Position numbers and translations under genes: made by a program. Shown here in pieces: positions 1-64,000 of a DNA stretch of 64,000 nucleotides. Position 1 is the stretch's first letter. The number at the start of each line of letters is the position of its first letter. The stretch is from Deltaproteobacteria bacterium (GTDB lineage Bacteria; Desulfobacterota; Deferrimicrobia; Deferrimicrobiales; Deferrimicrobiaceae). The notes beneath the pieces are model-generated. The model was not told the DNA's origin. It searched no databases and saw only the letters and a list, made by a program, of their open reading frames with translations. The DNA lies in the NCBI GenBank assembly GCA_021815305.1, contig JAKAHC010000004.1, positions 129,343 through 193,342 of the forward strand. The letters run 5' to 3'.

Positions 1-113
1 CCGTCCTGCTGCAGATCGGTAGTCTCACGTCCTCGTAGTATTCTTCCGGCGGCGTATTCCCAGGACGTATACGACCTCTCTACGGACACGCAAACAACCC
101 AGCCGGCGAAAGA

Positions 114-452
114 TCAGACCCCTTCATCCCTCAGATCCTCGATGATTCCCAGCGGGTCGTACGGAGCCTGCAATCCCGGGTACAGGCGCGTGGATCTCGT
201 TTTCCGGAATATTTCAGAGAATTCTTCGTGCAAGGGGAACCCGTCCCGCAACCGGTACCACTTCTCCTTCCCCCTCTGTTGCGAACCAATGACGCGGCAT
301 TTTTCAAGCCGAGACAATTGGCGAAGGACGCACTTGATGTCGAGCCCGGTAATTCGCGCGACGAGCCGGGGGTGCAGAGGATCGTTCGGATAATCGAAGA
401 AGACCGCGAACGTCGAATAGAACGACCTTGATGAAAAGAGTTCTTCGATCAT
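114..452 (-). CDS. hypothetical small protein, possible winged-helix DNA-binding fold
   Basis: 112-aa ORF with non-shadow amino-acid composition in a locally lower-GC stretch; no recognisable family. Confidence 0.4.
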   Translation of the reverse strand: MIEELFSSRSFYSTFAVFFDYPNDPLHPRLVARITGLDIKCVLRQLSRLEKCRVIGSQQRGKEKWYRLRDGFPLHEEFSEIFRKTRSTRLYPGLQAPYDPLGIIEDLRDEGV

Positions 453-642
453 GGGGCAAAATCAATGCAAATCCGGAGCCGGGCGAGCAAAGTGGTGGGG
501 TTGTGGGAGGAAACGCGAGGAACTGAGAGTTCCCGGTTTCGAGGGAGATAATTCAGGGGGGGAGGTATCGTTACATTGATGGCAAAGTACCATCAATAAT
601 TACAGGACATACCCCTCGTTTCCGTATGCCCCCTGCGTGGGA

Positions 643-2079
643 TCAGGGGAGGGCGCCGCCGACGACCATGCGGATCGCGTGGTTGCCGTAGTCCGCGATG
701 TAGGCGTTCCCGCGGGAGTCGACGGTGACGGCGCGCGGGTCGTTCATCTGTGCTTCGGTCGCCAATCCTCCGTCCCCCGAGAAACCGAGCGTCCCCGTGC
801 CCGCAAATACGCGGACTTTCCCGGCCACGTCCATGTGGAGCACGCGGTTCGTCCCCTCCTCGACAAAAAAGATTTTCCCCGTGATCGGGTTGTAATCGAC
901 GACCCGCGGTTTCGACGGCGACATCGCCAGCGAATCGATCCCTTCGGAGAACGGCGTGCCTCCGGCGTCGGCCACCAGGTAGTAGATGTTCCCGTCGAGG
1001 AGCGAAACCCGCATGATCCGGTCGTTGTCCGTGTCGGCGAAGACCAGCGAGTCCATCTTCGGCGCATAGGCGATGCTGGAGGGGGCACGGAGCGGGTAAT
1101 TCCACCGTGAGATCGGTTCTGTGGTGTCATACGGCAAGTTATCGGAAACAAAATCAGACTTCGACGAGCCGATCAATTGGAACACTCTCGGATTCAAGTA
1201 ATCCACGAAAAACAGAAATCCATTATCGACAACAGCAATATCCAGCCTGGCCGCAGGATTTGCTACTCCGTTGTCATACGGGACGCTCGCCACGACACCG
1301 TTGTCCACCCGGACGATCTGGTTCCAGTAGTTGAACAGGTAAAGATTCCCCGCGGGATCGAAATCGATGTCCGAGACGGCGTCGATCGGCGAGGAAGCGG
1401 CCGCCGTTCCCGGGAGGATGGGGCCGTGCGGTCCGCTCCCGGCGAAATGGGAGATGTAGCCGTACCGGTCGATCCTCCGGACGCGCCCGTACGTCGTCGC
1501 GAAAGAGGAGATGTAGATCGCGTCGTCCGGCCCGGCCTTGACCGCCACCGGGTTCCGGAGCAGCGCCTCGTTGTCGAGCCCTCCGTCCCCCGTGTCGCCG
1601 GGGGTGCCGGAGCCGCTCACGGGGGGAGCGCCGCAGACGGTCACGATCGTTCCCCTGGCGTACATCGGCACCGGGACCGTCTTCACTTCCCCGGGCGAGA
1701 GCGCGATGCCGTTGCTCCAGCCGCGCCCCAACAGCGGTGCGGACGTGCCGAGGGTGACCGCCGTGTTGTCGTACTCGTCGACCTCCACGGTGATACGCGT
1801 CCCGGGAGGAACGTCCCGGATCTCCCCGCGGCCGTCGGAACGGTTGAACCACGCCTCCATCGGGGGGAAGTGCGGGGCGAGCACGCGGACGAGGATCCGG
1901 TCGGAAGGATCCGCCGGATAGGACGGGGCGCGGACCGCCGCCCGGGACGCCGCCGACGCCCCCGGCGGAGCCGGATACTCCAGCCGCACCGCGAGGGAGC
2001 CGCCGCCGGACCCGGAACAGCCGCAAAAGACCATCGCCGCGAAAAGGATCGGGCGGAAAATGTCGCGCGCACGCCGCAC
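643..2079 (-). CDS. NHL-repeat (six-bladed beta-propeller) secreted/lipoprotein
   Basis: Repeated NHL-like motifs (DAIYISS, GNLYLFNYWNQIVRVD, NAYIADYGNHAIRMV); likely GTG start giving MRRARDIFRPILFAAMVFCGCSGSG signal/lipobox-like N-terminus; start uncertain (ORF extends to 2199). Confidence 0.65.
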   Translation of the reverse strand: MRRARDIFRPILFAAMVFCGCSGSGGGSLAVRLEYPAPPGASAASRAAVRAPSYPADPSDRILVRVLAPHFPPMEAWFNRSDGRGEIRDVPPGTRITVEVDEYDNTAVTLGTSAPLLGRGWSNGIALSPGEVKTVPVPMYARGTIVTVCGAPPVSGSGTPGDTGDGGLDNEALLRNPVAVKAGPDDAIYISSFATTYGRVRRIDRYGYISHFAGSGPHGPILPGTAAASSPIDAVSDIDFDPAGNLYLFNYWNQIVRVDNGVVASVPYDNGVANPAARLDIAVVDNGFLFFVDYLNPRVFQLIGSSKSDFVSDNLPYDTTEPISRWNYPLRAPSSIAYAPKMDSLVFADTDNDRIMRVSLLDGNIYYLVADAGGTPFSEGIDSLAMSPSKPRVVDYNPITGKIFFVEEGTNRVLHMDVAGKVRVFAGTGTLGFSGDGGLATEAQMNDPRAVTVDSRGNAYIADYGNHAIRMVVGGALP

Positions 2080-2149
2080 TGTGACGCACCACCCTTCGGG
2101 GATCGCCTTATATAATACCGATATCGTCCCGCGGGACAAGGAGGAGCCG

Positions 2150-2692
2150 ATGGAATGGAACAGCCCGACCCCGACCCCCCTCTCCGCCGAGGAGCTCACC
2201 GCGTATATCGGGCCGAACGCGGGGGCCTACCGGGCAAGCTTCGAGCGCTTCACCCGCACGGAGCCGCCGCGGTTCGCGTTTTCCTGGAACTGGATGGCAT
2301 GCATGGCCGGGGTCTGGTGGTACCTCTACCGGAAGATGTACCTGTGGGCGGCCGTCGACTTCGCGCTGAGCGTGTTCTTCGGCTGGACCCTCTTCGTGCC
2401 GCTGCTCTGGGCGATGGCGCGCGCGGTGACGGGGGACTACCTCTACTTCCGCCAGGCCGACAGGAAGATCCGGGAGTCCCGGTCGCCCTCCTTCGCGGAC
2501 AACCCTTCCGCGGACGCCGCGCATCTCGCCCGGCTGGCCCGGGAGGGAGGCGTGCACGCGTGGATCCCGTGGGCGGCCGTCATCGGGACGATCCTCCTGC
2601 TGATCCTCTCGGTCCTGTTCTTCGGGCTGCTCTGGACGAAGATCCCCCACCTCCACGAAATCTGGCGCGGAGAGCGGGGGAGCTGGACATGA
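2150..2692 (+). CDS. DUF2628-like small membrane protein
   Basis: ATG preceded by AAGGAGGAG; two hydrophobic helices; divergent from NHL gene. Confidence 0.5.
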   Translation: MEWNSPTPTPLSAEELTAYIGPNAGAYRASFERFTRTEPPRFAFSWNWMACMAGVWWYLYRKMYLWAAVDFALSVFFGWTLFVPLLWAMARAVTGDYLYFRQADRKIRESRSPSFADNPSADAAHLARLAREGGVHAWIPWAAVIGTILLLILSVLFFGLLWTKIPHLHEIWRGERGSWT

Positions 2693-2702
2693 TCGATACG
2701 GA

Positions 2703-2728
2703 AAGGGGCCCCGTCGCCGGGGCCCCTT
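2703..2728. terminator. bidirectional GC-rich hairpin between convergent genes (glnA terminator)
   Basis: aaggggcccc-gtcgcc-ggggcccctt is a perfect 10-bp stem with 6-nt loop; T-rich run follows on the minus strand. Confidence 0.6.
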
Positions 2729-2758
2729 GGGCCTGACCTCCCTTCGACTTCGGACCGC

Positions 2759-4171
2759 TCAGCAGTCGAAGTAGAGGAAGAACTCGTGCGGGTGCGGCCG
2801 CAGCTTCACCGGGTTCACCTCGGCCTCGATCTTGTACTCGATCCACTTCTCGATCACGTCGATGGTGAACACGTCGCCCTTGAGCAGGAACTCGTGGTCG
2901 GCCTCCAGCGCCTTGAGGGATTCCTCGAGGGAACCGGGGGTGGTCGGCACCTCGGACAGCTCCTCCGGCGACAGCGCGTAGATGTCCTTGTCCAGCGGCT
3001 GCCCCGGGTCGATCTTGTTCTGGACGCCGTCCAGCCCGGCCATCAGCTGCGCGGCGAAGGAGAGGTAGCCGTTGCAGGACGGGTCGGGGGTGCGGAACTC
3101 GAGGCGCTTGGCCTTGGGCGAGGCGGAGTACATCGGGATCCGGACCGACGCGGACCGGTTGCGGCTGGAATACGCCAGGTTCACCGGCGCCTCGAACCCC
3201 GGCACCAGCCGCTTGTAGGAGTTCATCGTCGGGTTGCTGAACGCGCAGATCGCCTTGGCGTGCTTGAGGATCCCGCCGATGTACCAGAGCGCCATCTTCG
3301 ACATCCCGCCGTACTCCTCGCCGGCGAAGAGCGGCTTCCCGCCCTTCCACAGGGACTGGTGGGTGTGCATCCCGGAGCCGTTGTCGGCGAAGAGCGGCTT
3401 CGGCATGAAGGTGACGGTCTTGCCGGCCTTTCGCGCCACGTTCTTGCAGATGTACTTGTACCACTGCAGCGCGTCGGCGACCTTGACCAGCGTGTCGAAC
3501 CGCAGGTCGATCTCGGCCTGGCCCGCGGTCGCGACCTCGTGGTGCTGGGCCTCGATCTTCAGCCCCACCTGCTCCATCACGCGGACCATCTCGTCGCGCA
3601 GGTCGTGCTGGGAGTCGGTCGGCGGGACGGGGAAGTAACCCTCCTTGTGGCGCGGCTTGTAGCCCAGGTTCGGTCCCTCCTCGCGCCCGGAATTCCAGAT
3701 CCCCTCGTCGGAATCGATGAAGTAGTAGCCGTAGTTGGACGCGGTGGCGAACCGGATGTCGTCGAAGATGAAGAACTCCGCCTCCGGACCGAAGTACGCC
3801 GTGTCGGCGATGCCGGTGGACTTCAGGTACGCCTCGGCCTTCCGGGCGATGTTGCGCGGGTCGCGGGTGTAGTTCTCCTTCGTGATCGGGTCCACGATGT
3901 TGCAGATCAGGGAGAGCGTCGGACGGGTGAGGAACGGGTCCACGACCGCCGTTTCGGCGTCGGGGACGACCAGCATGTCGGACGCGTGGATCGGCTGCCA
4001 GCCGCGGATGGAGGATCCGTCGAAGCCGAACCCTTCCTCGAAGCTGTCCGCGCTGAGCTCATAGACGGGCACGGCGAAGTGCTGCCACGTGCCGACGAAG
4101 TCCATGAACTTCAGGTCGACCATCTCGATGCTCTTGCTCTTGGAGAATGCCAGGACTTCCTTCGCGTTCAT
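2759..4171 (-). CDS. glnA: glutamine synthetase type I
   Basis: 470 aa, clear GS-I sequence throughout; GGAGG RBS upstream. Confidence 0.95.
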
Positions 4172-4214
4172 TACGGTTCCTCCTGAGGAATTGGTGGGAC
4201 GGATTGCGAAGCGA

Positions 4215-4631
<417 letters not shown>

Positions 4632-4774
4632 TCATGTTTCCATTTCAAAACCGGGCGGATGGCGAATCGCCCCCTTCGGGGCGATCCCTCCGCTTCCCCG
4701 CCGGTGCTACAATGGTGCACAATCCGTGGACAACGGGTGCCTGTTCCTTGGGCAGATCCCGCGAGGAGGGACCG

Positions 4775-5487
4775 TGGGGAACGAGGGCATGGATGCGTAC
4801 CGCCGCGCGGTGGAGTCGATCTTCGGGGAGGAACTGATCTCCCTCACGCTGTACGGGGGGCACGCCGCCGACCCGCCCGTGGAGCGAGGGGAAATCCACG
4901 TCCTCATCGTCGTCCGGAACCTGCGGCGCGATGCGCTCGCCGCGTACCGGGCGGCCTCTCCCCGGTTCACGAAGCAGGGGATCGCGCCCCCTCCGATCTT
5001 CACCGAAACGTTCCTGGCGGAATCCGTGGACGTGTTCCCCCTCGAATTCCTCGGAATGAAGGAGCGCAGGAAGGTTCTCTCCGGGAGGGACGTCCTGGCT
5101 CCCATCGAGGTGGACACCGCGAACCTCCGCCACCAGGTGGAGTTCGAGATGAAGGGAAAGCTCCTCGCCCTTCGCAGGATGTACCTTTCCTCGCAGGGGG
5201 GCCGCGCCCTCGCGAGCCTCATGCGCCGCACCGCGGGGCCGATCGTCGTCGTCGCCCGGGGCCTGCTGCTCCTCTCTCCCGGCGGCGCACCGCACGGGAA
5301 GCGGGAGATCCTGTCGGAGATGGAATCCCGCTTCGGCCTCTCCCTGCCCCGCCTCCGGGAGATTCTCGACGCGGCGGACGATGCGTCTCTGGCCGGACAT
5401 GCGGAGGACACCTTCCTGGGTTACCTCGAGGAGGTGGAGAGGATCTGCCGGGTCGCGGACTCCGGCGCCGCAGGGAACGCCCGGTAA
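4775..5487 (+). CDS. hypothetical protein with degenerate nucleotidyltransferase-like motif
   Basis: ORF divergent from glnB; LYGGHAADPPVERGEIHVLIVV resembles a Pol-beta-type NTase G[GS]...D.D motif with acidic residues substituted; start GTG 4775 or ATG 4790. Confidence 0.4.
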
Positions 5488-5488
5488 G

Positions 5489-6229
5489 ATGCGCCGAACC
5501 GCGGGAGTTCTCCTTTTTCTGGCCGTTTCCCTCCTGGCCTGCCCCGCAGGGGCGTCCGGACCGGTCATCCCGCCGCCCTCGGGATACGTGACCGACGCGG
5601 CGGGGGTCCTCGGGACGTGGGGGCCGAAGACCGACGCGCTGTGCCGCGAGATCGAGCAGCGGACGGGCGCGGAGGTGGCCGTCCTCACCGTACCGACCAC
5701 GGAGGGCCTTTCCCCGCAGGAGTACGCCCAGGCGGTCTTCGACCGGTGGAAGATCGGCAGGAAAGGGAGGGACGACGGCGTCCTCTTCCTGGTCGCCGTC
5801 AAGGACAGGAAACTGTGGATCGCCACCGGCTATGGGGTGGAGAGCGTCCTGCCGGACGGCAAGGTGGGGGAGATCCGCGACCGGTATCTCGTCCCGGCGT
5901 TTCGGGAGGGCAGGTACGGCGAGGGGATCTTCGACGGGGTGAGCGCCGTCGGCGCGATCCTGAGCGGCGGGAAGACGGCGCCGCCTCCACCGGAGGCCCG
6001 ACGGAGCCCGGGGGGGCAGCGGTTTCCGGCCCTGATGCTCGTCCTCCCCATCGTCGTGCTGATCGTGCTGCGCTCCCTGTTCGCCGGTCCGTTCCGCGGG
6101 AGGCGCGGGGGATTCTATTTCCCCGGGGGGTTCGGCGGCGGGTTCGGCGGAGGCGGATTCGGGGGGGGCGGGTTCGGAGGGTTCGGCGGCGGGATGTCGG
6201 GTGGAGGAGGCGCGGGCGGCGGATGGTAA
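5489..6229 (+). CDS. TPM-domain protein (YgcG-like) with signal peptide and Gly-rich C-terminal tail
   Basis: Signal peptide MRRTAGVLLFLAVSLLACPAGA; YVTDAAGVL TPM motif; C-terminal GGFGGGFGGGGFGG tail. Confidence 0.75.
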   Translation: MRRTAGVLLFLAVSLLACPAGASGPVIPPPSGYVTDAAGVLGTWGPKTDALCREIEQRTGAEVAVLTVPTTEGLSPQEYAQAVFDRWKIGRKGRDDGVLFLVAVKDRKLWIATGYGVESVLPDGKVGEIRDRYLVPAFREGRYGEGIFDGVSAVGAILSGGKTAPPPPEARRSPGGQRFPALMLVLPIVVLIVLRSLFAGPFRGRRGGFYFPGGFGGGFGGGGFGGGGFGGFGGGMSGGGGAGGGW

Positions 6230-6266
6230 CTGCTACAATGACTCCATTTCCCGGAGGGGCGATGCG

Positions 6267-6827
6267 ATGAAGAAACTCTGGATCGGCGTTGCCGTCGTTG
6301 CCGTCCTTCTCGCGATCAGGGGGGTCGGCGCGTACAACACGATCGTGCGGCAGGACGTGGCGGTGAACGAAAAGTGGGGACAGGTGCAGAACGTGCTCCA
6401 GCGCCGGGGGGACCTCATCCCCAACCTGGTGCGGACCGTGAAGGGATACGCCACGCACGAGAAGGAGGTCTTCGAATACGTCGCCGCCGCGCGGGCGAAG
6501 CTCGCCGGGGCGCGCACTCCCGAGGACGCGATGAAGGCCAACGCGGATCTCTCCTCGGCCCTCTCCCGCCTCCTGGTGGTCGTCGAGCGGTATCCGCAGC
6601 TGAAGGCCGACCGCACGTTCACCCGTCTGATGGACGAGCTCTCCGGGACGGAAAACCGCATTTCGGTGGAGCGGATGCGCTATAACGAGGCGGTCCGCGC
6701 CTACAACACGTCCCTGCGCGTGTTCCCCGACAACCTGGTCGCCGGAGCGGCGGGCTTCCGTCCCAAGCCGTTCTTCGAGGCCGAAGGCGCAGCGAAGGAG
6801 GTCCCGAAAGTCGACTTCGGGAAATGA
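6267..6827 (+). CDS. lemA: LemA family protein
   Basis: MKKLWIGVAVVAVLLA TM anchor then conserved LemA sequence (YNTIVRQDVAVNEKWGQVQNVLQRRGDLIPNLV). Confidence 0.85.
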   Translation: MKKLWIGVAVVAVLLAIRGVGAYNTIVRQDVAVNEKWGQVQNVLQRRGDLIPNLVRTVKGYATHEKEVFEYVAAARAKLAGARTPEDAMKANADLSSALSRLLVVVERYPQLKADRTFTRLMDELSGTENRISVERMRYNEAVRAYNTSLRVFPDNLVAGAAGFRPKPFFEAEGAAKEVPKVDFGK

Positions 6828-6837
6828 CGGACCTCCG

Positions 6838-7458
6838 TCACCCCTTCCGGGCGGAGCCGAACTTGCTTTCCTGCCCGGCAAGGAGGCGGTGGATGTTCTC
6901 CCGGTGGGTGTAGATCACGAGGAACCCCATCACGAGGGACAGGGTCACGTAGTCCCGCGACCTTCCCAGGAACGCCATCGCGATGGGGAGCCCGGCGGCC
7001 GCGCACAGGGACCCGAGCGAGACGTACCGCGTGAAGTAGACGACCACGACGAAGAGGACGACGAGGACGAAGGCGGTTTCCGGCGACAGGAACACGACCA
7101 CGCCCAGCGCCGTTGCGACCCCTTTCCCGCCCCGGAAGCGCAGGTATACCGGGAAAATGTGGCCCAGGAACACGGCGCCGCCCACAAGGGCGAGCCAGGC
7201 CTGTGCGGACCCTTCCATCAGGAGGCGCGTCAGCGCGAGGGCGAACAGCCCTTTCCCCGCGTCCAGCAGCAAGGTCAGCGCGCCCGGACCCTTCCCCAGC
7301 GTTCGGGCCACGTTCGTCGCGCCGATGTTGCCGGAGCCTGCCTTCCGGAGGTCCATGCTCCGGTCGAAGGCCTTCGCCACGAGGATGCCGAACGGCACGG
7401 AACCGATCAGGTAGCCGAAAACGACGAGAAGGCCGCCGCGGAGCAGGGATGCGTCCAT
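6838..7458 (-). CDS. plsY: glycerol-3-phosphate acyltransferase PlsY
   Basis: MDASLLRGGLLVVFGYLIGSVPFGILVAKA...GSGNIGATNV is a canonical PlsY. Confidence 0.88.
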   Translation of the reverse strand: MDASLLRGGLLVVFGYLIGSVPFGILVAKAFDRSMDLRKAGSGNIGATNVARTLGKGPGALTLLLDAGKGLFALALTRLLMEGSAQAWLALVGGAVFLGHIFPVYLRFRGGKGVATALGVVVFLSPETAFVLVVLFVVVVYFTRYVSLGSLCAAAGLPIAMAFLGRSRDYVTLSLVMGFLVIYTHRENIHRLLAGQESKFGSARKG

Positions 7459-7471
7459 GGCGGGAGGGGAC

Positions 7472-8830
7472 TTAAGTTCCTTCGAGCTCTTCCGTCCGCG
7501 AGGTGGCGACGCCGGTCTCGAACGCGGTGCGCTCGACCGCTTCCGCAACCTTGGCGTGCATCTCCCGGTCGAGGATGGAGGGGAGCAGCTCGCCGGCGGA
7601 AGCGCAGGAGGCGATGGCCTTCGCGGCCGCGATTTTCATCCGGTAATTGATCTTGCGGGCCCGCGCGTCCAGCGCCCCGCGGAACACCCCGGGGAACGCC
7701 AGTGCGTTGTTGGCGCTCCGTCCGTCCGCGGCGAACGACGCCCCCCCCGCGCGCGCATCCTCCGGCGAGATCTCGGGGTTCGGGTTGGAGAGCGCCAGGA
7801 TCACCTGGCCCTTCCGGACCGACTCTTTCTTGATGAGCCCCGGCACCCCGGTCGTCGCGATGACGATGTCGGACTGCGCCATGATCTCGGGAAGGCCGAC
7901 GGGCCTGCCGCCCGTCTTCGAAAAGATCTCCCTGGCGACGGGGTTGATGTCGGTGCCGATCATCTTCCGGACGCCGTAGGCCATCAGGAGCTTGGAGATC
8001 CCGATCCCGGCGGCCCCAAGCCCCACCATGCCGACCGTGTCGTCCTCCACCTTCATCCCGACATACTGGCTCACGTTGAGCAGCGCCGCGAGGACCACGA
8101 CGGATGTGCCGTGCTGATCGTCGTGCAGGACGGGGATGTCCAGCATCCCGGCCAGGCGGTCCTCGATCTCGAAGCACTCGGGGGCCTTGATGTCCTCGAG
8201 CTTGATCGCGCCGAAGGTGGGGGCGATCGCAGCCACCGTGCGGATGATCTCCTCGGTGTCCTTCGACTGGATGAGGATCGGGACGCCGCTGATCCCCACC
8301 AGCGCGTCGAAGAGCGCGGCCTTCCCCTCCATCACCGGCATGCCGGCCACCGCGCCGATGTCTCCCAACCCCAGGATGGCGGTGCCGTTGGTGACGATCG
8401 CCACGGAGTTGTAGATGCCGGTGTAGTCGCGCGCCATTTCCGGCTTGCGCTGGATGAGCTGGCAGACTTTCGCGACCCCGGGGGTGTAGATCTTCCGGAC
8501 GGTCGAAATGCTTTTGACCGGGTTCCGGGATTTCATGGAGACCTTGCCTCCCCGGTGCAGTTCGAGCACCGGGTCGATGATGTCCGAGATGATGACGCCC
8601 TCGACCTTGGCGAGTTCGTCGAGGACCCCCTGGAGCTGCGCTTCGCTGTCGACGAAGATCGTGATGTCGCGGGTGTTGTACTCCAGGCCCTCCGCCACGA
8701 GCTTGATATCCCCGAGAGAACCGCCCGCGTTGCCGACGGCGGTGGCGACCTTGCCGAAGTACCCCGGCTTGTCGAGGATCATCACGCGGAGGGTCTTTAC
8801 GATCTTGTCGATTCCCTTTTCTATCTGCAT
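7472..8830 (-). CDS. NAD(P)-dependent malic enzyme with N-terminal ACT-like domain
   Basis: Malic enzyme NAD-binding and catalytic motifs (GLGDIG, GTSVVVLAALLN, GAAGIGI) preceded by an approximately 95-aa ACT-like domain. Confidence 0.85.
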   Translation of the reverse strand: MQIEKGIDKIVKTLRVMILDKPGYFGKVATAVGNAGGSLGDIKLVAEGLEYNTRDITIFVDSEAQLQGVLDELAKVEGVIISDIIDPVLELHRGGKVSMKSRNPVKSISTVRKIYTPGVAKVCQLIQRKPEMARDYTGIYNSVAIVTNGTAILGLGDIGAVAGMPVMEGKAALFDALVGISGVPILIQSKDTEEIIRTVAAIAPTFGAIKLEDIKAPECFEIEDRLAGMLDIPVLHDDQHGTSVVVLAALLNVSQYVGMKVEDDTVGMVGLGAAGIGISKLLMAYGVRKMIGTDINPVAREIFSKTGGRPVGLPEIMAQSDIVIATTGVPGLIKKESVRKGQVILALSNPNPEISPEDARAGGASFAADGRSANNALAFPGVFRGALDARARKINYRMKIAAAKAIASCASAGELLPSILDREMHAKVAEAVERTAFETGVATSRTEELEGT

Positions 8831-8896
8831 GGCGAAATCATAGTCTCCCCCATTCGCCTTTGTCAACAATCCCGCCACGGGTTACAATCGCACCCG

Positions 8897-9103
8897 ATGA
8901 TCGCCTACTGCGGCTTCTGCTCCGCGCAGAATTTCATCTCCACGGAGCGCCTGGCGGTGCGCGGGGTCCCCCCGCGGTGCTGGGAGTGCGGACGGGAACT
9001 GTCCCTCCCCGGAAAGGGGACGGAACCACCCGGCGAAACCGGGCGGGAACCCCCGGAATCCAACGGGGGCGGGAACGAGGAAAAAAAGGACGGGGGCTCG
9101 TAA
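8897..9103 (+). CDS. putative small zinc-ribbon protein
   Basis: 68 aa with CGFC...CWEC paired Cys motifs; ends 4 nt before the MIPS start; low confidence. Confidence 0.3.
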   Translation: MIAYCGFCSAQNFISTERLAVRGVPPRCWECGRELSLPGKGTEPPGETGREPPESNGGGNEEKKDGGS

Positions 9104-9106
9104 CAC

Positions 9107-10261
9107 ATGCGGAGAATCCGGATCGCGGTGGCGGGTGTGGGGAACTGCGCCAGCGCCTTGCTGCAGGGCATCGAGTTCTATCGGAACACCGCCGGGGCTC
9201 CCCCGGGAGAGTTCGTTCCGGGGCTCATCAACCACGACATCGGCGGCTACCTGCCCGGCGACATCGAGGTCGTCGCGGCGTTCGACATCGACAGGCGGAA
9301 AGTGGGGCGGTCGGTTTTCGAGGCGATCTTCTCCCCTCCCAACTGCACGAAGCGGTTCCACGGGAACATGCCCCCCGGAGGCCCGACCGTCCGAATGGCG
9401 CCCGTGCTGGACGGCGTCGCCCCCCACATGGCGGATTACCCGGAGGACCGCACGTTCCTGCCTTCCTCCGAGCCGCCCTCCGACGTGGTGCGGGTCCTGC
9501 GGGAATCGGGGGCCGAGATCCTCGTGAACTACCTGCCCGTGGGATCGGAAGCGGCGACGCGGTTCTACGCGGAGGCGTGCCTTGCGACGGGGGTGAGCAT
9601 GGTCAACTGCATCCCCGTCTTCATCGCGTCCGCCCCGGCGTGGGCGGAGCGGTTCCGCGACGCCGGGATCCCGATCGTCGGCGACGACGTGAAGTCGCAG
9701 CTTGGGGCGACGATCGTCCACCGCGCCCTGGCCCGCCTCTTCTCGGATCGCGGGGTCCGGCTCCTCCGCACGTACCAGCTGAACACCGGGGGGAACACGG
9801 ATTTCCTGAACATGCTCAACCGGAGCCGCCTGGAGTCCAAGAGGATCTCCAAGACGGAGGCCGTGACCAGCGCGGTGTCGCACGCGGTCGCTCCCGACGA
9901 CGTGCACATCGGTCCCTCCGACTACGTCCCCTGGCAGATGGACAACAAGCTGTGCTTCCTGCGGATCGAGGGGGAAGGTTTCGGGGGGTTGCCGATCGAG
10001 GTGGAGATGCGCCTCTCGGTCACCGACTCGCCGAACAGCGCGGGCGTGGGGGTCGACGCGATCCGGTTCTGCAGGCTCGGGAGGGACATGGGGCTCTCGG
10101 GTCCGCTGCTGGCCCCGTCCGCCTACTTCATGAAGCATCCCCCGGTGCAGTGCGCCGACGACGACGCGCGTCGCGACCTCGAGGAAGTCATCGCGGACTA
10201 CGAAGCGTGGAGACGGACGAAAGAAGCCCGGCCCACGTCTCCGTGCACCTCTCCCACGTAA
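9107..10261 (+). CDS. ino1: myo-inositol-1-phosphate synthase (inositol-3-phosphate synthase), short bacterial/archaeal type
   Basis: 384 aa; MRRIRIAVAGVGNCASALLQGIEFY N-terminal Rossmann fold and conserved MIPS core. Confidence 0.85.
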   Translation: MRRIRIAVAGVGNCASALLQGIEFYRNTAGAPPGEFVPGLINHDIGGYLPGDIEVVAAFDIDRRKVGRSVFEAIFSPPNCTKRFHGNMPPGGPTVRMAPVLDGVAPHMADYPEDRTFLPSSEPPSDVVRVLRESGAEILVNYLPVGSEAATRFYAEACLATGVSMVNCIPVFIASAPAWAERFRDAGIPIVGDDVKSQLGATIVHRALARLFSDRGVRLLRTYQLNTGGNTDFLNMLNRSRLESKRISKTEAVTSAVSHAVAPDDVHIGPSDYVPWQMDNKLCFLRIEGEGFGGLPIEVEMRLSVTDSPNSAGVGVDAIRFCRLGRDMGLSGPLLAPSAYFMKHPPVQCADDDARRDLEEVIADYEAWRRTKEARPTSPCTSPT

Positions 10262-11357
10262 AGGGCGCGGCGACTTCCGGCCCCCGCAGCGACAGCCGCG
10301 CCCGGAGGGAAGAGTCGGAAAGCAGGCGGAACATCGCGTCCGCCAGCCCATCCGGCCCTTCCGGAGCGTAGGCGAGTCCCCCTCCCTCCGCGTCGATCTT
10401 CTCCCCCCAGTATGTCCCCTTCGGCGCCAGGACCGGGATGCCCGCCGACAGGGCTTCGAGGGGGACAAGGCCGAACGATTCATAGATCGAGGGGCAAACG
10501 ACGGCGTCCGCGGCCGCGAACAGGACGGGCATGCCGTCGTGGGGAACGGAGCCCAGGAAGCGGACACCCCCGCCGTCCTCCCCTTTCTGGCCGGCGACGA
10601 CAAGGGACACCTCCCCCTTCCAACGGCCCCGCACCTCCCGGAACGTGTCCAGGGCGACCCGCGCGTTCTTCCCCGCATCCCCGCGGGCGGCAAGAAGGAA
10701 GATCGCCCCGGAGAGGGGCAGACCGATGTACGCCCGGGCGACCTGCAGGGGCAGCAACCGCCGGAACCGGTCGTCGACGCCGGGGGCGATGACGATCCCC
10801 TTCTCCCCCAGGCCGGGGAAAACCGAGCGGTTCCGCTCGAGGTCGTATTCCGAGAAGAACACCACGCGCGCCGCCATCCGCGCCAGCCTCTCCTCCTCCC
10901 TCCTCCGCACGGCGGAGAGGGGATCGCCCCCCGCCGGGCGGCGCGGAGCCTTTCGCGCCTCCACGGTGTGATAGGACAGCACCATCGGCGCGTCGGCGAT
11001 TTTCCCGGTGGCCGAACCGGACATCCAGTAATGGGCGGACACGACGCGGGGCGAGATCCGCTCCCCACGCATCAGCAGGCGCGCTCCCTCCGCGAACCGG
11101 CCGAGGGAATCCCAGGCACCCTGCCGCGTCGGGGGCTCCTTCCACCCGCACGGAACGTGGAAGATCCGCACGCCGGGAAACGGGTCGGTCACCTCCACGG
11201 TCTCGCCCGTGGCGCGCGTCAGGACGTCGGTGCCGATCCCCCGCTGCGAGAGACCCCGGAGCAACCCCCGGAGGAACACGTTCATGCCCCCCGCGAAACC
11301 CTCCCCCGGCTCCTCCATGGGGCAGGTGTGGTAGGAGACGAGGAGGTGCCCGGTCAC
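10188..11357 (-). CDS. GT4 glycosyltransferase, MshA-like (inositol-phosphate glycosyltransferase family)
   Basis: N-terminus LLVSYHTCPMEEPGEGFAGGMNVF...LTRATGE parallels the MshA signature (HTSP...PGTGD.GGMNVY); GT4 C-terminal EXFG...E motif; GTG start overlapping upstream stop (GTGA). Confidence 0.8.
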   Translation of the reverse strand: MTGHLLVSYHTCPMEEPGEGFAGGMNVFLRGLLRGLSQRGIGTDVLTRATGETVEVTDPFPGVRIFHVPCGWKEPPTRQGAWDSLGRFAEGARLLMRGERISPRVVSAHYWMSGSATGKIADAPMVLSYHTVEARKAPRRPAGGDPLSAVRRREEERLARMAARVVFFSEYDLERNRSVFPGLGEKGIVIAPGVDDRFRRLLPLQVARAYIGLPLSGAIFLLAARGDAGKNARVALDTFREVRGRWKGEVSLVVAGQKGEDGGGVRFLGSVPHDGMPVLFAAADAVVCPSIYESFGLVPLEALSAGIPVLAPKGTYWGEKIDAEGGGLAYAPEGPDGLADAMFRLLSDSSLRARLSLRGPEVAAPFTWERCTETWAGLLSSVSTLRSPR

Positions 11358-12346
11358 GGGGAGACCACGATCCGGTACACCAACCGGTCCACTCCGCCGA
11401 GGTCGTACTTGTACCGCTCCGTCCCGCGCAGGAAATCGTACTCGGGCGCCCCTTCGGCGATGGCATCCTCGACGCACTTCGCGATGAGGACAAGCCCGGG
11501 GTTGGCGGCCCGCCGGATCGGATCGTAGCCGGAGTTGTAGAGGAGCAGGCCGCAGCCGGTCCGGAACTGGAACACGGAGGCCACATCCCCCCCGGCCCCC
11601 GACAGGAAGGCAAGCCGGAGCTGGCCGGCGGCGAGGAACCCCTCCGCCACCTCGCGGAAGAACTCCGCCATCCGGTCGTCCATGAACTTTCCCTTGTCGG
11701 GGTGGCTCTTCCGGTGGAGATCGATGAAGGAAGGGAGGTCGGCAACGAGATCCTCCGCCGTGCGCGTCACCCGGACGGAACATCCCGGGAGGAGCTCCGC
11801 GGCCCGCCGCATCTTCCGGCGCAGCTCGTGCCGTTCCTTCTTCCCGAGCCGATCGAGGTACTCCTTGAAGGAGCCCGGCAGGGAAACGTGGGGCGCCCGG
11901 TCCATCACCTCGACCGTGCAGCCGAGCCCCATTTCCCGGCAAAGCCGCGGGAGGATCGCCAGTGCGGGGGATCCCTCGACGAGGCCGGAGAACCGGATCG
12001 GACCGCCGCCCAGTTCCGGCATCCCGAGAGCGAGGAGATCCCTCCAGAACGGTTCCTCGCCCCCGGGGACGACGAGTGCATCGAGATAATCCGCCACCTG
12101 CTCGCTCCCGAGGAAGTTCCACCCGGTCCCCTCGCAACGGCAAAGGAACAGGAGCCCCTCGTCGGCGCCCGCGGCGCGGCGCCCCCAGCGGACCACGCGG
12201 AAATCGCACCCCTGTCCGAAGACGCGATACCACGGGAGAAGAAAGCGGGAGGACAGGAACGGCGACGGACGGGCGCCCAGGGCGTGGAGCGCATTCCACG
12301 CCTCGATCGGGACTTCCTCCACCCGGGACGAGATACGGAGGCTCAA
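11354..12346 (-). CDS. FemAB/CelD-like GNAT-fold acyltransferase (BioF2-like)
   Basis: 330 aa; architecture and motifs of the Acetyltransf_6/FemAB family; translationally coupled to the GT4. Confidence 0.65.
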   Translation of the reverse strand: MSLRISSRVEEVPIEAWNALHALGARPSPFLSSRFLLPWYRVFGQGCDFRVVRWGRRAAGADEGLLFLCRCEGTGWNFLGSEQVADYLDALVVPGGEEPFWRDLLALGMPELGGGPIRFSGLVEGSPALAILPRLCREMGLGCTVEVMDRAPHVSLPGSFKEYLDRLGKKERHELRRKMRRAAELLPGCSVRVTRTAEDLVADLPSFIDLHRKSHPDKGKFMDDRMAEFFREVAEGFLAAGQLRLAFLSGAGGDVASVFQFRTGCGLLLYNSGYDPIRRAANPGLVLIAKCVEDAIAEGAPEYDFLRGTERYKYDLGGVDRLVYRIVVSP

Positions 12347-12368
12347 ACCTCTCCCCTGTCCCGCACCT

Positions 12369-13022
12369 TCATCGCGAAGTCCCGGCCGCCTCCTTGGACG
12401 GTGGGGAGGACGGGGAAACGATCCCGGCCTCGATCAGCTTCCGTCCCGCTTCCGAAGCGACGGTGTTGGCGGCCGAAAACAGCGCCTCGCGGGCGCCATC
12501 CGGGGTGACGAAGGCGTCTCCCAGGGAAGTGCTGCTGGTGATCGTGCTCACCCACGGCGCGGACAGGGTGGAACCGGCGGCTGAAACGGCAACGGAGACG
12601 GTTGCGTTCATTTCCACGTGCAACATGCCGCTCCTCCGGGCATCCACCTCGAACCGGTGGACGCTTCCCGAGATCCGCACGGGCACGGCCGGGGGAACGT
12701 CCGCGCCGCCCCTGACCCGAACCACGGGGACACCCTTCTCCATCAGGGCGTCGGCCACGAGATCGGCCATCGCCCTCCCCGGATCGCCTTTCCACATGAT
12801 TTCGCGCACCTGGTCGTAGTCCCTCCCGACGACGCCGGGGGAACCGGAGGAGGCATAGGAGAAGTCCATCACCGCGGCCTGCGGCGCGCCGGGAGGGGTT
12901 GCCGCGGGCCCACCGGGCCGGGAGAGGTCCCCCGGGACATAGAGCCTGCTGCCCGTTGCGCAGGAGGAGAGGACCATCAACGGAACGAACAGCGCAAGCA
13001 GCCTCGAGAAGTTGCGTATCAC
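12369..13022 (-). CDS. putative lipoprotein (LpoB/CsgG-like fold suggested)
   Basis: GTG start; signal/lipobox RLLALFVPLMVLSSC; the segment AVMDFSYASSG...GRAMADLVADALMEKGVPVV resembles TolB-N/LpoB-type domains. Confidence 0.4.
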   Translation of the reverse strand: MIRNFSRLLALFVPLMVLSSCATGSRLYVPGDLSRPGGPAATPPGAPQAAVMDFSYASSGSPGVVGRDYDQVREIMWKGDPGRAMADLVADALMEKGVPVVRVRGGADVPPAVPVRISGSVHRFEVDARRSGMLHVEMNATVSVAVSAAGSTLSAPWVSTITSSTSLGDAFVTPDGAREALFSAANTVASEAGRKLIEAGIVSPSSPPSKEAAGTSR

Positions 13023-13215
13023 GGCTTTCCCCCGGAACTTCGCGGAATGGCGGCCCACGGCCGCTTTCCCACTGTATGACAAGGCAGGCGAGGATTCAAC
13101 CGGTCCCATCCCCTTCGGACCTTCTTCGCCCCTTGCGGCGCCGGCGGGAGGTGGCGTATCGTGTTTCCCTGCCGCGACGTGAAGGCGGAAGGAAGGAAGC
13201 GGACGGAGGGAGTCG

Positions 13216-14415
13216 ATGCCCGCGGGACCGGAAATCCGGGAGGCGATCCGCCAGGGGTCGTGGATCCGCAAGATGTTCGAGGAGGGCGCGGTCCTCAAGG
13301 CCGAACGGGGCGAAGACAACGTGTTCGACTTCACCCTCGGGAATCCGTACGGCGATCCCCCCAAGGCCGTCGCCGACGAGATCGCAAGGCTCGCCGCGGA
13401 CCCTCCCGCCGGCCTGCACAAATACATGCCGAACGCGGGGGTGCCGGAAGTCCGCCGGGCCGTCGCCCGCTCTCTCGCGCGCTCCACGGGCCTTCCGTTC
13501 ACGGAGGGGTTGGTGACGATGAGCGTGGGGGCGGCCGGTGCCGTCAACGTGGCCCTCCGGGCGGTGCTCTCCCGGGGGGACGAGGTCATCGTTCTCGCGC
13601 CCTATTTCGTCGAGTACCTCTTCTACGCGCGCAACGCCGGCGGCGTTCCCGTGGCGGTGGACACGGACGAGCGGTTCCAGCTCGACCTGCCCGCCGTCGA
13701 GAGGGCGCTCACCCCGAAGACCCGCGCCGTCCTGCTCAACACGCCGAACAATCCCACCGGCGCCGTATACCCGGAGGAGGACATAGCCGCCCTCGGCAGG
13801 ATCCTGGCCCGCGCGGAAGAGAGGTTCGGCGCTCCGATCTACGTCATCTCCGACGAGCCGTACCGGAAGATCGTCTTCGAGGGGGCGTCGTTCGCCCCGC
13901 CGGCCGCCGGGATCCGGAATACCATCGTGGCCTACTCCCACTCCAAGGACCTCAACCTCCCCGGCGAACGCATCGGCTACCTGGCCGTGTCGCCGCGCGC
14001 CGCGGACGCGGCGGAGGTTTCCGAGGCGTGCGTCTTCTGCAACCGCGTGCTGGGCTTCGTGAACGCCCCTTCCCTTTTCCAGCGAGCGGTGGCGGAGTTC
14101 CAGGACCAGCCCGCCGACATCACGGTGTACCGGGCCAACCGGGACGTCCTTCTCGACGCGCTCGCGCGCGCCGGGATCGATGTCGTTCCCCCCGGCGGCG
14201 CGTTCTACCTCTTCCCGCGTTCCCCCTTGCCCGACGAGATGGCCTTCGTCGCCGCGGCCAGGGAGGAGAACCTCCTCGTCGTCCCGGGAGCCGGCTTCGG
14301 GCGGAGCGGCCATTTCCGCGTCGCGTACTGCCTCTCTCCGGAAACGGTAAGGCGATCCGTACCCGCCTGGGAACGGCTGGGCGCGCGGCTCACTCGGAAA
14401 AGAGGGGAAAGGTGA
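13216..14415 (+). CDS. class I/II PLP-dependent aminotransferase (aspartate aminotransferase family)
   Basis: 399 aa with conserved aminotransferase core (NPTGAVY, SKDLNLPGERIGY). Confidence 0.88.
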   Translation: MPAGPEIREAIRQGSWIRKMFEEGAVLKAERGEDNVFDFTLGNPYGDPPKAVADEIARLAADPPAGLHKYMPNAGVPEVRRAVARSLARSTGLPFTEGLVTMSVGAAGAVNVALRAVLSRGDEVIVLAPYFVEYLFYARNAGGVPVAVDTDERFQLDLPAVERALTPKTRAVLLNTPNNPTGAVYPEEDIAALGRILARAEERFGAPIYVISDEPYRKIVFEGASFAPPAAGIRNTIVAYSHSKDLNLPGERIGYLAVSPRAADAAEVSEACVFCNRVLGFVNAPSLFQRAVAEFQDQPADITVYRANRDVLLDALARAGIDVVPPGGAFYLFPRSPLPDEMAFVAAAREENLLVVPGAGFGRSGHFRVAYCLSPETVRRSVPAWERLGARLTRKRGER

Positions 14416-15458
14416 CCGTCACGTTCCGCCGCAACATCGCCCGCATGGAGGGGTACGTCCCCGGCGAGCAGCCGCAGGAGCCGGGCTTCGTCAAGCTGAA
14501 CACGAACGAGAACCCCTACCCTCCCTCTCCCAAGGTGCGGAAGGCGATCCTCGCGGAGCTCGGCGGCTCCTTGCGGCTCTACCCCGATCCCGGCGCCAAC
14601 GGGCTGCGGCGCCAGGCCGCACTGACGTACGGCTTCGACCCGGACCGGATCCTCGCGGGAAACGGGTCGGACGACCTGCTGGCGATGGTCGCGAGGGCTT
14701 TCGTGGGAGAGGGGGATGCCCTCGCGTGCCCCACGCCCACGTACACGCTTTACGACACGCTGGTCCGGATCCAGGGGGGACGCGTCGTCGGGGTGCCGTA
14801 CCCGGAAGACTACTCGCTGCCGAAGGCGCTCGCCGCGAAAAAAGCGCCCGTGACGATCGTCGCGAACCCCAACTCCCCGTCCGGAACGGCCGTTCCGGTC
14901 CGGGAGCTGGCCGCGCTCGCCGACGCCGTCCGGGGCGTCCTGGTCATCGACGAGGCGTACGCGGATTTCGCGGACGAGACCTCCCTCCCCCTCGCGAGGG
15001 AGCGCGGGAACGTGATCGTCCTGCGGACGTTCTCCAAGTCGTTCTCGCTGGCGGGGATGCGGGTCGGGCTGGCGTTCGCCCATCCGGGGATCATCGAGGG
15101 CCTTTCCAAGGTGAAGGATTCCTACAACATGAGCCGGCTGTCGATCGCCGCCGGGACGGCGGCGCTCACCGATATCGCCTGGATGGAGCGGAACGCGGCG
15201 AGGATCCGCGGAACCCGGCAGGACCTTTGCGCCGCCCTGCCGGCGGCGGGTTTCACCCCGTATCCCTCGCAGAGCAACTTCGTTCTCGCGCGGCGGAATG
15301 GCGGAAGATCGGCCCGCCCCGTCTACGAAGCCCTGAAGGCGCGAAAAATCCTCGTGCGGTACTTCGACACCCCCCGCCTCGCGGACTGCCTGCGCATCAC
15401 CGTGGGAACCGGCGAAGAGATCTCCGCGCTGCTCTCCGCGATGAAGGCGATCCGGTAG
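14412..15458 (+). CDS. hisC: histidinol-phosphate aminotransferase
   Basis: GTG start overlapping upstream stop (GTGA); LNTNENPYPPSP, SPNNPTG-like and FSKSFSLAGMRVG motifs typical of HisC. Confidence 0.82.
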   Translation: MTVTFRRNIARMEGYVPGEQPQEPGFVKLNTNENPYPPSPKVRKAILAELGGSLRLYPDPGANGLRRQAALTYGFDPDRILAGNGSDDLLAMVARAFVGEGDALACPTPTYTLYDTLVRIQGGRVVGVPYPEDYSLPKALAAKKAPVTIVANPNSPSGTAVPVRELAALADAVRGVLVIDEAYADFADETSLPLARERGNVIVLRTFSKSFSLAGMRVGLAFAHPGIIEGLSKVKDSYNMSRLSIAAGTAALTDIAWMERNAARIRGTRQDLCAALPAAGFTPYPSQSNFVLARRNGGRSARPVYEALKARKILVRYFDTPRLADCLRITVGTGEEISALLSAMKAIR

Positions 15459-15467
15459 AAAGCGCCC

Positions 15468-16416
15468 TCAAAGGACCACTTCCCAGTTCCCTCCGCCTTC
15501 CCGGTTCCGCCACTGCGCCGCCACCGCGCCATCCCCCCGGCGCCCGAGGGTGTGGAGGCAATACTCCACCCTCTCCCCCGACGGACCGAAAACGAACGCC
15601 TCGAAGACGCGCGGCCCCGCGATGCGGGAGAGGCCTTCGGAACGGGCCGCGAAGAACGCTTCCCGGTCGCCGGCGAAGAACTCGCCGGCGGCCGCGCCCG
15701 GTCCCGCCGGGTACCCCTTCGCCTCCATCAGGGAGAGGTTCGTCGCCCGCCACGCGGTGTCCCCCCAGATCAACCTTGCGGACACCACGTCGCCACCGGG
15801 GTCCGGCATCGCGATGCGGGCGCAGGCGATCTTGTTCGCGCGCAGCGCCCCGTCCCCGGACACGTGGTAGAGGTAGTACGGCATCGGGCGGTTCTTGAGG
15901 ACGGAGAGGGACTCGGGGACCTCCACGACGGGAGCCGGACCGTCCCCGGCGTCGACCGCGGCCCGGCACAGCGAAGGCGACGGTTTTTTCCGCATGGCGC
16001 CGAAGCCGTAGCGGAAGACTCCCGTGGGCCGCTCCCCGGCCGCCAAGGGCAGGACCGTGCGGAAATATCCCCTCCCCGCCGCGGGGAGAAGGTTCCCCGG
16101 CACCTCCTCGGGGACGTGGTAGAGATCGGAGATCAGGTCGTCCGAGGGGACTGCGGCCTCGTAGTGCGGGGAGTACCACTCCGCACCGCCCCGGCAGATG
16201 GAGAACCGGTACCGGACGACGGTGCGGTCTCCTTCCCGCGGTTCGGGAAGGGGGATATACCCCACCCGCCTGCCGTGTTCCCCCGCGGGGACAACGACCC
16301 GCGTACAGCGGGAAGGGGCTTCCGCTCCGGGCCGGCCGGAAACCGCCTCGGCGTGGAGGAGGACAAGCTCCGGGCGTTCGGCACCGTCGTAATACTCGCG
16401 TCGAAGAAACAGCATC
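15468..16416 (-). CDS. hypothetical protein
   Basis: 316-aa ORF from ATG at 16416; no family recognised. Confidence 0.45.
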
Positions 16417-16446
16417 CCGGGCCTCCCAACGTGGAATCTCTGCGGG

Positions 16447-16824
16447 TCACTCGAACCCCAGGCGGGAGAGTTCCTCCTCGTCCATCCCGAAGTAGTGGCC
16501 GATCTCGTGCAGAAGCGTGATCCGGATCTGCCGGCGAAGCTCCTCCCGGCCGGGGAAATCCCCCGCAAGGGGGCCCCGGTAGATGGAGATCTTGTCGGGA
16601 AGATTTCCGGAGTCGAGGATCGACCGTTCCGGGAGCGGCACCCCGTGGTAGAAACCGTAAAGCGTGTCCCCCGGGGGAATGTTCAGCTCGTCGAGAAGCC
16701 AGCCGGGAGGCCATTCCTCCACGACCACGGCCACGTTCGACAGCGCGTCCCGGAACATGGGAGGCAGCTCCGAAAGCGCCAGCCGGAGCGCCCGGTCGAA
16801 TTCGCTGCGCGGCAACCGCCCCAT
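16447..16824 (-). CDS. DUF1025-type zinc metallopeptidase-like protein
   Basis: 125 aa ending ...LLHEIGHYFGMDEEELSRLGFE (HExxH-like motif typical of DUF1025). Confidence 0.7.
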   Translation of the reverse strand: MGRLPRSEFDRALRLALSELPPMFRDALSNVAVVVEEWPPGWLLDELNIPPGDTLYGFYHGVPLPERSILDSGNLPDKISIYRGPLAGDFPGREELRRQIRITLLHEIGHYFGMDEEELSRLGFE

Positions 16825-16855
16825 GGAAATTCTACCCCAACGGGGCCGCGGAGCG

Positions 16856-17482
16856 CTACTTCGCGCCCCTTCCCCGCATGGCCGTGAAGAAGGCGGACCA
16901 TTCCTCCAGGTTCGGGACGATCTCCCGCTCGAGGAGGTCCGACATCTTCCCCCAGTTCTCCGCCTGCTGTGCCTCGAGGAGCCGCTGCAGGATCTCCGCG
17001 GTCGAGGCGGGGGGGGAGGGCATCTCGCCGTCCGCGGCGGACGATCTCCCGGAGAGGGAGAATGCGCCGCTCCGGAAACCGTTGAACACCGCGCCCGCCA
17101 GCCGGAAGAACGTCCCGAGGGACTCCACGCAGGAAACGTACAGGGATTTCGCCGAGGAGACGTCGCCGGACTGGAGGGAGGACGACACCGCCTTGACGTC
17201 GCGGCGGATCGCAAGGGACAGGTCGAGCGCCCCGTCGATGGCCTCCCGCAGGAGCTTCTCCGGCGTGGTGGTGTACACGCGGACTTCGCCGGTCTCCGCG
17301 GCCGGGCGTTCGGCCATCTCCCGCTCCACCCGGGTGGAGATCTCCCTGCCGTCGACCTCGATCCTTCGCACGATCCGGCCGGATGCGGCCGCCCGGGATG
17401 CGGTTTCCGACAGGATGTCGGCGAACGTGCGAAGCCCGGAAAGGTCCCGGGTGACGTCGCTGCCGTCGATCATCACGCGCAT
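16856..17482 (-). CDS. hypothetical protein
   Basis: 208-aa ORF immediately downstream of flgM; no family recognised. Confidence 0.45.
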   Translation of the reverse strand: MRVMIDGSDVTRDLSGLRTFADILSETASRAAASGRIVRRIEVDGREISTRVEREMAERPAAETGEVRVYTTTPEKLLREAIDGALDLSLAIRRDVKAVSSSLQSGDVSSAKSLYVSCVESLGTFFRLAGAVFNGFRSGAFSLSGRSSAADGEMPSPPASTAEILQRLLEAQQAENWGKMSDLLEREIVPNLEEWSAFFTAMRGRGAK

Positions 17483-17547
17483 GAACGCACCCCCCTTCCG
17501 GAAGATACGCCAACGGCACGAAACGAGGCAACAGAATTTGCGTGGGT

Positions 17548-17760
17548 TCAGCGCGACGGGCGGGAACGTTCGCGGAGTTCCCGGACCGCGTCGGAAACCA
17601 TCTTCTCGGCTACCCGGCGCCCTTCGACGCGGTAGGTGCCTTCCCTGAGCGCGGCGCGGATCTCCTCGATCCTCCGGATCCGCATCGCGGAGAGGACGTC
17701 CACCACCCGTCCCGCCTCGGCGAACAGTTCTCCCCAGTTTCCGCGGTCCGAGGCCTTCAC
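17548..17760 (-). CDS. flgM: anti-sigma-28 factor FlgM
   Basis: C-terminus ...MRIRRIEEIRAALREGTYRVEGRRVAEKMVSDAVREL matches the FlgM sigma-28-binding helix region; start (GTG near 17760) uncertain. Confidence 0.6.
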   Translation of the reverse strand: MKASDRGNWGELFAEAGRVVDVLSAMRIRRIEEIRAALREGTYRVEGRRVAEKMVSDAVRELRERSRPSR

Positions 17761-17866
17761 CTGTCTCTTTACCCCTCTCCGCCGGCTCTTCGACCGTCCA
17801 CTCCCCTTATCGACCGGCGGCAGGGGAAACTTTACCCGGCATCGCCGTTTGGGTACACTTGGATCG

Positions 17867-19261
17867 ATGAGAAAATCGCTCCTGATCGCCGAGGACGACG
17901 AGGTCAACCTCAGTCTGTTGCGAAAGGTGTTCCAGCGGCCCGACCTCCTGGTCCACGAGGCGCGCACCGGGACGGAAGCCCTCCAGATCATCGATCAGCA
18001 ACCCGTGGATGTCGTCCTGACCGACCTGAAGATGCCCGGGGTCGACGGGCTCGCCGTCCTCGCCCATGCCCGGAAGGCACGCCCCGGCGCGGAGGTCATC
18101 CTCATGACCGGCCACGCCACGGTCGAATCCGCCGTAAGCGCGATGAAGATGGGGGCCTTCCACTACATCACCAAGCCGTTCGATGCCGACGAGGTCGTCC
18201 ACCTCGTCGGCCGGGTCCTCGAGCTGACCAGCGTGCGCAAGGAGAACGCGAGCCTGCGCGTCCTCGCCCGCGGGCGGAGCGGCCTCGAGAACATCATCGG
18301 CGTCAGCGAAGCGGCCAAGGAAGTGCTTTCCCTCGTGCGGAAGGTGGCCGACACCGACTCCACGGTGCTGATCACCGGGGAGAGCGGGACCGGGAAGGAA
18401 CTCGTGGCGCGGGCCATCCATTACCTTTCCCCGAGGGCCGACCGGATGCTCGTTCCCGTCAACTGCTCCGCCATCCCCGGCGAACTCCTGGAGAGCGAGA
18501 TGTTCGGGCACGTCAAGGGGGCGTTCACGGGGGCGCACGCGACGAGGGCGGGAAAGTTCGAGGCGGCCCACGGAGGGACGATCTTCCTCGACGAGATCGG
18601 GGAGATGAGCCCGAGCCTCCAGGCGAAACTGCTGCGGGTCCTGCAGGAGAAGTGGGTCACCCCCGTGGGCGGCAACAAGCCCATCCCCGTGGATGTCCGG
18701 GTGATCACGGCCACCAACAAGGACCTGGAAGAGGAGGTCTCCGAGGGGCGGTTCCGCAACGACCTCTACTTCCGCCTGAACGTCATTCCCATCCGCATCC
18801 CCCCATTGCGGGAGCGCCGGGAGGACATCCCCGCTCTCATTGCGCATTTCATCGAGCGATACGGCCGGCCCAAGGGGCGGTTCCTCGAGGGGATCCGCCC
18901 CCAGGCGCTCGACATCCTCTACCGGTACCCCTGGCCCGGAAACGTTCGCGAGCTCGAGAACCTCGTCGAGCGGGTCGTCGTCCTCAAGGGATCCGGGTGG
19001 ATCGAACCGCCGGATCTCCCGGAAAAGATCCGGCGGGCGGAGGGATTCCTCAAGACCGCCATGCCGGTCCTCGGAGAGAGCGGGCTCGACATCAGGAGCG
19101 CCACGGAGGATTTCGAGAACGCCCTCATCCGCCAGGCGCTCCACCTGTCCGGGGGGAACAAGAACCGCGCGGCCGCGTTGCTGGGCCTGAAACGCACGAC
19201 CTTGGTGGAGATGCTCAAGAGGAAGAACCTCGACGCGGGGGCTGCCGGCCCCCCGGGTTGA
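17867..19261 (+). CDS. sigma-54-dependent response regulator (NtrC/FlrC family enhancer-binding protein)
   Basis: REC domain (LIAEDDEVNL...DLKMPGVDG), AAA+ sigma-54 interaction domain with GESGTGKE and GAFTGA, C-terminal HTH. Confidence 0.9.
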   Translation: MRKSLLIAEDDEVNLSLLRKVFQRPDLLVHEARTGTEALQIIDQQPVDVVLTDLKMPGVDGLAVLAHARKARPGAEVILMTGHATVESAVSAMKMGAFHYITKPFDADEVVHLVGRVLELTSVRKENASLRVLARGRSGLENIIGVSEAAKEVLSLVRKVADTDSTVLITGESGTGKELVARAIHYLSPRADRMLVPVNCSAIPGELLESEMFGHVKGAFTGAHATRAGKFEAAHGGTIFLDEIGEMSPSLQAKLLRVLQEKWVTPVGGNKPIPVDVRVITATNKDLEEEVSEGRFRNDLYFRLNVIPIRIPPLRERREDIPALIAHFIERYGRPKGRFLEGIRPQALDILYRYPWPGNVRELENLVERVVVLKGSGWIEPPDLPEKIRRAEGFLKTAMPVLGESGLDIRSATEDFENALIRQALHLSGGNKNRAAALLGLKRTTLVEMLKRKNLDAGAAGPPG

Positions 19262-19294
19262 CCGCGTTTCCACGCTTGGGGTACTCTGGAACCC

Positions 19295-20872
19295 ATGGCG
19301 GAGATGGGCGCGCTGCTTTCCGCAATGGAATCACGGGTCGGCGATATCCGGAACCCGCTGGACCGGTCCCTCCCCCGCTCGATCGTCGACACTCTCTCCG
19401 ACCTTTCGCTGAACGCCGTCGTTCTCGGCACGCTCCGTTCCCTCTCCCTCCAGGAAGCCGGAGCCGGCCCCTCGGTCTGGATGGAGGCGGCGGACCGCCT
19501 CTTCCGCGGAGGATGCTCCCCCGCCGATTTCCTCAAGCTGACCCGGGCCGTCCTCGGGGCGCTCCGGGCGACGGCGGACGCAACGGCGTTCCCGGCGGAG
19601 GACCGGGCCGGCGTTTCCTCCCGGCTGGAGCTGTACTTCGATGCCGTGGAACGCGGCGGAATGGCGAGATGGGCCGGGGTGCTCGAGGAAACCGCGGCGC
19701 GCCTCCGCCAGACCGAGGAGCAGCTGGCGCAGGCGCAGAGAATGGAAGCCATCGGGCGGCTGACCGGGGGAATCGCGCACGATTTCAATAATCTCCTCAC
19801 AGGGATCCTCGGCTACGCCTCCCTCCTCAAGACCTTTCTCCCCGAGGGAAGCGATGGGTACGGGGCGGCCTCCTACATCGAGCGTTCCGCGCGCCGGGCC
19901 TCGGAGCTGACCCGGCAACTCCTCGCGTACTCCCGCCGGGAAACACCGAAGCTTCGCCCCGTGGAGATCCGCCGCGTCATCGAGGAGGCGGTGGGCATCC
20001 TGTCCCGCTCCGTCAACAAGAACGTGGAGATCCGCACCGATTTCCAGGCCCCTCCGGAAACGGTGATGGGGGATTCGGGTGCCCTCGTGCAGGCATTCCT
20101 CAACCTTGGGGTCAACGCGGGAGACGCCATGCCCGGAGGCGGGATCCTGACCTTCTCCACAACCCCTTTCGTCTCCGACGGGATGGTCTACGTGAACGAC
20201 GTACTGGTCCCCGAGGGACGGTACATCTCCGCGTGCGTTTCGGACACGGGTAGCGGCATCCCCGAAGCGATCCGGGAGCAGGTGTTCGCCCCCTTCTTCA
20301 CGACGAAAGCGCCGGGGGAGGGAACGGGGCTGGGCCTCTCCATGGTGTACAGCTGCGTGCGGACCCATTGCGGTTTCATCGGGATGGAGAGCCGAGAGGG
20401 CGCAGGGACGAGATTCCGGATCCTGCTCCCCATCGCCGAGGACCGCGCAGAACCCCTGGTTTCCCGCGAACCCGAGCACGTTCCCCAGGGCAGGGAGACG
20501 ATCCTGGTCATCGACGACGAGGACATTCCCCTCCACCTCTTGTGCGATATGCTCCGCTCCCTGGGGTACACTCCCCTTCCGGCGACCTCTGGAGAAGAAG
20601 GGATCGAGATCCTCACGTCCGCGCCGGGGAAAGTGGACCTGGTGATCCTGGACAAGATCATGCCGGGGATGGACGGAGCCGAGACGTTGCGGCGCCTGCG
20701 GGGGATCCGCCGGGGTCTCCGGGTGATCCTCTGTTCGGGCCATGCCGCGGAAGGAACGTCGGGGGCCCGCGTGTCCGGAGAATTCAACGATTTCCTGCAG
20801 AAGCCGTACGAGAGGGAGACGCTCGCGCGAAAAGTGCGCTCCGTCCTGGACAACAAAGCGTCAAGGATCTGA
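19295..20872 (+). CDS. hybrid sensor histidine kinase (HisKA-HATPase-REC)
   Basis: H-box HDFNNLLTGILGYASLL, HATPase G-boxes, C-terminal receiver (ILVIDDED...DLVILDKIMPGMDG). Confidence 0.85.
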   Translation: MAEMGALLSAMESRVGDIRNPLDRSLPRSIVDTLSDLSLNAVVLGTLRSLSLQEAGAGPSVWMEAADRLFRGGCSPADFLKLTRAVLGALRATADATAFPAEDRAGVSSRLELYFDAVERGGMARWAGVLEETAARLRQTEEQLAQAQRMEAIGRLTGGIAHDFNNLLTGILGYASLLKTFLPEGSDGYGAASYIERSARRASELTRQLLAYSRRETPKLRPVEIRRVIEEAVGILSRSVNKNVEIRTDFQAPPETVMGDSGALVQAFLNLGVNAGDAMPGGGILTFSTTPFVSDGMVYVNDVLVPEGRYISACVSDTGSGIPEAIREQVFAPFFTTKAPGEGTGLGLSMVYSCVRTHCGFIGMESREGAGTRFRILLPIAEDRAEPLVSREPEHVPQGRETILVIDDEDIPLHLLCDMLRSLGYTPLPATSGEEGIEILTSAPGKVDLVILDKIMPGMDGAETLRRLRGIRRGLRVILCSGHAAEGTSGARVSGEFNDFLQKPYERETLARKVRSVLDNKASRI

Positions 20873-20968
20873 CGATATTTCGGGAATTTTGACGGCCCTC
20901 CTGTTTTTCCCTCCTCATCGCTAAACGAAAAAACACTGAATATCAATAAGTTGAAAAATTTCGCTTCC

Positions 20969-20983
20969 TGGCACGGCGGTTGC
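20969..20983 (+). promoter_or_regulatory. sigma-54 (-24/-12) promoter upstream of fliA
   Basis: TGGCAC-ggcgg-TTGCT matches TGGCAC-N5-TTGCW exactly; AT-rich upstream tract 20880-20960 suggests IHF/bending; about 50 nt upstream of the fliA ATG with a GGAGAGG RBS between. Confidence 0.6.
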
Positions 20984-21035
20984 TCTTTCCCGGGGCACGG
21001 TACGCCACGCACCCAAAAAAGGAGAGGGCCGACCC

Positions 21036-21815
21036 ATGGTGCAGAGCCAGGCAGTACAAGCCCCCTGCAGGACGAAAGTTCCCCGGACCTCCCCCCGGAA
21101 ATCGCGCAAGCCGAACCGGGAGGCCACGGTGCAGGAGTTCCTGCCCAGCATCCGGATCCACGCCGCGCGCTTGAAACTGCGCCTCCCCCCGCATATCGAG
21201 ACCGACGACCTGGTCAGCTCCGGCGTCGTCGGGCTGCTGGACGCTCTCGACCGGTTCGACACGGCCCGCGGGATCAAATTCAAGACGTACGCGGAATTCC
21301 GCATCCGGGGGGCGATGCTCGACTATCTGCGGGAGATGGACTGGTTCCCGCGGTCCGCGCGCCAGCACGCCACCCAGCTCCAGTATGCGTACAACCGCCT
21401 CGAGAACCTGCTCGGCCGCCCCCCCGAAGAGGGCGAGGTGGCGCGCGACCTCGGGATCAGCGTGGACGAGCTCAGGAAACAGCTGGCGATGTTCACCGGG
21501 ATGAACGTGTTCTCCCTGGAAACCCTTCAGGACGAGGACGAGGAAAGCGTCGCGGGGCTGCGGCATGTCCTGGCGGAGTCGGCCATGGAAGAAAGCCGGG
21601 AAGAGGAGCTGACGCGGGAACTGAAAGACGTGCTGGGGAAGGCGATCGACATGCTTCCCGAGCGCGAACGGCACCTGATCGCTTTCTACTACTACGAAGA
21701 CCTGACTCTCCGGGAGATCAGCCGCATCTTCAACCTGGGAGAACCCAGGGTGTGCCAGCTCCACGCGCAGGCGGTCCTTCGGCTTCGGGGGAAGCTGACC
21801 CGGCGCTTCAAGTAG
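21036..21815 (+). CDS. fliA: RNA polymerase sigma factor FliA (sigma-28)
   Basis: 259 aa with sigma-70 regions 2, 3 and 4 of FliA/WhiG type (YAEFRIRGAMLDYLRE, LTLREISRIFNLGEPRVCQLHAQA). Confidence 0.9.
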   Translation: MVQSQAVQAPCRTKVPRTSPRKSRKPNREATVQEFLPSIRIHAARLKLRLPPHIETDDLVSSGVVGLLDALDRFDTARGIKFKTYAEFRIRGAMLDYLREMDWFPRSARQHATQLQYAYNRLENLLGRPPEEGEVARDLGISVDELRKQLAMFTGMNVFSLETLQDEDEESVAGLRHVLAESAMEESREEELTRELKDVLGKAIDMLPERERHLIAFYYYEDLTLREISRIFNLGEPRVCQLHAQAVLRLRGKLTRRFK

Positions 21816-21855
21816 ATCTCCACGGTTTTTCGGACCGTCCGCATTCCCGCCCCCT

Positions 21856-23267
21856 TCAAGGGAGCGCGGGCCGACCCTCCAGCACCTCCCGGATCAGCTC
21901 CATCGGCGATCCGGCCGGCACGAACCCGTGCCCCTGCTCGTGCGGGGCAACCAGCCTGTCCCCCAGCGTTCCCGTCGCGCGGCGGAGATCCGCCCCCGCG
22001 ACAAGGTAGTCGCGCCGCGCGCGTGCCAGGTTCCCCCGCGCCTGCGTGAGGTTGAACTGCGCGTCGTCCACGTCGAGGCGGGTCTTCACGCCGTACTCGT
22101 ACCCCGTTTCCGCCATCGCCACGAGCCTCTCCGCCTGGCCGACCGTTCCGGATAGCGCTTCCACGGTTTGCCCCGCTTCCCGCACCGCGTTCACGGCGTT
22201 GCGCACCTCGAGGGCGATGGAATCGCGCTGCCGCGCCTCCTCGATACGGAGGGTGTTCACGTCGCTCCCGGCCTGGGCGACCCTCCCCCGCGTGCGGAAT
22301 CCGTCGAACAGGGACCAGGAGGCGAACACCCCGGCCGACCACGACTTTCCCCGGACGTCGAACGCGCCGAGATCCAGGTCCTGGTATCCCAGGGCCGACT
22401 GGAAGGTAAGCCGCGGCTTGTTCCCCGCCCGCGCGATGGTCAGCAGTTCCCCGGCGATCCCGAGCCGGTGCCGAAGGTCCGCGAGCTCCGGCCGGCTCCG
22501 CATCGCCGTCCCGAGGGCCTTCCGGTAATCGGGGGGTTCACCGACGACCACGGACAGGTCCCCCTGCGCGTCCACATCCCGCCCGTCCCGCCCGAGGAGG
22601 AAGCGCAACCGTTCCCGGGAAATCCGGACGAGGTTCGCCGTGCGCAGCACCTCGGGCTCGGCGTTCTGCAGCGCGACCTCCGAGGCCAGCACGTCGTAGT
22701 CGGTTGCGGTCCCCGCGGCGTACCGCTTCCGCGCCTCGTCGAGGTGCCTCGCTTTCTGCTCGCGGTTTCCGAGCGCAATGCGGGAGAGTTCCTTCGAAAG
22801 GAGCACGTCGTGAAACGCCGCGTACGCCTCCCGGAGGACGCCCAGGCGAGCGGTCCGCACCTGGTCGTCCGCTGCGGCCAAACCCACTTTCGCCGCGCGG
22901 ATTCCCGCAGACACCACGCCCGAGGAGTAGAGGGGCTGGGACATTTCCAGTTGCACCGCGTACCGGTTGCTGCCGGGGGGGATGCCGAACACCGCCTGGG
23001 TCTCGTCGAAGGCCCGCTGCGCTCCCGCCGTTCCGAGGAGCTGGGGGAGGGCGGCGGCGCGCTCCTCGACGTATTTCCCCGTCAGGCGGGCCCGCTGCTC
23101 GACCGCCTTCTTCAGGTCCCGGTTGTTCGCAAGGGCCGCGCGGAGGGCGTCCTCCAGCGTCAGCACCTCCACCCCGGAGGGACCCTCCGCGGCGCAGGCG
23201 GGGGGGACAAGGGCCGCGGTCCCCGCGCAAAGCGCCAGGAGGAGCGCTGCCGCGGCCGTACGGGACT
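21856..23267 (-). CDS. TolC-like outer membrane efflux factor (OMF), in frame with upstream RND gene
   Basis: About 470-aa C-terminal part of the 1496-aa ORF; begins with a signal-peptide-like KGKSRTAAAALLLALCAGTAALVPPACAAEG at an in-frame GTG; typical OEP repeats follow. Confidence 0.75.
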
Positions 23268-26200
23268 TTCCTTTCACCTTCCGCCGCGCCCAGTCCCCGA
23301 AATCGTCGAGGAGGGTGTACACCACGGGGACCACGAGGAGCGTGAGCATCGTCGACGTGATGAGCCCGCCGATGACGGCGCGCGCCATCGGCGCCCGCTC
23401 CTCCGCGCCCGCCCCGATGGCAAGCGCCAGGGGCAGCATGCCGAAGATCATCGCGAGCGTGGTCATCAGGATGGGCCGCAACCGCGTCCGCCCCGCTGCG
23501 ATCACGGCCTCCGTGCGGTCCATTCCCCGGTGTTGCAGCACCTTTGCGAAGTCCACCAGCAGGATCGCGTTCTTGGTCACCAGCCCCATCAGCATGATGA
23601 GTCCGATCAGGGACATGATGTTGATCGTGTCCCCCGTCAACAACAGCATCCCGGCCATTCCGACGATGGAGAGCGGAAGGGACAGCATGATGGCCAGCGG
23701 ATCGATGAACGACTCGAACTGCGCCGCGAGGATCAGGTAGACGAAGATCACCGCGAGCAACAGCGCCTCGGCCATGTACCCGAACGACTCCACCATGTCC
23801 TCTCCTTCCCCGGTGAAGGCCACCCTGTACCCCGGCGCCATCGGCATGCGCGCGGAGACCTCCCGGACCTTTTTCATCGCCTCTCCCAGCGGCAGTCCGT
23901 CGAGATTCGCGGAGAGGACCACCTCGCGCGTCAGGGCCTGGCGGTCGATCTCGGAGGGCGTGTCGCTCAAGCCGTACCGCGCGACGGCGCCCAGCGGCAC
24001 GAGGGCCACCCCTTCCGGGCGGCTGACCGCCAGCCGGAGCCGTTCCACCTGGGAGGGATCCTTCCGCAGGTCCGACGGGAGCCGCACGCGGACGTTCACC
24101 GCGTCGCCGTCCCGGTCCTCGTAGGTGGTCACCGCCTGTCCGCCCACCAGGGCGCCCAGGGTGCGCGCGATCCCCCCCGTGTTCACTCCCAGGTCCGCCG
24201 CCCGCTTCCCGTCCACCTTCAGGCGGTATTCCGGGATGTCGTGCTCCAGCGTCACCTCGAGGTCGACGATCCCGGGGATCTTGTAGATCTCCGCCTTCAG
24301 CGCGGCCGCGTACTTCTTCAGGAGATCGATGTCCTCGCCCCGCACGGCCACGTTGAACGGCTTGTCCCCCGTGACCCTGCCCACCTCCACGATCGCGGGG
24401 AGAATCCCCGGGATTCCATCGAGCCGCCTGCGGACCTCCTGCTGGATCGCGTCCTGCCGGCGCTTCCTGTCCCGCTTCTCCCCGAGCTTCACGTACACCA
24501 TCCCGTCCCGGACCGTCCCCGTGTCTCCCGCACCGATGGTCGCGAAGGTGCTGCGCACCTCGGGGATCCGGCGGATTTCCGCGAGAACGGCGTCGATGCG
24601 CCCCCGTGTTTCCTGGAGGGAGGCGTCCGGGGAGGTCTTGAAGTTGATCTGGAATTCGGCCCGGTCCACCGGGCTGAAGAATTCGGTCTTGAGGGATCCG
24701 AAGGCGAACAGGCCGCAGGCGAACGTAAACGTCGCCAGCAACACGATCGTCTTGCGGTGGCCAAGCGCCCACGAGATCACCCCGCGGTACCGGTCGGCCG
24801 CGCGGTCGAACCCGTCGTTGAACCGGTCGAGAATGCGGGCGAGCAGGTGCCTCCTTCCCGTCCGGTCGATGTCCGGGTCGTGCCAGCGCGAGGAGAGCAT
24901 CGGGTCCAGGGTGAACGAAACGAACAGGGAAACCAGGACGGCGAACGCCACGGTAATGCCGAACTGGAAGAAGAAGCGGCCGACGATCCCCTTCATGAAC
25001 GCCACCGGGACGAAAACGGCCACGATGGAAAAGGTGGTCGCCAGGACCGCCAGGCCGATCTCGGAGGTTCCCGCGGCGGCGGCTTCGTAGTGGTCCTGGC
25101 CGTGTTCCAGGTGGCGCACGATGTTTTCCCGCACGACGATGGCGTCGTCGATGAGGAGCCCGATGGCCAGCGAGAGCGCCATGAGCGTCATCACGTTGAG
25201 CGTCATCCCCATGAAGTTCATGACGATGAACGAGGAGATGACCGAGATCGGCAGGGTGAGCCCGGTGATCACGGTGGAGCGCCAGGAGTTGAGGAAGCAG
25301 AACACGATGAAGACGGTGAGCAACCCCCCCAGGACCAGCGTCACCTGGACGTCGTGCACGGAATCACGGATTTCCGTCGAGGCGTCCCGCACCATCTCGA
25401 TCCGCGTCCCCGCGGGAAGATCCGGCTGCAGACGCCCGATCTCCTTTTTCACGGCGTCCACCACGGACACGGTGTTGGCGCCCGACTGCTTCTGGATGTT
25501 GAGAGCGACCGCCGGAACGCCGTTGACCAGCGCCAGGGACCGTTGCTCCTCGATCCCGTCCACCACCTCGGCGACCTCCCCCAGCTTCACCGGCCTGCCG
25601 TTGCGCCCTCCGATGACCATATCGGCGAATTGCGGGACCTCCACGGGTTTTCCCGAGATGCGCAGCGGGAACTCCGAACCGTCCCGCGTAATCCTGCCCA
25701 GGGGGGTGTTCACGTTTTCCGATTGCAGCCCCGAGATCACCTCGTCCACGCCCATCCCGAGCGCCTCGAGCCGCGGCTGATCGATCCTCACGTTGACTTC
25801 CCGCTTGGAGGCGCCGATCAGGTCGACCTTCCCGACGCCGGGGATGTTCTCGAAGCGCCGCTTGACCTTCTTCTCGACGAGGGTGGTCAAGTCCCTCGGG
25901 GACAGGGCGTCGGACCGCACCGCCAGGGAGACGATGGGGGCCGCCGCGAAATCGAGTTTCTGGATGATCGGCTCCTCGATCCCCTGGGGCAGCTCGCCCC
26001 GGATGGCCGCCACCTTGGCGCGCGTCTCCTGGGCGCCGTCGTTCAGCCGCACCTCGAGCTGGAACTGCACGACGACCGTGGAGACGCCCTCGCGGGAGAT
26101 GGAGAGGACCTTCTTGACCCCGGCGATCGGGTTGACGGCCTCCTCGATCCGCTTGCTCACTTCCCGCTCGACGCTTTCCGGGGAGGCGCCGGGGAACTTC

Positions 26201-26346
26201 GTGACGACCGTGACCACGGGGATCTCGACGTCGGGGAACATGTCCACCGCAAGCCGCTTGTAGGAGAAGATCCCGAGCGTCACCAGCGCGAGCATCATGA
26301 CGGACGCGAAGATGGGTCGGCGGATGGAGAGGTCCGAGAGAAACAT
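23268..26346 (-). CDS. RND efflux pump inner-membrane transporter (HAE1/AcrB family); no stop codon before the OMF segment
   Basis: N-terminal MFLSDLSIRRPIFASVMMLALVTLGIFSYKRLAVDMFPDVEIPVVTV... is AcrB-like; 12-TM RND body; ORF continues uninterrupted into the OMF. Confidence 0.88.
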
Positions 26347-26349
26347 CGG

Positions 26350-27507
26350 CTATTTCCCCTCCACGGTTGCGACCCTCACGGGATCGCCGTCCTTCAGGTT
26401 GAAGGCGCCGCGGGTGACCACCGCCTCCCCGGGACGCAAACCGGAGGGGATCTCCACCACTCCCGCCAGCACGGCCCCGGTCGTCACATCCCTCCGGCGG
26501 GCGACGTTGTCCGCCACGACGAAGACCTCCCCCCTGCGGCCCGCCACGTCCCAGGATTGCAGGGCATCCCTCGGCACCTGGACTACGCCCTTCCGCGCGC
26601 CGGTCACGATCCGCCCCTCCACGAAGAGGCCGCCCTTGAGCACTTCCGGGATGTTGGGGACCTCCGCGAGCACCCGCACCGATCGGTCTTCGGGCCGCAC
26701 CGAGGGGTTGACGTAGGTGATCCTTCCCGAGAACCGCCTGCCCGGGAACGCGTCCGTGGAGAACACCAGCGGCTGCCCCGCGCGCACGGCGGCCATCTCC
26801 GCGGAAGGGACGTTCATCGTCACCTGGAGGAGGCGGTTGTCCACGAGGCGGAAGATCACCTTCTGCAACTCGCCCACCAGGTCCCCGACGTTCACAAGCC
26901 GCTCCGCCACCGTGCCGTCGAACGGGGCATGGATCACCGCCTTGGTGAGCCGCGTCTCGGCGTGGGATACGTCGTCCTGCGCCGCCGCCACCTGCGCCTT
27001 CGCCGCATCGCTCCTCGCGCGGGACGCCTCCCTTTGCGTCCGGGCGTCCTCCAGCCCCTGCCGGGTGACCAGCCCGGACTCCGCCAGGCGCATCGACCTT
27101 TCCTCCTCGCGGTCCGCGCGATTCCTCGCGGCTTCCGCCTCGAGAAACGCGGCTTTCGCCATCTCCAAAGCCGCCTTGGCCTTCCGCAGGGTCACTTCGC
27201 CTTCCCGGGTGTCGACCTTGAGCAGCGGGTCCCCTTTCCGGACGCGCGCCCACTCGCTCACATAGATGTCGGTGACGAGGCCCCCGTACTCCGACTTGAT
27301 CTCCGCCTGGTATTTCGGGGAGAGGGTCCCCACGACGTCGATCCCCTCGGTGACGTCCCCCAGGCTCGCCCTTTCCGCATCGACGGCCACGGGCGGTTTC
27401 CCGCCGCCTGTGTCTTTCCCCGGAACGCCTTGCCCCTTGCCGGAGCAGGCCGCCGCGCCCGCCAGCAGGATCAGCAGCGCGGTCCCGCGAAGAAGCCCCT
27501 TCCTCAT
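26350..27507 (-). CDS. RND efflux periplasmic adaptor (membrane fusion protein)
   Basis: Lipoprotein signal MRKGLLRGTALLILLAGAAACSG; coiled-coil hairpin; HlyD/AcrA-like beta-barrel and MP domains. Confidence 0.88.
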   Translation of the reverse strand: MRKGLLRGTALLILLAGAAACSGKGQGVPGKDTGGGKPPVAVDAERASLGDVTEGIDVVGTLSPKYQAEIKSEYGGLVTDIYVSEWARVRKGDPLLKVDTREGEVTLRKAKAALEMAKAAFLEAEAARNRADREEERSMRLAESGLVTRQGLEDARTQREASRARSDAAKAQVAAAQDDVSHAETRLTKAVIHAPFDGTVAERLVNVGDLVGELQKVIFRLVDNRLLQVTMNVPSAEMAAVRAGQPLVFSTDAFPGRRFSGRITYVNPSVRPEDRSVRVLAEVPNIPEVLKGGLFVEGRIVTGARKGVVQVPRDALQSWDVAGRRGEVFVVADNVARRRDVTTGAVLAGVVEIPSGLRPGEAVVTRGAFNLKDGDPVRVATVEGK

Positions 27508-28145
27508 GCCCGTTTCCCCTTTCCCTTTGCTTCGCCCTTGCGGCGCGCGATCCCGCCGAAGAGGATCTCCAGCATCCGCTCGATCCCTTTTCGGCCGACG
27601 CTCTGGCTGGGACGGCACAGCTCCAGCTCCATGGCCACGTTCACCGCACCGACCACGGCCCACATCATGTCCGACGCATTCCCTCCCCGGAACTCTCCGC
27701 GCCGGATCCCCTCCTCCAGCACGCGGGTGATCGAATCCTGGAACTGCCGCTGGGCCGCGTCGAAGTCCACGAAGGGGGCACCTTGCGGCGGTCCGTAGTA
27801 GATGGAGTACATGACCCGGGCGAGGGGAAGGTTCATGACGAAGTCGTCATAGGCGCAAAGGCAGAGCCGGGCGAGGCGCTCCCGCGCCGTCCCGCCCCCC
27901 GACAGGACCGACCCGATATGCGAGAGGAACCCCCGCAGGGGTTCCCGCATCAGGTGGAGGTAGATCCCCTCCTTGCTGTGGAAGTAGTAGTACAGGGCGG
28001 GTTTGGTCACCCCGGCCCGCGCTACGATCTCCCGGACCGTCGTGGCGGCGTACCCCTTGCTGGCGAACAGATCCGTGGCTGCCGCGAGAAGGCGTTTTCG
28101 AACCTCGCCCGCCTCCGTCCGGTCCTTTCCCGCCGGTTTCGCCAT
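27504..28145 (-). CDS. TetR family transcriptional regulator
   Basis: N-terminal HTH RLLAAATDLFASKGYAATTVREIVARAGVTKPALYYYF; ATGA overlap with MFP start. Confidence 0.88.
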   Translation of the reverse strand: MAKPAGKDRTEAGEVRKRLLAAATDLFASKGYAATTVREIVARAGVTKPALYYYFHSKEGIYLHLMREPLRGFLSHIGSVLSGGGTARERLARLCLCAYDDFVMNLPLARVMYSIYYGPPQGAPFVDFDAAQRQFQDSITRVLEEGIRRGEFRGGNASDMMWAVVGAVNVAMELELCRPSQSVGRKGIERMLEILFGGIARRKGEAKGKGKRA

Positions 28146-28179
28146 CTTCTCCCCCGGTCTTTTCGGCCGGCCCGTTTTA

Positions 28180-28199
28180 TGTACCTACCGGTAAGTACA
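28180..28199. promoter_or_regulatory. 20-bp near-perfect palindrome, candidate TetR operator
   Basis: TGTACCTACCGGTAAGTACA (9 of 10 arm positions complementary) about 35 bp upstream of the tetR start codon. Confidence 0.55.
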
Positions 28200-28327
28200 A
28201 TAATCGCCGCCGGATGTCAACGGGGACGTTTCTGCGGCTCACGCGGGGGAGACCGCGGGGAGTATGCGCCGGGGGCGGGAACCCGGAAGAGGAGAAAGCG
28301 AAGCTCCCATGGCCCGGCCCGCAGGAA

Positions 28328-28747
28328 TTACGCGCCGCCCGCTTTCTTGGCCACGCGGGCGTTGAACTTCGCGAAATCCACGGAGAAGCGCTCGTGGGTG
28401 CCTTTCCCGATGACCTCGACGTCGTCCTTCGCCTCGATCTCCCACACGGTCCGCCGGCCGTCCACGCCGATGCACCGGACGTGGACCGTCACCGTCATCC
28501 CCGGCGGGGTCGCCGCGGTGTGGGTCACGTGGATCGACGTCCCCACGCTCCCCTCCCCCGGCTCCATGTGGGGCGCCATCGCTTCGAGGCATGCCCATTC
28601 CATGAGCCCCACCATGAACCCGGTAGCGAAGACCTTCGGCATCTCCCGGAACAGGTTCGACTCGGGGTAGAGGTGAGGGACCGTCTTGTTTTCCGGAACG
28701 CGGTACGTGTGGACGTGCTCCAGCCCGACCTTCAACGTGTCCTTCAT
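28328..28747 (-). CDS. hotdog-fold thioesterase family protein
   Basis: 139 aa from MKDTLKVGLEHVHTYRV...; thioesterase superfamily-like core; native high GC. Confidence 0.7.
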   Translation of the reverse strand: MKDTLKVGLEHVHTYRVPENKTVPHLYPESNLFREMPKVFATGFMVGLMEWACLEAMAPHMEPGEGSVGTSIHVTHTAATPPGMTVTVHVRCIGVDGRRTVWEIEAKDDVEVIGKGTHERFSVDFAKFNARVAKKAGGA

Positions 28748-28959
28748 GCGAAACCCCCTCCTTGGCGACATTTCGGTGTGCAACCATGCGACGCCCGCGG
28801 AGAAAACTTTATCCCGCATTTTCCGGTGAACACCGGGAGCGCCCCCCCCAAGCAAACTGTTTCCCTCCGCAAAAAGAGTCCAATGGAACAATAGCCGTTT
28901 TTCCCGGAAGGAACAATTATGAGGTCCTGAAAAGAGCGTTAATGCAAAGAACGTTTTAT

Positions 28960-28987
28960 TTGCACTTGCCGTATGACGTGCTACAAT
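28960..28987 (+). promoter_or_regulatory. sigma-70-like promoter (TTGCAC-16 nt-TACAAT) upstream of rpfF homolog
   Basis: -35 TTGCAC and -10 TACAAT with 16-nt spacer in an AT-rich, lower-GC intergenic region; about 50 nt upstream of the ATG at 29040. Confidence 0.45.
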
Positions 28988-29039
28988 TCACGCGTATTCG
29001 GGTAGCGGAAAATCGGGACGAATGGAGGGGTTACACGCG

Positions 29040-29936
29040 ATGAGTGTAGTAACACTTTCAAGTCCGGCCCATACCAACCCGTATTCCCATATATCGACGA
29101 GATTCGATTCTCAACATGGGGCATTGTGGTGTTTTCTCGACCCAAAACCTCGCGCGTGCTTCACGTTCGAGGTGTTGGATGAACTGCGCAGGTTTCAGCA
29201 AGTATTGGAACGCCTGGTAGACGCAGATGAAGGGGAGCGAGCCAGGGTAAGGTATGTGATCTTGGCATCAAAAACTCCCGGGATATTCAACTTCGGCGGA
29301 GACCTTTCCCTGTTCATTCAATGCATTACGAATCGAGATGCTATTACGCTCCGCAGGTATGCGAAGGCATGCATCGATGTTCTGTACCCTCATGCGATCG
29401 GTTTCCACCTTCCGCTCACAACGATCTCTCTGGTCCAGGGAGATGCGCTCGGAGGGGGTTTCGAAGCAGCCTTGGCTAGTGACATCATCATCGCGGAACA
29501 CAACGCCCAGATGGGGTTCCCTGAGGTCCTGTTCAATCTGTTCCCCGGGATGGGGGCTTATAATCTCCTCCAACGTCGGGTCGGGATGCTTCGAACGGAA
29601 AAGATGCTCCTCAACGGAAAACTCTACTCTGCGAAACAGTTGCACGAAGAGGGGGTGGTGGACATCCTGGCCGAAAACGGACGCGGGGAGAACGCGGTTT
29701 ATGAATATATCCTGCGGCAGTCCGCGCGACGAAACGCGCACGAGGCGATACTGAGGGTGCGCAGGAAGTTGCAGGCGGTCAGCTACGAACAACTTCTGGA
29801 AGTGGTCGAGGTCTGGATAAATACCGCATTGCAGATCACCCCCAGGGAGATCCGGATGATGGATCGTTTGATGAAGGCCCAAGGGCGAAATTCACAACAA
29901 GTCATCCGGTCTCCGTTTGCATCCCGACATCGATAA
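29040..29936 (+). CDS. rpfF: DSF-family signal synthase RpfF (crotonase-fold enoyl-CoA hydratase/thioesterase)
   Basis: Strong block-wise similarity to Xanthomonas RpfF: FNFGGDLSLF, ISLVQGDALGGGFEAAL (catalytic Glu), GFPEVLFNLFPGMGAY (second catalytic Glu), KMLLNGKLYSAKQL, VEVWINTALQ...MDRLMKAQ; alternative start 29022. Confidence 0.85.
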   Translation: MSVVTLSSPAHTNPYSHISTRFDSQHGALWCFLDPKPRACFTFEVLDELRRFQQVLERLVDADEGERARVRYVILASKTPGIFNFGGDLSLFIQCITNRDAITLRRYAKACIDVLYPHAIGFHLPLTTISLVQGDALGGGFEAALASDIIIAEHNAQMGFPEVLFNLFPGMGAYNLLQRRVGMLRTEKMLLNGKLYSAKQLHEEGVVDILAENGRGENAVYEYILRQSARRNAHEAILRVRRKLQAVSYEQLLEVVEVWINTALQITPREIRMMDRLMKAQGRNSQQVIRSPFASRHR

Positions 29937-29951
29937 GGTATTTGAACGGAG

Positions 29952-32522
29952 TTACGAAACCGCGGCGTTGCGGCCCTCGAGAAACCGGTCAAGCGCCACC
30001 CGGATCCGAGAGACTTCCTCCTTCATTTCCTCGAGATAGGTTTTCCCGTTCCGTTCGAGTTCCGGCCCCGAGATGCCTGAGAAATGGCCGCACACCCGCA
30101 CCAAAGCCAGCGCACCGATCTGCCCGGAGTTTCCCTTCAGCGCATGAGCCACCTCTCGGGCACCTTCCACGTCATTTCTGTCAATCGCACGCTCCATGTC
30201 ACGGACTTTCTCCTTTGCCCCCTTCAGGAAAGTCCACGCTAGACGCGCGACAAAATCGGTGTTTCCCTCAAGGTCTATCAACTCCTGAAGTGCTTTCGGA
30301 TCAAGACACAGAATATCTTCCCCTTTTTTCAATCCCTCCGCGACCACAGCGTTCCCATGTTCATTCTCTTCGGCAGTCTTCCGTGAATGTCCAGCTTTAG
30401 GCACTAATTCATTAAACAGTTCAAGGAGTTTCCGTGATTCGATAGGCTTTGTGAGGCACGCCTCCATCCCCGCTTCTTCGCACTCCGCCCTCGCCTCCTG
30501 GGTGGCGTCCGCCGTGAGCGCCACAATCGGCATCCGGGACGAGTTCCCGTTCATGAAGCGATAAAGTTTCGCGGCCTCGATTCCTCCCATCACCGGCATG
30601 TGAAGGTCCATCAGGGTGATGTCGAACGACCGGGATTTCAGCGCTTCGAGGGCCTGTTCTCCGTCATTCACAAGGATGGCCTCATGCCCCGCCCGTTCCA
30701 GGATCTTCGAAATGACCATCTGGTTGGTCGGATTGTCTTCCGCTACGAGAACGCGGAGACGTCTCTCCTCGCCCTCCCTTTGTCTATGCCGGTCTGCGAG
30801 GTGAGGAACTCCGGGGGTGCGGCTCGCAAGTTCCGGTCGGGAGAAGTGCAGGGCATTGAACAGCAATGTCTTACTTATTGGAGGCGCAAGCGTCGCGCTG
30901 TATATTCTCTTCATGATTTCGTTCGCCTCGACCGTTCCATCGGTCACCAGGACCAACTGGTGGTGGTGAATCGTCGGATCCGATTTGATCGCCCGCGCAA
31001 ACCCAAGCGCGTCCATATCGAGGCCGCGTTCCGCCACTATGATGAAATCAAAGGGAATTCCTGAATTGGCGGCGGAAACGATCTGCGCGAACGCCTGCGC
31101 AGAACGGGCCACCATCGCCGTACGGACACCCCACGCGGAAAGATGACCCATCACCTCTTCGCCGATGGACGCATCCGCGGACACGATCAGCGCCCGGCGC
31201 TCGGAGAGAGCGTTCGCGGCGGCACCCTCTCCCTGGCCGCTTCCCTGCTTCTTCATCACGACAGTAAACCAGAAGGTGCTCCCCTGCCCCGGATTGCTCC
31301 GCACTCCGATCTCGCCCCCCATCATCTCCACGATCTCCTTGGAGATCGTCGTCCCAAGCCCCGTGCCCCCGTACCGGCGCGTGATCGAATCGTCGGCCTG
31401 GGCGAACCGGTCGAAAATGCGCTTCTGGGCTTCCGCCGGGATTCCGATCCCGGTGTCCGCGACCTCGAACCGGATCGTCGCCTCGGTCGTTGCGTCCTTT
31501 TCCAAAGAGACCCGGACCCCCACCTCCCCCCGCTCCGTGAACTTCACTGCGTTCCCGAGAAGGTTCAGGATGACCTGGCGCAGGAGGAGCTGATCCCCTC
31601 GTAGCAGATACGGCACATTCGGCGGAACGTCGAGGAACACTTCCAGCCCTTTGGCCCTTGCCAGGGGCTCCATGATGGCAATCGTGTTCCTCACGAGACC
31701 GTGCAGGTCGAAATCGCTTGCCTGAACGGTCACCTTCCCCGCCTCGATCTTGGAGAGGTCCAACAGATCCTGCATCAGGAAGAGAAGGGTCCGAGCGGAA
31801 GCATCCACCGTGCTGATCATTTCACCTTGTTCCGTGTTCAAGGGCGTCTCTTTCAGCAGGTCGATCAACCCGATAATGCCGTTCAAAGGAGTCCGCATCT
31901 CGTGGCTCATGTTCGCAAGGAAGCGGTTTTTCGCCTTGTTGGCCTCCTCGGCCCGTTTGCCAGCGGCCGTCAATTTCTTCAGCAGCGCCGAAACGTACAG
32001 GGGGAGTATGACCAGTCCAACCTGTAGACCGACAGCAAGAACAAGCCTTTCCCTCCAATACGCGTTGCAGTAGATCGCAATTCCGAACGCGACTGTACCG
32101 ACAGCGGAAGAGAACAGCAGGTAATTCCTTCCGTACCGAAATCCGTTGCCGAAAATCACCCACAACAAAATAACGTAGAGGGGGCCAGCCGCATCACCAA
32201 CAACACTTATTCCGTAGCCCGTGAGGAACAAGTCGCCTAAGGCCCCGATGACGCGTCGCCAGACGGACTTTGCGGGATCAAACGTGATCAGGATGAAAAG
32301 ACAGAGCGAAATGAGGTGGTAAATCGCACTTACCCAGATAAGCTGGTACTCTTCCGGGGTTACATGGCCGTCCTTCCGCAACAGACAGTAAAGGTAAATG
32401 AAAACCAAGGCTGTAATGACAGACCGCACGAGCGCCTGCTCATGCTCGGTATCCGGCCGGCGGGCGAGGATCCCCCACGCCTGCCGGAACTCCCCGTGTG
32501 CCAACAACCGCCAGAACTTCAC
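29952..32522 (-). CDS. rpfC: RpfC-like hybrid sensor histidine kinase (multi-TM sensor, HisKA, HATPase, degenerate REC, REC, HPt)
   Basis: About 5-6 N-terminal TM helices; SHEMRTPLNGIIG H-box; HATPase; receiver LRVLVAEDNPTNQMV...DLHMPVMGG; C-terminal HPt with HALKGNSGQIGA; convergent with rpfF. Confidence 0.82.
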   Translation of the reverse strand: MKFWRLLAHGEFRQAWGILARRPDTEHEQALVRSVITALVFIYLYCLLRKDGHVTPEEYQLIWVSAIYHLISLCLFILITFDPAKSVWRRVIGALGDLFLTGYGISVVGDAAGPLYVILLWVIFGNGFRYGRNYLLFSSAVGTVAFGIAIYCNAYWRERLVLAVGLQVGLVILPLYVSALLKKLTAAGKRAEEANKAKNRFLANMSHEMRTPLNGIIGLIDLLKETPLNTEQGEMISTVDASARTLLFLMQDLLDLSKIEAGKVTVQASDFDLHGLVRNTIAIMEPLARAKGLEVFLDVPPNVPYLLRGDQLLLRQVILNLLGNAVKFTERGEVGVRVSLEKDATTEATIRFEVADTGIGIPAEAQKRIFDRFAQADDSITRRYGGTGLGTTISKEIVEMMGGEIGVRSNPGQGSTFWFTVVMKKQGSGQGEGAAANALSERRALIVSADASIGEEVMGHLSAWGVRTAMVARSAQAFAQIVSAANSGIPFDFIIVAERGLDMDALGFARAIKSDPTIHHHQLVLVTDGTVEANEIMKRIYSATLAPPISKTLLFNALHFSRPELASRTPGVPHLADRHRQREGEERRLRVLVAEDNPTNQMVISKILERAGHEAILVNDGEQALEALKSRSFDITLMDLHMPVMGGIEAAKLYRFMNGNSSRMPIVALTADATQEARAECEEAGMEACLTKPIESRKLLELFNELVPKAGHSRKTAEENEHGNAVVAEGLKKGEDILCLDPKALQELIDLEGNTDFVARLAWTFLKGAKEKVRDMERAIDRNDVEGAREVAHALKGNSGQIGALALVRVCGHFSGISGPELERNGKTYLEEMKEEVSRIRVALDRFLEGRNAAVS

Positions 32523-32738
32523 CGCTCCCCCCCAGGGTCCCGGTCTCCCGGGGTCCCGCCAGAAGCTCTCATCGGCAGAGAAAAGGGGGAAGTTTACTGA
32601 AAAATCAGGAAGAATCCGTCGGGTGAGCCGTCCAAACCCGGGGAGGAAAAGGAATCCCGCGGACCCGGCGCGGCATCGCCCCGCGGGGTCATCGGATATC
32701 GGCCGCGAAAACGGTTCCGGTGCCCGTGCTTCCGGCCG

Positions 32739-33011
32739 TCAGCCGTCACGGACCCAGACGACCCGCAGCAGTTTGGTATCTTCCGACCGCTTGTAGGCGA
32801 GGGTCCCGGCGCACGCCTTCCGGACCTCCCGCCCGATCCGCTGGGCAAGCTTTCCGTCGGTGGTCAGGAGTTCCAGGGAGGATCCGTCCTCCCGGATTTC
32901 CATGATGCGTTCCAGCGGGTTGATTCCGCAGGCCCTCTGTTCCTCGTTCCGCGCAAGCCGAAGGATTTCGTCCCGATGATCGCGCAGGTAACCGCCGCGC
33001 AGGGTCACCAC
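32739..33011 (-). CDS. hypothetical small protein
   Basis: 90-aa ORF at the distal edge of the low-GC island; no family recognised. Confidence 0.35.
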   Translation of the reverse strand: MVTLRGGYLRDHRDEILRLARNEEQRACGINPLERIMEIREDGSSLELLTTDGKLAQRIGREVRKACAGTLAYKRSEDTKLLRVVWVRDG

Positions 33012-33056
33012 CCCCGCGGGGAATCCGTCCGCCGCTCCAGGAGGGAGGGCGGGGGG

Positions 33057-35435
33057 CTATTCGACCCGGATCCCCTCGGGGGTCTTGCGGACCATGACCG
33101 GAGCGTTTTCCGCCGCCTTCCGCCCCAGCAGACCTTCCGCGCTCATGGCGCCGATGGGACCGCGGATCCACCGATCGACGGCTCGCCCGAGTTCGCGGAC
33201 GCCGTACTCCGGGTGGTACCCTTCCTCGGCCAACCACGCCGCCGCATCCTCCGCCACGTCGAGACGGACGCCATGGTCGGCGAGAAGCCCCTCCGCCAGC
33301 TCCGCGAGCTGGACCTCGAGCACCTTCCGCACGTCCCCCGGGGCGAGCGCCCGGAACACGATCTGCTCGTCCACCCGGTTCAGGAACTCCGGCCGGAACC
33401 GCCTGCGGACCTCGGCGAGGGCGCCGGTGGCCGCAACGGAAGGTTCCCCCGCGAGGAACCCCATTTCCTTCTGGACGCGGATGTTCCCCGTCATGATGAA
33501 GATGGAGTGGCGGGCATCCGCCGTGTGTCCCTGCGCATCGGTGATCTTCCCTTCGTCGAACAGCTGGAGGAACAGGTCGAACACCCGGTGAGCGGCCTTC
33601 TCCACCTCGTCGAGGAGGACCACCGAGTACGGCGTGGTGCGCAGCCTCGCAACGAGCTGCCCGCCTTCCTCGTAGCCCACGTACCCCGGCGCCGCGCCGA
33701 TGAGCCGGGAAACGCTGGTTTCCTCCTGGTACTCCGACATGTCGAGGCGGATGAAGGCGCGTTCGTTGGGAAACAGGTACTCGGCGATCCTGCGGGCCAC
33801 CTCGGTCTTCCCGACCCCGGAAGGGCCGAGGAAGAGGAACACGCCCATCGGGCGGCGGCGGTTCCCGAACCCGGCATGGGACAGGACGATGCGCTTGCAG
33901 ACGCGCGAGATCGCCTCTTCCTGGCCGACGATGTGTCGGTTCAGGTATTCCGCAAGCCCGCGGATGCGCGACTCCGAGATCCCGCCCAGCCCCCCCCGGG
34001 CAACCTCGATGGGGATTCCCATCTTCTCGGCGACGACGCGGGCCACGTAGTCCGGCGTGACCACCGCCACGCCGACGGGATCGTACCGATCGGAGTGCGC
34101 CGCCATGGAAAGGAGGGGAACCCGGCACTCCGCGCAGGCGCGGTCCAGCAGGTCGATCGCCTTGTCCGGGAGAAATCGCGTCGGGTCGAATCGTACGGCG
34201 AGGTCCACGGTCGCCGAGAGCGCCTCGTCGACGATCGTCACCCCGAAGTGGCGTTCGCGGTGGGCGCGCAATCCCTCGAGGATCGCCAGCGTCTCTTCCC
34301 TTCCCGGCTCCACGACCTGGATCGCCTGGAAGCGGCGCTCCAGCGCCGGATCCTTCTCGATGCTGCGCCGGTATTCCGTGTTCGTCGTCGCTCCGATGCA
34401 ACGGAGTTCCCCGCGGGCCAGCGCAGGCTTCATGATGTTCCCCGCGTCCATCGGAGCTCCCTCGGCCCGCCCCGCCCCCGCGACGGTGTGGAACTCGTCG
34501 ATGAAAAGGAGCACCTCCGGGTGGGACCGGACCTCGTCGATCAGGCGCGTGAGGCGCTCCTCGAACTCTCCGCGGTACTTCGTCCCCGCCACCAGCTCCG
34601 CCATCGACAGCTCGACCAGGCGTCGGCCCGCGAGGACCTTGCGGTCCCGCCCCATCGCGATCCGTTCCGCGAGCGCCTCGACGACGGCGGTCTTGCCGAC
34701 CCCGGCCTCGCCCACGAGGACGGGGTTGTTCTTGGTGGGCATCATGAGGACCTTGATGAGCTGGCGCAGCGTATTGCGGGTCCGGTCCGAGTCCACGAAC
34801 GGCAGGAGGCGGCCTTCCCTCGCGGCGCGCGTGATGTCGCGTCCATACCGGTCCAGGAGCGGGGTTTCGGAAGGGGTCATCTCCTCCGCGGGTTGATAAG
34901 GGCCCGCATCGTCCCTTACGTGGCTCGGCTCGCGGTACGGCTCCCTGCCCCCGAGCAGGTCCTTTCGCAACAGGTCCGGCGGGATCCCCGCGCCCGCCAG
35001 CACGGCGGATACGACCGGGCCCGGATCATCGAGGATCGCGGCGAAAAGGTGGCGGGTGGAAACCTCCTCCGCCTCCGCCGGTTCCGCGAGCTCCCCGGCC
35101 CTGCGGAAGATCTGCTTGCACTCTTCGCTCCGGTGGACCACCGGCTCTTCGTGAACCGCGGTTCCCGGCCGCAGCCGGGAACGGACACCGCGGCGGAAGG
35201 TCTCGCTCGTAATTCCCAGCCGGCCGAGGATCCGTTCGATCTCCCCCCCTTCCTCCCGGATGGACTCCACCGGCAGCGACTCGACGTGAGTGAAGTTCAG
35301 GTATTGAAGCACCTTCCGGAGGCTCAGGACTCCGACGACGATGTGCTCCCGCTCGATCAGAGGGTGCCGCGCACGGGCCGCTTCGGCGGCGCCGATCTCC
35401 CAGGCCATGCGGGCGGCTGCTGTCATTTTCGGCAT
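33057..35435 (-). CDS. Clp-family AAA+ ATPase (ClpA/ClpC-like; two AAA modules, Clp-N domain, no long middle domain)
   Basis: Clp_N repeats at the N-terminus; Walker A GEAGVGKTAVVEALA and GPSGVGKTEVARRIA; 792 aa. Confidence 0.88.
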   Translation of the reverse strand: MPKMTAAARMAWEIGAAEAARARHPLIEREHIVVGVLSLRKVLQYLNFTHVESLPVESIREEGGEIERILGRLGITSETFRRGVRSRLRPGTAVHEEPVVHRSEECKQIFRRAGELAEPAEAEEVSTRHLFAAILDDPGPVVSAVLAGAGIPPDLLRKDLLGGREPYREPSHVRDDAGPYQPAEEMTPSETPLLDRYGRDITRAAREGRLLPFVDSDRTRNTLRQLIKVLMMPTKNNPVLVGEAGVGKTAVVEALAERIAMGRDRKVLAGRRLVELSMAELVAGTKYRGEFEERLTRLIDEVRSHPEVLLFIDEFHTVAGAGRAEGAPMDAGNIMKPALARGELRCIGATTNTEYRRSIEKDPALERRFQAIQVVEPGREETLAILEGLRAHRERHFGVTIVDEALSATVDLAVRFDPTRFLPDKAIDLLDRACAECRVPLLSMAAHSDRYDPVGVAVVTPDYVARVVAEKMGIPIEVARGGLGGISESRIRGLAEYLNRHIVGQEEAISRVCKRIVLSHAGFGNRRRPMGVFLFLGPSGVGKTEVARRIAEYLFPNERAFIRLDMSEYQEETSVSRLIGAAPGYVGYEEGGQLVARLRTTPYSVVLLDEVEKAAHRVFDLFLQLFDEGKITDAQGHTADARHSIFIMTGNIRVQKEMGFLAGEPSVAATGALAEVRRRFRPEFLNRVDEQIVFRALAPGDVRKVLEVQLAELAEGLLADHGVRLDVAEDAAAWLAEEGYHPEYGVRELGRAVDRWIRGPIGAMSAEGLLGRKAAENAPVMVRKTPEGIRVE

Positions 35436-35504
35436 CGACGATAAACCTCCCTGCCTCCCTTTAGACGGTACGCATTCCTGTACGGTTCCGCTTCACGCCT
35501 CCAC

Positions 35505-35530
35505 GACAAAAGGATCCCGCTCCGACGGGA
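35505..35530 (-). terminator. putative rho-independent terminator downstream of pfkB
   Basis: On the minus strand GTCCCG-tcggag-CGGGAT stem-loop followed by CCTTTTGT. Confidence 0.4.
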
Positions 35531-35564
35531 CGGCGCGTCCCCCCGGTTTCCCCGTTCCGCGATT

Positions 35565-36476
35565 TCACACGGTGAACCGGGTGAGGGCCAGGAACGCCTC
35601 CAGCCTCGTCGCGATGTCGTCCCGGGTAAGCCCCTCGAGCCGCTCCGTGCTGAACGCCTCCACCGTGAAGGAGGCGATGGCGCTGCCGTACATCGTCGCC
35701 AGCCGGTAGTCCATCTCCGTCGGAGCGGCCCCGTCCCGGGAAGCGAGATACCCCATGAAGCCGCCGGCAAAGCTGTCCCCGGCCCCGGTAGGGTCGAAGA
35801 TCGTCTCGAGAGGGTACGCCGGCGCGGCGAAGATCTCCCCGTCGGACAGGTGCAGCACCCCGTACTCCCCCCGTTTGACGACGACCCTGTCCGGCCCCAT
35901 GGTCATCACCTTGCGGGCCGCCCTGACAAGGTTGAACTCCCCCGTGAGCTCCCGGATCTCCGCCTCGTTGATGACCACGATGTCCACGTTCCGGATCACC
36001 TCGCGAAGCGGCCCTGGGCTCTTCTCGATCCAGAAGTTCATCGTGTCGAGGGCGACGAGCTTCGGGCTGCGGATCTGCGCGAGGATGTCCAGCTGGAGCC
36101 GGGGGTCGATGTTGCCGAGGAACACGTACGGCGTTTCCCTGTAGGCGTCCGGCAGGACCGGGGCGAAGTCCTGGAACACGTTCAGTTCCGTCTTCACCGT
36201 GTGGGCGATGTTCAGGTCGTACTCGTAATACCCTTTCCAGTGAAAGGTGTCGCCCTCCGCGATCTTCAACCCCCGGAGATCGATCCCGCGGGTGCGGAGC
36301 ATGTCGATGGTCTCCTTCGGAAAATCCCTCCCCACGACGGAAACCAGGCGCACGGGAGCCAGGTAGCTTGCCGCGAGGGAGAAGTAGGTCGCCGATCCTC
36401 CGACCACCCGCTCCACCTCTCCGAACGGAGACTTGATGCTGTCGAACGCCATCGAACCCACGACCAGAAGACTCAT
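35565..36476 (-). CDS. PfkB-family carbohydrate/nucleoside kinase
   Basis: Ribokinase-like motifs incl. C-terminal DPTGAGDSFAGGF anion-hole/catalytic motif. Confidence 0.85.
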   Translation of the reverse strand: MSLLVVGSMAFDSIKSPFGEVERVVGGSATYFSLAASYLAPVRLVSVVGRDFPKETIDMLRTRGIDLRGLKIAEGDTFHWKGYYEYDLNIAHTVKTELNVFQDFAPVLPDAYRETPYVFLGNIDPRLQLDILAQIRSPKLVALDTMNFWIEKSPGPLREVIRNVDIVVINEAEIRELTGEFNLVRAARKVMTMGPDRVVVKRGEYGVLHLSDGEIFAAPAYPLETIFDPTGAGDSFAGGFMGYLASRDGAAPTEMDYRLATMYGSAIASFTVEAFSTERLEGLTRDDIATRLEAFLALTRFTV

Positions 36477-36609
36477 GCCCGCCCCCCGGGTTGCTCCGGA
36501 TGAAATCGCCCTTTAAATCATAGCGCACCCGGGGAAACGGCGCAGCGGGAACCCGCGGAGAACCGGTTCCTTCCCCCCAAGCTCCCGCAGGCGCGTATCC
36601 CGCCCGCGG

Positions 36610-37480
36610 CTACCGGAGGAGAAGGTCCAGGAGGAGGGAAAGCATCAGGAGGACCAGGTAGACGATGGAGGCGGCGAATGCGCGTCCGTAGCGCCGCGTC
36701 GCAACCGTGTCGCGGTAGAAGACCGTAAGGAAACCCGCCCCCAGCGCGAGAGCAACCCATGCATAGGAGGAGGAAAGGTATCCCAGCGCCCAGAGGGAAA
36801 GGGACAGGGGGGGAAGCGCCGCGGCGTACAGGAAGATGAGGATCTTGGTATACGGCTCGCCGTACGCGACGGGGAGCACCGGGACGCCCGCTGCCCGGTA
36901 CTCCTCCCGGTGGCGCAGCGCAAGCGCCCAGAAGTGCGGCGGCTGCCACAGCAGGAGGAACAGGAAGAGGATCAGCCCGTCCACCCCGAGGTCCGGCCGC
37001 ACGGAGGCGTACCCGATCAGGACCGGCAGTGCCCCGGGGACGGCGCCCGGGATCGTCCCGTACGGAGAGCGGCGTTTCCAGAGAAGCGTGTACAGGACGG
37101 CGTACCCTCCGGCGGCGGCGGCCAGGAGCAGACACGTCGTCACGTTGAGGAAGAGGCCGGCGAGGGCGAGGGAGACTGCGACCGCCAGCAGCGCGGTGGC
37201 GAGGACCTTCCCGCGGCCGAAAGCGCGAAGCGCGGCGACCCGGCGCGAAAGACGCGGCATCTTCCCGTCCATCTCCTCGTCCAGGACCGCGTTGACGGCA
37301 GACGATCCCCCTGCGGCGGCGAGAATGCAGAAGATGGCGAGGAGCGCCCTGCCGGGGGGCGGAAACCCCCGGCGGGCGAGGACCATCCCGGAGAGGCCCG
37401 CGAGGGTCACCGCGGCGACGATCCCGGGTTTGACCAGGAGGATGGCGGAGGGTCGCCCTCGGGAAGCTCCCTCCGCCCCG
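36610..37480 (-). CDS. ctaB: protoheme IX farnesyltransferase (heme O synthase)
   Basis: Polytopic UbiA-family sequence (LVKPGIVAAVTLAGLSGMVLA...); no in-frame ATG near the expected N-terminus, so start codon unresolved; overlaps the 3' end of ctaA. Confidence 0.78.
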
Positions 37481-37493
37481 CCCGACGGCGGCG

Positions 37494-38369
37494 TCAGAGG
37501 GGGGGGAGGGATAGCGTCGCGCCTTCCGCCCGGACGGCGTTCGCCCACAGGTGGGCCAGGACCGAGAGCATCCCCAGCGCCACCGCGAGGTGAACGGCCG
37601 TGGCCAGGAAGTAGAGTCCCGAGAGCACGACGACCGCTCCCACCGCGACCTGGAACACCACGAGGGCCAGGAGGGACAGGGCCAGCGAACGGTTGCGCCT
37701 CTGCCGCGCGTCCCGTCGGATGAAGAGATACAGGGTGAGCACGGTGAAGAAGATCAGTCCGCCGACCACCCGATGGGAATAGCTCGCAAGCACGCTCCCG
37801 TCGAGGAACGGCGGGAACCATCGCCCCAGGCAGGTGGGGAAATCTGGACACGCAAGCCCTGCGTCGAGGTGGCGGACATACGCGCCCAGGGCGGACTGGG
37901 TGTAGATCAGCGCGGCGAGGCAGAAGAAGACCGCCGCCGGACCGCGAAGGGAAAAGACGGGGCGCTCGCGCTCCCCGTCGAAGATCATCATGTAGAAGGC
38001 GAGCAGGAACACCATCACTCCCGTCATGAAGTGGACCGTGGTCAACCGGACGGGGGTTTCGAGGAGCACGACGGCCCCTCCCATCCCCACCTCCGCCAGG
38101 AGCAGGAACAGGGCGAGGACCGGAACGGCGCGTGCGGCCCCGTCGTACCTCTTGTAGCGCCGGAACGCGAGAGCGACCAGGGCGACCGACGTCACGCCGG
38201 CGATGACGCGGTGGAGGAACTCCATGTAGATGTCCCAGCGAAACGGGGGGAGAATCTGCCCGTGGCACAGCGGCCAGTCCGGGCACGCGAGCCCCGCCTT
38301 GAGCCCCGCCACGAGGTTCCCCCAGACGAGCAGAAGGAACAGAAGCCCCACGGTCGCCCTTCCCAGCAT
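37494..38369 (-). CDS. ctaA: heme A synthase (COX15/CtaA)
   Basis: Eight-TM protein with CPDWPLCHG and CPDFPTC Cys/His motifs characteristic of CtaA. Confidence 0.8.
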   Translation of the reverse strand: MLGRATVGLLFLLLVWGNLVAGLKAGLACPDWPLCHGQILPPFRWDIYMEFLHRVIAGVTSVALVALAFRRYKRYDGAARAVPVLALFLLLAEVGMGGAVVLLETPVRLTTVHFMTGVMVFLLAFYMMIFDGERERPVFSLRGPAAVFFCLAALIYTQSALGAYVRHLDAGLACPDFPTCLGRWFPPFLDGSVLASYSHRVVGGLIFFTVLTLYLFIRRDARQRRNRSLALSLLALVVFQVAVGAVVVLSGLYFLATAVHLAVALGMLSVLAHLWANAVRAEGATLSLPPL

Positions 38370-38422
38370 CGGTGTCCCTCCCCGGAATGCGGATATGGGA
38401 GATGATCCCACGCCGCGGGGGA

Positions 38423-38701
38423 TCATCGCAACATCGTGTCGAGGAGCGTCCCTCCGATGATGAGGGCGAGAAAGGCAAGCGGCACCAGGGCGAATCCCCA
38501 CACCAGCCGGTCCTCGCTCTTGAGGTGCATGAAGAAGAGGGCCACCAGCGACGCCTTCACGGAGGCGATCGCCAACGCCACGACCACGTTCATCAGGCCG
38601 AGGTTGACGTAGGAGACCAGGACCGTGACGACCGTCAGCGCGACCAGCGCGGCGTAGACGATGAAGTAGGTCCGGCGGGAGCCGGTCGATTCCTGGCTCA
38701 T
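38423..38701 (-). CDS. cytochrome c oxidase subunit IV (prokaryotic small subunit)
   Basis: 92 aa, two TM helices, positioned immediately after coxC. Confidence 0.65.
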   Translation of the reverse strand: MSQESTGSRRTYFIVYAALVALTVVTVLVSYVNLGLMNVVVALAIASVKASLVALFFMHLKSEDRLVWGFALVPLAFLALIIGGTLLDTMLR

Positions 38702-38708
38702 GTCCCCC

Positions 38709-39295
<587 letters not shown>

Positions 39296-39299
<4 letters not shown>

Positions 39300-40900
39300 G
39301 CGGTCCGCCCCTTCGGCTCCCCGTACCCGTACGGCCAGTCGGTGACCACCGGGATCTCCGGGAAGTTCTCCGTGATGGGCGGCGAGGAGGTCTGCCACTC
39401 GAGGGTCAGCGCCCTCCACGGGTTCCCCGGCGCAGGCGGTCCCTTCCGGATCCCCTGGAGGAAGTTCCAGAACATCACCAGGATCCCCACGGCGAGGATC
39501 GCGGAGCCGATCGACGAGATCACGTTCTCCACGTGGTACCTGGGGAGATATTCCGCGTAGCGCCGCGGCATGCCCTCGAAGCCGGTGATGAACATCGTGA
39601 AGAAGGTGACGTTGAAACCGAGGAAGACCAGCGCCCAGGCGATCCGCGCCACCTTTTCGTTGAGCATCTTCCCCGTCATCTTGGGGAACCAGTAGTGGAG
39701 GCCCGCGAAGAACCCCATCACCGTGCCGCCCATCATCGTGTAGTGGAAATGCGCCACGACGAAGTACGTGTCGTGGAGCTGCACGTCGGTGGCGAGCGCC
39801 CCGAGGAACGGCCCGGTGAGCCCCCCCACGGCGAACAGGAAGATGAAGGTCAGGGCGTACAGCATCGGGGCCTCGAACGTGATGGACCCCTTGTAGAGCG
39901 TGGCGATCCAGTTGAACACCTTGACCGCCGTGGGAACCGCCACGAAGAAGGTCAGGAAGGAGAAGAACGCGTTCGCCAGCGGGGACATGCCCGAGGTGAA
40001 CATGTGGTGCCCCCACACCAGGAACCCCAGGAAGGCGATGGCCAGGGAGGAGTAGGCGATGGCCTTGTAGCCGAAGATCGGCTTGCGCGAGAAGACCGGG
40101 ATCACTTCCGAGATGATCCCCATCGCGGGGAGGATCATCACGTAGACCACCGGGTGGGAGTAGAACCAGAAGAAGTGCTGGAACAGGACCGGATCCCCTC
40201 CCTTGGACGGGTCGAAGAACGCGACGCCGAAGATGCGCTCCATGGCCAGGAGCAGGAAGGTCACTCCCACCACCGGCGTGGCGATCACCTGGATGATGCT
40301 GGTGGCGTACATCCCCCAGAGGAACAGGGGCATCCGGTGCCACGTCATCCCGGGAGCGCGCATCATGTGGATGGTGACGATGAAGTTGAGCCCCGTGAGG
40401 ATGGACGACATCCCGATGAGGAAGATCCCGAAGGAAAGGGTGGCGACCGCGGCCCCCGTCTTGGCCGAATACGGCGTGTAGAAGGTCCATCCCGTGTCCA
40501 TCGGCGACACGAGGGAGGCGATGACCACCAGGAAACCGGCCACGAAGATCCAGTAACTGGCGAGGTTCAGGCGCGGGAACGCCACGTCGCGCGCGCCGAT
40601 GTGCATCGGGATGAAGAAGTTCCCCAGGCCCGAGGGGATGGCGGGGATGATGAAGAGAAAGATCATCATCGCGCCGTGAAGGGTGAAGAAGACGTTGTAG
40701 GCGTGGTCGCTGAAATATTTCGCCTGGGGGGAAAGGAGCTCCAGCCGCAGCAGCAGGGCGAAGATGCCGCCGATGAAGAAGAAGGCGATCGTCGTGCAGA
40801 GGTACATCACGCCGATCCGCTTGTGGTCCATCGTGTACGCCCAGGATCGCCACCCGCGCTCCTCGAGGTACCCTCTCCCGGTTTCGGGCTCTCCGTTCAC
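39296..40900 (-). CDS. coxA: cytochrome c oxidase subunit I
   Basis: 534 aa; canonical heme-copper oxidase subunit I sequence (WFFGHPEVY-like region, HHMF, conserved His ligands). Confidence 0.93.
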
Positions 40901-40922
40901 GGCCTCCGCCCTTCCCGCCGTC

Positions 40923-41873
40923 TCACTTCAGCGTCTTCAGGTAAGCCACCACCGCGTCGATGTCGTCTTTCGGCAGCGTGGTCTTGTACGTGGGCATCAC
41001 GTTGGGGAACCCTTTCACGATCTTGGCGCCGGGGTCCACGATCGACTCCCTGAGGTAATCCTCGTCGGCCGTCACGGTCTTCCCGCCTTCGAGGAGGACC
41101 TTCCTGCCGTATACCCCCTTCCAGTCGGGACCGACCTTCACCGGACCCTCGATGTTGTGGCAGTTGAGGCAACCCGCGTTCTTCACGATCCGCTCTCCCC
41201 GGACGGCCAGGGGTTCGTGCTCCTTCCCCTCGCCGCCCTCCTTTTCCCCATGGGCCGCCCACTCTGCGTATTCCGCGGGGGGCATCACGATCAGACGCGC
41301 CATCATGTTCGAGTGGCCGGTGCCGCAGTAGACCGTGCAGAAGATCGGATACCGCCCGGGGCGGTCGGGTTGCAGCCGGAGCACGGTCGTCCTGCCGGGG
41401 ATCATGTCCATCTTTCCCCGGAAATCCGGGAAGTAGAACCCGTGGATGACGTCGGAGGCGGAGAGGATGAACTTCACCGGCTTGCCCGCGGGGACGCGGA
41501 TCTCGTTGATCGCCGTCCGCCCGTCCGGGTACTTGATCTCGTACAGCCATTGCCGCCCGTTGACGTACACTTCGACGGCCCCGGCCTCGGGCTCGTGGAG
41601 ATTCGTGTAGACCCTCCAGCCGTAATAGAAGATGACCACGACGACGATCGAGGGGATCAGGATCCAGAAGAACTCCAGGACCCGGTTTTCCGTGATCCGG
41701 GGCGTCTCGTTGTCGCGGTCCGGACTGCGCCGCCGGTACTTCACCGCGAAGTAGATGAGCAGACCCTGGGTGAGGAGAAAGAAGAAAATCCCGATGACGA
41801 GGATCATCAGGAACACGGCGTCGACCTGCGCCGCCTGCCCGGATGCGGCTCCGAGCGCGAAGACCTTCCCCAT
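40923..41873 (-). CDS. coxB: cytochrome c oxidase subunit II with C-terminal cytochrome c domain (caa3 type)
   Basis: CuA motif HGFYFPDF...[12 protein letters not shown] plus C-terminal CLNCH heme c motif. Confidence 0.9.
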
Positions 41874-42694
41874 CACGCTCCCTTTCTCCCGGCAGGCCCC
41901 CTCCACCCGCGCTTTCCCCACAGAACGGCGAAAAGCCCCGCCAGGAAGACCAATGTGAACGCGCCGGCCAGCTTCATCACGTTCATGGCGACCAGGGCGT
42001 ACTTCTTCCCCACCGGATCGTAATGGAAGCAGTACAGGAGAATCACGTTCGCCGCGGACGAGGCGCCGATTTTTCCTCCGGACGCCTCCAGAAGGGCCAG
42101 CTTGAAATCCCGGGGGGCGATCTGGAACCCGTACAGGTAGCGGGATACCCTGCCGCCGGGTGCGAGGACGATCTGCACGGAGGGGTGGGCGAACCCCGTC
42201 CCCACCTTCTTGTAGCGGAAACCGACGGTCTCCGTCAGCCGACGGATCGATTCGGCGCCCCCGTACAGGAACGGCCAGCGCGCGTCCGCATCCGAAAGCC
42301 CCGGCACGAGGGCGTGCGTCTCGTTCGCCTTCGCCCGGACGATCTCCGGTATCTCTCCGGGATCGATGCTCACGGTGACGACCCGGTAGTCCTTCGACGG
42401 AGAAAGTCCTTTCACCTGCGTCATCATCGCGGCGAGGCTGCGGAACGTCAAGGGGCACAGCATGGGGCAGGTGTAGTAGTTGAGAGTGAGGATCACCGGG
42501 CCGTCGCGCAGGTAATCCCCCAGCCGGACCGCTTTCCCCGAGGCATCCGTGAACGGAAGGTCCAGGGGGACCTGCGCGCCGGGTTTTTCGTCCACACCGA
42601 TCTCGTGCAGGATGGCGTCCTGGGGGTCCGCCGCGAATCCCCCCGCGGGCGGGACCGCCAGCAGCAGGAGGAGGAGAAGGGAGATTCGCTTCAC
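41873..42694 (-). CDS. sco: SCO1/SenC copper chaperone family protein
   Basis: GTG start giving signal/TM MKRISLLLLLLLAVPPAGG; thioredoxin-like LTLNYYTCPMLCP CxxxC motif; C-terminal TM; 1-nt stop/start overlap with coxB. Confidence 0.75.
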   Translation of the reverse strand: MKRISLLLLLLLAVPPAGGFAADPQDAILHEIGVDEKPGAQVPLDLPFTDASGKAVRLGDYLRDGPVILTLNYYTCPMLCPLTFRSLAAMMTQVKGLSPSKDYRVVTVSIDPGEIPEIVRAKANETHALVPGLSDADARWPFLYGGAESIRRLTETVGFRYKKVGTGFAHPSVQIVLAPGGRVSRYLYGFQIAPRDFKLALLEASGGKIGASSAANVILLYCFHYDPVGKKYALVAMNVMKLAGAFTLVFLAGLFAVLWGKRGWRGPAGRKGA

Positions 42695-42704
42695 GGCAGG
42701 ACCC

Positions 42705-44105
42705 TCACACCGGGAGCGGCTTGCCGGGAGACGGAACCTGCGCGCTCCACCCCAGCTTCCCGCGAAGCGTCCCGGCGAATTCGAGGGAGACGGACTCCTC
42801 GCCGTGGGCCACGAAGACGTTCCCCGGGGGCGCCTCGAATCTCCCCGCCCACGCAAGGAGATCTTCCCGGTCGGCGTGGGCCGACAGCCCGCCGATCGTG
42901 TACACGTCCGAGGCGACGGTGACGTCCTCCCCCAGCACGCGGACCCGCTTCGCCCCTTCGACGATCTTTCTCCCCAGCGTCCCCTGCGCCTGGAACCCCA
43001 CGATGACGACGCTGCACTCCTTCCGCCAAAGGTTGTGCTTCAGGTGGTGCTTGATCCTTCCCGCGTCGCACATCCCGCTGCCGGCCATGATGATCCCCCC
43101 GCCCCGGATCGAGTTCAGCGCCTGCGACTCCTCCGGGTTCTTCACCATGACGATCCTGAGCGCGTCCGGGTGCGCCTCCGTCCACGCGTAGAGCGCGCGG
43201 GTCTCCTCGTCGAAGCACTCGGGATGGCGAAGGGTGATCCGCGTCGCCTCCGAGGCAAGCGGCGAATCGATGTAGACCGTGATCCCCGCCAGGCGGCCCT
43301 TTCGGGTCAGGTCGGCGAGCAGGTAGAGGATGTCCTGGGCCCGGCCCACGGCAAAGGAAGGGATGATGACGTTCCCGCCCTTCCGGCGCAGGGTGTCGTC
43401 CACGGCGTGGAAGAACTCCTCGACGCTCTCCTGCATCCCCTTGTGGACCCGGTTCCCGTAGGTGGACTCGATGACGAGGGCGTCCGCGCCCGGCACGGGC
43501 GTCGGGTCCCGCACGATCGGCAACCCCCGGTGTCCGAGGTCCCCGGAAAACACCAGACGCTTCCCCTTCCCCCCGTCCTGGACGGTCACCTCGGCGATCG
43601 CCGATCCCAGGATGTGCCCGGCGTCGAGGAACCGCGCGGAGACCGCCGGAGCCGGCGAAAAGGGCTCGCCGTACCGGACGGAAAAGAGGCGCGGGAGGAC
43701 CGCCCTCGCGTCCTCTTCCGTGTAGAGGGGCGTGACCCCCCGTTTCCCGCCGCGCATCCGTTTCCGGCTCTGCCACTCGGCCTCCCTTTCCTGGATGTGT
43801 CCCGAGTCCGGGAGCATCACGGACAGAAGGTCCGCCGTCGCGGAGGTGCAGTACACCGGGCCGGGGAACCCGTCGCGGACCAGTTTGGGGAGGAGACCCG
43901 TGTGATCGATGTGGGCGTGCGTGCACAGGACGAAGTCGATCGATTCCGGCGGGACCGGCATCCGGCGCGCGTTCTTCCGGTCGCTCTCTCCCCCGCCCTG
44001 GAACATGCCGCAATCCACGAGGAAGCGGGCGCTCTCGGACCGGACGAGGATGCAGGACCCCGTGACTTCCCGCGCTCCGCCGAGGAAGGTCAGCGATACG
44101 CTCAC
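42705..44105 (-). CDS. MBL-fold metallo-hydrolase, beta-CASP RNA-metabolising family
   Basis: GTG start (MSVSLTFLGGAREVTGS); HxHxDH motif CTHAHIDHTG; beta-CASP and C-terminal RNA-specificity domain. Confidence 0.8.
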   Translation of the reverse strand: MSVSLTFLGGAREVTGSCILVRSESARFLVDCGMFQGGGESDRKNARRMPVPPESIDFVLCTHAHIDHTGLLPKLVRDGFPGPVYCTSATADLLSVMLPDSGHIQEREAEWQSRKRMRGGKRGVTPLYTEEDARAVLPRLFSVRYGEPFSPAPAVSARFLDAGHILGSAIAEVTVQDGGKGKRLVFSGDLGHRGLPIVRDPTPVPGADALVIESTYGNRVHKGMQESVEEFFHAVDDTLRRKGGNVIIPSFAVGRAQDILYLLADLTRKGRLAGITVYIDSPLASEATRITLRHPECFDEETRALYAWTEAHPDALRIVMVKNPEESQALNSIRGGGIIMAGSGMCDAGRIKHHLKHNLWRKECSVVIVGFQAQGTLGRKIVEGAKRVRVLGEDVTVASDVYTIGGLSAHADREDLLAWAGRFEAPPGNVFVAHGEESVSLEFAGTLRGKLGWSAQVPSPGKPLPV

Positions 44106-44428
44106 GGGACCGCCCGCGTCAGAATCCAGGAAACCAGGGAAAGGAGGATCGAGCCGACCACGGCGCCCAGGAAGCCGTGCACGTGGAAACCGCGCACGAA
44201 TGCCGAAACCATCCACAGGAGGAGCCCGTTGATCACCAGGAGGAATACGCCCAGCGTGAGCACCGTGAGGGGAAGGGTCAGGAGCACGAACAGGGGGCGG
44301 ACGACGGCGTTGAACAACCCCAGGACGAAGGCCGCGGCGAGGGCCGCCATGACCCCGTCGACCGAGACGACCTGCGGCAACAGGTACCCGACAAGGAGGA
44401 TCGCGACGGCATTGGCGACCATGCGCAT
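44102..44428 (-). CDS. DUF360 (phage holin 4_2 superfamily) small membrane protein
   Basis: 108 aa, 3-4 TM helices (MRMVANAVAILLVGYLL...); overlaps the MBL start. Confidence 0.65.
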   Translation of the reverse strand: MRMVANAVAILLVGYLLPQVVSVDGVMAALAAAFVLGLFNAVVRPLFVLLTLPLTVLTLGVFLLVINGLLLWMVSAFVRGFHVHGFLGAVVGSILLSLVSWILTRAVP

Positions 44429-44538
44429 CAGGAACGGCACGTCGACCTCCCTTCCCTCGGCAAAGCTCACGGCAAGTATACTCCGCCGCGCGGAAAAAAC
44501 ACCCGGATCTCCGCACCGGCCCGCGGCGCGGGCAGGGA

Positions 44539-45789
44539 TCACCGGGCCTTGGGCTTCGGCATCCGGAAGAACGTAAGCGGCACGACCTTCCGCTCCCCGT
44601 TGCGCAGGATCGTCACCTTCGCGGTGTCCCCTTCCCGCTTCTTCCCCACCAGATACAGCACGTCGGTGGTGTCCATGACGCGCTTCCCGTCGAAGGCCAC
44701 AAGCTCGTCCCCCTTCGCAATCCCCGCCGCATCCGCCGGGGAGCCCTTGGCCACCGACGCCACGAGGAGCCGGCCTCCCTTCTCCTCCATCCGGATGCCC
44801 ATCCGGACCTTCTTCCCCTCCAGGCTCTCGAAGGGGACGCACCAGCGGAAGTCGGCGGGCAGCAGCGGGAGCTCCGGCAGATCGACGTCCATCCGGCGCC
44901 CCTCCTTCTGTTCCGGCGTGCTGATCTCCTTCGTCAGGAGGATCGCATACGGCATCGGCATGCGGCGGATCACCTTCTTGGGGAGTCCGAAGCCATACTC
45001 AACGTGCCACCCGCCGGTGATCGTCACCATGTGCTTCCCTTCCCCGCGCGGGCTTCGCAGGTAATCGACCACCTGTTGCGCCATCGTCTCCTCCCAGAGG
45101 AGCTGCACGCGGAGAAAGGAATCGAACCCCGCCTCCCCCCCCGAGTGGCCCTCGTGCCCGGCGAAAACCGCCCTCAGCACTTCCCTCTGGTAGGGGTCGG
45201 GTTCGCCGATCGCGGGAAGCTTCCTCGCCTCATCCGCGGGGAGGTTGTCCACCCCGAAGCGGCTGACTTCGTCCTGCAGCTTCCGGGGAGGATCCAGAGC
45301 GATCACGTCGATGCCTTTCTCCCGCGCGAAGAGGAGGATGTCGCGGTATGCGGAGAAATCGTACCCCCACGTCTCGTACCATTTCGATTCCTTGAGGAAT
45401 TCGAGCTCCGTGAGCTCCCCCTTCACCCACCGGTCCAGCGCTCCCTGCTGCGGCGTGCGGAACATCTCCATCCCGATGGCCACCTTGCCGGGGAACCTGC
45501 GGTACATCTCCCGGATCACGGCCAGCTCCACCCGCTTGTCGCTTTGGTTGTCGTGCGTCTCCCCCACGCACACCAGGCGCGCCCCGGCGAGCATGTCCAT
45601 CAGCCCCGCCTCGGAGATCCGGAGCCCGGTCGGCATGTGGTAGATGTCCCCCGCCCTCAGCCCTCCCTTGGGGGGGTACGGATCTTCCGGGTCCCCGGTC
45701 ACCACCGCCCGGTTCGCGACGCAGCCTGCGAGGAGCAATGCCCCCGCCAGCCCGATGGGCCACAGGATGTTCCCGCGCAAACGCCTCAC
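44539..45789 (-). CDS. ChaN-family lipoprotein with C-terminal PDZ domain
   Basis: GTG start (GTGA overlap with mlaC stop); signal/lipobox ILWPIGLAGALLLAGC; ChaN-like haem-binding/Tiki fold region; C-terminal PDZ (GIRMEEKGGRLLVASVAKGSPADAAGI). Confidence 0.7.
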   Translation of the reverse strand: MRRLRGNILWPIGLAGALLLAGCVANRAVVTGDPEDPYPPKGGLRAGDIYHMPTGLRISEAGLMDMLAGARLVCVGETHDNQSDKRVELAVIREMYRRFPGKVAIGMEMFRTPQQGALDRWVKGELTELEFLKESKWYETWGYDFSAYRDILLFAREKGIDVIALDPPRKLQDEVSRFGVDNLPADEARKLPAIGEPDPYQREVLRAVFAGHEGHSGGEAGFDSFLRVQLLWEETMAQQVVDYLRSPRGEGKHMVTITGGWHVEYGFGLPKKVIRRMPMPYAILLTKEISTPEQKEGRRMDVDLPELPLLPADFRWCVPFESLEGKKVRMGIRMEEKGGRLLVASVAKGSPADAAGIAKGDELVAFDGKRVMDTTDVLYLVGKKREGDTAKVTILRNGERKVVPLTFFRMPKPKAR

Positions 45790-46406
45790 CCCTTCTCCAG
45801 GCGGTTGACGGTCGCCTTGAGCTTCCGGATCAGCTCCGGGAAGGAATTCCGCTCGAGAATGCTCGAGAACTGCGACCGGTAGTTGTTGACCAGGCTGATC
45901 CCTTCGATCACGACGTCGTAGATCTTCCAACGGGTGCCTTCCCGGAGGAGGAGATAGTTCACCGGGATCTCCTGCCCCTTCGCCGTGACGACGTTGGTGC
46001 GAACCACCGCGTACGGGGGGTCCACCGTCTCCCTGCCGTAGAGGATCTTCTCTCCGTGGTACGACTCGATCTTTCCTGCGTAGGAATTCTCGAGGACCTG
46101 CTCGTAGAGGCGGGTGAATTCCTCCTTCTCCGCCGGGGTGCGGTTTCTCCAGTGGATGGCGAGGGAGCGCTTCGCCATCTCCCGGAAATCGAAGTAGGGG
46201 GCCACCGCCTGCCGGAGCTGGGCGCGCCGTTCCCCCGTCTTTCCTTTCCCCTGGAGCTTCGGATCCTGGACCACCGAGATCCCCTTCTCGATCGCCGCCC
46301 GGATCTGGTCGGTCGGATCCCCCGCCCGCGCCGTGGCGGGCATGGCGATGAGCGCCAGGAAGACCGCGGCGCCCAGCCGAATCGTCCACCCTCTTCCGGA
46401 ACCCAT
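45786..46406 (-). CDS. mlaC: phospholipid-binding periplasmic protein MlaC (Ttg2D family)
   Basis: Signal peptide then MlaC-like sequence (AIEKGISVVQDP..., APYFDFREMAKRSL). Confidence 0.8.
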   Translation of the reverse strand: MGSGRGWTIRLGAAVFLALIAMPATARAGDPTDQIRAAIEKGISVVQDPKLQGKGKTGERRAQLRQAVAPYFDFREMAKRSLAIHWRNRTPAEKEEFTRLYEQVLENSYAGKIESYHGEKILYGRETVDPPYAVVRTNVVTAKGQEIPVNYLLLREGTRWKIYDVVIEGISLVNNYRSQFSSILERNSFPELIRKLKATVNRLEKG

Positions 46407-46429
46407 CGTTTCCCTCCTGGACCGCCGCC

Positions 46430-46873
46430 TCATTGCGCGCTGCCGTGGATGAACTGTCCCAGCAGCCCCTCGAGGTCCACCGCCGCCTCGGTCTGCCGGA
46501 TCCTGCCCCCCGGCGGGATCATCTTCTCCGACGCCCCGGGGGAGAGGCTGATGTACACGTCCCCGATGAGGCCCCGGGTCTTGACCGACGCGATCGTGTC
46601 CTCCGGCAGCCCGATCCCTTTCCGGATCCGCATGAGGACGACCGCCTGGTAATCCTTGACCGAGATGGATTCGACCCTCCCCACCGGCACCCCGGCGATC
46701 TCCACGTCGGTTCCCGCCGTAAGTCCCGTCACCGAACTGAACCGGGCGGTCACCGGCACGCTGTTACCCCCGATCAGGTCGAGCTTCCCCAGGCGGAAGG
46801 AGAGGTACGCAAGGCAGAAGACTCCCGCAATGAGGAACAGTCCGACTGCCGTGTCCAGGTATGCGCGTCGCAT
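46430..46873 (-). CDS. mlaD: MCE-domain protein MlaD
   Basis: N-terminal TM anchor plus MCE domain. Confidence 0.85.
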   Translation of the reverse strand: MRRAYLDTAVGLFLIAGVFCLAYLSFRLGKLDLIGGNSVPVTARFSSVTGLTAGTDVEIAGVPVGRVESISVKDYQAVVLMRIRKGIGLPEDTIASVKTRGLIGDVYISLSPGASEKMIPPGGRIRQTEAAVDLEGLLGQFIHGSAQ

Positions 46874-46882
46874 GCGGCCTCC

Positions 46883-47698
46883 TTACATCAGTTGGACCGG
46901 CCCGTGGATGTCCCCTTCCACAAGCTGGCGGACGAAGGGGTTGGTCGAATTCCTCACGGCCTCGGGGGAACCGGCCTCGATCACCTTCCCTCCGTGCACC
47001 ACCACCACGTGGTGGCACCAGTGGAAGATGTCCGGTATGTCGTGGCTGATCATCACCATCGTGAACTTGTGGTCCTGGTAGGTCCTGCAGATGAGGTTGA
47101 GGATGGAGTTCCGGATGATCGGGTCCAGGCCGGTCGTGGGTTCGTCCAGGAGGATGATCTCGGGATCCATCACCATGGCCCGGGCGAGCGCCACGCGCCG
47201 CACCATCCCCCCGCTGAGTTCGTCGGGGAACTTCTCTTCCGAACCTTCCAGCCCCACCTTCCGGAGGATGACCCGGACCCGTTCCCGGATCCCGGTCTCG
47301 TCCAGGTTCGTCTTCTCGCGGAGGGGGAACGCGACGTTCTCGAACACGTCCAGGGAGTCGAACAGCGCCCCGGACTGGAAGAGCATGCCGAACCGTTTCC
47401 GGACTTCGAACAGCTCTTTCCGGGAGTATTTCATCAGGTCCGCCCCGTCGAGCAGCACCCGGCCCCGATCGGGCTTCATCAGGCCGATCATGTGCCTGAG
47501 CAGCACGCTTTTCCCGGCTCCGCTGAGGCCGATGATCGCGGTGATCCGGTTCCGCGGGACGTCGAGATCAATGTGGTCGAGCACCTTCTTCCCTTCCAGG
47601 ACCGTTTCGACCCCCTCCAGGCGCAGGATCGGCTCGCCCTCCGGATCCCCGGGAGGACCGACGGAACAAGGTTCGCAGGGGATGCCGGGATCGCTCAC
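46883..47698 (-). CDS. mlaF: ABC transporter ATP-binding protein MlaF
   Basis: Walker A GLSGAGKS, ABC signature LSGGMVRRVALARA, Walker B ILLDEPTTGLD; GTG start overlapping mlaE stop (GTGA); N-terminal extent uncertain. Confidence 0.85.
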   Translation of the reverse strand: MSDPGIPCEPCSVGPPGDPEGEPILRLEGVETVLEGKKVLDHIDLDVPRNRITAIIGLSGAGKSVLLRHMIGLMKPDRGRVLLDGADLMKYSRKELFEVRKRFGMLFQSGALFDSLDVFENVAFPLREKTNLDETGIRERVRVILRKVGLEGSEEKFPDELSGGMVRRVALARAMVMDPEIILLDEPTTGLDPIIRNSILNLICRTYQDHKFTMVMISHDIPDIFHWCHHVVVVHGGKVIEAGSPEAVRNSTNPFVRQLVEGDIHGPVQLM

Positions 47699-48525
47699 AG
47701 CAGCACCGAGGTGAGGACGTAGTCGCCGACCAGCACCAGCACCGAGGAGATGACGACCGCCGAAGTGGTCGCCCGGCTCACGCCCTCCGCCCCCCGTTCC
47801 GTGAAAAACCCCTTGAACGTGCACACCCACACGATCAACAGGGAGAAGGCGATGGATTTCCAGACGCCGTTGATCACGTCGACCAGTTCGACGCTGCTTC
47901 TCATGTGCCCGAAATACTGCCCCGGATCGAGCCCCAGGAGCTTCACCCCGACGAGGTACCCGCCGTAGATTCCGACGACGTCGAAGATCGCCGTGAGCAG
48001 GGGGACCGATACCAGGGCCGCAACGAACCTCGGGGCCACGAGGAACCGGACCGGGTCGATCCCCATCGTTTCCAGGGAATCGATCTGCTCGCCGATCCGC
48101 ATGATCCCGATCTCCGCCGTCAGGGCCGAGCCGGCGCGTCCGGTGACCATCAGGGCGGTGAGGACCGGCCCCAGTTCCCGGATCAGGGACAGCGCGACCA
48201 CGGCTCCGAGAAGTCCCTCGGAACCGAACTTCCGGAGAGTGTAGTATCCCTGCAGCGAAAGGACCATGCCCGTGAAGGCGGCGGTCAGCACGATGACGAA
48301 GAGCGACTTTACGCCGATGAAGTGGATCTGCTTCACGATTTCCCGCCCCCGGTACGGCGGGACCACCGCGTTCCGCACCGCGGACGAGAGGAAAACGCCC
48401 GTCCGGCCGAGCCGGCGCGTCGCCCCGAGCGCCTTGCCTCCCAACCACTCCGCCACCCTGAACAGCATGCCCTGCCCTCCTTGGAAAAGCCCCCAGCCCT
48501 TCCGTGCCTCCCTTATAGATAGCAC
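47695..48525 (-). CDS. mlaE: ABC transporter permease MlaE
   Basis: 276-aa polytopic permease of the MlaE/Ttg2B family. Confidence 0.88.
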   Translation of the reverse strand: MLSIREARKGWGLFQGGQGMLFRVAEWLGGKALGATRRLGRTGVFLSSAVRNAVVPPYRGREIVKQIHFIGVKSLFVIVLTAAFTGMVLSLQGYYTLRKFGSEGLLGAVVALSLIRELGPVLTALMVTGRAGSALTAEIGIMRIGEQIDSLETMGIDPVRFLVAPRFVAALVSVPLLTAIFDVVGIYGGYLVGVKLLGLDPGQYFGHMRSSVELVDVINGVWKSIAFSLLIVWVCTFKGFFTERGAEGVSRATTSAVVISSVLVLVGDYVLTSVLL

Positions 48526-48613
48526 GGGGCGGCGAACAGTTGCTTTTTCTTGAATCGGCGGGAAGCCTTGCGGAAACTAAGGAACGGGAAGATCAGGAGG
48601 AGGGGGAACCGGG

Positions 48614-49381
48614 GTGATGCGCCGTTGGACCGCCGCCTGGCTCGCCGCCGGGTTGCTCTTCGGGATCTCGGGGATCGCGGTCGGGGGACCGGGAAATCCC
48701 TCCGATAACGTTGCCGCGCCAGCCGGACAGGAATCACCCCTCGATTCGGGGGTCGTGGAGCAACCCCCCGCGGTGAAGATCGCCGACCCGATCGAACCGG
48801 TCAACCGGGCGATCTTCGTGTTCAACGACAGGGCTTACTACTGGTTCCTCAAGCCTGTGGCGAAGGGATACGATTACGTCGTTCCGCAGAGCGTGCGCGT
48901 CGCGGTGCGCAACTTTTTCCTGAACCTCGCCACTCCCATCCGGGTCGCGAACAACCTCCTCCAGGGGAATCTCCGCGCGACAGGCACGGAGCTTGCGCGG
49001 TTCACGATCAATTCCACGATCGGCATGGCGGGGTTCTTCGATCCCGCGCACGACGGTTTCCACCTGGACAGGAAAGATGCGGACCTGGGACAGACCCTGG
49101 GGAAATACGGCCTGGGGCAGGGGATGTACCTCGTCCTGCCGATCCTCGGTCCCACGACCCTGCGGGACGGAGCCGGGCGCGCAGGAGACACCTTCCTCGA
49201 CCCGATCAGCTACCTCCAGCCGACCGAAGCGGCGGTCGGCGTCGACGCGTACAAGATGGAGAACAACCTGTCGCTGCGGATCGGGGAATACGAGGATCTC
49301 ACCGAACCGGCGCTGGACCCCTACATCGCCGTGCGGGATGCGTACGCGCAGAACCGCGCCCGCAGCGTGCGGGGGAAATAG
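48614..49381 (+). CDS. mlaA: outer-membrane lipoprotein MlaA (VacJ)
   Basis: Signal peptide then VacJ family core ([38 protein letters not shown]). Confidence 0.88.
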
Positions 49382-49399
49382 CCCCCCTCCAGCACCCGG

Positions 49400-49553
49400 C
49401 GGTGGTGGAATCCGCGAACACGTGAAGAAGGTGACCGCGCCGTACAAGTACCCCAGGGACATCGCCTTCGTGGACGAACTCCCCAAGGCCGCATCGGGGA
49501 AGATCCGCCGGGTCGAACTGCGCGCCCAGGAGCGGAAGAAAGGCAAGGAATGA
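49400..49553 (+). pseudogene. C-terminal remnant of an AMP-dependent synthetase/ligase (acyl-CoA synthetase) gene
   Basis: Last about 45 codons read ...[40 protein letters not shown], the conserved AMP-binding C-terminal motif (...YK.P..I.FVDELPKT.SGKI.R..LR); no N-terminal 500 aa present; ATGA-coupled to the downstream HAD gene. Confidence 0.5.

Positions 49554-64000: not shown

What the first reader, a model, noticed from the sequence alone, without database searches (positions are those of the whole stretch)
9107..13022. Inositol-centred cluster: MIPS convergent with an MshA-like GT4, a FemAB/CelD-like GNAT and a lipoprotein
Myo-inositol-1-phosphate synthase lies tail-to-tail (3' ends overlapping about 70 nt) with a three-gene minus-strand operon whose genes are translationally coupled (GTGA overlap). 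The glycosyltransferase N-terminus closely parallels the MshA signature that binds 1L-inositol-1-phosphate (HT.P...PG.GD.GGMNVY...TRAT). Its partner is a FemAB/BioF2-family acyltransferase; such enzymes often use aminoacyl-tRNA or acyl donors. This combination resembles the first steps of mycothiol-type (GlcN-Ins plus amino-acid ligation plus acylation) or glycosyl-inositol solute/lipid biosynthesis, but in a non-actinobacterial context. It may specify an undescribed inositol-glycoside metabolite or lipid head group.
Basis: partly seen in the sequence, partly recalled or inferred. Interest (0 to 1): 0.6.

Follow-up and report, generated by a model that had tools for sequence, protein, structure and literature searches.

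The report
Mycothiol-like inositol-glycoside gene module
An inositol-phosphate synthase lies next to a conserved gene pair (a mycothiol-type sugar transferase and a Fem-like transferase) that recurs across many uncultured bacterial phyla beside other mycothiol-pathway-like genes, which suggests an undescribed mycothiol-like metabolite made without the usual cysteine ligase.

Summary
MIPS (9107-10261, +) overlaps by 74 nt, tail to tail, a minus-strand GT4 gene (10188-11357). The GT4 gene's GTG start overlaps the stop of an Acetyltransf_6 gene ("GNAT6", 11354-12346). A lipoprotein gene (12369-13022) lies 22 nt upstream.

The GT's best family and best solved-structure match is MshA, over its full length, but far below the family cutoff (144 vs 462.5 bits). 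It keeps the GGMN motif and the MshA acceptor and donor residues.

GNAT6 models confidently (pLDDT 95) as a double-GNAT fold. Its closest solved structures are aminoacyl-tRNA-dependent transferases: Sbb17/Sba18 (which act on an amino sugar), FemX and MprF.

In 78 of 80 genome loci chosen by GNAT6 similarity alone, from at least 8 phyla, the MshA-like GT lies directly downstream. These pairs are variously flanked by MIPS, inositol monophosphatase, PIG-L deacetylase and an MshD-like tandem GNAT. No MshC-like ligase gene appeared among the neighbour families examined.

Best reading: a mycothiol-like pathway in which the Fem-like enzyme replaces MshC. The product, the donor and the thiol nature are inferred, not shown. 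This window carries no deacetylase, phosphatase or MshD-like gene. The lipoprotein is a lineage-specific neighbour.

The parts
8860..8888 (+). Sigma-70-like promoter match (TTGTCA-17-TACAAT) upstream of the Zn-ribbon ORF and MIPS
   Evidence: 10 of 12 matches. Two sites were found in the region against 0.2 expected from shuffles. This is a consensus match only.
8897..9103 (+). Small Zn-ribbon ORF (68 aa, CxxC-x17-CxxC) ending 4 nt before the MIPS start; possibly co-transcribed with MIPS
   Evidence: It is conserved next to MIPS in most Deferrimicrobia-type loci (55-64% identity). It has no Pfam hit and no detectable homology to the FmdB Zn-ribbon found upstream of GNAT6 in Rokubacteria. Its role is unknown.
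9107..10261 (+). myo-Inositol-1-phosphate (inositol-3-phosphate) synthase, 384 aa; supplies the proposed acceptor
   Evidence: PF01658 E 1e-34. TIGR03450 424.6 bits over 1-355 of 355 positions (cutoff 638). It is adjacent to the GT in 18 of 20 Deferrimicrobia-type loci and in 6 loci of other phyla.
10188..10261 (.). 74-nt convergent overlap of the MIPS and GT 3' ends; it lies in the C-terminal tails beyond both conserved domains
   Evidence: The same overlap is seen in L014 and L086. It is absent in Vulcanimicrobiota, where there is a gap of about 50 nt.
10188..11357 (-). GT4 (GT-B) glycosyltransferase of the MshA type, 389 aa; proposed inositol-phosphate glycosyltransferase
   Evidence: Glyco_transf_4 plus Glycos_transf_1. 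MshA TIGR03449 144.1 bits, full length, below the 462.5 cutoff; best PDB sequence is CgMshA 3C48/3C4Q (E 5e-32); it keeps H9, T10, G23, M24, N25, Y110, H133, T134, K139, R154, R231, K236, E316, G319 and E324 (Cg numbering), with K78 replaced by R; 28% identity to CgMshA.
11354..12346 (-). GNAT6: Acetyltransf_6 protein with a Fem-like double-GNAT fold, 330 aa; proposed aminoacyl (or acyl) transferase acting on the glycosyl-inositol
   Evidence: PF13480 E 3e-29. AF2 pLDDT 95, pTM 0.91; the top Foldseek hits are Sbb17/Sba18, FemX (Weissella viridescens and S. aureus), FemA and MprF synthase domains; invariant Y312-K313 and the basic helix K170-R181; an MshA-like GT lies directly downstream in 78 of 80 loci.
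12369..13022 (-). Lipoprotein of unknown function (217 aa, lipobox LSSC); same strand, 22 nt upstream of GNAT6; a lineage-specific neighbour, probably not part of the pathway
   Evidence: sequence; no Pfam or NCBIfam hit even at E 10; the AF2 single-sequence model is unusable (pLDDT 47.7); homologues occur only in Deferrimicrobia-type loci, and where examined (L018, L086) they are separated from GNAT6 by an inserted binding-protein and histidine-kinase pair; L008 and L023 show a gap of similar size.

Best explanation
The core is a two-gene module, GNAT6 followed by an MshA-type GT. In this lineage it is coupled to MIPS.

Proposed pathway:
1. MIPS makes 1L-myo-inositol-1-phosphate. This is shown by homology.
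2. The GT transfers a sugar, most likely GlcNAc from UDP-GlcNAc, onto it to give a glycosyl-inositol phosphate. This is inferred from MshA-like sequence, conserved residues and gene context.
3. A phosphatase and a PIG-L-type deacetylase expose the sugar amine. These enzymes are not encoded in this window. They are clustered with the pair in other phyla.
4. The Fem-like GNAT6 attaches an amino acid, most plausibly from an aminoacyl-tRNA, to that amine. This is inferred from fold and context.
5. In lineages that carry it, an MshD-like tandem GNAT then N-acetylates the added residue.

The product would be a mycothiol-like (acyl)aminoacyl-GlcN-inositol. GNAT6 would do the job of the ATP-dependent ligase MshC. 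Whether the amino acid is cysteine, and so whether the product is a thiol, is open.
For: **The GT is of MshA type**
- It has a full-length best match to TIGR03449 and to the CgMshA structures.
- It carries GGMN rather than the GGQN of sucrose-phosphate synthase, and all checked acceptor-phosphate and UDP-binding positions are kept.

**The pair is a unit**
- Among 80 genome loci retrieved by GNAT6 similarity alone, 78 have the MshA-like GT downstream on the same strand. In 70 of them the gap is within 150 nt.
- GNAT6 and GT identities to the window proteins co-vary across loci (Spearman 0.82).

**Link to inositol phosphate**
- MIPS is adjacent in Deferrimicrobia, Vulcanimicrobiota and L035.
- A phosphatase gene is clustered: IMPase in 9 loci and a PhnA-like alkaline-phosphatase-superfamily enzyme in 9.

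**Link to mycothiol-like chemistry**
- A PIG-L deacetylase lies within 10 kb in 13 loci. An MshD-like tandem GNAT does so in 19.
- The best NCBIfam hit of that tandem GNAT is MshD, up to 158 bits against a cutoff of 163, over the full length.
- Partner GTs in Dehalococcoidia, Rokubacteria and Nitrospinota score 268-347 bits on the MshA model.

**GNAT6 is Fem-like**
- The model has pLDDT 95. The top PDB folds are all aminoacyl-tRNA-dependent transferases, led by Sbb17/Sba18, which aminoacylate the amino sugar of streptothrisamine (PMC12945691).
- It has an invariant aromatic-Lys pair (Y312-K313) and an invariant basic helix, which resemble the Fem catalytic Phe-Lys pair and the tRNA-binding helix described in that review.
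- A family member passes the Pfam FemAB threshold.

**No MshC seen**
- None of the recurrent neighbour families submitted to Pfam or NCBIfam was a CysRS/MshC-like ligase.
Against: - The GT is far below the MshA trusted cutoff (144 vs 462.5 bits) and only 28% identical to CgMshA.
- The acceptor-binding residues are shared with sucrose-phosphate synthases, so they do not prove inositol-phosphate specificity.
- No deacetylase, IMPase, MshD-like or HAD phosphatase gene lies near the cluster in this window. In this organism the downstream steps are therefore unsupported.
- MIPS is not adjacent in most non-Deferrimicrobia loci.
- Fold similarity does not fix the donor. Acetyltransf_6 includes an acyl-CoA user (BspF, weak hit). 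The loop R279-x-x-N-P-G284 resembles the CoA-binding motif Q/R-x-x-G-x-G/A.
- MshC could be encoded elsewhere in these genomes. Whole genomes could not be scanned.
- A few family members lack the GT partner (L078, L080, L084).
Confidence: 0.45

Rival explanations
1. Same MIPS-fed glycosyl-inositol pathway, but GNAT6 uses acyl-CoA. It would N- or O-acylate the glycoside, giving an acylated glycosyl-inositol that serves as a compatible solute or as a glycolipid or lipid-head-group precursor. No amino acid is added.
For: - GNAT6 is annotated in Pfam as an acetyltransferase (GNAT) domain.
- Its only NCBIfam hit is the crotonyl transferase BspF, and it is weak (E 0.005).
- CoA-using tandem GNATs (2WPW, VipF, glucosamine N-acetyltransferase 5KF1) appear further down the fold list.
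- The loop R279-AAN-P-G284 resembles GNAT motif A (sequence).
- No deacetylase is present in this window, which fits O-acylation.
Against: - The best structural matches, with the highest TM-scores (0.64-0.72), are all aminoacyl-tRNA users. CoA-type tandem GNATs score lower (0.38-0.52).
- In clusters that also hold an MshD-like N-acetyltransferase and a PIG-L deacetylase, an acyl-CoA GNAT6 would leave MshD without an amine to acetylate.
Confidence: 0.25
2. The GT is a sucrose-phosphate-synthase-like enzyme that acts on a phospho-sugar other than inositol phosphate. The pair makes a different (acylated) sugar solute, and the MIPS adjacency in some lineages is secondary.
For: - The second-best solved structure is the sucrose-phosphate synthase Tll1590 (6KIH, E 1e-22), and it shares the N-terminal motif and the phosphate-binding residues.
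- MIPS is absent within 10 kb in most Chloroflexota and Rokubacteria loci.
Against: - The SPS model TIGR02472 scores only 32.5 bits, on the C-terminal part, against 144 bits full length for MshA.
- GGMN is conserved rather than GGQN.
- MIPS, IMPase, PIG-L and MshD-like neighbours recur in independent arrangements.
Confidence: 0.1
3. Envelope or lipid reading. Either GNAT6 is a CelD/BcsL-type exopolysaccharide factor and the GT a polysaccharide GT, or the GT acts on phosphatidylinositol as PimA and PIG-A do. MIPS would then serve phosphatidylinositol lipid synthesis, and the lipoprotein would mark an envelope function.
For: - JGI names the homologues CelD/BcsL family acetyltransferases.
- PimA structures appear among weaker GT hits (E 1e-7, C-terminal domain only).
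- A lipoprotein gene lies in the same transcriptional direction.
Against: - The window holds no cellulose synthase, EPS, Wzx/Wzy or CDP-alcohol phosphatidyltransferase gene.
- Neither the GT nor GNAT6 has a signal peptide or membrane segment in the sequences read.
- The lipoprotein is not conserved with the pair outside one lineage, and in some loci it is separated from it by inserted genes.
- In other phyla the neighbours are cytoplasmic small-molecule enzymes.
Confidence: 0.08
4. A secondary-metabolite (aminocyclitol or aminoglycoside-like) pathway. MshA- and MshB-like enzymes build a pseudodisaccharide, as in paromamine formation, and a Fem-like enzyme decorates it, as Orf11/Sba18 does in streptothricin analogues.
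For: - The closest solved fold to GNAT6 is Sbb17/Sba18 from an antibiotic pathway (PMC12945691).
- From my own knowledge, GT4 plus PIG-L pairs homologous to MshA/MshB act in 2-deoxystreptamine aminoglycoside pathways.
Against: - The pair is vertically conserved in many phyla and is embedded in housekeeping synteny: FolE, ThrC, HomDH and GlyA in Dehalococcoidia, and malic enzyme, PlsY and aminotransferases here.
- No other tailoring, resistance or export genes typical of antibiotic clusters were seen.
Confidence: 0.05

Closest known systems
Mycothiol biosynthesis of Actinobacteria (Ino1, MshA, MshA2, MshB, MshC, MshD)
   Same: - MIPS supplies inositol phosphate.
- The GT is of MshA type, with conserved acceptor and donor residues.
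- In related clusters of other phyla there is also an inositol-monophosphatase-family phosphatase, a PIG-L/LmbE deacetylase and a tandem-GNAT protein. The best hit of that tandem GNAT is MshD, at up to 158 bits against a cutoff of 163.
   Different: - The organisms are not Actinobacteria.
- Every component scores below the curated mycothiol-family cutoffs.
- No MshC (CysRS paralogue) was seen in the clusters. A Fem-like double GNAT is instead strictly coupled to the GT.
- The window itself lacks MshB- and MshD-like genes.
- The product and its thiol nature are unknown.
FemABX-type aminoacyl-tRNA-dependent transferases, especially Orf11/Sba18/Sbb17 (Gly-tRNA-dependent aminoacylation of the amino sugar of streptothrisamine)
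   Same: - Double-GNAT fold, and these are the best Foldseek matches (E 2e-12, TM 0.64-0.72).
- An aromatic-Lys motif near the C-terminus and a basic helix at the start of domain 2.
- The proposed chemistry, amide formation on a sugar amine, has a direct precedent (PMC12945691).
   Different: - Only 11-18% identity.
- No sequence-level match to any PDB chain, even with a profile.
- The window protein does not reach the FemAB or FemAB_like Pfam thresholds.
- Donor, acceptor and the structural equivalence of K313 to FemX K305 were not verified.
Bacillithiol biosynthesis (BshA, BshB, BshC)
   Same: - A GT4 plus PIG-L deacetylase logic, followed by cysteine addition.
- The clustered deacetylases score best on BshB1 (97-101 bits).
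- From my own knowledge, the cysteine-adding step of bacillithiol synthesis (BshC) also differs from MshC, which shows that this step can vary between pathways.
   Different: - The GT matches BshA only weakly (34.5 bits, C-terminal part).
- It has the phospho-sugar-acceptor N-terminal domain of MshA and SPS, not a malate acceptor site.
- It is associated with MIPS and IMPase.
CelD/BcsL 'cellulose biosynthesis' acetyltransferases (the automatic annotation of GNAT6 homologues)
   Same: The same Pfam family, PF13480 Acetyltransf_6.
   Different: No cellulose or EPS genes lie nearby. The conserved partner is an MshA-like GT, and the neighbours are small-molecule enzymes.
First steps of GPI-anchor synthesis and of aminoglycoside paromamine synthesis (GT4 GlcNAc transferase, PIG-L-family deacetylase, then acylation); from my own knowledge
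   Same: The same enzyme-family sequence acts on an inositol or aminocyclitol acceptor: a GT4 adds GlcNAc, a PIG-L family enzyme deacetylates it, and an acyl group is then added.
   Different: - Those acceptors are phosphatidylinositol or 2-deoxystreptamine.
- Here the GT resembles the soluble Ins-P enzyme MshA.
- The context is housekeeping, not a lipid or antibiotic cluster.

Membership tests
MshA (D-inositol-3-phosphate glycosyltransferase, TIGR03449) | Score at or above the curated equivalog cutoff (462.5 bits) | tested here: not met
   144.1 bits. The match is full length (6-374 to 4-395 of 406) and is the best family by a factor of two. Partner GTs in other phyla score 42-347 bits.
MshA (D-inositol-3-phosphate glycosyltransferase, TIGR03449) | GT-B/GT4 two-domain architecture with the UDP-binding residues R231, K236, E316 and E324 | tested here: met
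   (Glyco_transf_4 plus Glycos_transf_1); all four residues are conserved. Their roles are as stated in PMC4506291 and PMC2628429.
MshA (D-inositol-3-phosphate glycosyltransferase, TIGR03449) | N-terminal HT.P...GGMNVY loop and the acceptor-phosphate ligands (K78, Y110, T134, R154; N25) | tested here: met
   H, T, G, M, N, Y110, H133, T134 and R154 are identical, and K78 is replaced by R. The residue roles are recalled from Vetting et al. 2008, which was not held in the library. Most of these residues are shared with sucrose-phosphate synthase, so they are not specific for inositol phosphate.
MshA (D-inositol-3-phosphate glycosyltransferase, TIGR03449) | Catalyses UDP-GlcNAc + 1L-Ins-1-P to GlcNAc-Ins-P | not testable with these tools
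   Only context supports it: adjacent MIPS here, and IMPase and PIG-L beside the pair in relatives.
FemABX / GNAT-fold aminoacyl-tRNA transferases | Double-GNAT fold with a substrate cleft between the two domains | tested here: met
   (pLDDT 95); top hits are Sbb17/Sba18, FemX (Weissella viridescens and S. aureus), FemA and MprF, with probability 1.00 and TM 0.57-0.72.
FemABX / GNAT-fold aminoacyl-tRNA transferases | Passes the Pfam FemAB (PF02388) or FemAB_like (PF04339) gathering threshold | tested here: not met
   FemAB_like 15.5 bits against 27, and FemAB not reported. A Vulcanimicrobiota orthologue reaches FemAB 25.7 bits against 24.
FemABX / GNAT-fold aminoacyl-tRNA transferases | Catalytic Lys preceded by an aromatic residue (FemX F304-K305, DhpH-C F328-K329), and a basic tRNA-binding helix in domain 2 | tested here: inconclusive
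   Y312-K313 and K170/R172/R177/K178 are invariant in 60 diverse homologues. No residue-level structural superposition was available to confirm equivalence. The features are as described in PMC12945691.
FemABX / GNAT-fold aminoacyl-tRNA transferases | Uses aminoacyl-tRNA as donor | not testable with these tools
   None. This is inferred from the fold ranking and from the lack of another ligase candidate in clusters that contain MshD-like genes.
Complete mycothiol pathway (Ino1, MshA, MshB, MshC, MshD) | All dedicated enzymes are present in the genome | tested here: inconclusive
   The window has Ino1-like and MshA-like genes only. tblastn with PIG-L, MshD-like, IMPase and PhnA-like representatives found nothing in the 64 kb, and Pfam scans agree. 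The rest of the genome could not be searched. MshB- and MshD-like genes are clustered with the pair in other phyla. No MshC-like gene was among the neighbour families examined.
CelD/BcsL cellulose-biosynthesis acetyltransferase | Located in, or functionally tied to, a cellulose or EPS synthesis locus | tested here: not met
   Searches (window; relatives): no cellulose synthase or EPS genes. Only Pfam family membership (PF13480) is shared.
Bacterial phosphatidylinositol synthesis (MIPS plus CDP-alcohol phosphatidyltransferase) | A CDP-alcohol phosphatidyltransferase or PIP synthase is linked to MIPS | tested here: not met
   None was found among the window ORFs scanned or in the annotated neighbourhoods L001, L085 and L086. 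One could exist elsewhere in the genome.

The most novel reading that the evidence does not exclude
GNAT6 is a Cys-tRNA-dependent, Fem-type ligase that replaces MshC. The GNAT6/MshA-like pair, together with a PIG-L deacetylase, a phosphatase and an MshD-like acetyltransferase, would then make mycothiol or a close analogue. That compound would be the so far unidentified low-molecular-weight thiol of several major uncultured or poorly studied phyla: Dehalococcoidia/SAR202 and other Chloroflexota, Methylomirabilota/Rokubacteria, Eremiobacterota, Nitrospinota and Deferrimicrobia.
Probability: 0.22. Interest if true: 0.85.

Novelty: new variant of a known kind. Interest (0 to 1): 0.65.

Why it matters
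Mycothiol-type chemistry is regarded as an actinobacterial trait, and its cysteine ligase MshC is a drug target. The papers found in the literature searches describe it this way.

A conserved module in at least eight other phyla would matter in three ways if confirmed:

- It would extend inositol-glycoside, and possibly thiol, metabolism to abundant environmental lineages whose redox buffers are unknown.
- It would add a primary-metabolism role for tRNA-dependent Fem-like enzymes beyond peptidoglycan, lipid aminoacylation and antibiotics.
- It would give automatic annotation a better name than "CelD/BcsL cellulose acetyltransferase" for about 2,000 protein clusters.

The hypothesis can be tested directly with three or four recombinant enzymes.

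Tried and rejected
- **Sequence search of GNAT6 against PDB.** A single sequence and a 60-sequence profile found no relative. Only the fold comparison was informative.
- **Lipoprotein.** There were no Pfam or NCBIfam hits even at E 10. The AF2 single-sequence model had pLDDT 47.7 and was not used. Homologues taken from loci could not be submitted as an alignment.
- **MshA structure paper.** Vetting et al. 2008 was not held, and a residue-name search found nothing useful. The roles of K78, Y110, T134 and R154 therefore rest on my own knowledge.
- **Rfam.** No RNA family was found in the window.
- **Literature.** Searches for mycothiol-type pathways in these phyla, or for a Fem-type enzyme in such a pathway, found nothing. 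The one exception is a Binatota preprint that reports mshABC homologues outside Actinobacteria.
- **Zn-ribbon homology.** The idea that the window's Zn-ribbon ORF is homologous to the FmdB Zn-ribbon upstream of GNAT6 in Rokubacteria was rejected. Only a CxxC match was found.
- **GT-GNAT6 fusions.** The hope that ~760-aa family members would be GT-GNAT6 fusions was rejected. They are tandem GNAT6-GNAT6 proteins.
- **Inserted genes.** The genes between the lipoprotein and GNAT6 in L018 and L086 are a binding protein and a histidine kinase, not pathway enzymes.
- **Thiol or redox neighbours.** A search for rarer conserved neighbours found only an aldo/keto reductase and housekeeping genes.
- **Exception.** One family member on a 1.56-Mb contig lacks the GT partner.

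Full report
**1. Observation**

ORF listing and direct reading of the sequence confirm the layout.

- MIPS lies at 9107-10261 (+).
- A GT4 gene lies at 10188-11357 (-). Its 3' end overlaps that of MIPS by 74 nt.
- An Acetyltransf_6 gene, here called GNAT6, lies at 11354-12346 (-). Its TGA stop overlaps the GTG start of the GT, reading GTGA.
- A lipoprotein gene lies at 12369-13022 (-), 22 nt upstream of the GNAT6 TTG start. That start is preceded by a GGGGAGAGG Shine-Dalgarno-like run.
- A 68-aa Zn-ribbon ORF (8897-9103) ends 4 nt before MIPS and follows a promoter-like site.

Only one junction is a true GTGA overlap. The long GT start is supported because the extra N-terminal residues align with the MshA N-terminus.

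Homologue names and gene content point to a diderm, high-GC Candidatus Deferrimicrobiaceae ("Deltaproteobacteria") MAG, not an actinobacterium. The window encodes the Mla system, OmpA and an RND pump with an outer-membrane factor.

**2. The individual proteins**

*MIPS.* It matches PF01658 and covers the whole of TIGR03450 (424.6 bits, below the cutoff of 638).

*GT.* It has both GT4 domains.
- Its best NCBIfam family is MshA, over the full length (144.1 bits; cutoff 462.5). The next family reaches 72 bits on the C-terminal domain only.
- Its best solved-structure sequence is C. glutamicum MshA (E 5e-32). The sucrose-phosphate synthase Tll1590 is second (E 1e-22).
- Mapped on CgMshA numbering, it keeps H9, T10, G23, M24, N25, Y110, H133, T134, K139, R154, R231, K236, E316, G319 and E324. 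K78 is replaced by R.
- The roles of H133, K236, E316, E324 and R231 are stated in PMC4506291 and PMC2628429. The acceptor-phosphate roles of K78, Y110, T134 and R154 are recalled from Vetting et al. 2008, which I could not read.
- Most of these residues also occur in the SPS alignment. They therefore indicate a phosphorylated sugar acceptor in general. GGMN (SPS has GGQN) and the HMM ranking favour the MshA type.

*GNAT6.* It matches PF13480 (E 3e-29) but no curated NCBIfam family and no PDB sequence, even with a profile.
- With a 60-sequence alignment it models at pLDDT 95 and pTM 0.91 as two GNAT domains.
- The Foldseek hit list is led by aminoacyl-tRNA-dependent transferases: Sbb17/Sba18 (E 2e-12, 18% identity), FemX of Weissella viridescens and of S. 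aureus, FemA, and the aminoacyl-phosphatidylglycerol synthase domains of MprF.
- One acetyl-CoA-binding tandem GNAT (2WPW, E 1e-10, TM about 0.5) ranks among these hits. The other CoA-type tandem GNATs follow, all with lower TM-scores.
- A 2026 review (PMC12945691) describes this enzyme class. It has a double GNAT fold, a basic tRNA-binding helix in domain 2 and a catalytic Lys after an aromatic residue. It includes Orf11, which uses Gly-tRNA to aminoacylate the amino sugar of streptothrisamine.
- GNAT6 has an invariant Y312-K313 and an invariant basic helix (K170, R172, R177, K178). I could not verify their structural equivalence to the Fem residues.

*Lipoprotein.* It has no detectable family, and its single-sequence model was unusable.

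**3. Comparative genomics**

A scan of one genome per GTDB species with the GNAT6 alignment found 582 relatives. The best 80 loci were fetched with 10-kb flanks. They were selected on GNAT6 alone, so any neighbour pattern is not a selection artefact.

- tblastn shows an MshA-like GT downstream on the same strand in 78 of 80 loci. The gap is within 150 nt in 70 of them. In four Anaerolineales loci a single aldo/keto reductase gene lies in between.
- GNAT6 and GT identities to the window proteins co-vary (Spearman 0.82).
- By record title, the carriers include Deferrimicrobia, Eremiobacterota/Vulcanimicrobiota/Xenobia and Rokubacteria/Methylomirabilota. They also include Chloroflexota (Dehalococcoidia, SAR202, Anaerolineales, Limnocylindria), Thermodesulfobacteriota/Syntrophaceae, Nitrospirota, Nitrospinota, Planctomycetia and Acidobacteriota.
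- All partner GTs keep the MshA residue set. Their MshA-model scores range from 42 to 347 bits.
- A profile search of 1.84 billion cluster representatives gives 2,159 clusters at E up to 1e-30.

I clustered the neighbouring ORFs and annotated cluster representatives. The recurrent neighbours, within 10 kb, are:

| Neighbour | Loci | Best family evidence |
|---|---|---|
| MIPS | 18 of 20 Deferrimicrobia-type; 6 others (Vulcanimicrobiota, L035) | TIGR03450 |
| Inositol-monophosphatase-family protein | 9 | PF00459 |
| PhnA-like alkaline-phosphatase-superfamily enzyme (Rokubacteria) | 9 | TIGR02335, 472 bits, above cutoff |
| PIG-L/LmbE deacetylase | 13 | best hit BshB1, about 100 bits; MshB and Mca weaker |
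| Tandem-GNAT protein | 19 | best hit MshD, 59-158 bits; cutoff 163.1; full length |

Example arrangements:
- Vulcanimicrobiota (L040, L085): IMPase and the MshD-like gene lie divergent from GNAT6-GT, and MIPS lies convergent with them.
- Dehalococcoidia (L041, L067, L069, L083): GNAT6, GT, DUF502, MshD-like, PIG-L.

None of the recurrent neighbour families submitted to Pfam or NCBIfam was a CysRS-like ligase.

**4. Interpretation**

Together these loci contain homologues of every mycothiol step except the ligase MshC. In its place, the one gene invariably tied to the GT is a Fem-like transferase. The closest solved relatives of that transferase add amino acids from aminoacyl-tRNA to amines, including a sugar amine.

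The most economical reading is a mycothiol-like pathway:
1. MIPS makes inositol phosphate.
2. The MshA-like GT makes GlcNAc-Ins-P.
3. A phosphatase and a deacetylase give GlcN-Ins.
4. GNAT6 gives aminoacyl-GlcN-Ins.
5. The MshD-like enzyme gives the N-acetyl-aminoacyl product.

*Shown:* the gene anatomy, the family and fold assignments, and the cross-phylum linkage.

*Inferred:* the GT's acceptor and donor, the GNAT6 donor (aminoacyl-tRNA or acyl-CoA) and acceptor, and the identity of the amino acid.

For this window the chain is incomplete. No PIG-L, IMPase, PhnA-like or MshD-like gene lies in the 64 kb, and I could not search the rest of the genome. The Deferrimicrobia and Vulcanimicrobiota GTs are also the most diverged from MshA (28% and 24% identity to CgMshA, against 33-39% for the Dehalococcoidia, Rokubacteria and Nitrospinota partners checked). 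The product here may therefore differ. One possibility is an O-aminoacylated or acylated glycosyl-inositol, as in MprF-type ester chemistry.

The lipoprotein occurs only in this lineage. In L018 and L086 a binding-protein and histidine-kinase pair separates it from GNAT6, and L008 and L023 show a gap of similar size. I do not count it as part of the system.

**5. Rivals**

- Acyl-CoA-dependent acylation by GNAT6: 0.25.
- An SPS-like GT with another phospho-sugar acceptor: 0.10.
- An envelope, CelD-type or phosphatidylinositol reading: 0.08.
- An aminocyclitol natural-product pathway: 0.05.

The evidence for and against each is given in the rivals section of this report. None is met in the window.

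**6. Novelty**

Full-text searches found no description of a Fem-type enzyme in a mycothiol-like pathway, nor of this gene pair. One preprint reports mshABC homologues in Binatota, so MshA-like genes outside Actinobacteria have been noticed before. Automatic annotation calls GNAT6 homologues "CelD/BcsL cellulose acetyltransferase" and the GT "D-inositol-3-phosphate glycosyltransferase" or just "glycosyltransferase".

I rate this a new variant of a known kind: mycothiol-type inositol-glycoside biosynthesis with a different, probably tRNA-dependent, acylating enzyme and a much wider phylogenetic range.

**7. Verdict**

- The biochemical product is unproven.
- Interest 0.65.

Noticed in passing
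window 29022-32522: A lower-GC stretch (0.58 against about 0.67) carries an RpfF-like crotonase. It scores 354 bits on PRK08788 (above cutoff) and 224 bits on the RpfF model (below the 550 cutoff). It is convergent with an 856-aa hybrid sensor histidine kinase. This looks like a DSF-type signalling pair, possibly acquired horizontally.
   Followed up: partly
window 21856-26349 (-): A single 1497-aa stop-to-stop ORF contains a complete AcrB-type RND pump (residues 5-1014) and an outer-membrane efflux protein domain (1278-1460). This is either a fusion or two genes in one frame without an intervening stop. HlyD-type adaptor and TetR genes lie upstream.
   Followed up: no
window 51990-58955 (-): Three consecutive DUF5666 proteins (556, 543 and 283 aa) lie next to a DUF6502 protein. 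Their function is unknown.
   Followed up: no
window 8897-9103 (+): A 68-aa CxxC...CxxC Zn-ribbon ORF ends 4 nt before the MIPS start. It is conserved in most Deferrimicrobia-type loci and follows a promoter-like site at 8860-8888. In Rokubacteria an unrelated FmdB-type Zn-ribbon gene sits directly upstream of GNAT6 in 16 loci.
   Followed up: partly
proteins P0385, P0393, P0405, P0468 (GNAT6 family): These ~750-810-aa proteins consist of two complete Acetyltransf_6/Fem-like units in tandem. This would suit the sequential addition of two residues, as FemA and FemB do.
   Followed up: partly
L032, L037, L038, L054 (Anaerolineales), about 1 kb between GNAT6 and GT: An aldo/keto reductase gene (PF00248, E 4e-84) is inserted between GNAT6 and the MshA-like GT. 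A PIG-L deacetylase follows the GT in L038 and L054.
   Followed up: partly
L027, L030, L031, L043, L047, L048, L052, L053, L066 (Rokubacteria/Methylomirabilota and relatives): A gene scoring above the cutoff for phosphonoacetate hydrolase PhnA (TIGR02335, 472 bits) lies directly downstream of the GT. It may be the phosphatase of the pathway or an unrelated neighbour.
   Followed up: partly
L084 10001-10975: A GNAT6 family member (43% identical to the Vulcanimicrobiota GNAT6 used as query, P0280) sits on a 1.56-Mb contig without a GT partner. It lies between a Prok-JAB protein with an unannotated 338-aa protein on one side and a LysR regulator on the other. This shows the family is not always paired.
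   Followed up: no
window 15468-16568 (-) and 4147-5487 (+): Two sizeable ORFs (366 and 446 aa) have no Pfam or NCBIfam match. A 315-aa version of the first, also without a Pfam hit, is called in L001, the ENA contig that carries this same region, and a 331-aa unannotated ORF occupies the same position in the related locus L086.
   Followed up: no

What the first reader, a model, noticed from the sequence alone, without database searches (positions are those of the whole stretch)
28750..32740. Low-GC island carrying an RpfF-type DSF synthase and an RpfC-like hybrid kinase: a horizontally acquired DSF-family quorum-sensing module
Between the high-GC thioesterase gene and the clp gene lies an approximately 3.9-kb stretch with visibly lower G+C (about 50-55% by eye, versus about 65-70% flanking). 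The boundaries are approximate and were not computed. It encodes a crotonase with block-by-block similarity to Xanthomonas RpfF, including both catalytic glutamates (GGGFEAAL and GFPEVLF contexts). Convergent with it is a hybrid kinase with RpfC architecture (multi-TM sensor, HisKA, HATPase, receiver, HPt). The island has its own AT-rich sigma-70-type promoter (TTGCAC-16-TACAAT). DSF signalling is classically a Xanthomonadales/Burkholderia trait. Finding it as a compact island in an otherwise sigma-54-rich, Deltaproteobacteria-like chromosome suggests lateral acquisition of a cis-2-unsaturated fatty-acid signalling system.
Basis: partly seen in the sequence, partly recalled or inferred. Interest (0 to 1): 0.78.

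Follow-up and report, generated by a model that had tools for sequence, protein, structure and literature searches.

The report
DSF-type signalling pair in variable slot
This low-GC stretch carries a fatty-acid (DSF-type) quorum-sensing synthase and its receptor kinase, but it is not a foreign island: it is one of several interchangeable signalling cassettes found at the same chromosomal slot in related uncultured Deferrimicrobiaceae bacteria.

Summary
Bases 28750-32740 have 57.0% GC against 66.3% for the rest, the lowest of any equal-sized window in the 64 kb. They carry an RpfF-like crotonase (29040-29936, +) convergent with an 856-aa hybrid kinase (29952-32522, -).

The DSF-type reading is well supported. 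Solved RpfF structures are by far the best crotonase matches, and both catalytic glutamates are kept. The kinase carries R-x-D-T-E-x-x-Q at the start of its first membrane helix. These are the residues shown to bind DSF in Xanthomonas RpfC. In 31 mostly proteobacterial relatives an RpfG-like HD-GYP regulator sits beside the pair.

The "laterally acquired island" reading is only partly right. The same pair lies between the same flanking genes in at least 15 related species genomes and in 40 of 64 related metagenome loci. The window's synthase groups with those relatives. No tRNA, repeats or mobility genes are present.

The slot itself is variable. It holds at least 8 synthase types, a receptor-only form, and an alternative radical-SAM + MBL-hydrolase + paralogous-kinase cassette. 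One locus keeps a replacement scar. Synthase type co-varies with the kinase's sensor domain only. Low GC tracks the variable segments.

Verdict: a new member of a known kind, in an interesting polymorphic locus.

The parts
28748..29039 (.). AT-rich divergent intergenic region between the FlK thioesterase gene and the synthase gene (GC 0.52).
   Evidence: The homologous region has GC 0.45-0.54 in 13 of 15 relatives. It contains a conserved promoter block and, in relatives, the palindrome GGAAAGATAGCCTTTCC, which is degenerate here.
28959..28987 (+). Sigma-70-type promoter-like site, TTTGCA-17-TACAAT with an upstream TG.
   Evidence: 1 site found against 1.4 expected, so it is not significant alone; the TTTGC ... 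GTGnTAnnAT block aligns across about 15 relatives whose spacers are otherwise diverged.
29040..29936 (+). RpfF-like crotonase, a putative DSF-family signal synthase (298 aa). Catalytic Glu142 and Glu162 in 298-aa numbering.
   Evidence: Pfam ECH_1, 4.2e-25. NCBIfam NF006452: 354 bits against a cut-off of 177. RpfF model NF053515: 224 bits against a cut-off of 550. Best solved structure is Xcc RpfF 3m6m at 4.7e-55, against 3e-17 for the best ordinary crotonase. Both glutamates are invariant in 24 homologs. GC3 0.62.
29952..32522 (-). RpfC-like hybrid sensor histidine kinase (856 aa). Phosphorelay sites His207, Asp639 and His793.
   Evidence: GC3 is 0.71 overall and mosaic along the gene.
31968..32522 (-). 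Membrane input (sensor) domain of the kinase, aa 1-185. Six modelled helices. This is the hypervariable segment that co-varies with synthase type in relatives.
   Evidence: AlphaFold model with mean pLDDT 91.2; helices 26-50, 56-81, 87-111, 113-130, 132-152 and 160 onward. Hydropathy. Co-variation.
32436..32459 (-). Motif R22-P-D24-T25-E26-H-E-Q29 at the start of the first membrane helix. It matches the DSF-binding residues of Xcc RpfC (R15, D17, S18, E19, Q22).
   Evidence: PMC5391125, read; that paper reports S18T as functional. R.D[ST]E..Q occurs in 40 of 66 kinases paired with RpfF-like genes. E26, E28 and Q29 are invariant, and R22 and D24 nearly so, in 22 sensor homologs.
31233..31967 (-). 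HisKA + HATPase catalytic core (aa 186-430). This is the conserved segment with the highest GC3 in the gene (0.81).
30768..31232 (-). Receiver-like insert without an acceptor aspartate (aa 431-585; IIVAERG where a receiver has its Asp).
   Evidence: Sequence read; no Pfam hit. The receiver-like fold is my inference from the sequence pattern.
30393..30767 (-). Receiver domain (aa 586-710).
   Evidence: Pfam Response_reg, 8.9e-23. The best receiver-only solved chain is the RpfC REC domain, 3m6m_D, at 8.2e-28.
29955..30392 (-). Linker and Hpt domain (aa 711-856).
   Evidence: Pfam Hpt, 9.2e-09. HALKG with His793.
28328..28747 (-). Left flank marker, not part of the cassette: FlK-type hotdog thioesterase. 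GC3 0.93.
   Evidence: Pfam FlK, 4.7e-33. 83-93% identical in relatives.
32739..35435 (-). Right flank markers, not part of the cassette: orf90 (32739-33011, a fragment of a BCAM0308-family protein) and a ClpA-like ATPase (33057-35435). GC3 0.80 and 0.88.

Best explanation
The stretch is a two-gene DSF-family quorum-sensing cassette. It is resident in a conserved but polymorphic chromosomal slot of an uncultured Deferrimicrobiaceae-like bacterium (candidate phylum MBNT15 / Deferrimicrobiota; older records call these MAGs Deltaproteobacteria).

Inferred mechanism. The RpfF-like crotonase dehydrates a 3-hydroxyacyl-ACP and cleaves the thioester to release a cis-2-unsaturated fatty acid. The hybrid kinase detects that acid through its membrane input domain, using the R-x-D-T-E-x-x-Q residues at the start of the first helix. 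It autophosphorylates at His207 and relays phosphate through Asp639 and His793. The final acceptor is a response regulator encoded elsewhere. In mostly proteobacterial relatives that regulator is an adjacent RpfG-like HD-GYP c-di-GMP phosphodiesterase. None is linked here.

Origin. The cassette as such is old in this lineage and was not imported from Xanthomonadales or Burkholderia. The synthase gene and the kinase's sensor segment are hypervariable and co-vary between close relatives, and whole cassettes are gained, lost and replaced at this slot. The unusually low GC of this genome's copy marks it as a divergent allele of that polymorphic cassette. It was most likely brought in by recombination from a lower-GC member of the same gene pool.

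Shown: composition, gene identities, motifs, synteny, co-variation and cassette alternatives. Inferred: the chemistry, the ligand, the downstream regulator and the cause of the low GC.
For: Identity of the genes:
- RpfF structures are the top solved matches by about 38 orders of magnitude over ordinary crotonases, and both catalytic Glu align.
- The synthase passes NCBIfam NF006452.
- The kinase has the RpfC domain order and six modelled membrane helices.
- The DSF-binding residues of RpfC are conserved.
- RpfC REC is the best receiver-only solved match.
- A source (JGI) names the homologs 'DSF synthase' and 'RpfC'.
- A convergent RpfF-like/kinase pair was detected in about 70 of the 80 loci fetched with the synthase, and 31 of them carry a REC + HD-GYP gene directly upstream of the kinase.

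Residency in the lineage:
- The order AcrB/OEP-MFP-TetR-FlK | pair | orf90/ClpA recurs in at least 15 species representatives and in L084.
- The NJ tree nests the window's synthase among those relatives.
- There are no mobility hallmarks.

Polymorphic slot:
- 40 of 64 FlK-anchored loci carry the pair and 24 do not.
- There are at least 8 synthase types at 75% identity.
- L103 has the receptor only.
- A radical-SAM + MBL + paralogous hybrid-kinase cassette occupies the same slot in five loci that keep all three genes (L115, L118, L119, L131, L132); contig-truncated parts of it occur in four more (L127, L128, L136, L143).
- L115 keeps 228 aa of a type-A sensor in front of a type-B kinase.

Co-variation:
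- Synthase identity correlates with sensor identity (r = 0.63, Mantel p about 0.0005).
- It does not correlate with the kinase core (0.18), receiver (0.16), Hpt (0.17) or FlK (0.18).
- DNA profiles show two discrete variable segments separated by about 2 kb at 82-96% identity.

Low GC:
- Variable segments have lower GC3 than conserved ones in nearly all relatives.
- Other low-GC3 cassettes sit in the same slot within high-GC3 flanks: L100, L144 and L118.
- The window synthase's first-position GC (0.59) and GARP share (0.285) are also among the lowest of its syntenic clade.
Against: - No enzymatic or ligand data exist for any member of this sister clade that I could find.
- The synthase fails NCBIfam's RpfF equivalog cut-off (224 against 550).
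- No RpfG or HD-GYP gene lies within the 64 kb, so the output is unknown.
- Six modelled helices would put the N-terminal motif on the cytoplasmic side. The Xcc RpfC model has five helices with a periplasmic motif.
- No lower-GC donor was found: the best homolog is 71% identical and sits in a high-GC syntenic context.
- The window's protein divergence from relatives (RpfF 62-69%, kinase 60-66%) matches that between other genus-level pairs. Vertical descent is therefore not excluded.
- The GC3 mosaic within the kinase fits local decay as well as it fits import.
Confidence: 0.6

Rival explanations
1. Vertical ortholog with local AT drift. The pair has been inherited in place. Its low GC arises because hypervariable, allele-specific segments recombine poorly with the rest of the population. 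They therefore escape GC-biased gene conversion or selection for GC-ending codons and decay toward AT. No import is needed.
For: - The window's RpfF and kinase divergence from relatives equals that between other genus-level pairs.
- The synthase nests in the syntenic clade.
- GC3 tracks conservation codon block by codon block. The N-terminal motif has 0.90, the core 0.83-0.87 and the C-terminal half of the receiver 0.80-0.90. The sensor has 0.60-0.67 and the linker/Hpt 0.33-0.60.
- The same milder pattern appears in nearly all relatives.
- No donor was found.
Against: - The drop is far larger here (GC3 0.62/0.71) than in most syntenic relatives (0.74-0.94) with comparable divergence.
- First-position GC and amino-acid composition are shifted too.
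- Demonstrated cassette replacement and other sharply low-GC cassettes in the same slot (L118, L100, L144, L115 scar) show that import does happen here.
Confidence: 0.3
2. One reading: a compact genomic island recently acquired from outside the lineage (Xanthomonadales or Burkholderia type) and inserted between the thioesterase and clp genes.
For: - A GC dip about five standard deviations below the window mean, and the top tetranucleotide deviation.
- A sharp left edge at the FlK start codon.
- 24 of 64 related loci lack the synthase.
Against: - The same pair sits at the same site in at least 15 species representatives and 40 of 64 metagenome loci.
- The tree places the gene with those relatives, and Xcc RpfF and Bcam0581 fall outside the whole family.
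- The best hit anywhere is 71% identical.
- There is no tRNA, integrase, transposase or flanking repeat.
- The AT-rich promoter region is shared with relatives.
Confidence: 0.07
3. Not a signalling system. The crotonase is an ordinary enoyl-CoA hydratase of fatty-acid metabolism that happens to lie next to an unrelated hybrid kinase.
For: - The Pfam hit is only to the generic ECH_1 family.
- The adjacent genes are lipid-related (FlK thioesterase, TetR, RND efflux).
- The synthase falls below the RpfF equivalog cut-off.
Against: - 190 bits to RpfF against 66 bits to the best ordinary hydratase.
- A convergent partner kinase was detected in about 70 of the 80 loci fetched with the synthase, across several phyla.
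- An RpfG-like gene is adjacent in 31 loci.
- The RpfC ligand-binding motif is conserved.
- The synthase co-varies specifically with the kinase's sensor domain.
Confidence: 0.03

Closest known systems
Xanthomonas campestris Rpf system: RpfF synthase, RpfC hybrid kinase, RpfG HD-GYP regulator
   Same: - Crotonase-fold synthase with both catalytic glutamates.
- Kinase with a multi-helix membrane input, then HisKA, HATPase, receiver and Hpt.
- The R-x-D-S/T-E-x-x-Q ligand-binding residues next to the first helix.
- rpfF convergent with rpfC.
- The RpfC receiver domain is the best solved receiver-only match.
   Different: - The synthase belongs to a sister clade: NF006452, not the RpfF equivalog NF053515 (224 bits against a cut-off of 550).
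- No rpfG, rpfB or rpfH is linked.
- The kinase is 856 aa and carries an extra receiver-like insert.
- Six helices are modelled rather than the five proposed for RpfC.
- The host is candidate phylum Deferrimicrobiota.
rpfF-rpfG-rpfC clusters of environmental bacteria (Thiobacillus, Methylobacillus, Methylophaga, Leptospirillum; PMC4504480, PMC8357829)
   Same: The proteobacterial loci fetched here belong to the same protein family as the window's pair. They include Thiobacillaceae, Nitrosomonadales, Gallionellaceae, Sideroxydans and Chromatiaceae. They show the convergent rpfF / rpfC-rpfG layout. DSF-family compounds were detected in Leptospirillum cultures (PMC8357829).
   Different: The Deferrimicrobiaceae version lacks the adjacent rpfG. 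It sits in a fixed, polymorphic slot next to the FlK/TetR/RND genes. I did not test whether the published Leptospirillum or Thiobacillus genes fall in this exact clade.
Stenotrophomonas maltophilia rpf-1 / rpf-2 variants (PMC4517397)
   Same: Within one taxon the synthase and the N-terminal sensor of RpfC occur in fully associated variant pairs. This is the same kind of synthase-sensor co-variation seen here among relatives.
   Different: - There are two variants there against at least 8 synthase types here.
- There the difference lies mainly in the N-termini and in the number of membrane helices (5 or 10). Here the whole synthase gene and the whole membrane domain differ.
- Here the slot can also be empty of the pair, hold the receptor only, or hold a non-crotonase cassette.
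Specificity-group (pherotype) loci such as staphylococcal agr and Bacillus comQXP (from general knowledge)
   Same: Hypervariable signal-production and receptor-input segments flanked by conserved sequence, with variants distributed without regard to genome relatedness.
   Different: - The chemistry differs (fatty acid rather than peptide).
- The two variable segments are not contiguous: they lie at the outer ends of a convergent gene pair.
- No cross-activation data exist.
Burkholderia cenocepacia Bcam0581 (RpfF_Bc) with RpfR
   Same: The synthase is homologous (6dgn at 1.9e-47, 5fus at 3e-46). The bifunctional dehydratase/thioesterase chemistry is the model for the inferred reaction.
   Different: The receptor here is a membrane hybrid kinase, not the cytoplasmic PAS-GGDEF-EAL protein RpfR.

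Membership tests
RpfF / DSF synthase | Crotonase (enoyl-CoA hydratase/isomerase) fold | tested here: met
   Pfam ECH_1, 4.2e-25, residues 41-214.
RpfF / DSF synthase | Two catalytic glutamates (Xcc Glu141, Glu161) | tested here: met
   They align to the window's GGGFE and GFPE in the 3m6m alignment. E142 and E162 are invariant in 24 homologs.
RpfF / DSF synthase | Closer to characterised RpfF proteins than to ordinary enoyl-CoA hydratases | tested here: met
   3m6m at 4.7e-55, 7zq7 at 1.8e-52 and 6dgn at 1.9e-47, against 3e-17 for the best non-RpfF crotonase.
RpfF / DSF synthase | Score above NCBIfam's RpfF equivalog cut-off (NF053515) | tested here: not met
   224 bits against a cut-off of 550. 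It passes the sister model NF006452 (354 bits against 177). In the NJ tree, Xcc RpfF and Bcam0581 fall outside the clade holding all the fetched loci.
RpfF / DSF synthase | Produces cis-2-unsaturated fatty acids from 3-hydroxyacyl-ACP | not testable with these tools
   Needs expression plus GC-MS/LC-MS or a biosensor.
RpfC-type DSF sensor kinase | Hybrid architecture: membrane input, HisKA, HATPase, receiver, Hpt | tested here: met
   His207, Asp639 and His793 are present.
RpfC-type DSF sensor kinase | Multi-helix membrane input domain (five helices in Xcc RpfC) | tested here: inconclusive
   A membrane input domain is present, but six helices are modelled (pLDDT 91). Hydropathy gives 5-6 segments. 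A homolog weakly hits the 6TM_PilS family (26 bits against a cut-off of 27). Topology is unresolved.
RpfC-type DSF sensor kinase | DSF-binding residues Arg15, Asp17, Ser18, Glu19, Gln22 adjoining the first membrane helix (PMC5391125) | tested here: met
   The window has R22-P-D24-T25-E26-H-E-Q29. The paper reports S18T as functional. The motif is present in 40 of 66 paired kinases and is invariant or nearly so in sensor homologs. The comparison uses residue names from the paper, not a full RpfC alignment.
RpfC-type DSF sensor kinase | Encoded next to and convergent with rpfF | tested here: met
   Stop codons 15 bases apart. The same layout was detected in about 70 of the 80 loci fetched with the synthase.
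Complete Rpf signalling cluster | Linked RpfG (receiver + HD-GYP) response regulator | tested here: not met
   No HD-GYP match anywhere in the 64 kb or in the syntenic Deferrimicrobiaceae loci. It is present directly upstream of the kinase in 31 mostly proteobacterial loci.
Horizontally acquired genomic island | Deviant base composition with defined edges | tested here: met
Horizontally acquired genomic island | Mobility hallmarks (tRNA target, integrase or transposase, flanking direct repeats) | tested here: not met
   No tRNA in the window. Only short chance-level repeats. The neighbouring genes are efflux, TetR, thioesterase and ClpA.
Horizontally acquired genomic island | Absent from the same site in close relatives | tested here: inconclusive
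   Present at the site in at least 15 species representatives and 40 of 64 metagenome loci, and absent or replaced in 24 of 64. No same-genus genome was available for the window's organism.
Horizontally acquired genomic island | Gene tree incongruent with host relationships | tested here: not met
   The window's synthase nests within the syntenic Deferrimicrobiaceae clade. Incongruence is seen for other loci: within one genus-level cluster, L065 carries a synthase from another clade, the clade that also holds the L057 and L083 synthases.

The most novel reading that the evidence does not exclude
The slot between the FlK thioesterase and orf90/ClpA in Deferrimicrobiaceae may be a quorum-sensing specificity locus. 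The DSF-type synthase and the membrane sensor of its kinase would co-diversify into many private signal-receptor pairs, at least 8 types, with this window carrying a singleton low-GC type. They would be maintained by balancing or diversifying selection and exchanged by recombination. The same slot can instead hold a radical-SAM + MBL-hydrolase + paralogous-kinase cassette, which would then be an uncharacterised signal-synthesis system using an RpfC-like receptor. If so, this would be the first pherotype-like system for fatty-acid signals and a lead to a new signal class.
Probability: 0.4. Interest if true: 0.72.

Novelty: new member of a known kind. Interest (0 to 1): 0.48.

Why it matters
The finding extends RpfF/RpfC-type fatty-acid signalling to an uncultured candidate phylum (MBNT15 / Deferrimicrobiota). 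I found no quorum-sensing literature for that phylum. The RpfC ligand-binding residues defined in Xanthomonas are conserved across distant phyla, which makes them a usable marker for DSF receptors in metagenomes.

The more valuable lead is the comparative picture. Synthase and sensor segments co-vary independently of the rest of the genome, and whole cassettes are swapped at one site. This gives a natural panel of synthase-receptor pairs with which signal specificity in DSF systems could be tested directly. It also shows that a sharp GC dip need not mean a foreign island. Here the dip marks the hypervariable part of an old, resident locus.

Tried and rejected
- The exact-protein look-up with the upstream ATG (29022) found nothing. 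The 29040 start is the one on record and agrees with homolog N-termini.
- The plus-strand 822-aa ORF that could be read as clp has no domain. The real ClpA-like gene is on the minus strand.
- tRNA scan of the whole window: none.
- Repeat scan of 27.8-33.6 kb: only short two-copy matches of the kind expected by chance.
- Rfam scan of the whole window: no match.
- The promoter scan alone is not above chance. Support comes only from conservation.
- I looked for a cognate regulator. Twenty neighbouring genes were scanned with Pfam. Three RpfG-like proteins from relatives were then compared by tblastn against the window. No HD-GYP gene turned up. The nearest regulator is a receiver/sigma-54 activator plus hybrid kinase at 17.6-20.9 kb, with no evidence of a link.
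- I looked for a lower-GC donor. The best of 5.8 billion proteins is 71% identical and lies in a high-GC syntenic contig.
The taxon was inferred from syntenic MAG titles.
- The search with the sensor domain returned only 24 mostly fragmentary proteins, so RpfC of Xanthomonas itself was not aligned.
- Literature searches on quorum sensing in Deferrimicrobia and on natural RND-TolC fusions gave nothing usable.
- I considered and rejected a sigma-54 promoter reading of TTGCAC: there is no TGGCAC element at the right spacing in the sequence.

Full report
1. The observation

A sliding profile shows GC falling from 0.65-0.72 to 0.50-0.60 between about 28.7 and 32.5 kb. No other part of the 64 kb falls as low.

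- It is the lowest of all equal-sized windows. Outside it the minimum is 0.613, the mean 0.665 and the sd 0.018.
- It is also the most deviant 4-kb stretch in tetranucleotide use.

At synonymous sites the left edge is sharp at the start codon of the neighbouring thioesterase gene. The right edge lies inside the kinase gene. Its first 30 codons have GC3 0.90 and the next 150 have 0.60-0.67. The 216-base spacer beyond the kinase has normal GC.

The crotonase is 298 aa at 29040-29936 (+) and contains GGGFEAAL and GFPEVLF. It is convergent with an 856-aa hybrid kinase at 29952-32522 (-), which has HisKA, HATPase, receiver and Hpt domains.

- The clp gene is on the minus strand (33057-35435); the long plus-strand ORF there is spurious.
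- A 90-aa ORF lies between the kinase and clp.
- The thioesterase is a FlK-type hotdog protein.

The TTGCAC-16-TACAAT site is literally there. By itself it is no more than chance gives.

2. What the genes are

The synthase. The crotonase matches solved RpfF structures far better than any other crotonase: Xcc RpfF 3m6m at 4.7e-55 and Burkholderia Bcam0581 at about 1e-47, against 3e-17 for the next family. Both catalytic glutamates align and are invariant in 24 homologs. It passes NCBIfam model NF006452 (354 bits against a cut-off of 177) but not the RpfF equivalog (224 bits against 550). In a neighbour-joining tree, all 80 loci fetched from species-representative genomes form a clade, and Xcc RpfF and Bcam0581 fall outside it. 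It is therefore an RpfF-like enzyme of a sister clade.

The kinase.
- It has the RpfC domain order.
- Its receiver domain's best receiver-only solved match is the RpfC REC domain.
- Its input domain models with high confidence (pLDDT 91) as six helices.
- The DSF-binding residues of Xcc RpfC are Arg15, Asp17, Ser18 (S18T is functional), Glu19 and Gln22, adjoining the first helix (PMC5391125). The window kinase has R22-P-D24-T25-E26-H-E-Q29 in exactly that position.
- The pattern R.D[ST]E..Q is present in 40 of 66 kinases paired with RpfF-like genes. It is invariant or nearly so among sensor homologs.

Support from relatives. In 31 mostly proteobacterial loci of the same family, a receiver + HD-GYP gene (RpfG-like) lies directly upstream of the kinase. 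This gives the canonical layout, rpfG-rpfC convergent with rpfF.

The DSF-type reading is thus well supported by homology. What is missing here is the regulator. No HD-GYP gene occurs in the 64 kb or in the syntenic relatives.

3. Is it a laterally acquired island?

Evidence against a foreign island:
- A scan of one genome per species found 450 related loci.
- In at least 15 of the fetched loci the pair lies in the same order: RND pump, membrane-fusion protein, TetR, FlK thioesterase | synthase, kinase | orf90 and/or ClpA. These are MAGs titled Candidatus Deferrimicrobiaceae or, in older records, Deltaproteobacteria.
- The flanking proteins are 79-89% identical to the window's; the pair is only 46-67% identical.
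- The closest homolog anywhere (71%) is on a metagenome contig with the same neighbours. There the pair has ordinary GC3 (0.91-0.93).
- The window's synthase nests inside this syntenic clade.
- There is no tRNA, flanking repeat or mobility gene.
- The AT-rich spacer upstream of the synthase and the promoter-like block are shared by relatives.

The pair is therefore old in this lineage and did not come from Xanthomonadales or Burkholderia. The premise that DSF systems are confined to those groups is also outdated (PMC4504480; PMC8357829).

4. The slot is polymorphic

I anchored a metagenome scan on the flanking thioesterase instead of the pair. Of the 64 loci with enough sequence, 40 carry an RpfF-like gene next to FlK and 24 do not. 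The alternatives are:
- L103 has the kinase with no synthase, only 165 bases from FlK.
- Five loci (L115, L118, L119, L131, L132) carry all three genes of a different cassette: a B12-type radical-SAM enzyme, an MBL-fold hydrolase and a convergent paralogous hybrid kinase. That kinase is 35-37% identical to the window's and has the same domain order. Four more loci (L127, L128, L136, L143) show contig-truncated parts of it.
- About ten loci have unrelated genes (DJ-1/PfpI and an NHL-repeat protein) and no kinase.

L115 preserves a scar. The first 228 residues of a type-A sensor, including RPDSEHEQ and a decayed H-box, lie in front of a complete type-B kinase. Cassettes at this site are evidently gained, lost and replaced.

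5. Synthase and sensor co-vary

One genus-level group of relatives has ClpA 90-95% identical (L005, L010-L013, L016, L017, L065).
- The kinase core and receiver are 82-95% identical within it.
- The synthase splits into at least four types that are only 45-66% identical to one another.
- The membrane sensor splits along much the same lines, most clearly for the two multi-member types.

DNA identity profiles show two discrete variable segments: the synthase gene, and about 450 bases encoding the sensor. They are separated by about 2 kb at 82-96% identity.

Over 39 loci:
- Synthase identity correlates with sensor identity (r = 0.63, Mantel p about 0.0005).
- It hardly correlates with the core (0.18), receiver (0.16), Hpt (0.17) or FlK (0.18).
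- Among close pairs, the same synthase type goes with 74% sensor identity and a different type with 61%. All other segments are equal between the two classes.
- There are 8 synthase types at 75% identity, and the window's is a singleton.

The nearest precedent is the rpf-1/rpf-2 variant pair of Stenotrophomonas maltophilia (PMC4517397). The pattern also resembles the specificity groups of peptide systems.

6. Why is the GC low here?

- In nearly all relatives the variable parts (synthase, sensor, Hpt) have lower GC3 than the kinase core and receiver.
- In the window this is extreme: synthase 0.62, sensor 0.68, core 0.81 and Hpt 0.62, against flanks of 0.88-0.93. Along the gene it is mosaic.
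- First-position GC and amino-acid composition are shifted as well.
- Other sharply low-GC cassettes sit in the same slot within high-GC flanks: L118 (0.46-0.59), L100 and L144.

Two explanations remain.
- Replacement by a divergent allele from a lower-GC member of the same gene pool. The replacement scar and the parallel cases favour this.
- In-place decay of recombination-poor hypervariable segments. The conservation-linked mosaic, the ordinary level of protein divergence and the absence of any donor favour this.

I rate them about 2:1 and cannot separate them with these data.

7. Verdict

The functional reading (a DSF-family synthase plus an RpfC-like receptor) is supported by homology and by a conserved ligand-binding motif. 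The evolutionary reading (a foreign island) is not supported as stated.

What is there is a new member of a known kind of system in a little-studied phylum, without a linked regulator. It occupies a polymorphic slot whose synthase-sensor co-variation and alternative cassettes are the most interesting lead.

Noticed in passing
window 21856-26346 (-): One continuous 1496-aa ORF joins an RND efflux permease (aa 4-1014) to a TolC-family outer-membrane factor (aa 1062-1463). The same uninterrupted match of about 1498 aa, at 72-79% identity, occurs in at least seven relatives. It therefore looks like a conserved natural RND-OMF fusion rather than a sequencing error.
   Followed up: partly
L115, L118, L119, L131, L132 (three genes); L127, L128, L136, L143 (truncated parts); e.g. 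L131 2677-7818: In the same chromosomal slot as the window's pair, these relatives carry a B12-type radical-SAM enzyme, an MBL-fold hydrolase and a convergent paralogous hybrid kinase (N-terminal GPELEQGIIRL). This may be a different signal-synthesis/receptor cassette. The L118 version has GC3 0.46-0.59 within flanks of 0.93-0.95.
   Followed up: partly
L115 1952-5206: A 1084-aa ORF. Its first 228 residues are an RpfC-like type-A sensor with a decayed H-box, followed in frame by a complete type-B kinase. This is a scar of cassette replacement.
   Followed up: yes
L103 1692-4876: The RpfC-like kinase is present only 165 bases from the FlK gene, and the synthase gene is absent. This is a receptor-only (possible eavesdropper) variant.
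   Followed up: partly
window 32739-33011 (-): orf90 matches only the C-terminal two-thirds of the BCAM0308 family (NF040826, 81.7 bits against a cut-off of 100). Relative L084 has a 168-aa version. The window copy may be truncated next to the ClpA stop codon.
   Followed up: partly
window about 28881-28905, and the homologous spacer in L005, L007, L010-L013, L015, L016: A palindrome, GGAAAGATAGCCTTTCC, is conserved upstream of the synthase promoter in relatives and is degenerate in the window. It may be an operator, for example for the adjacent TetR.
   Followed up: no
L065 (also L057, L083), synthase gene: L065 has a kinase 76-83% identical to those of its genus-level cluster, but its synthase is only 45-48% identical to theirs and belongs to another clade. 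That clade also holds the synthases of L057 and L083. It lies next to clades holding second-copy pairs of other Deferrimicrobiaceae MAGs (L043, L060) and loci of other taxa (L030, L033, L034). This points to in-place replacement of the synthase alone.
   Followed up: partly
window 17636-20872 (+): A receiver/sigma-54 activator (541 aa) is followed by a second hybrid histidine kinase (525 aa), about 8 kb from the island. No evidence links them to the DSF-type pair.
   Followed up: no
window 30768-31232 (-), kinase aa 431-585: A receiver-like insert between the HATPase and the true receiver domain lacks the acceptor aspartate (IIVAERG). It is the least conserved cytoplasmic segment, at 42-53% identity to relatives.
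   Followed up: no
L006 and L015 (one MAG); L036 and L060 (one MAG): Some MAGs carry two RpfF-like/kinase pairs. For L006 and L015 both copies lie next to a FlK gene. This means either a duplication or two strains binned together.
   Followed up: no
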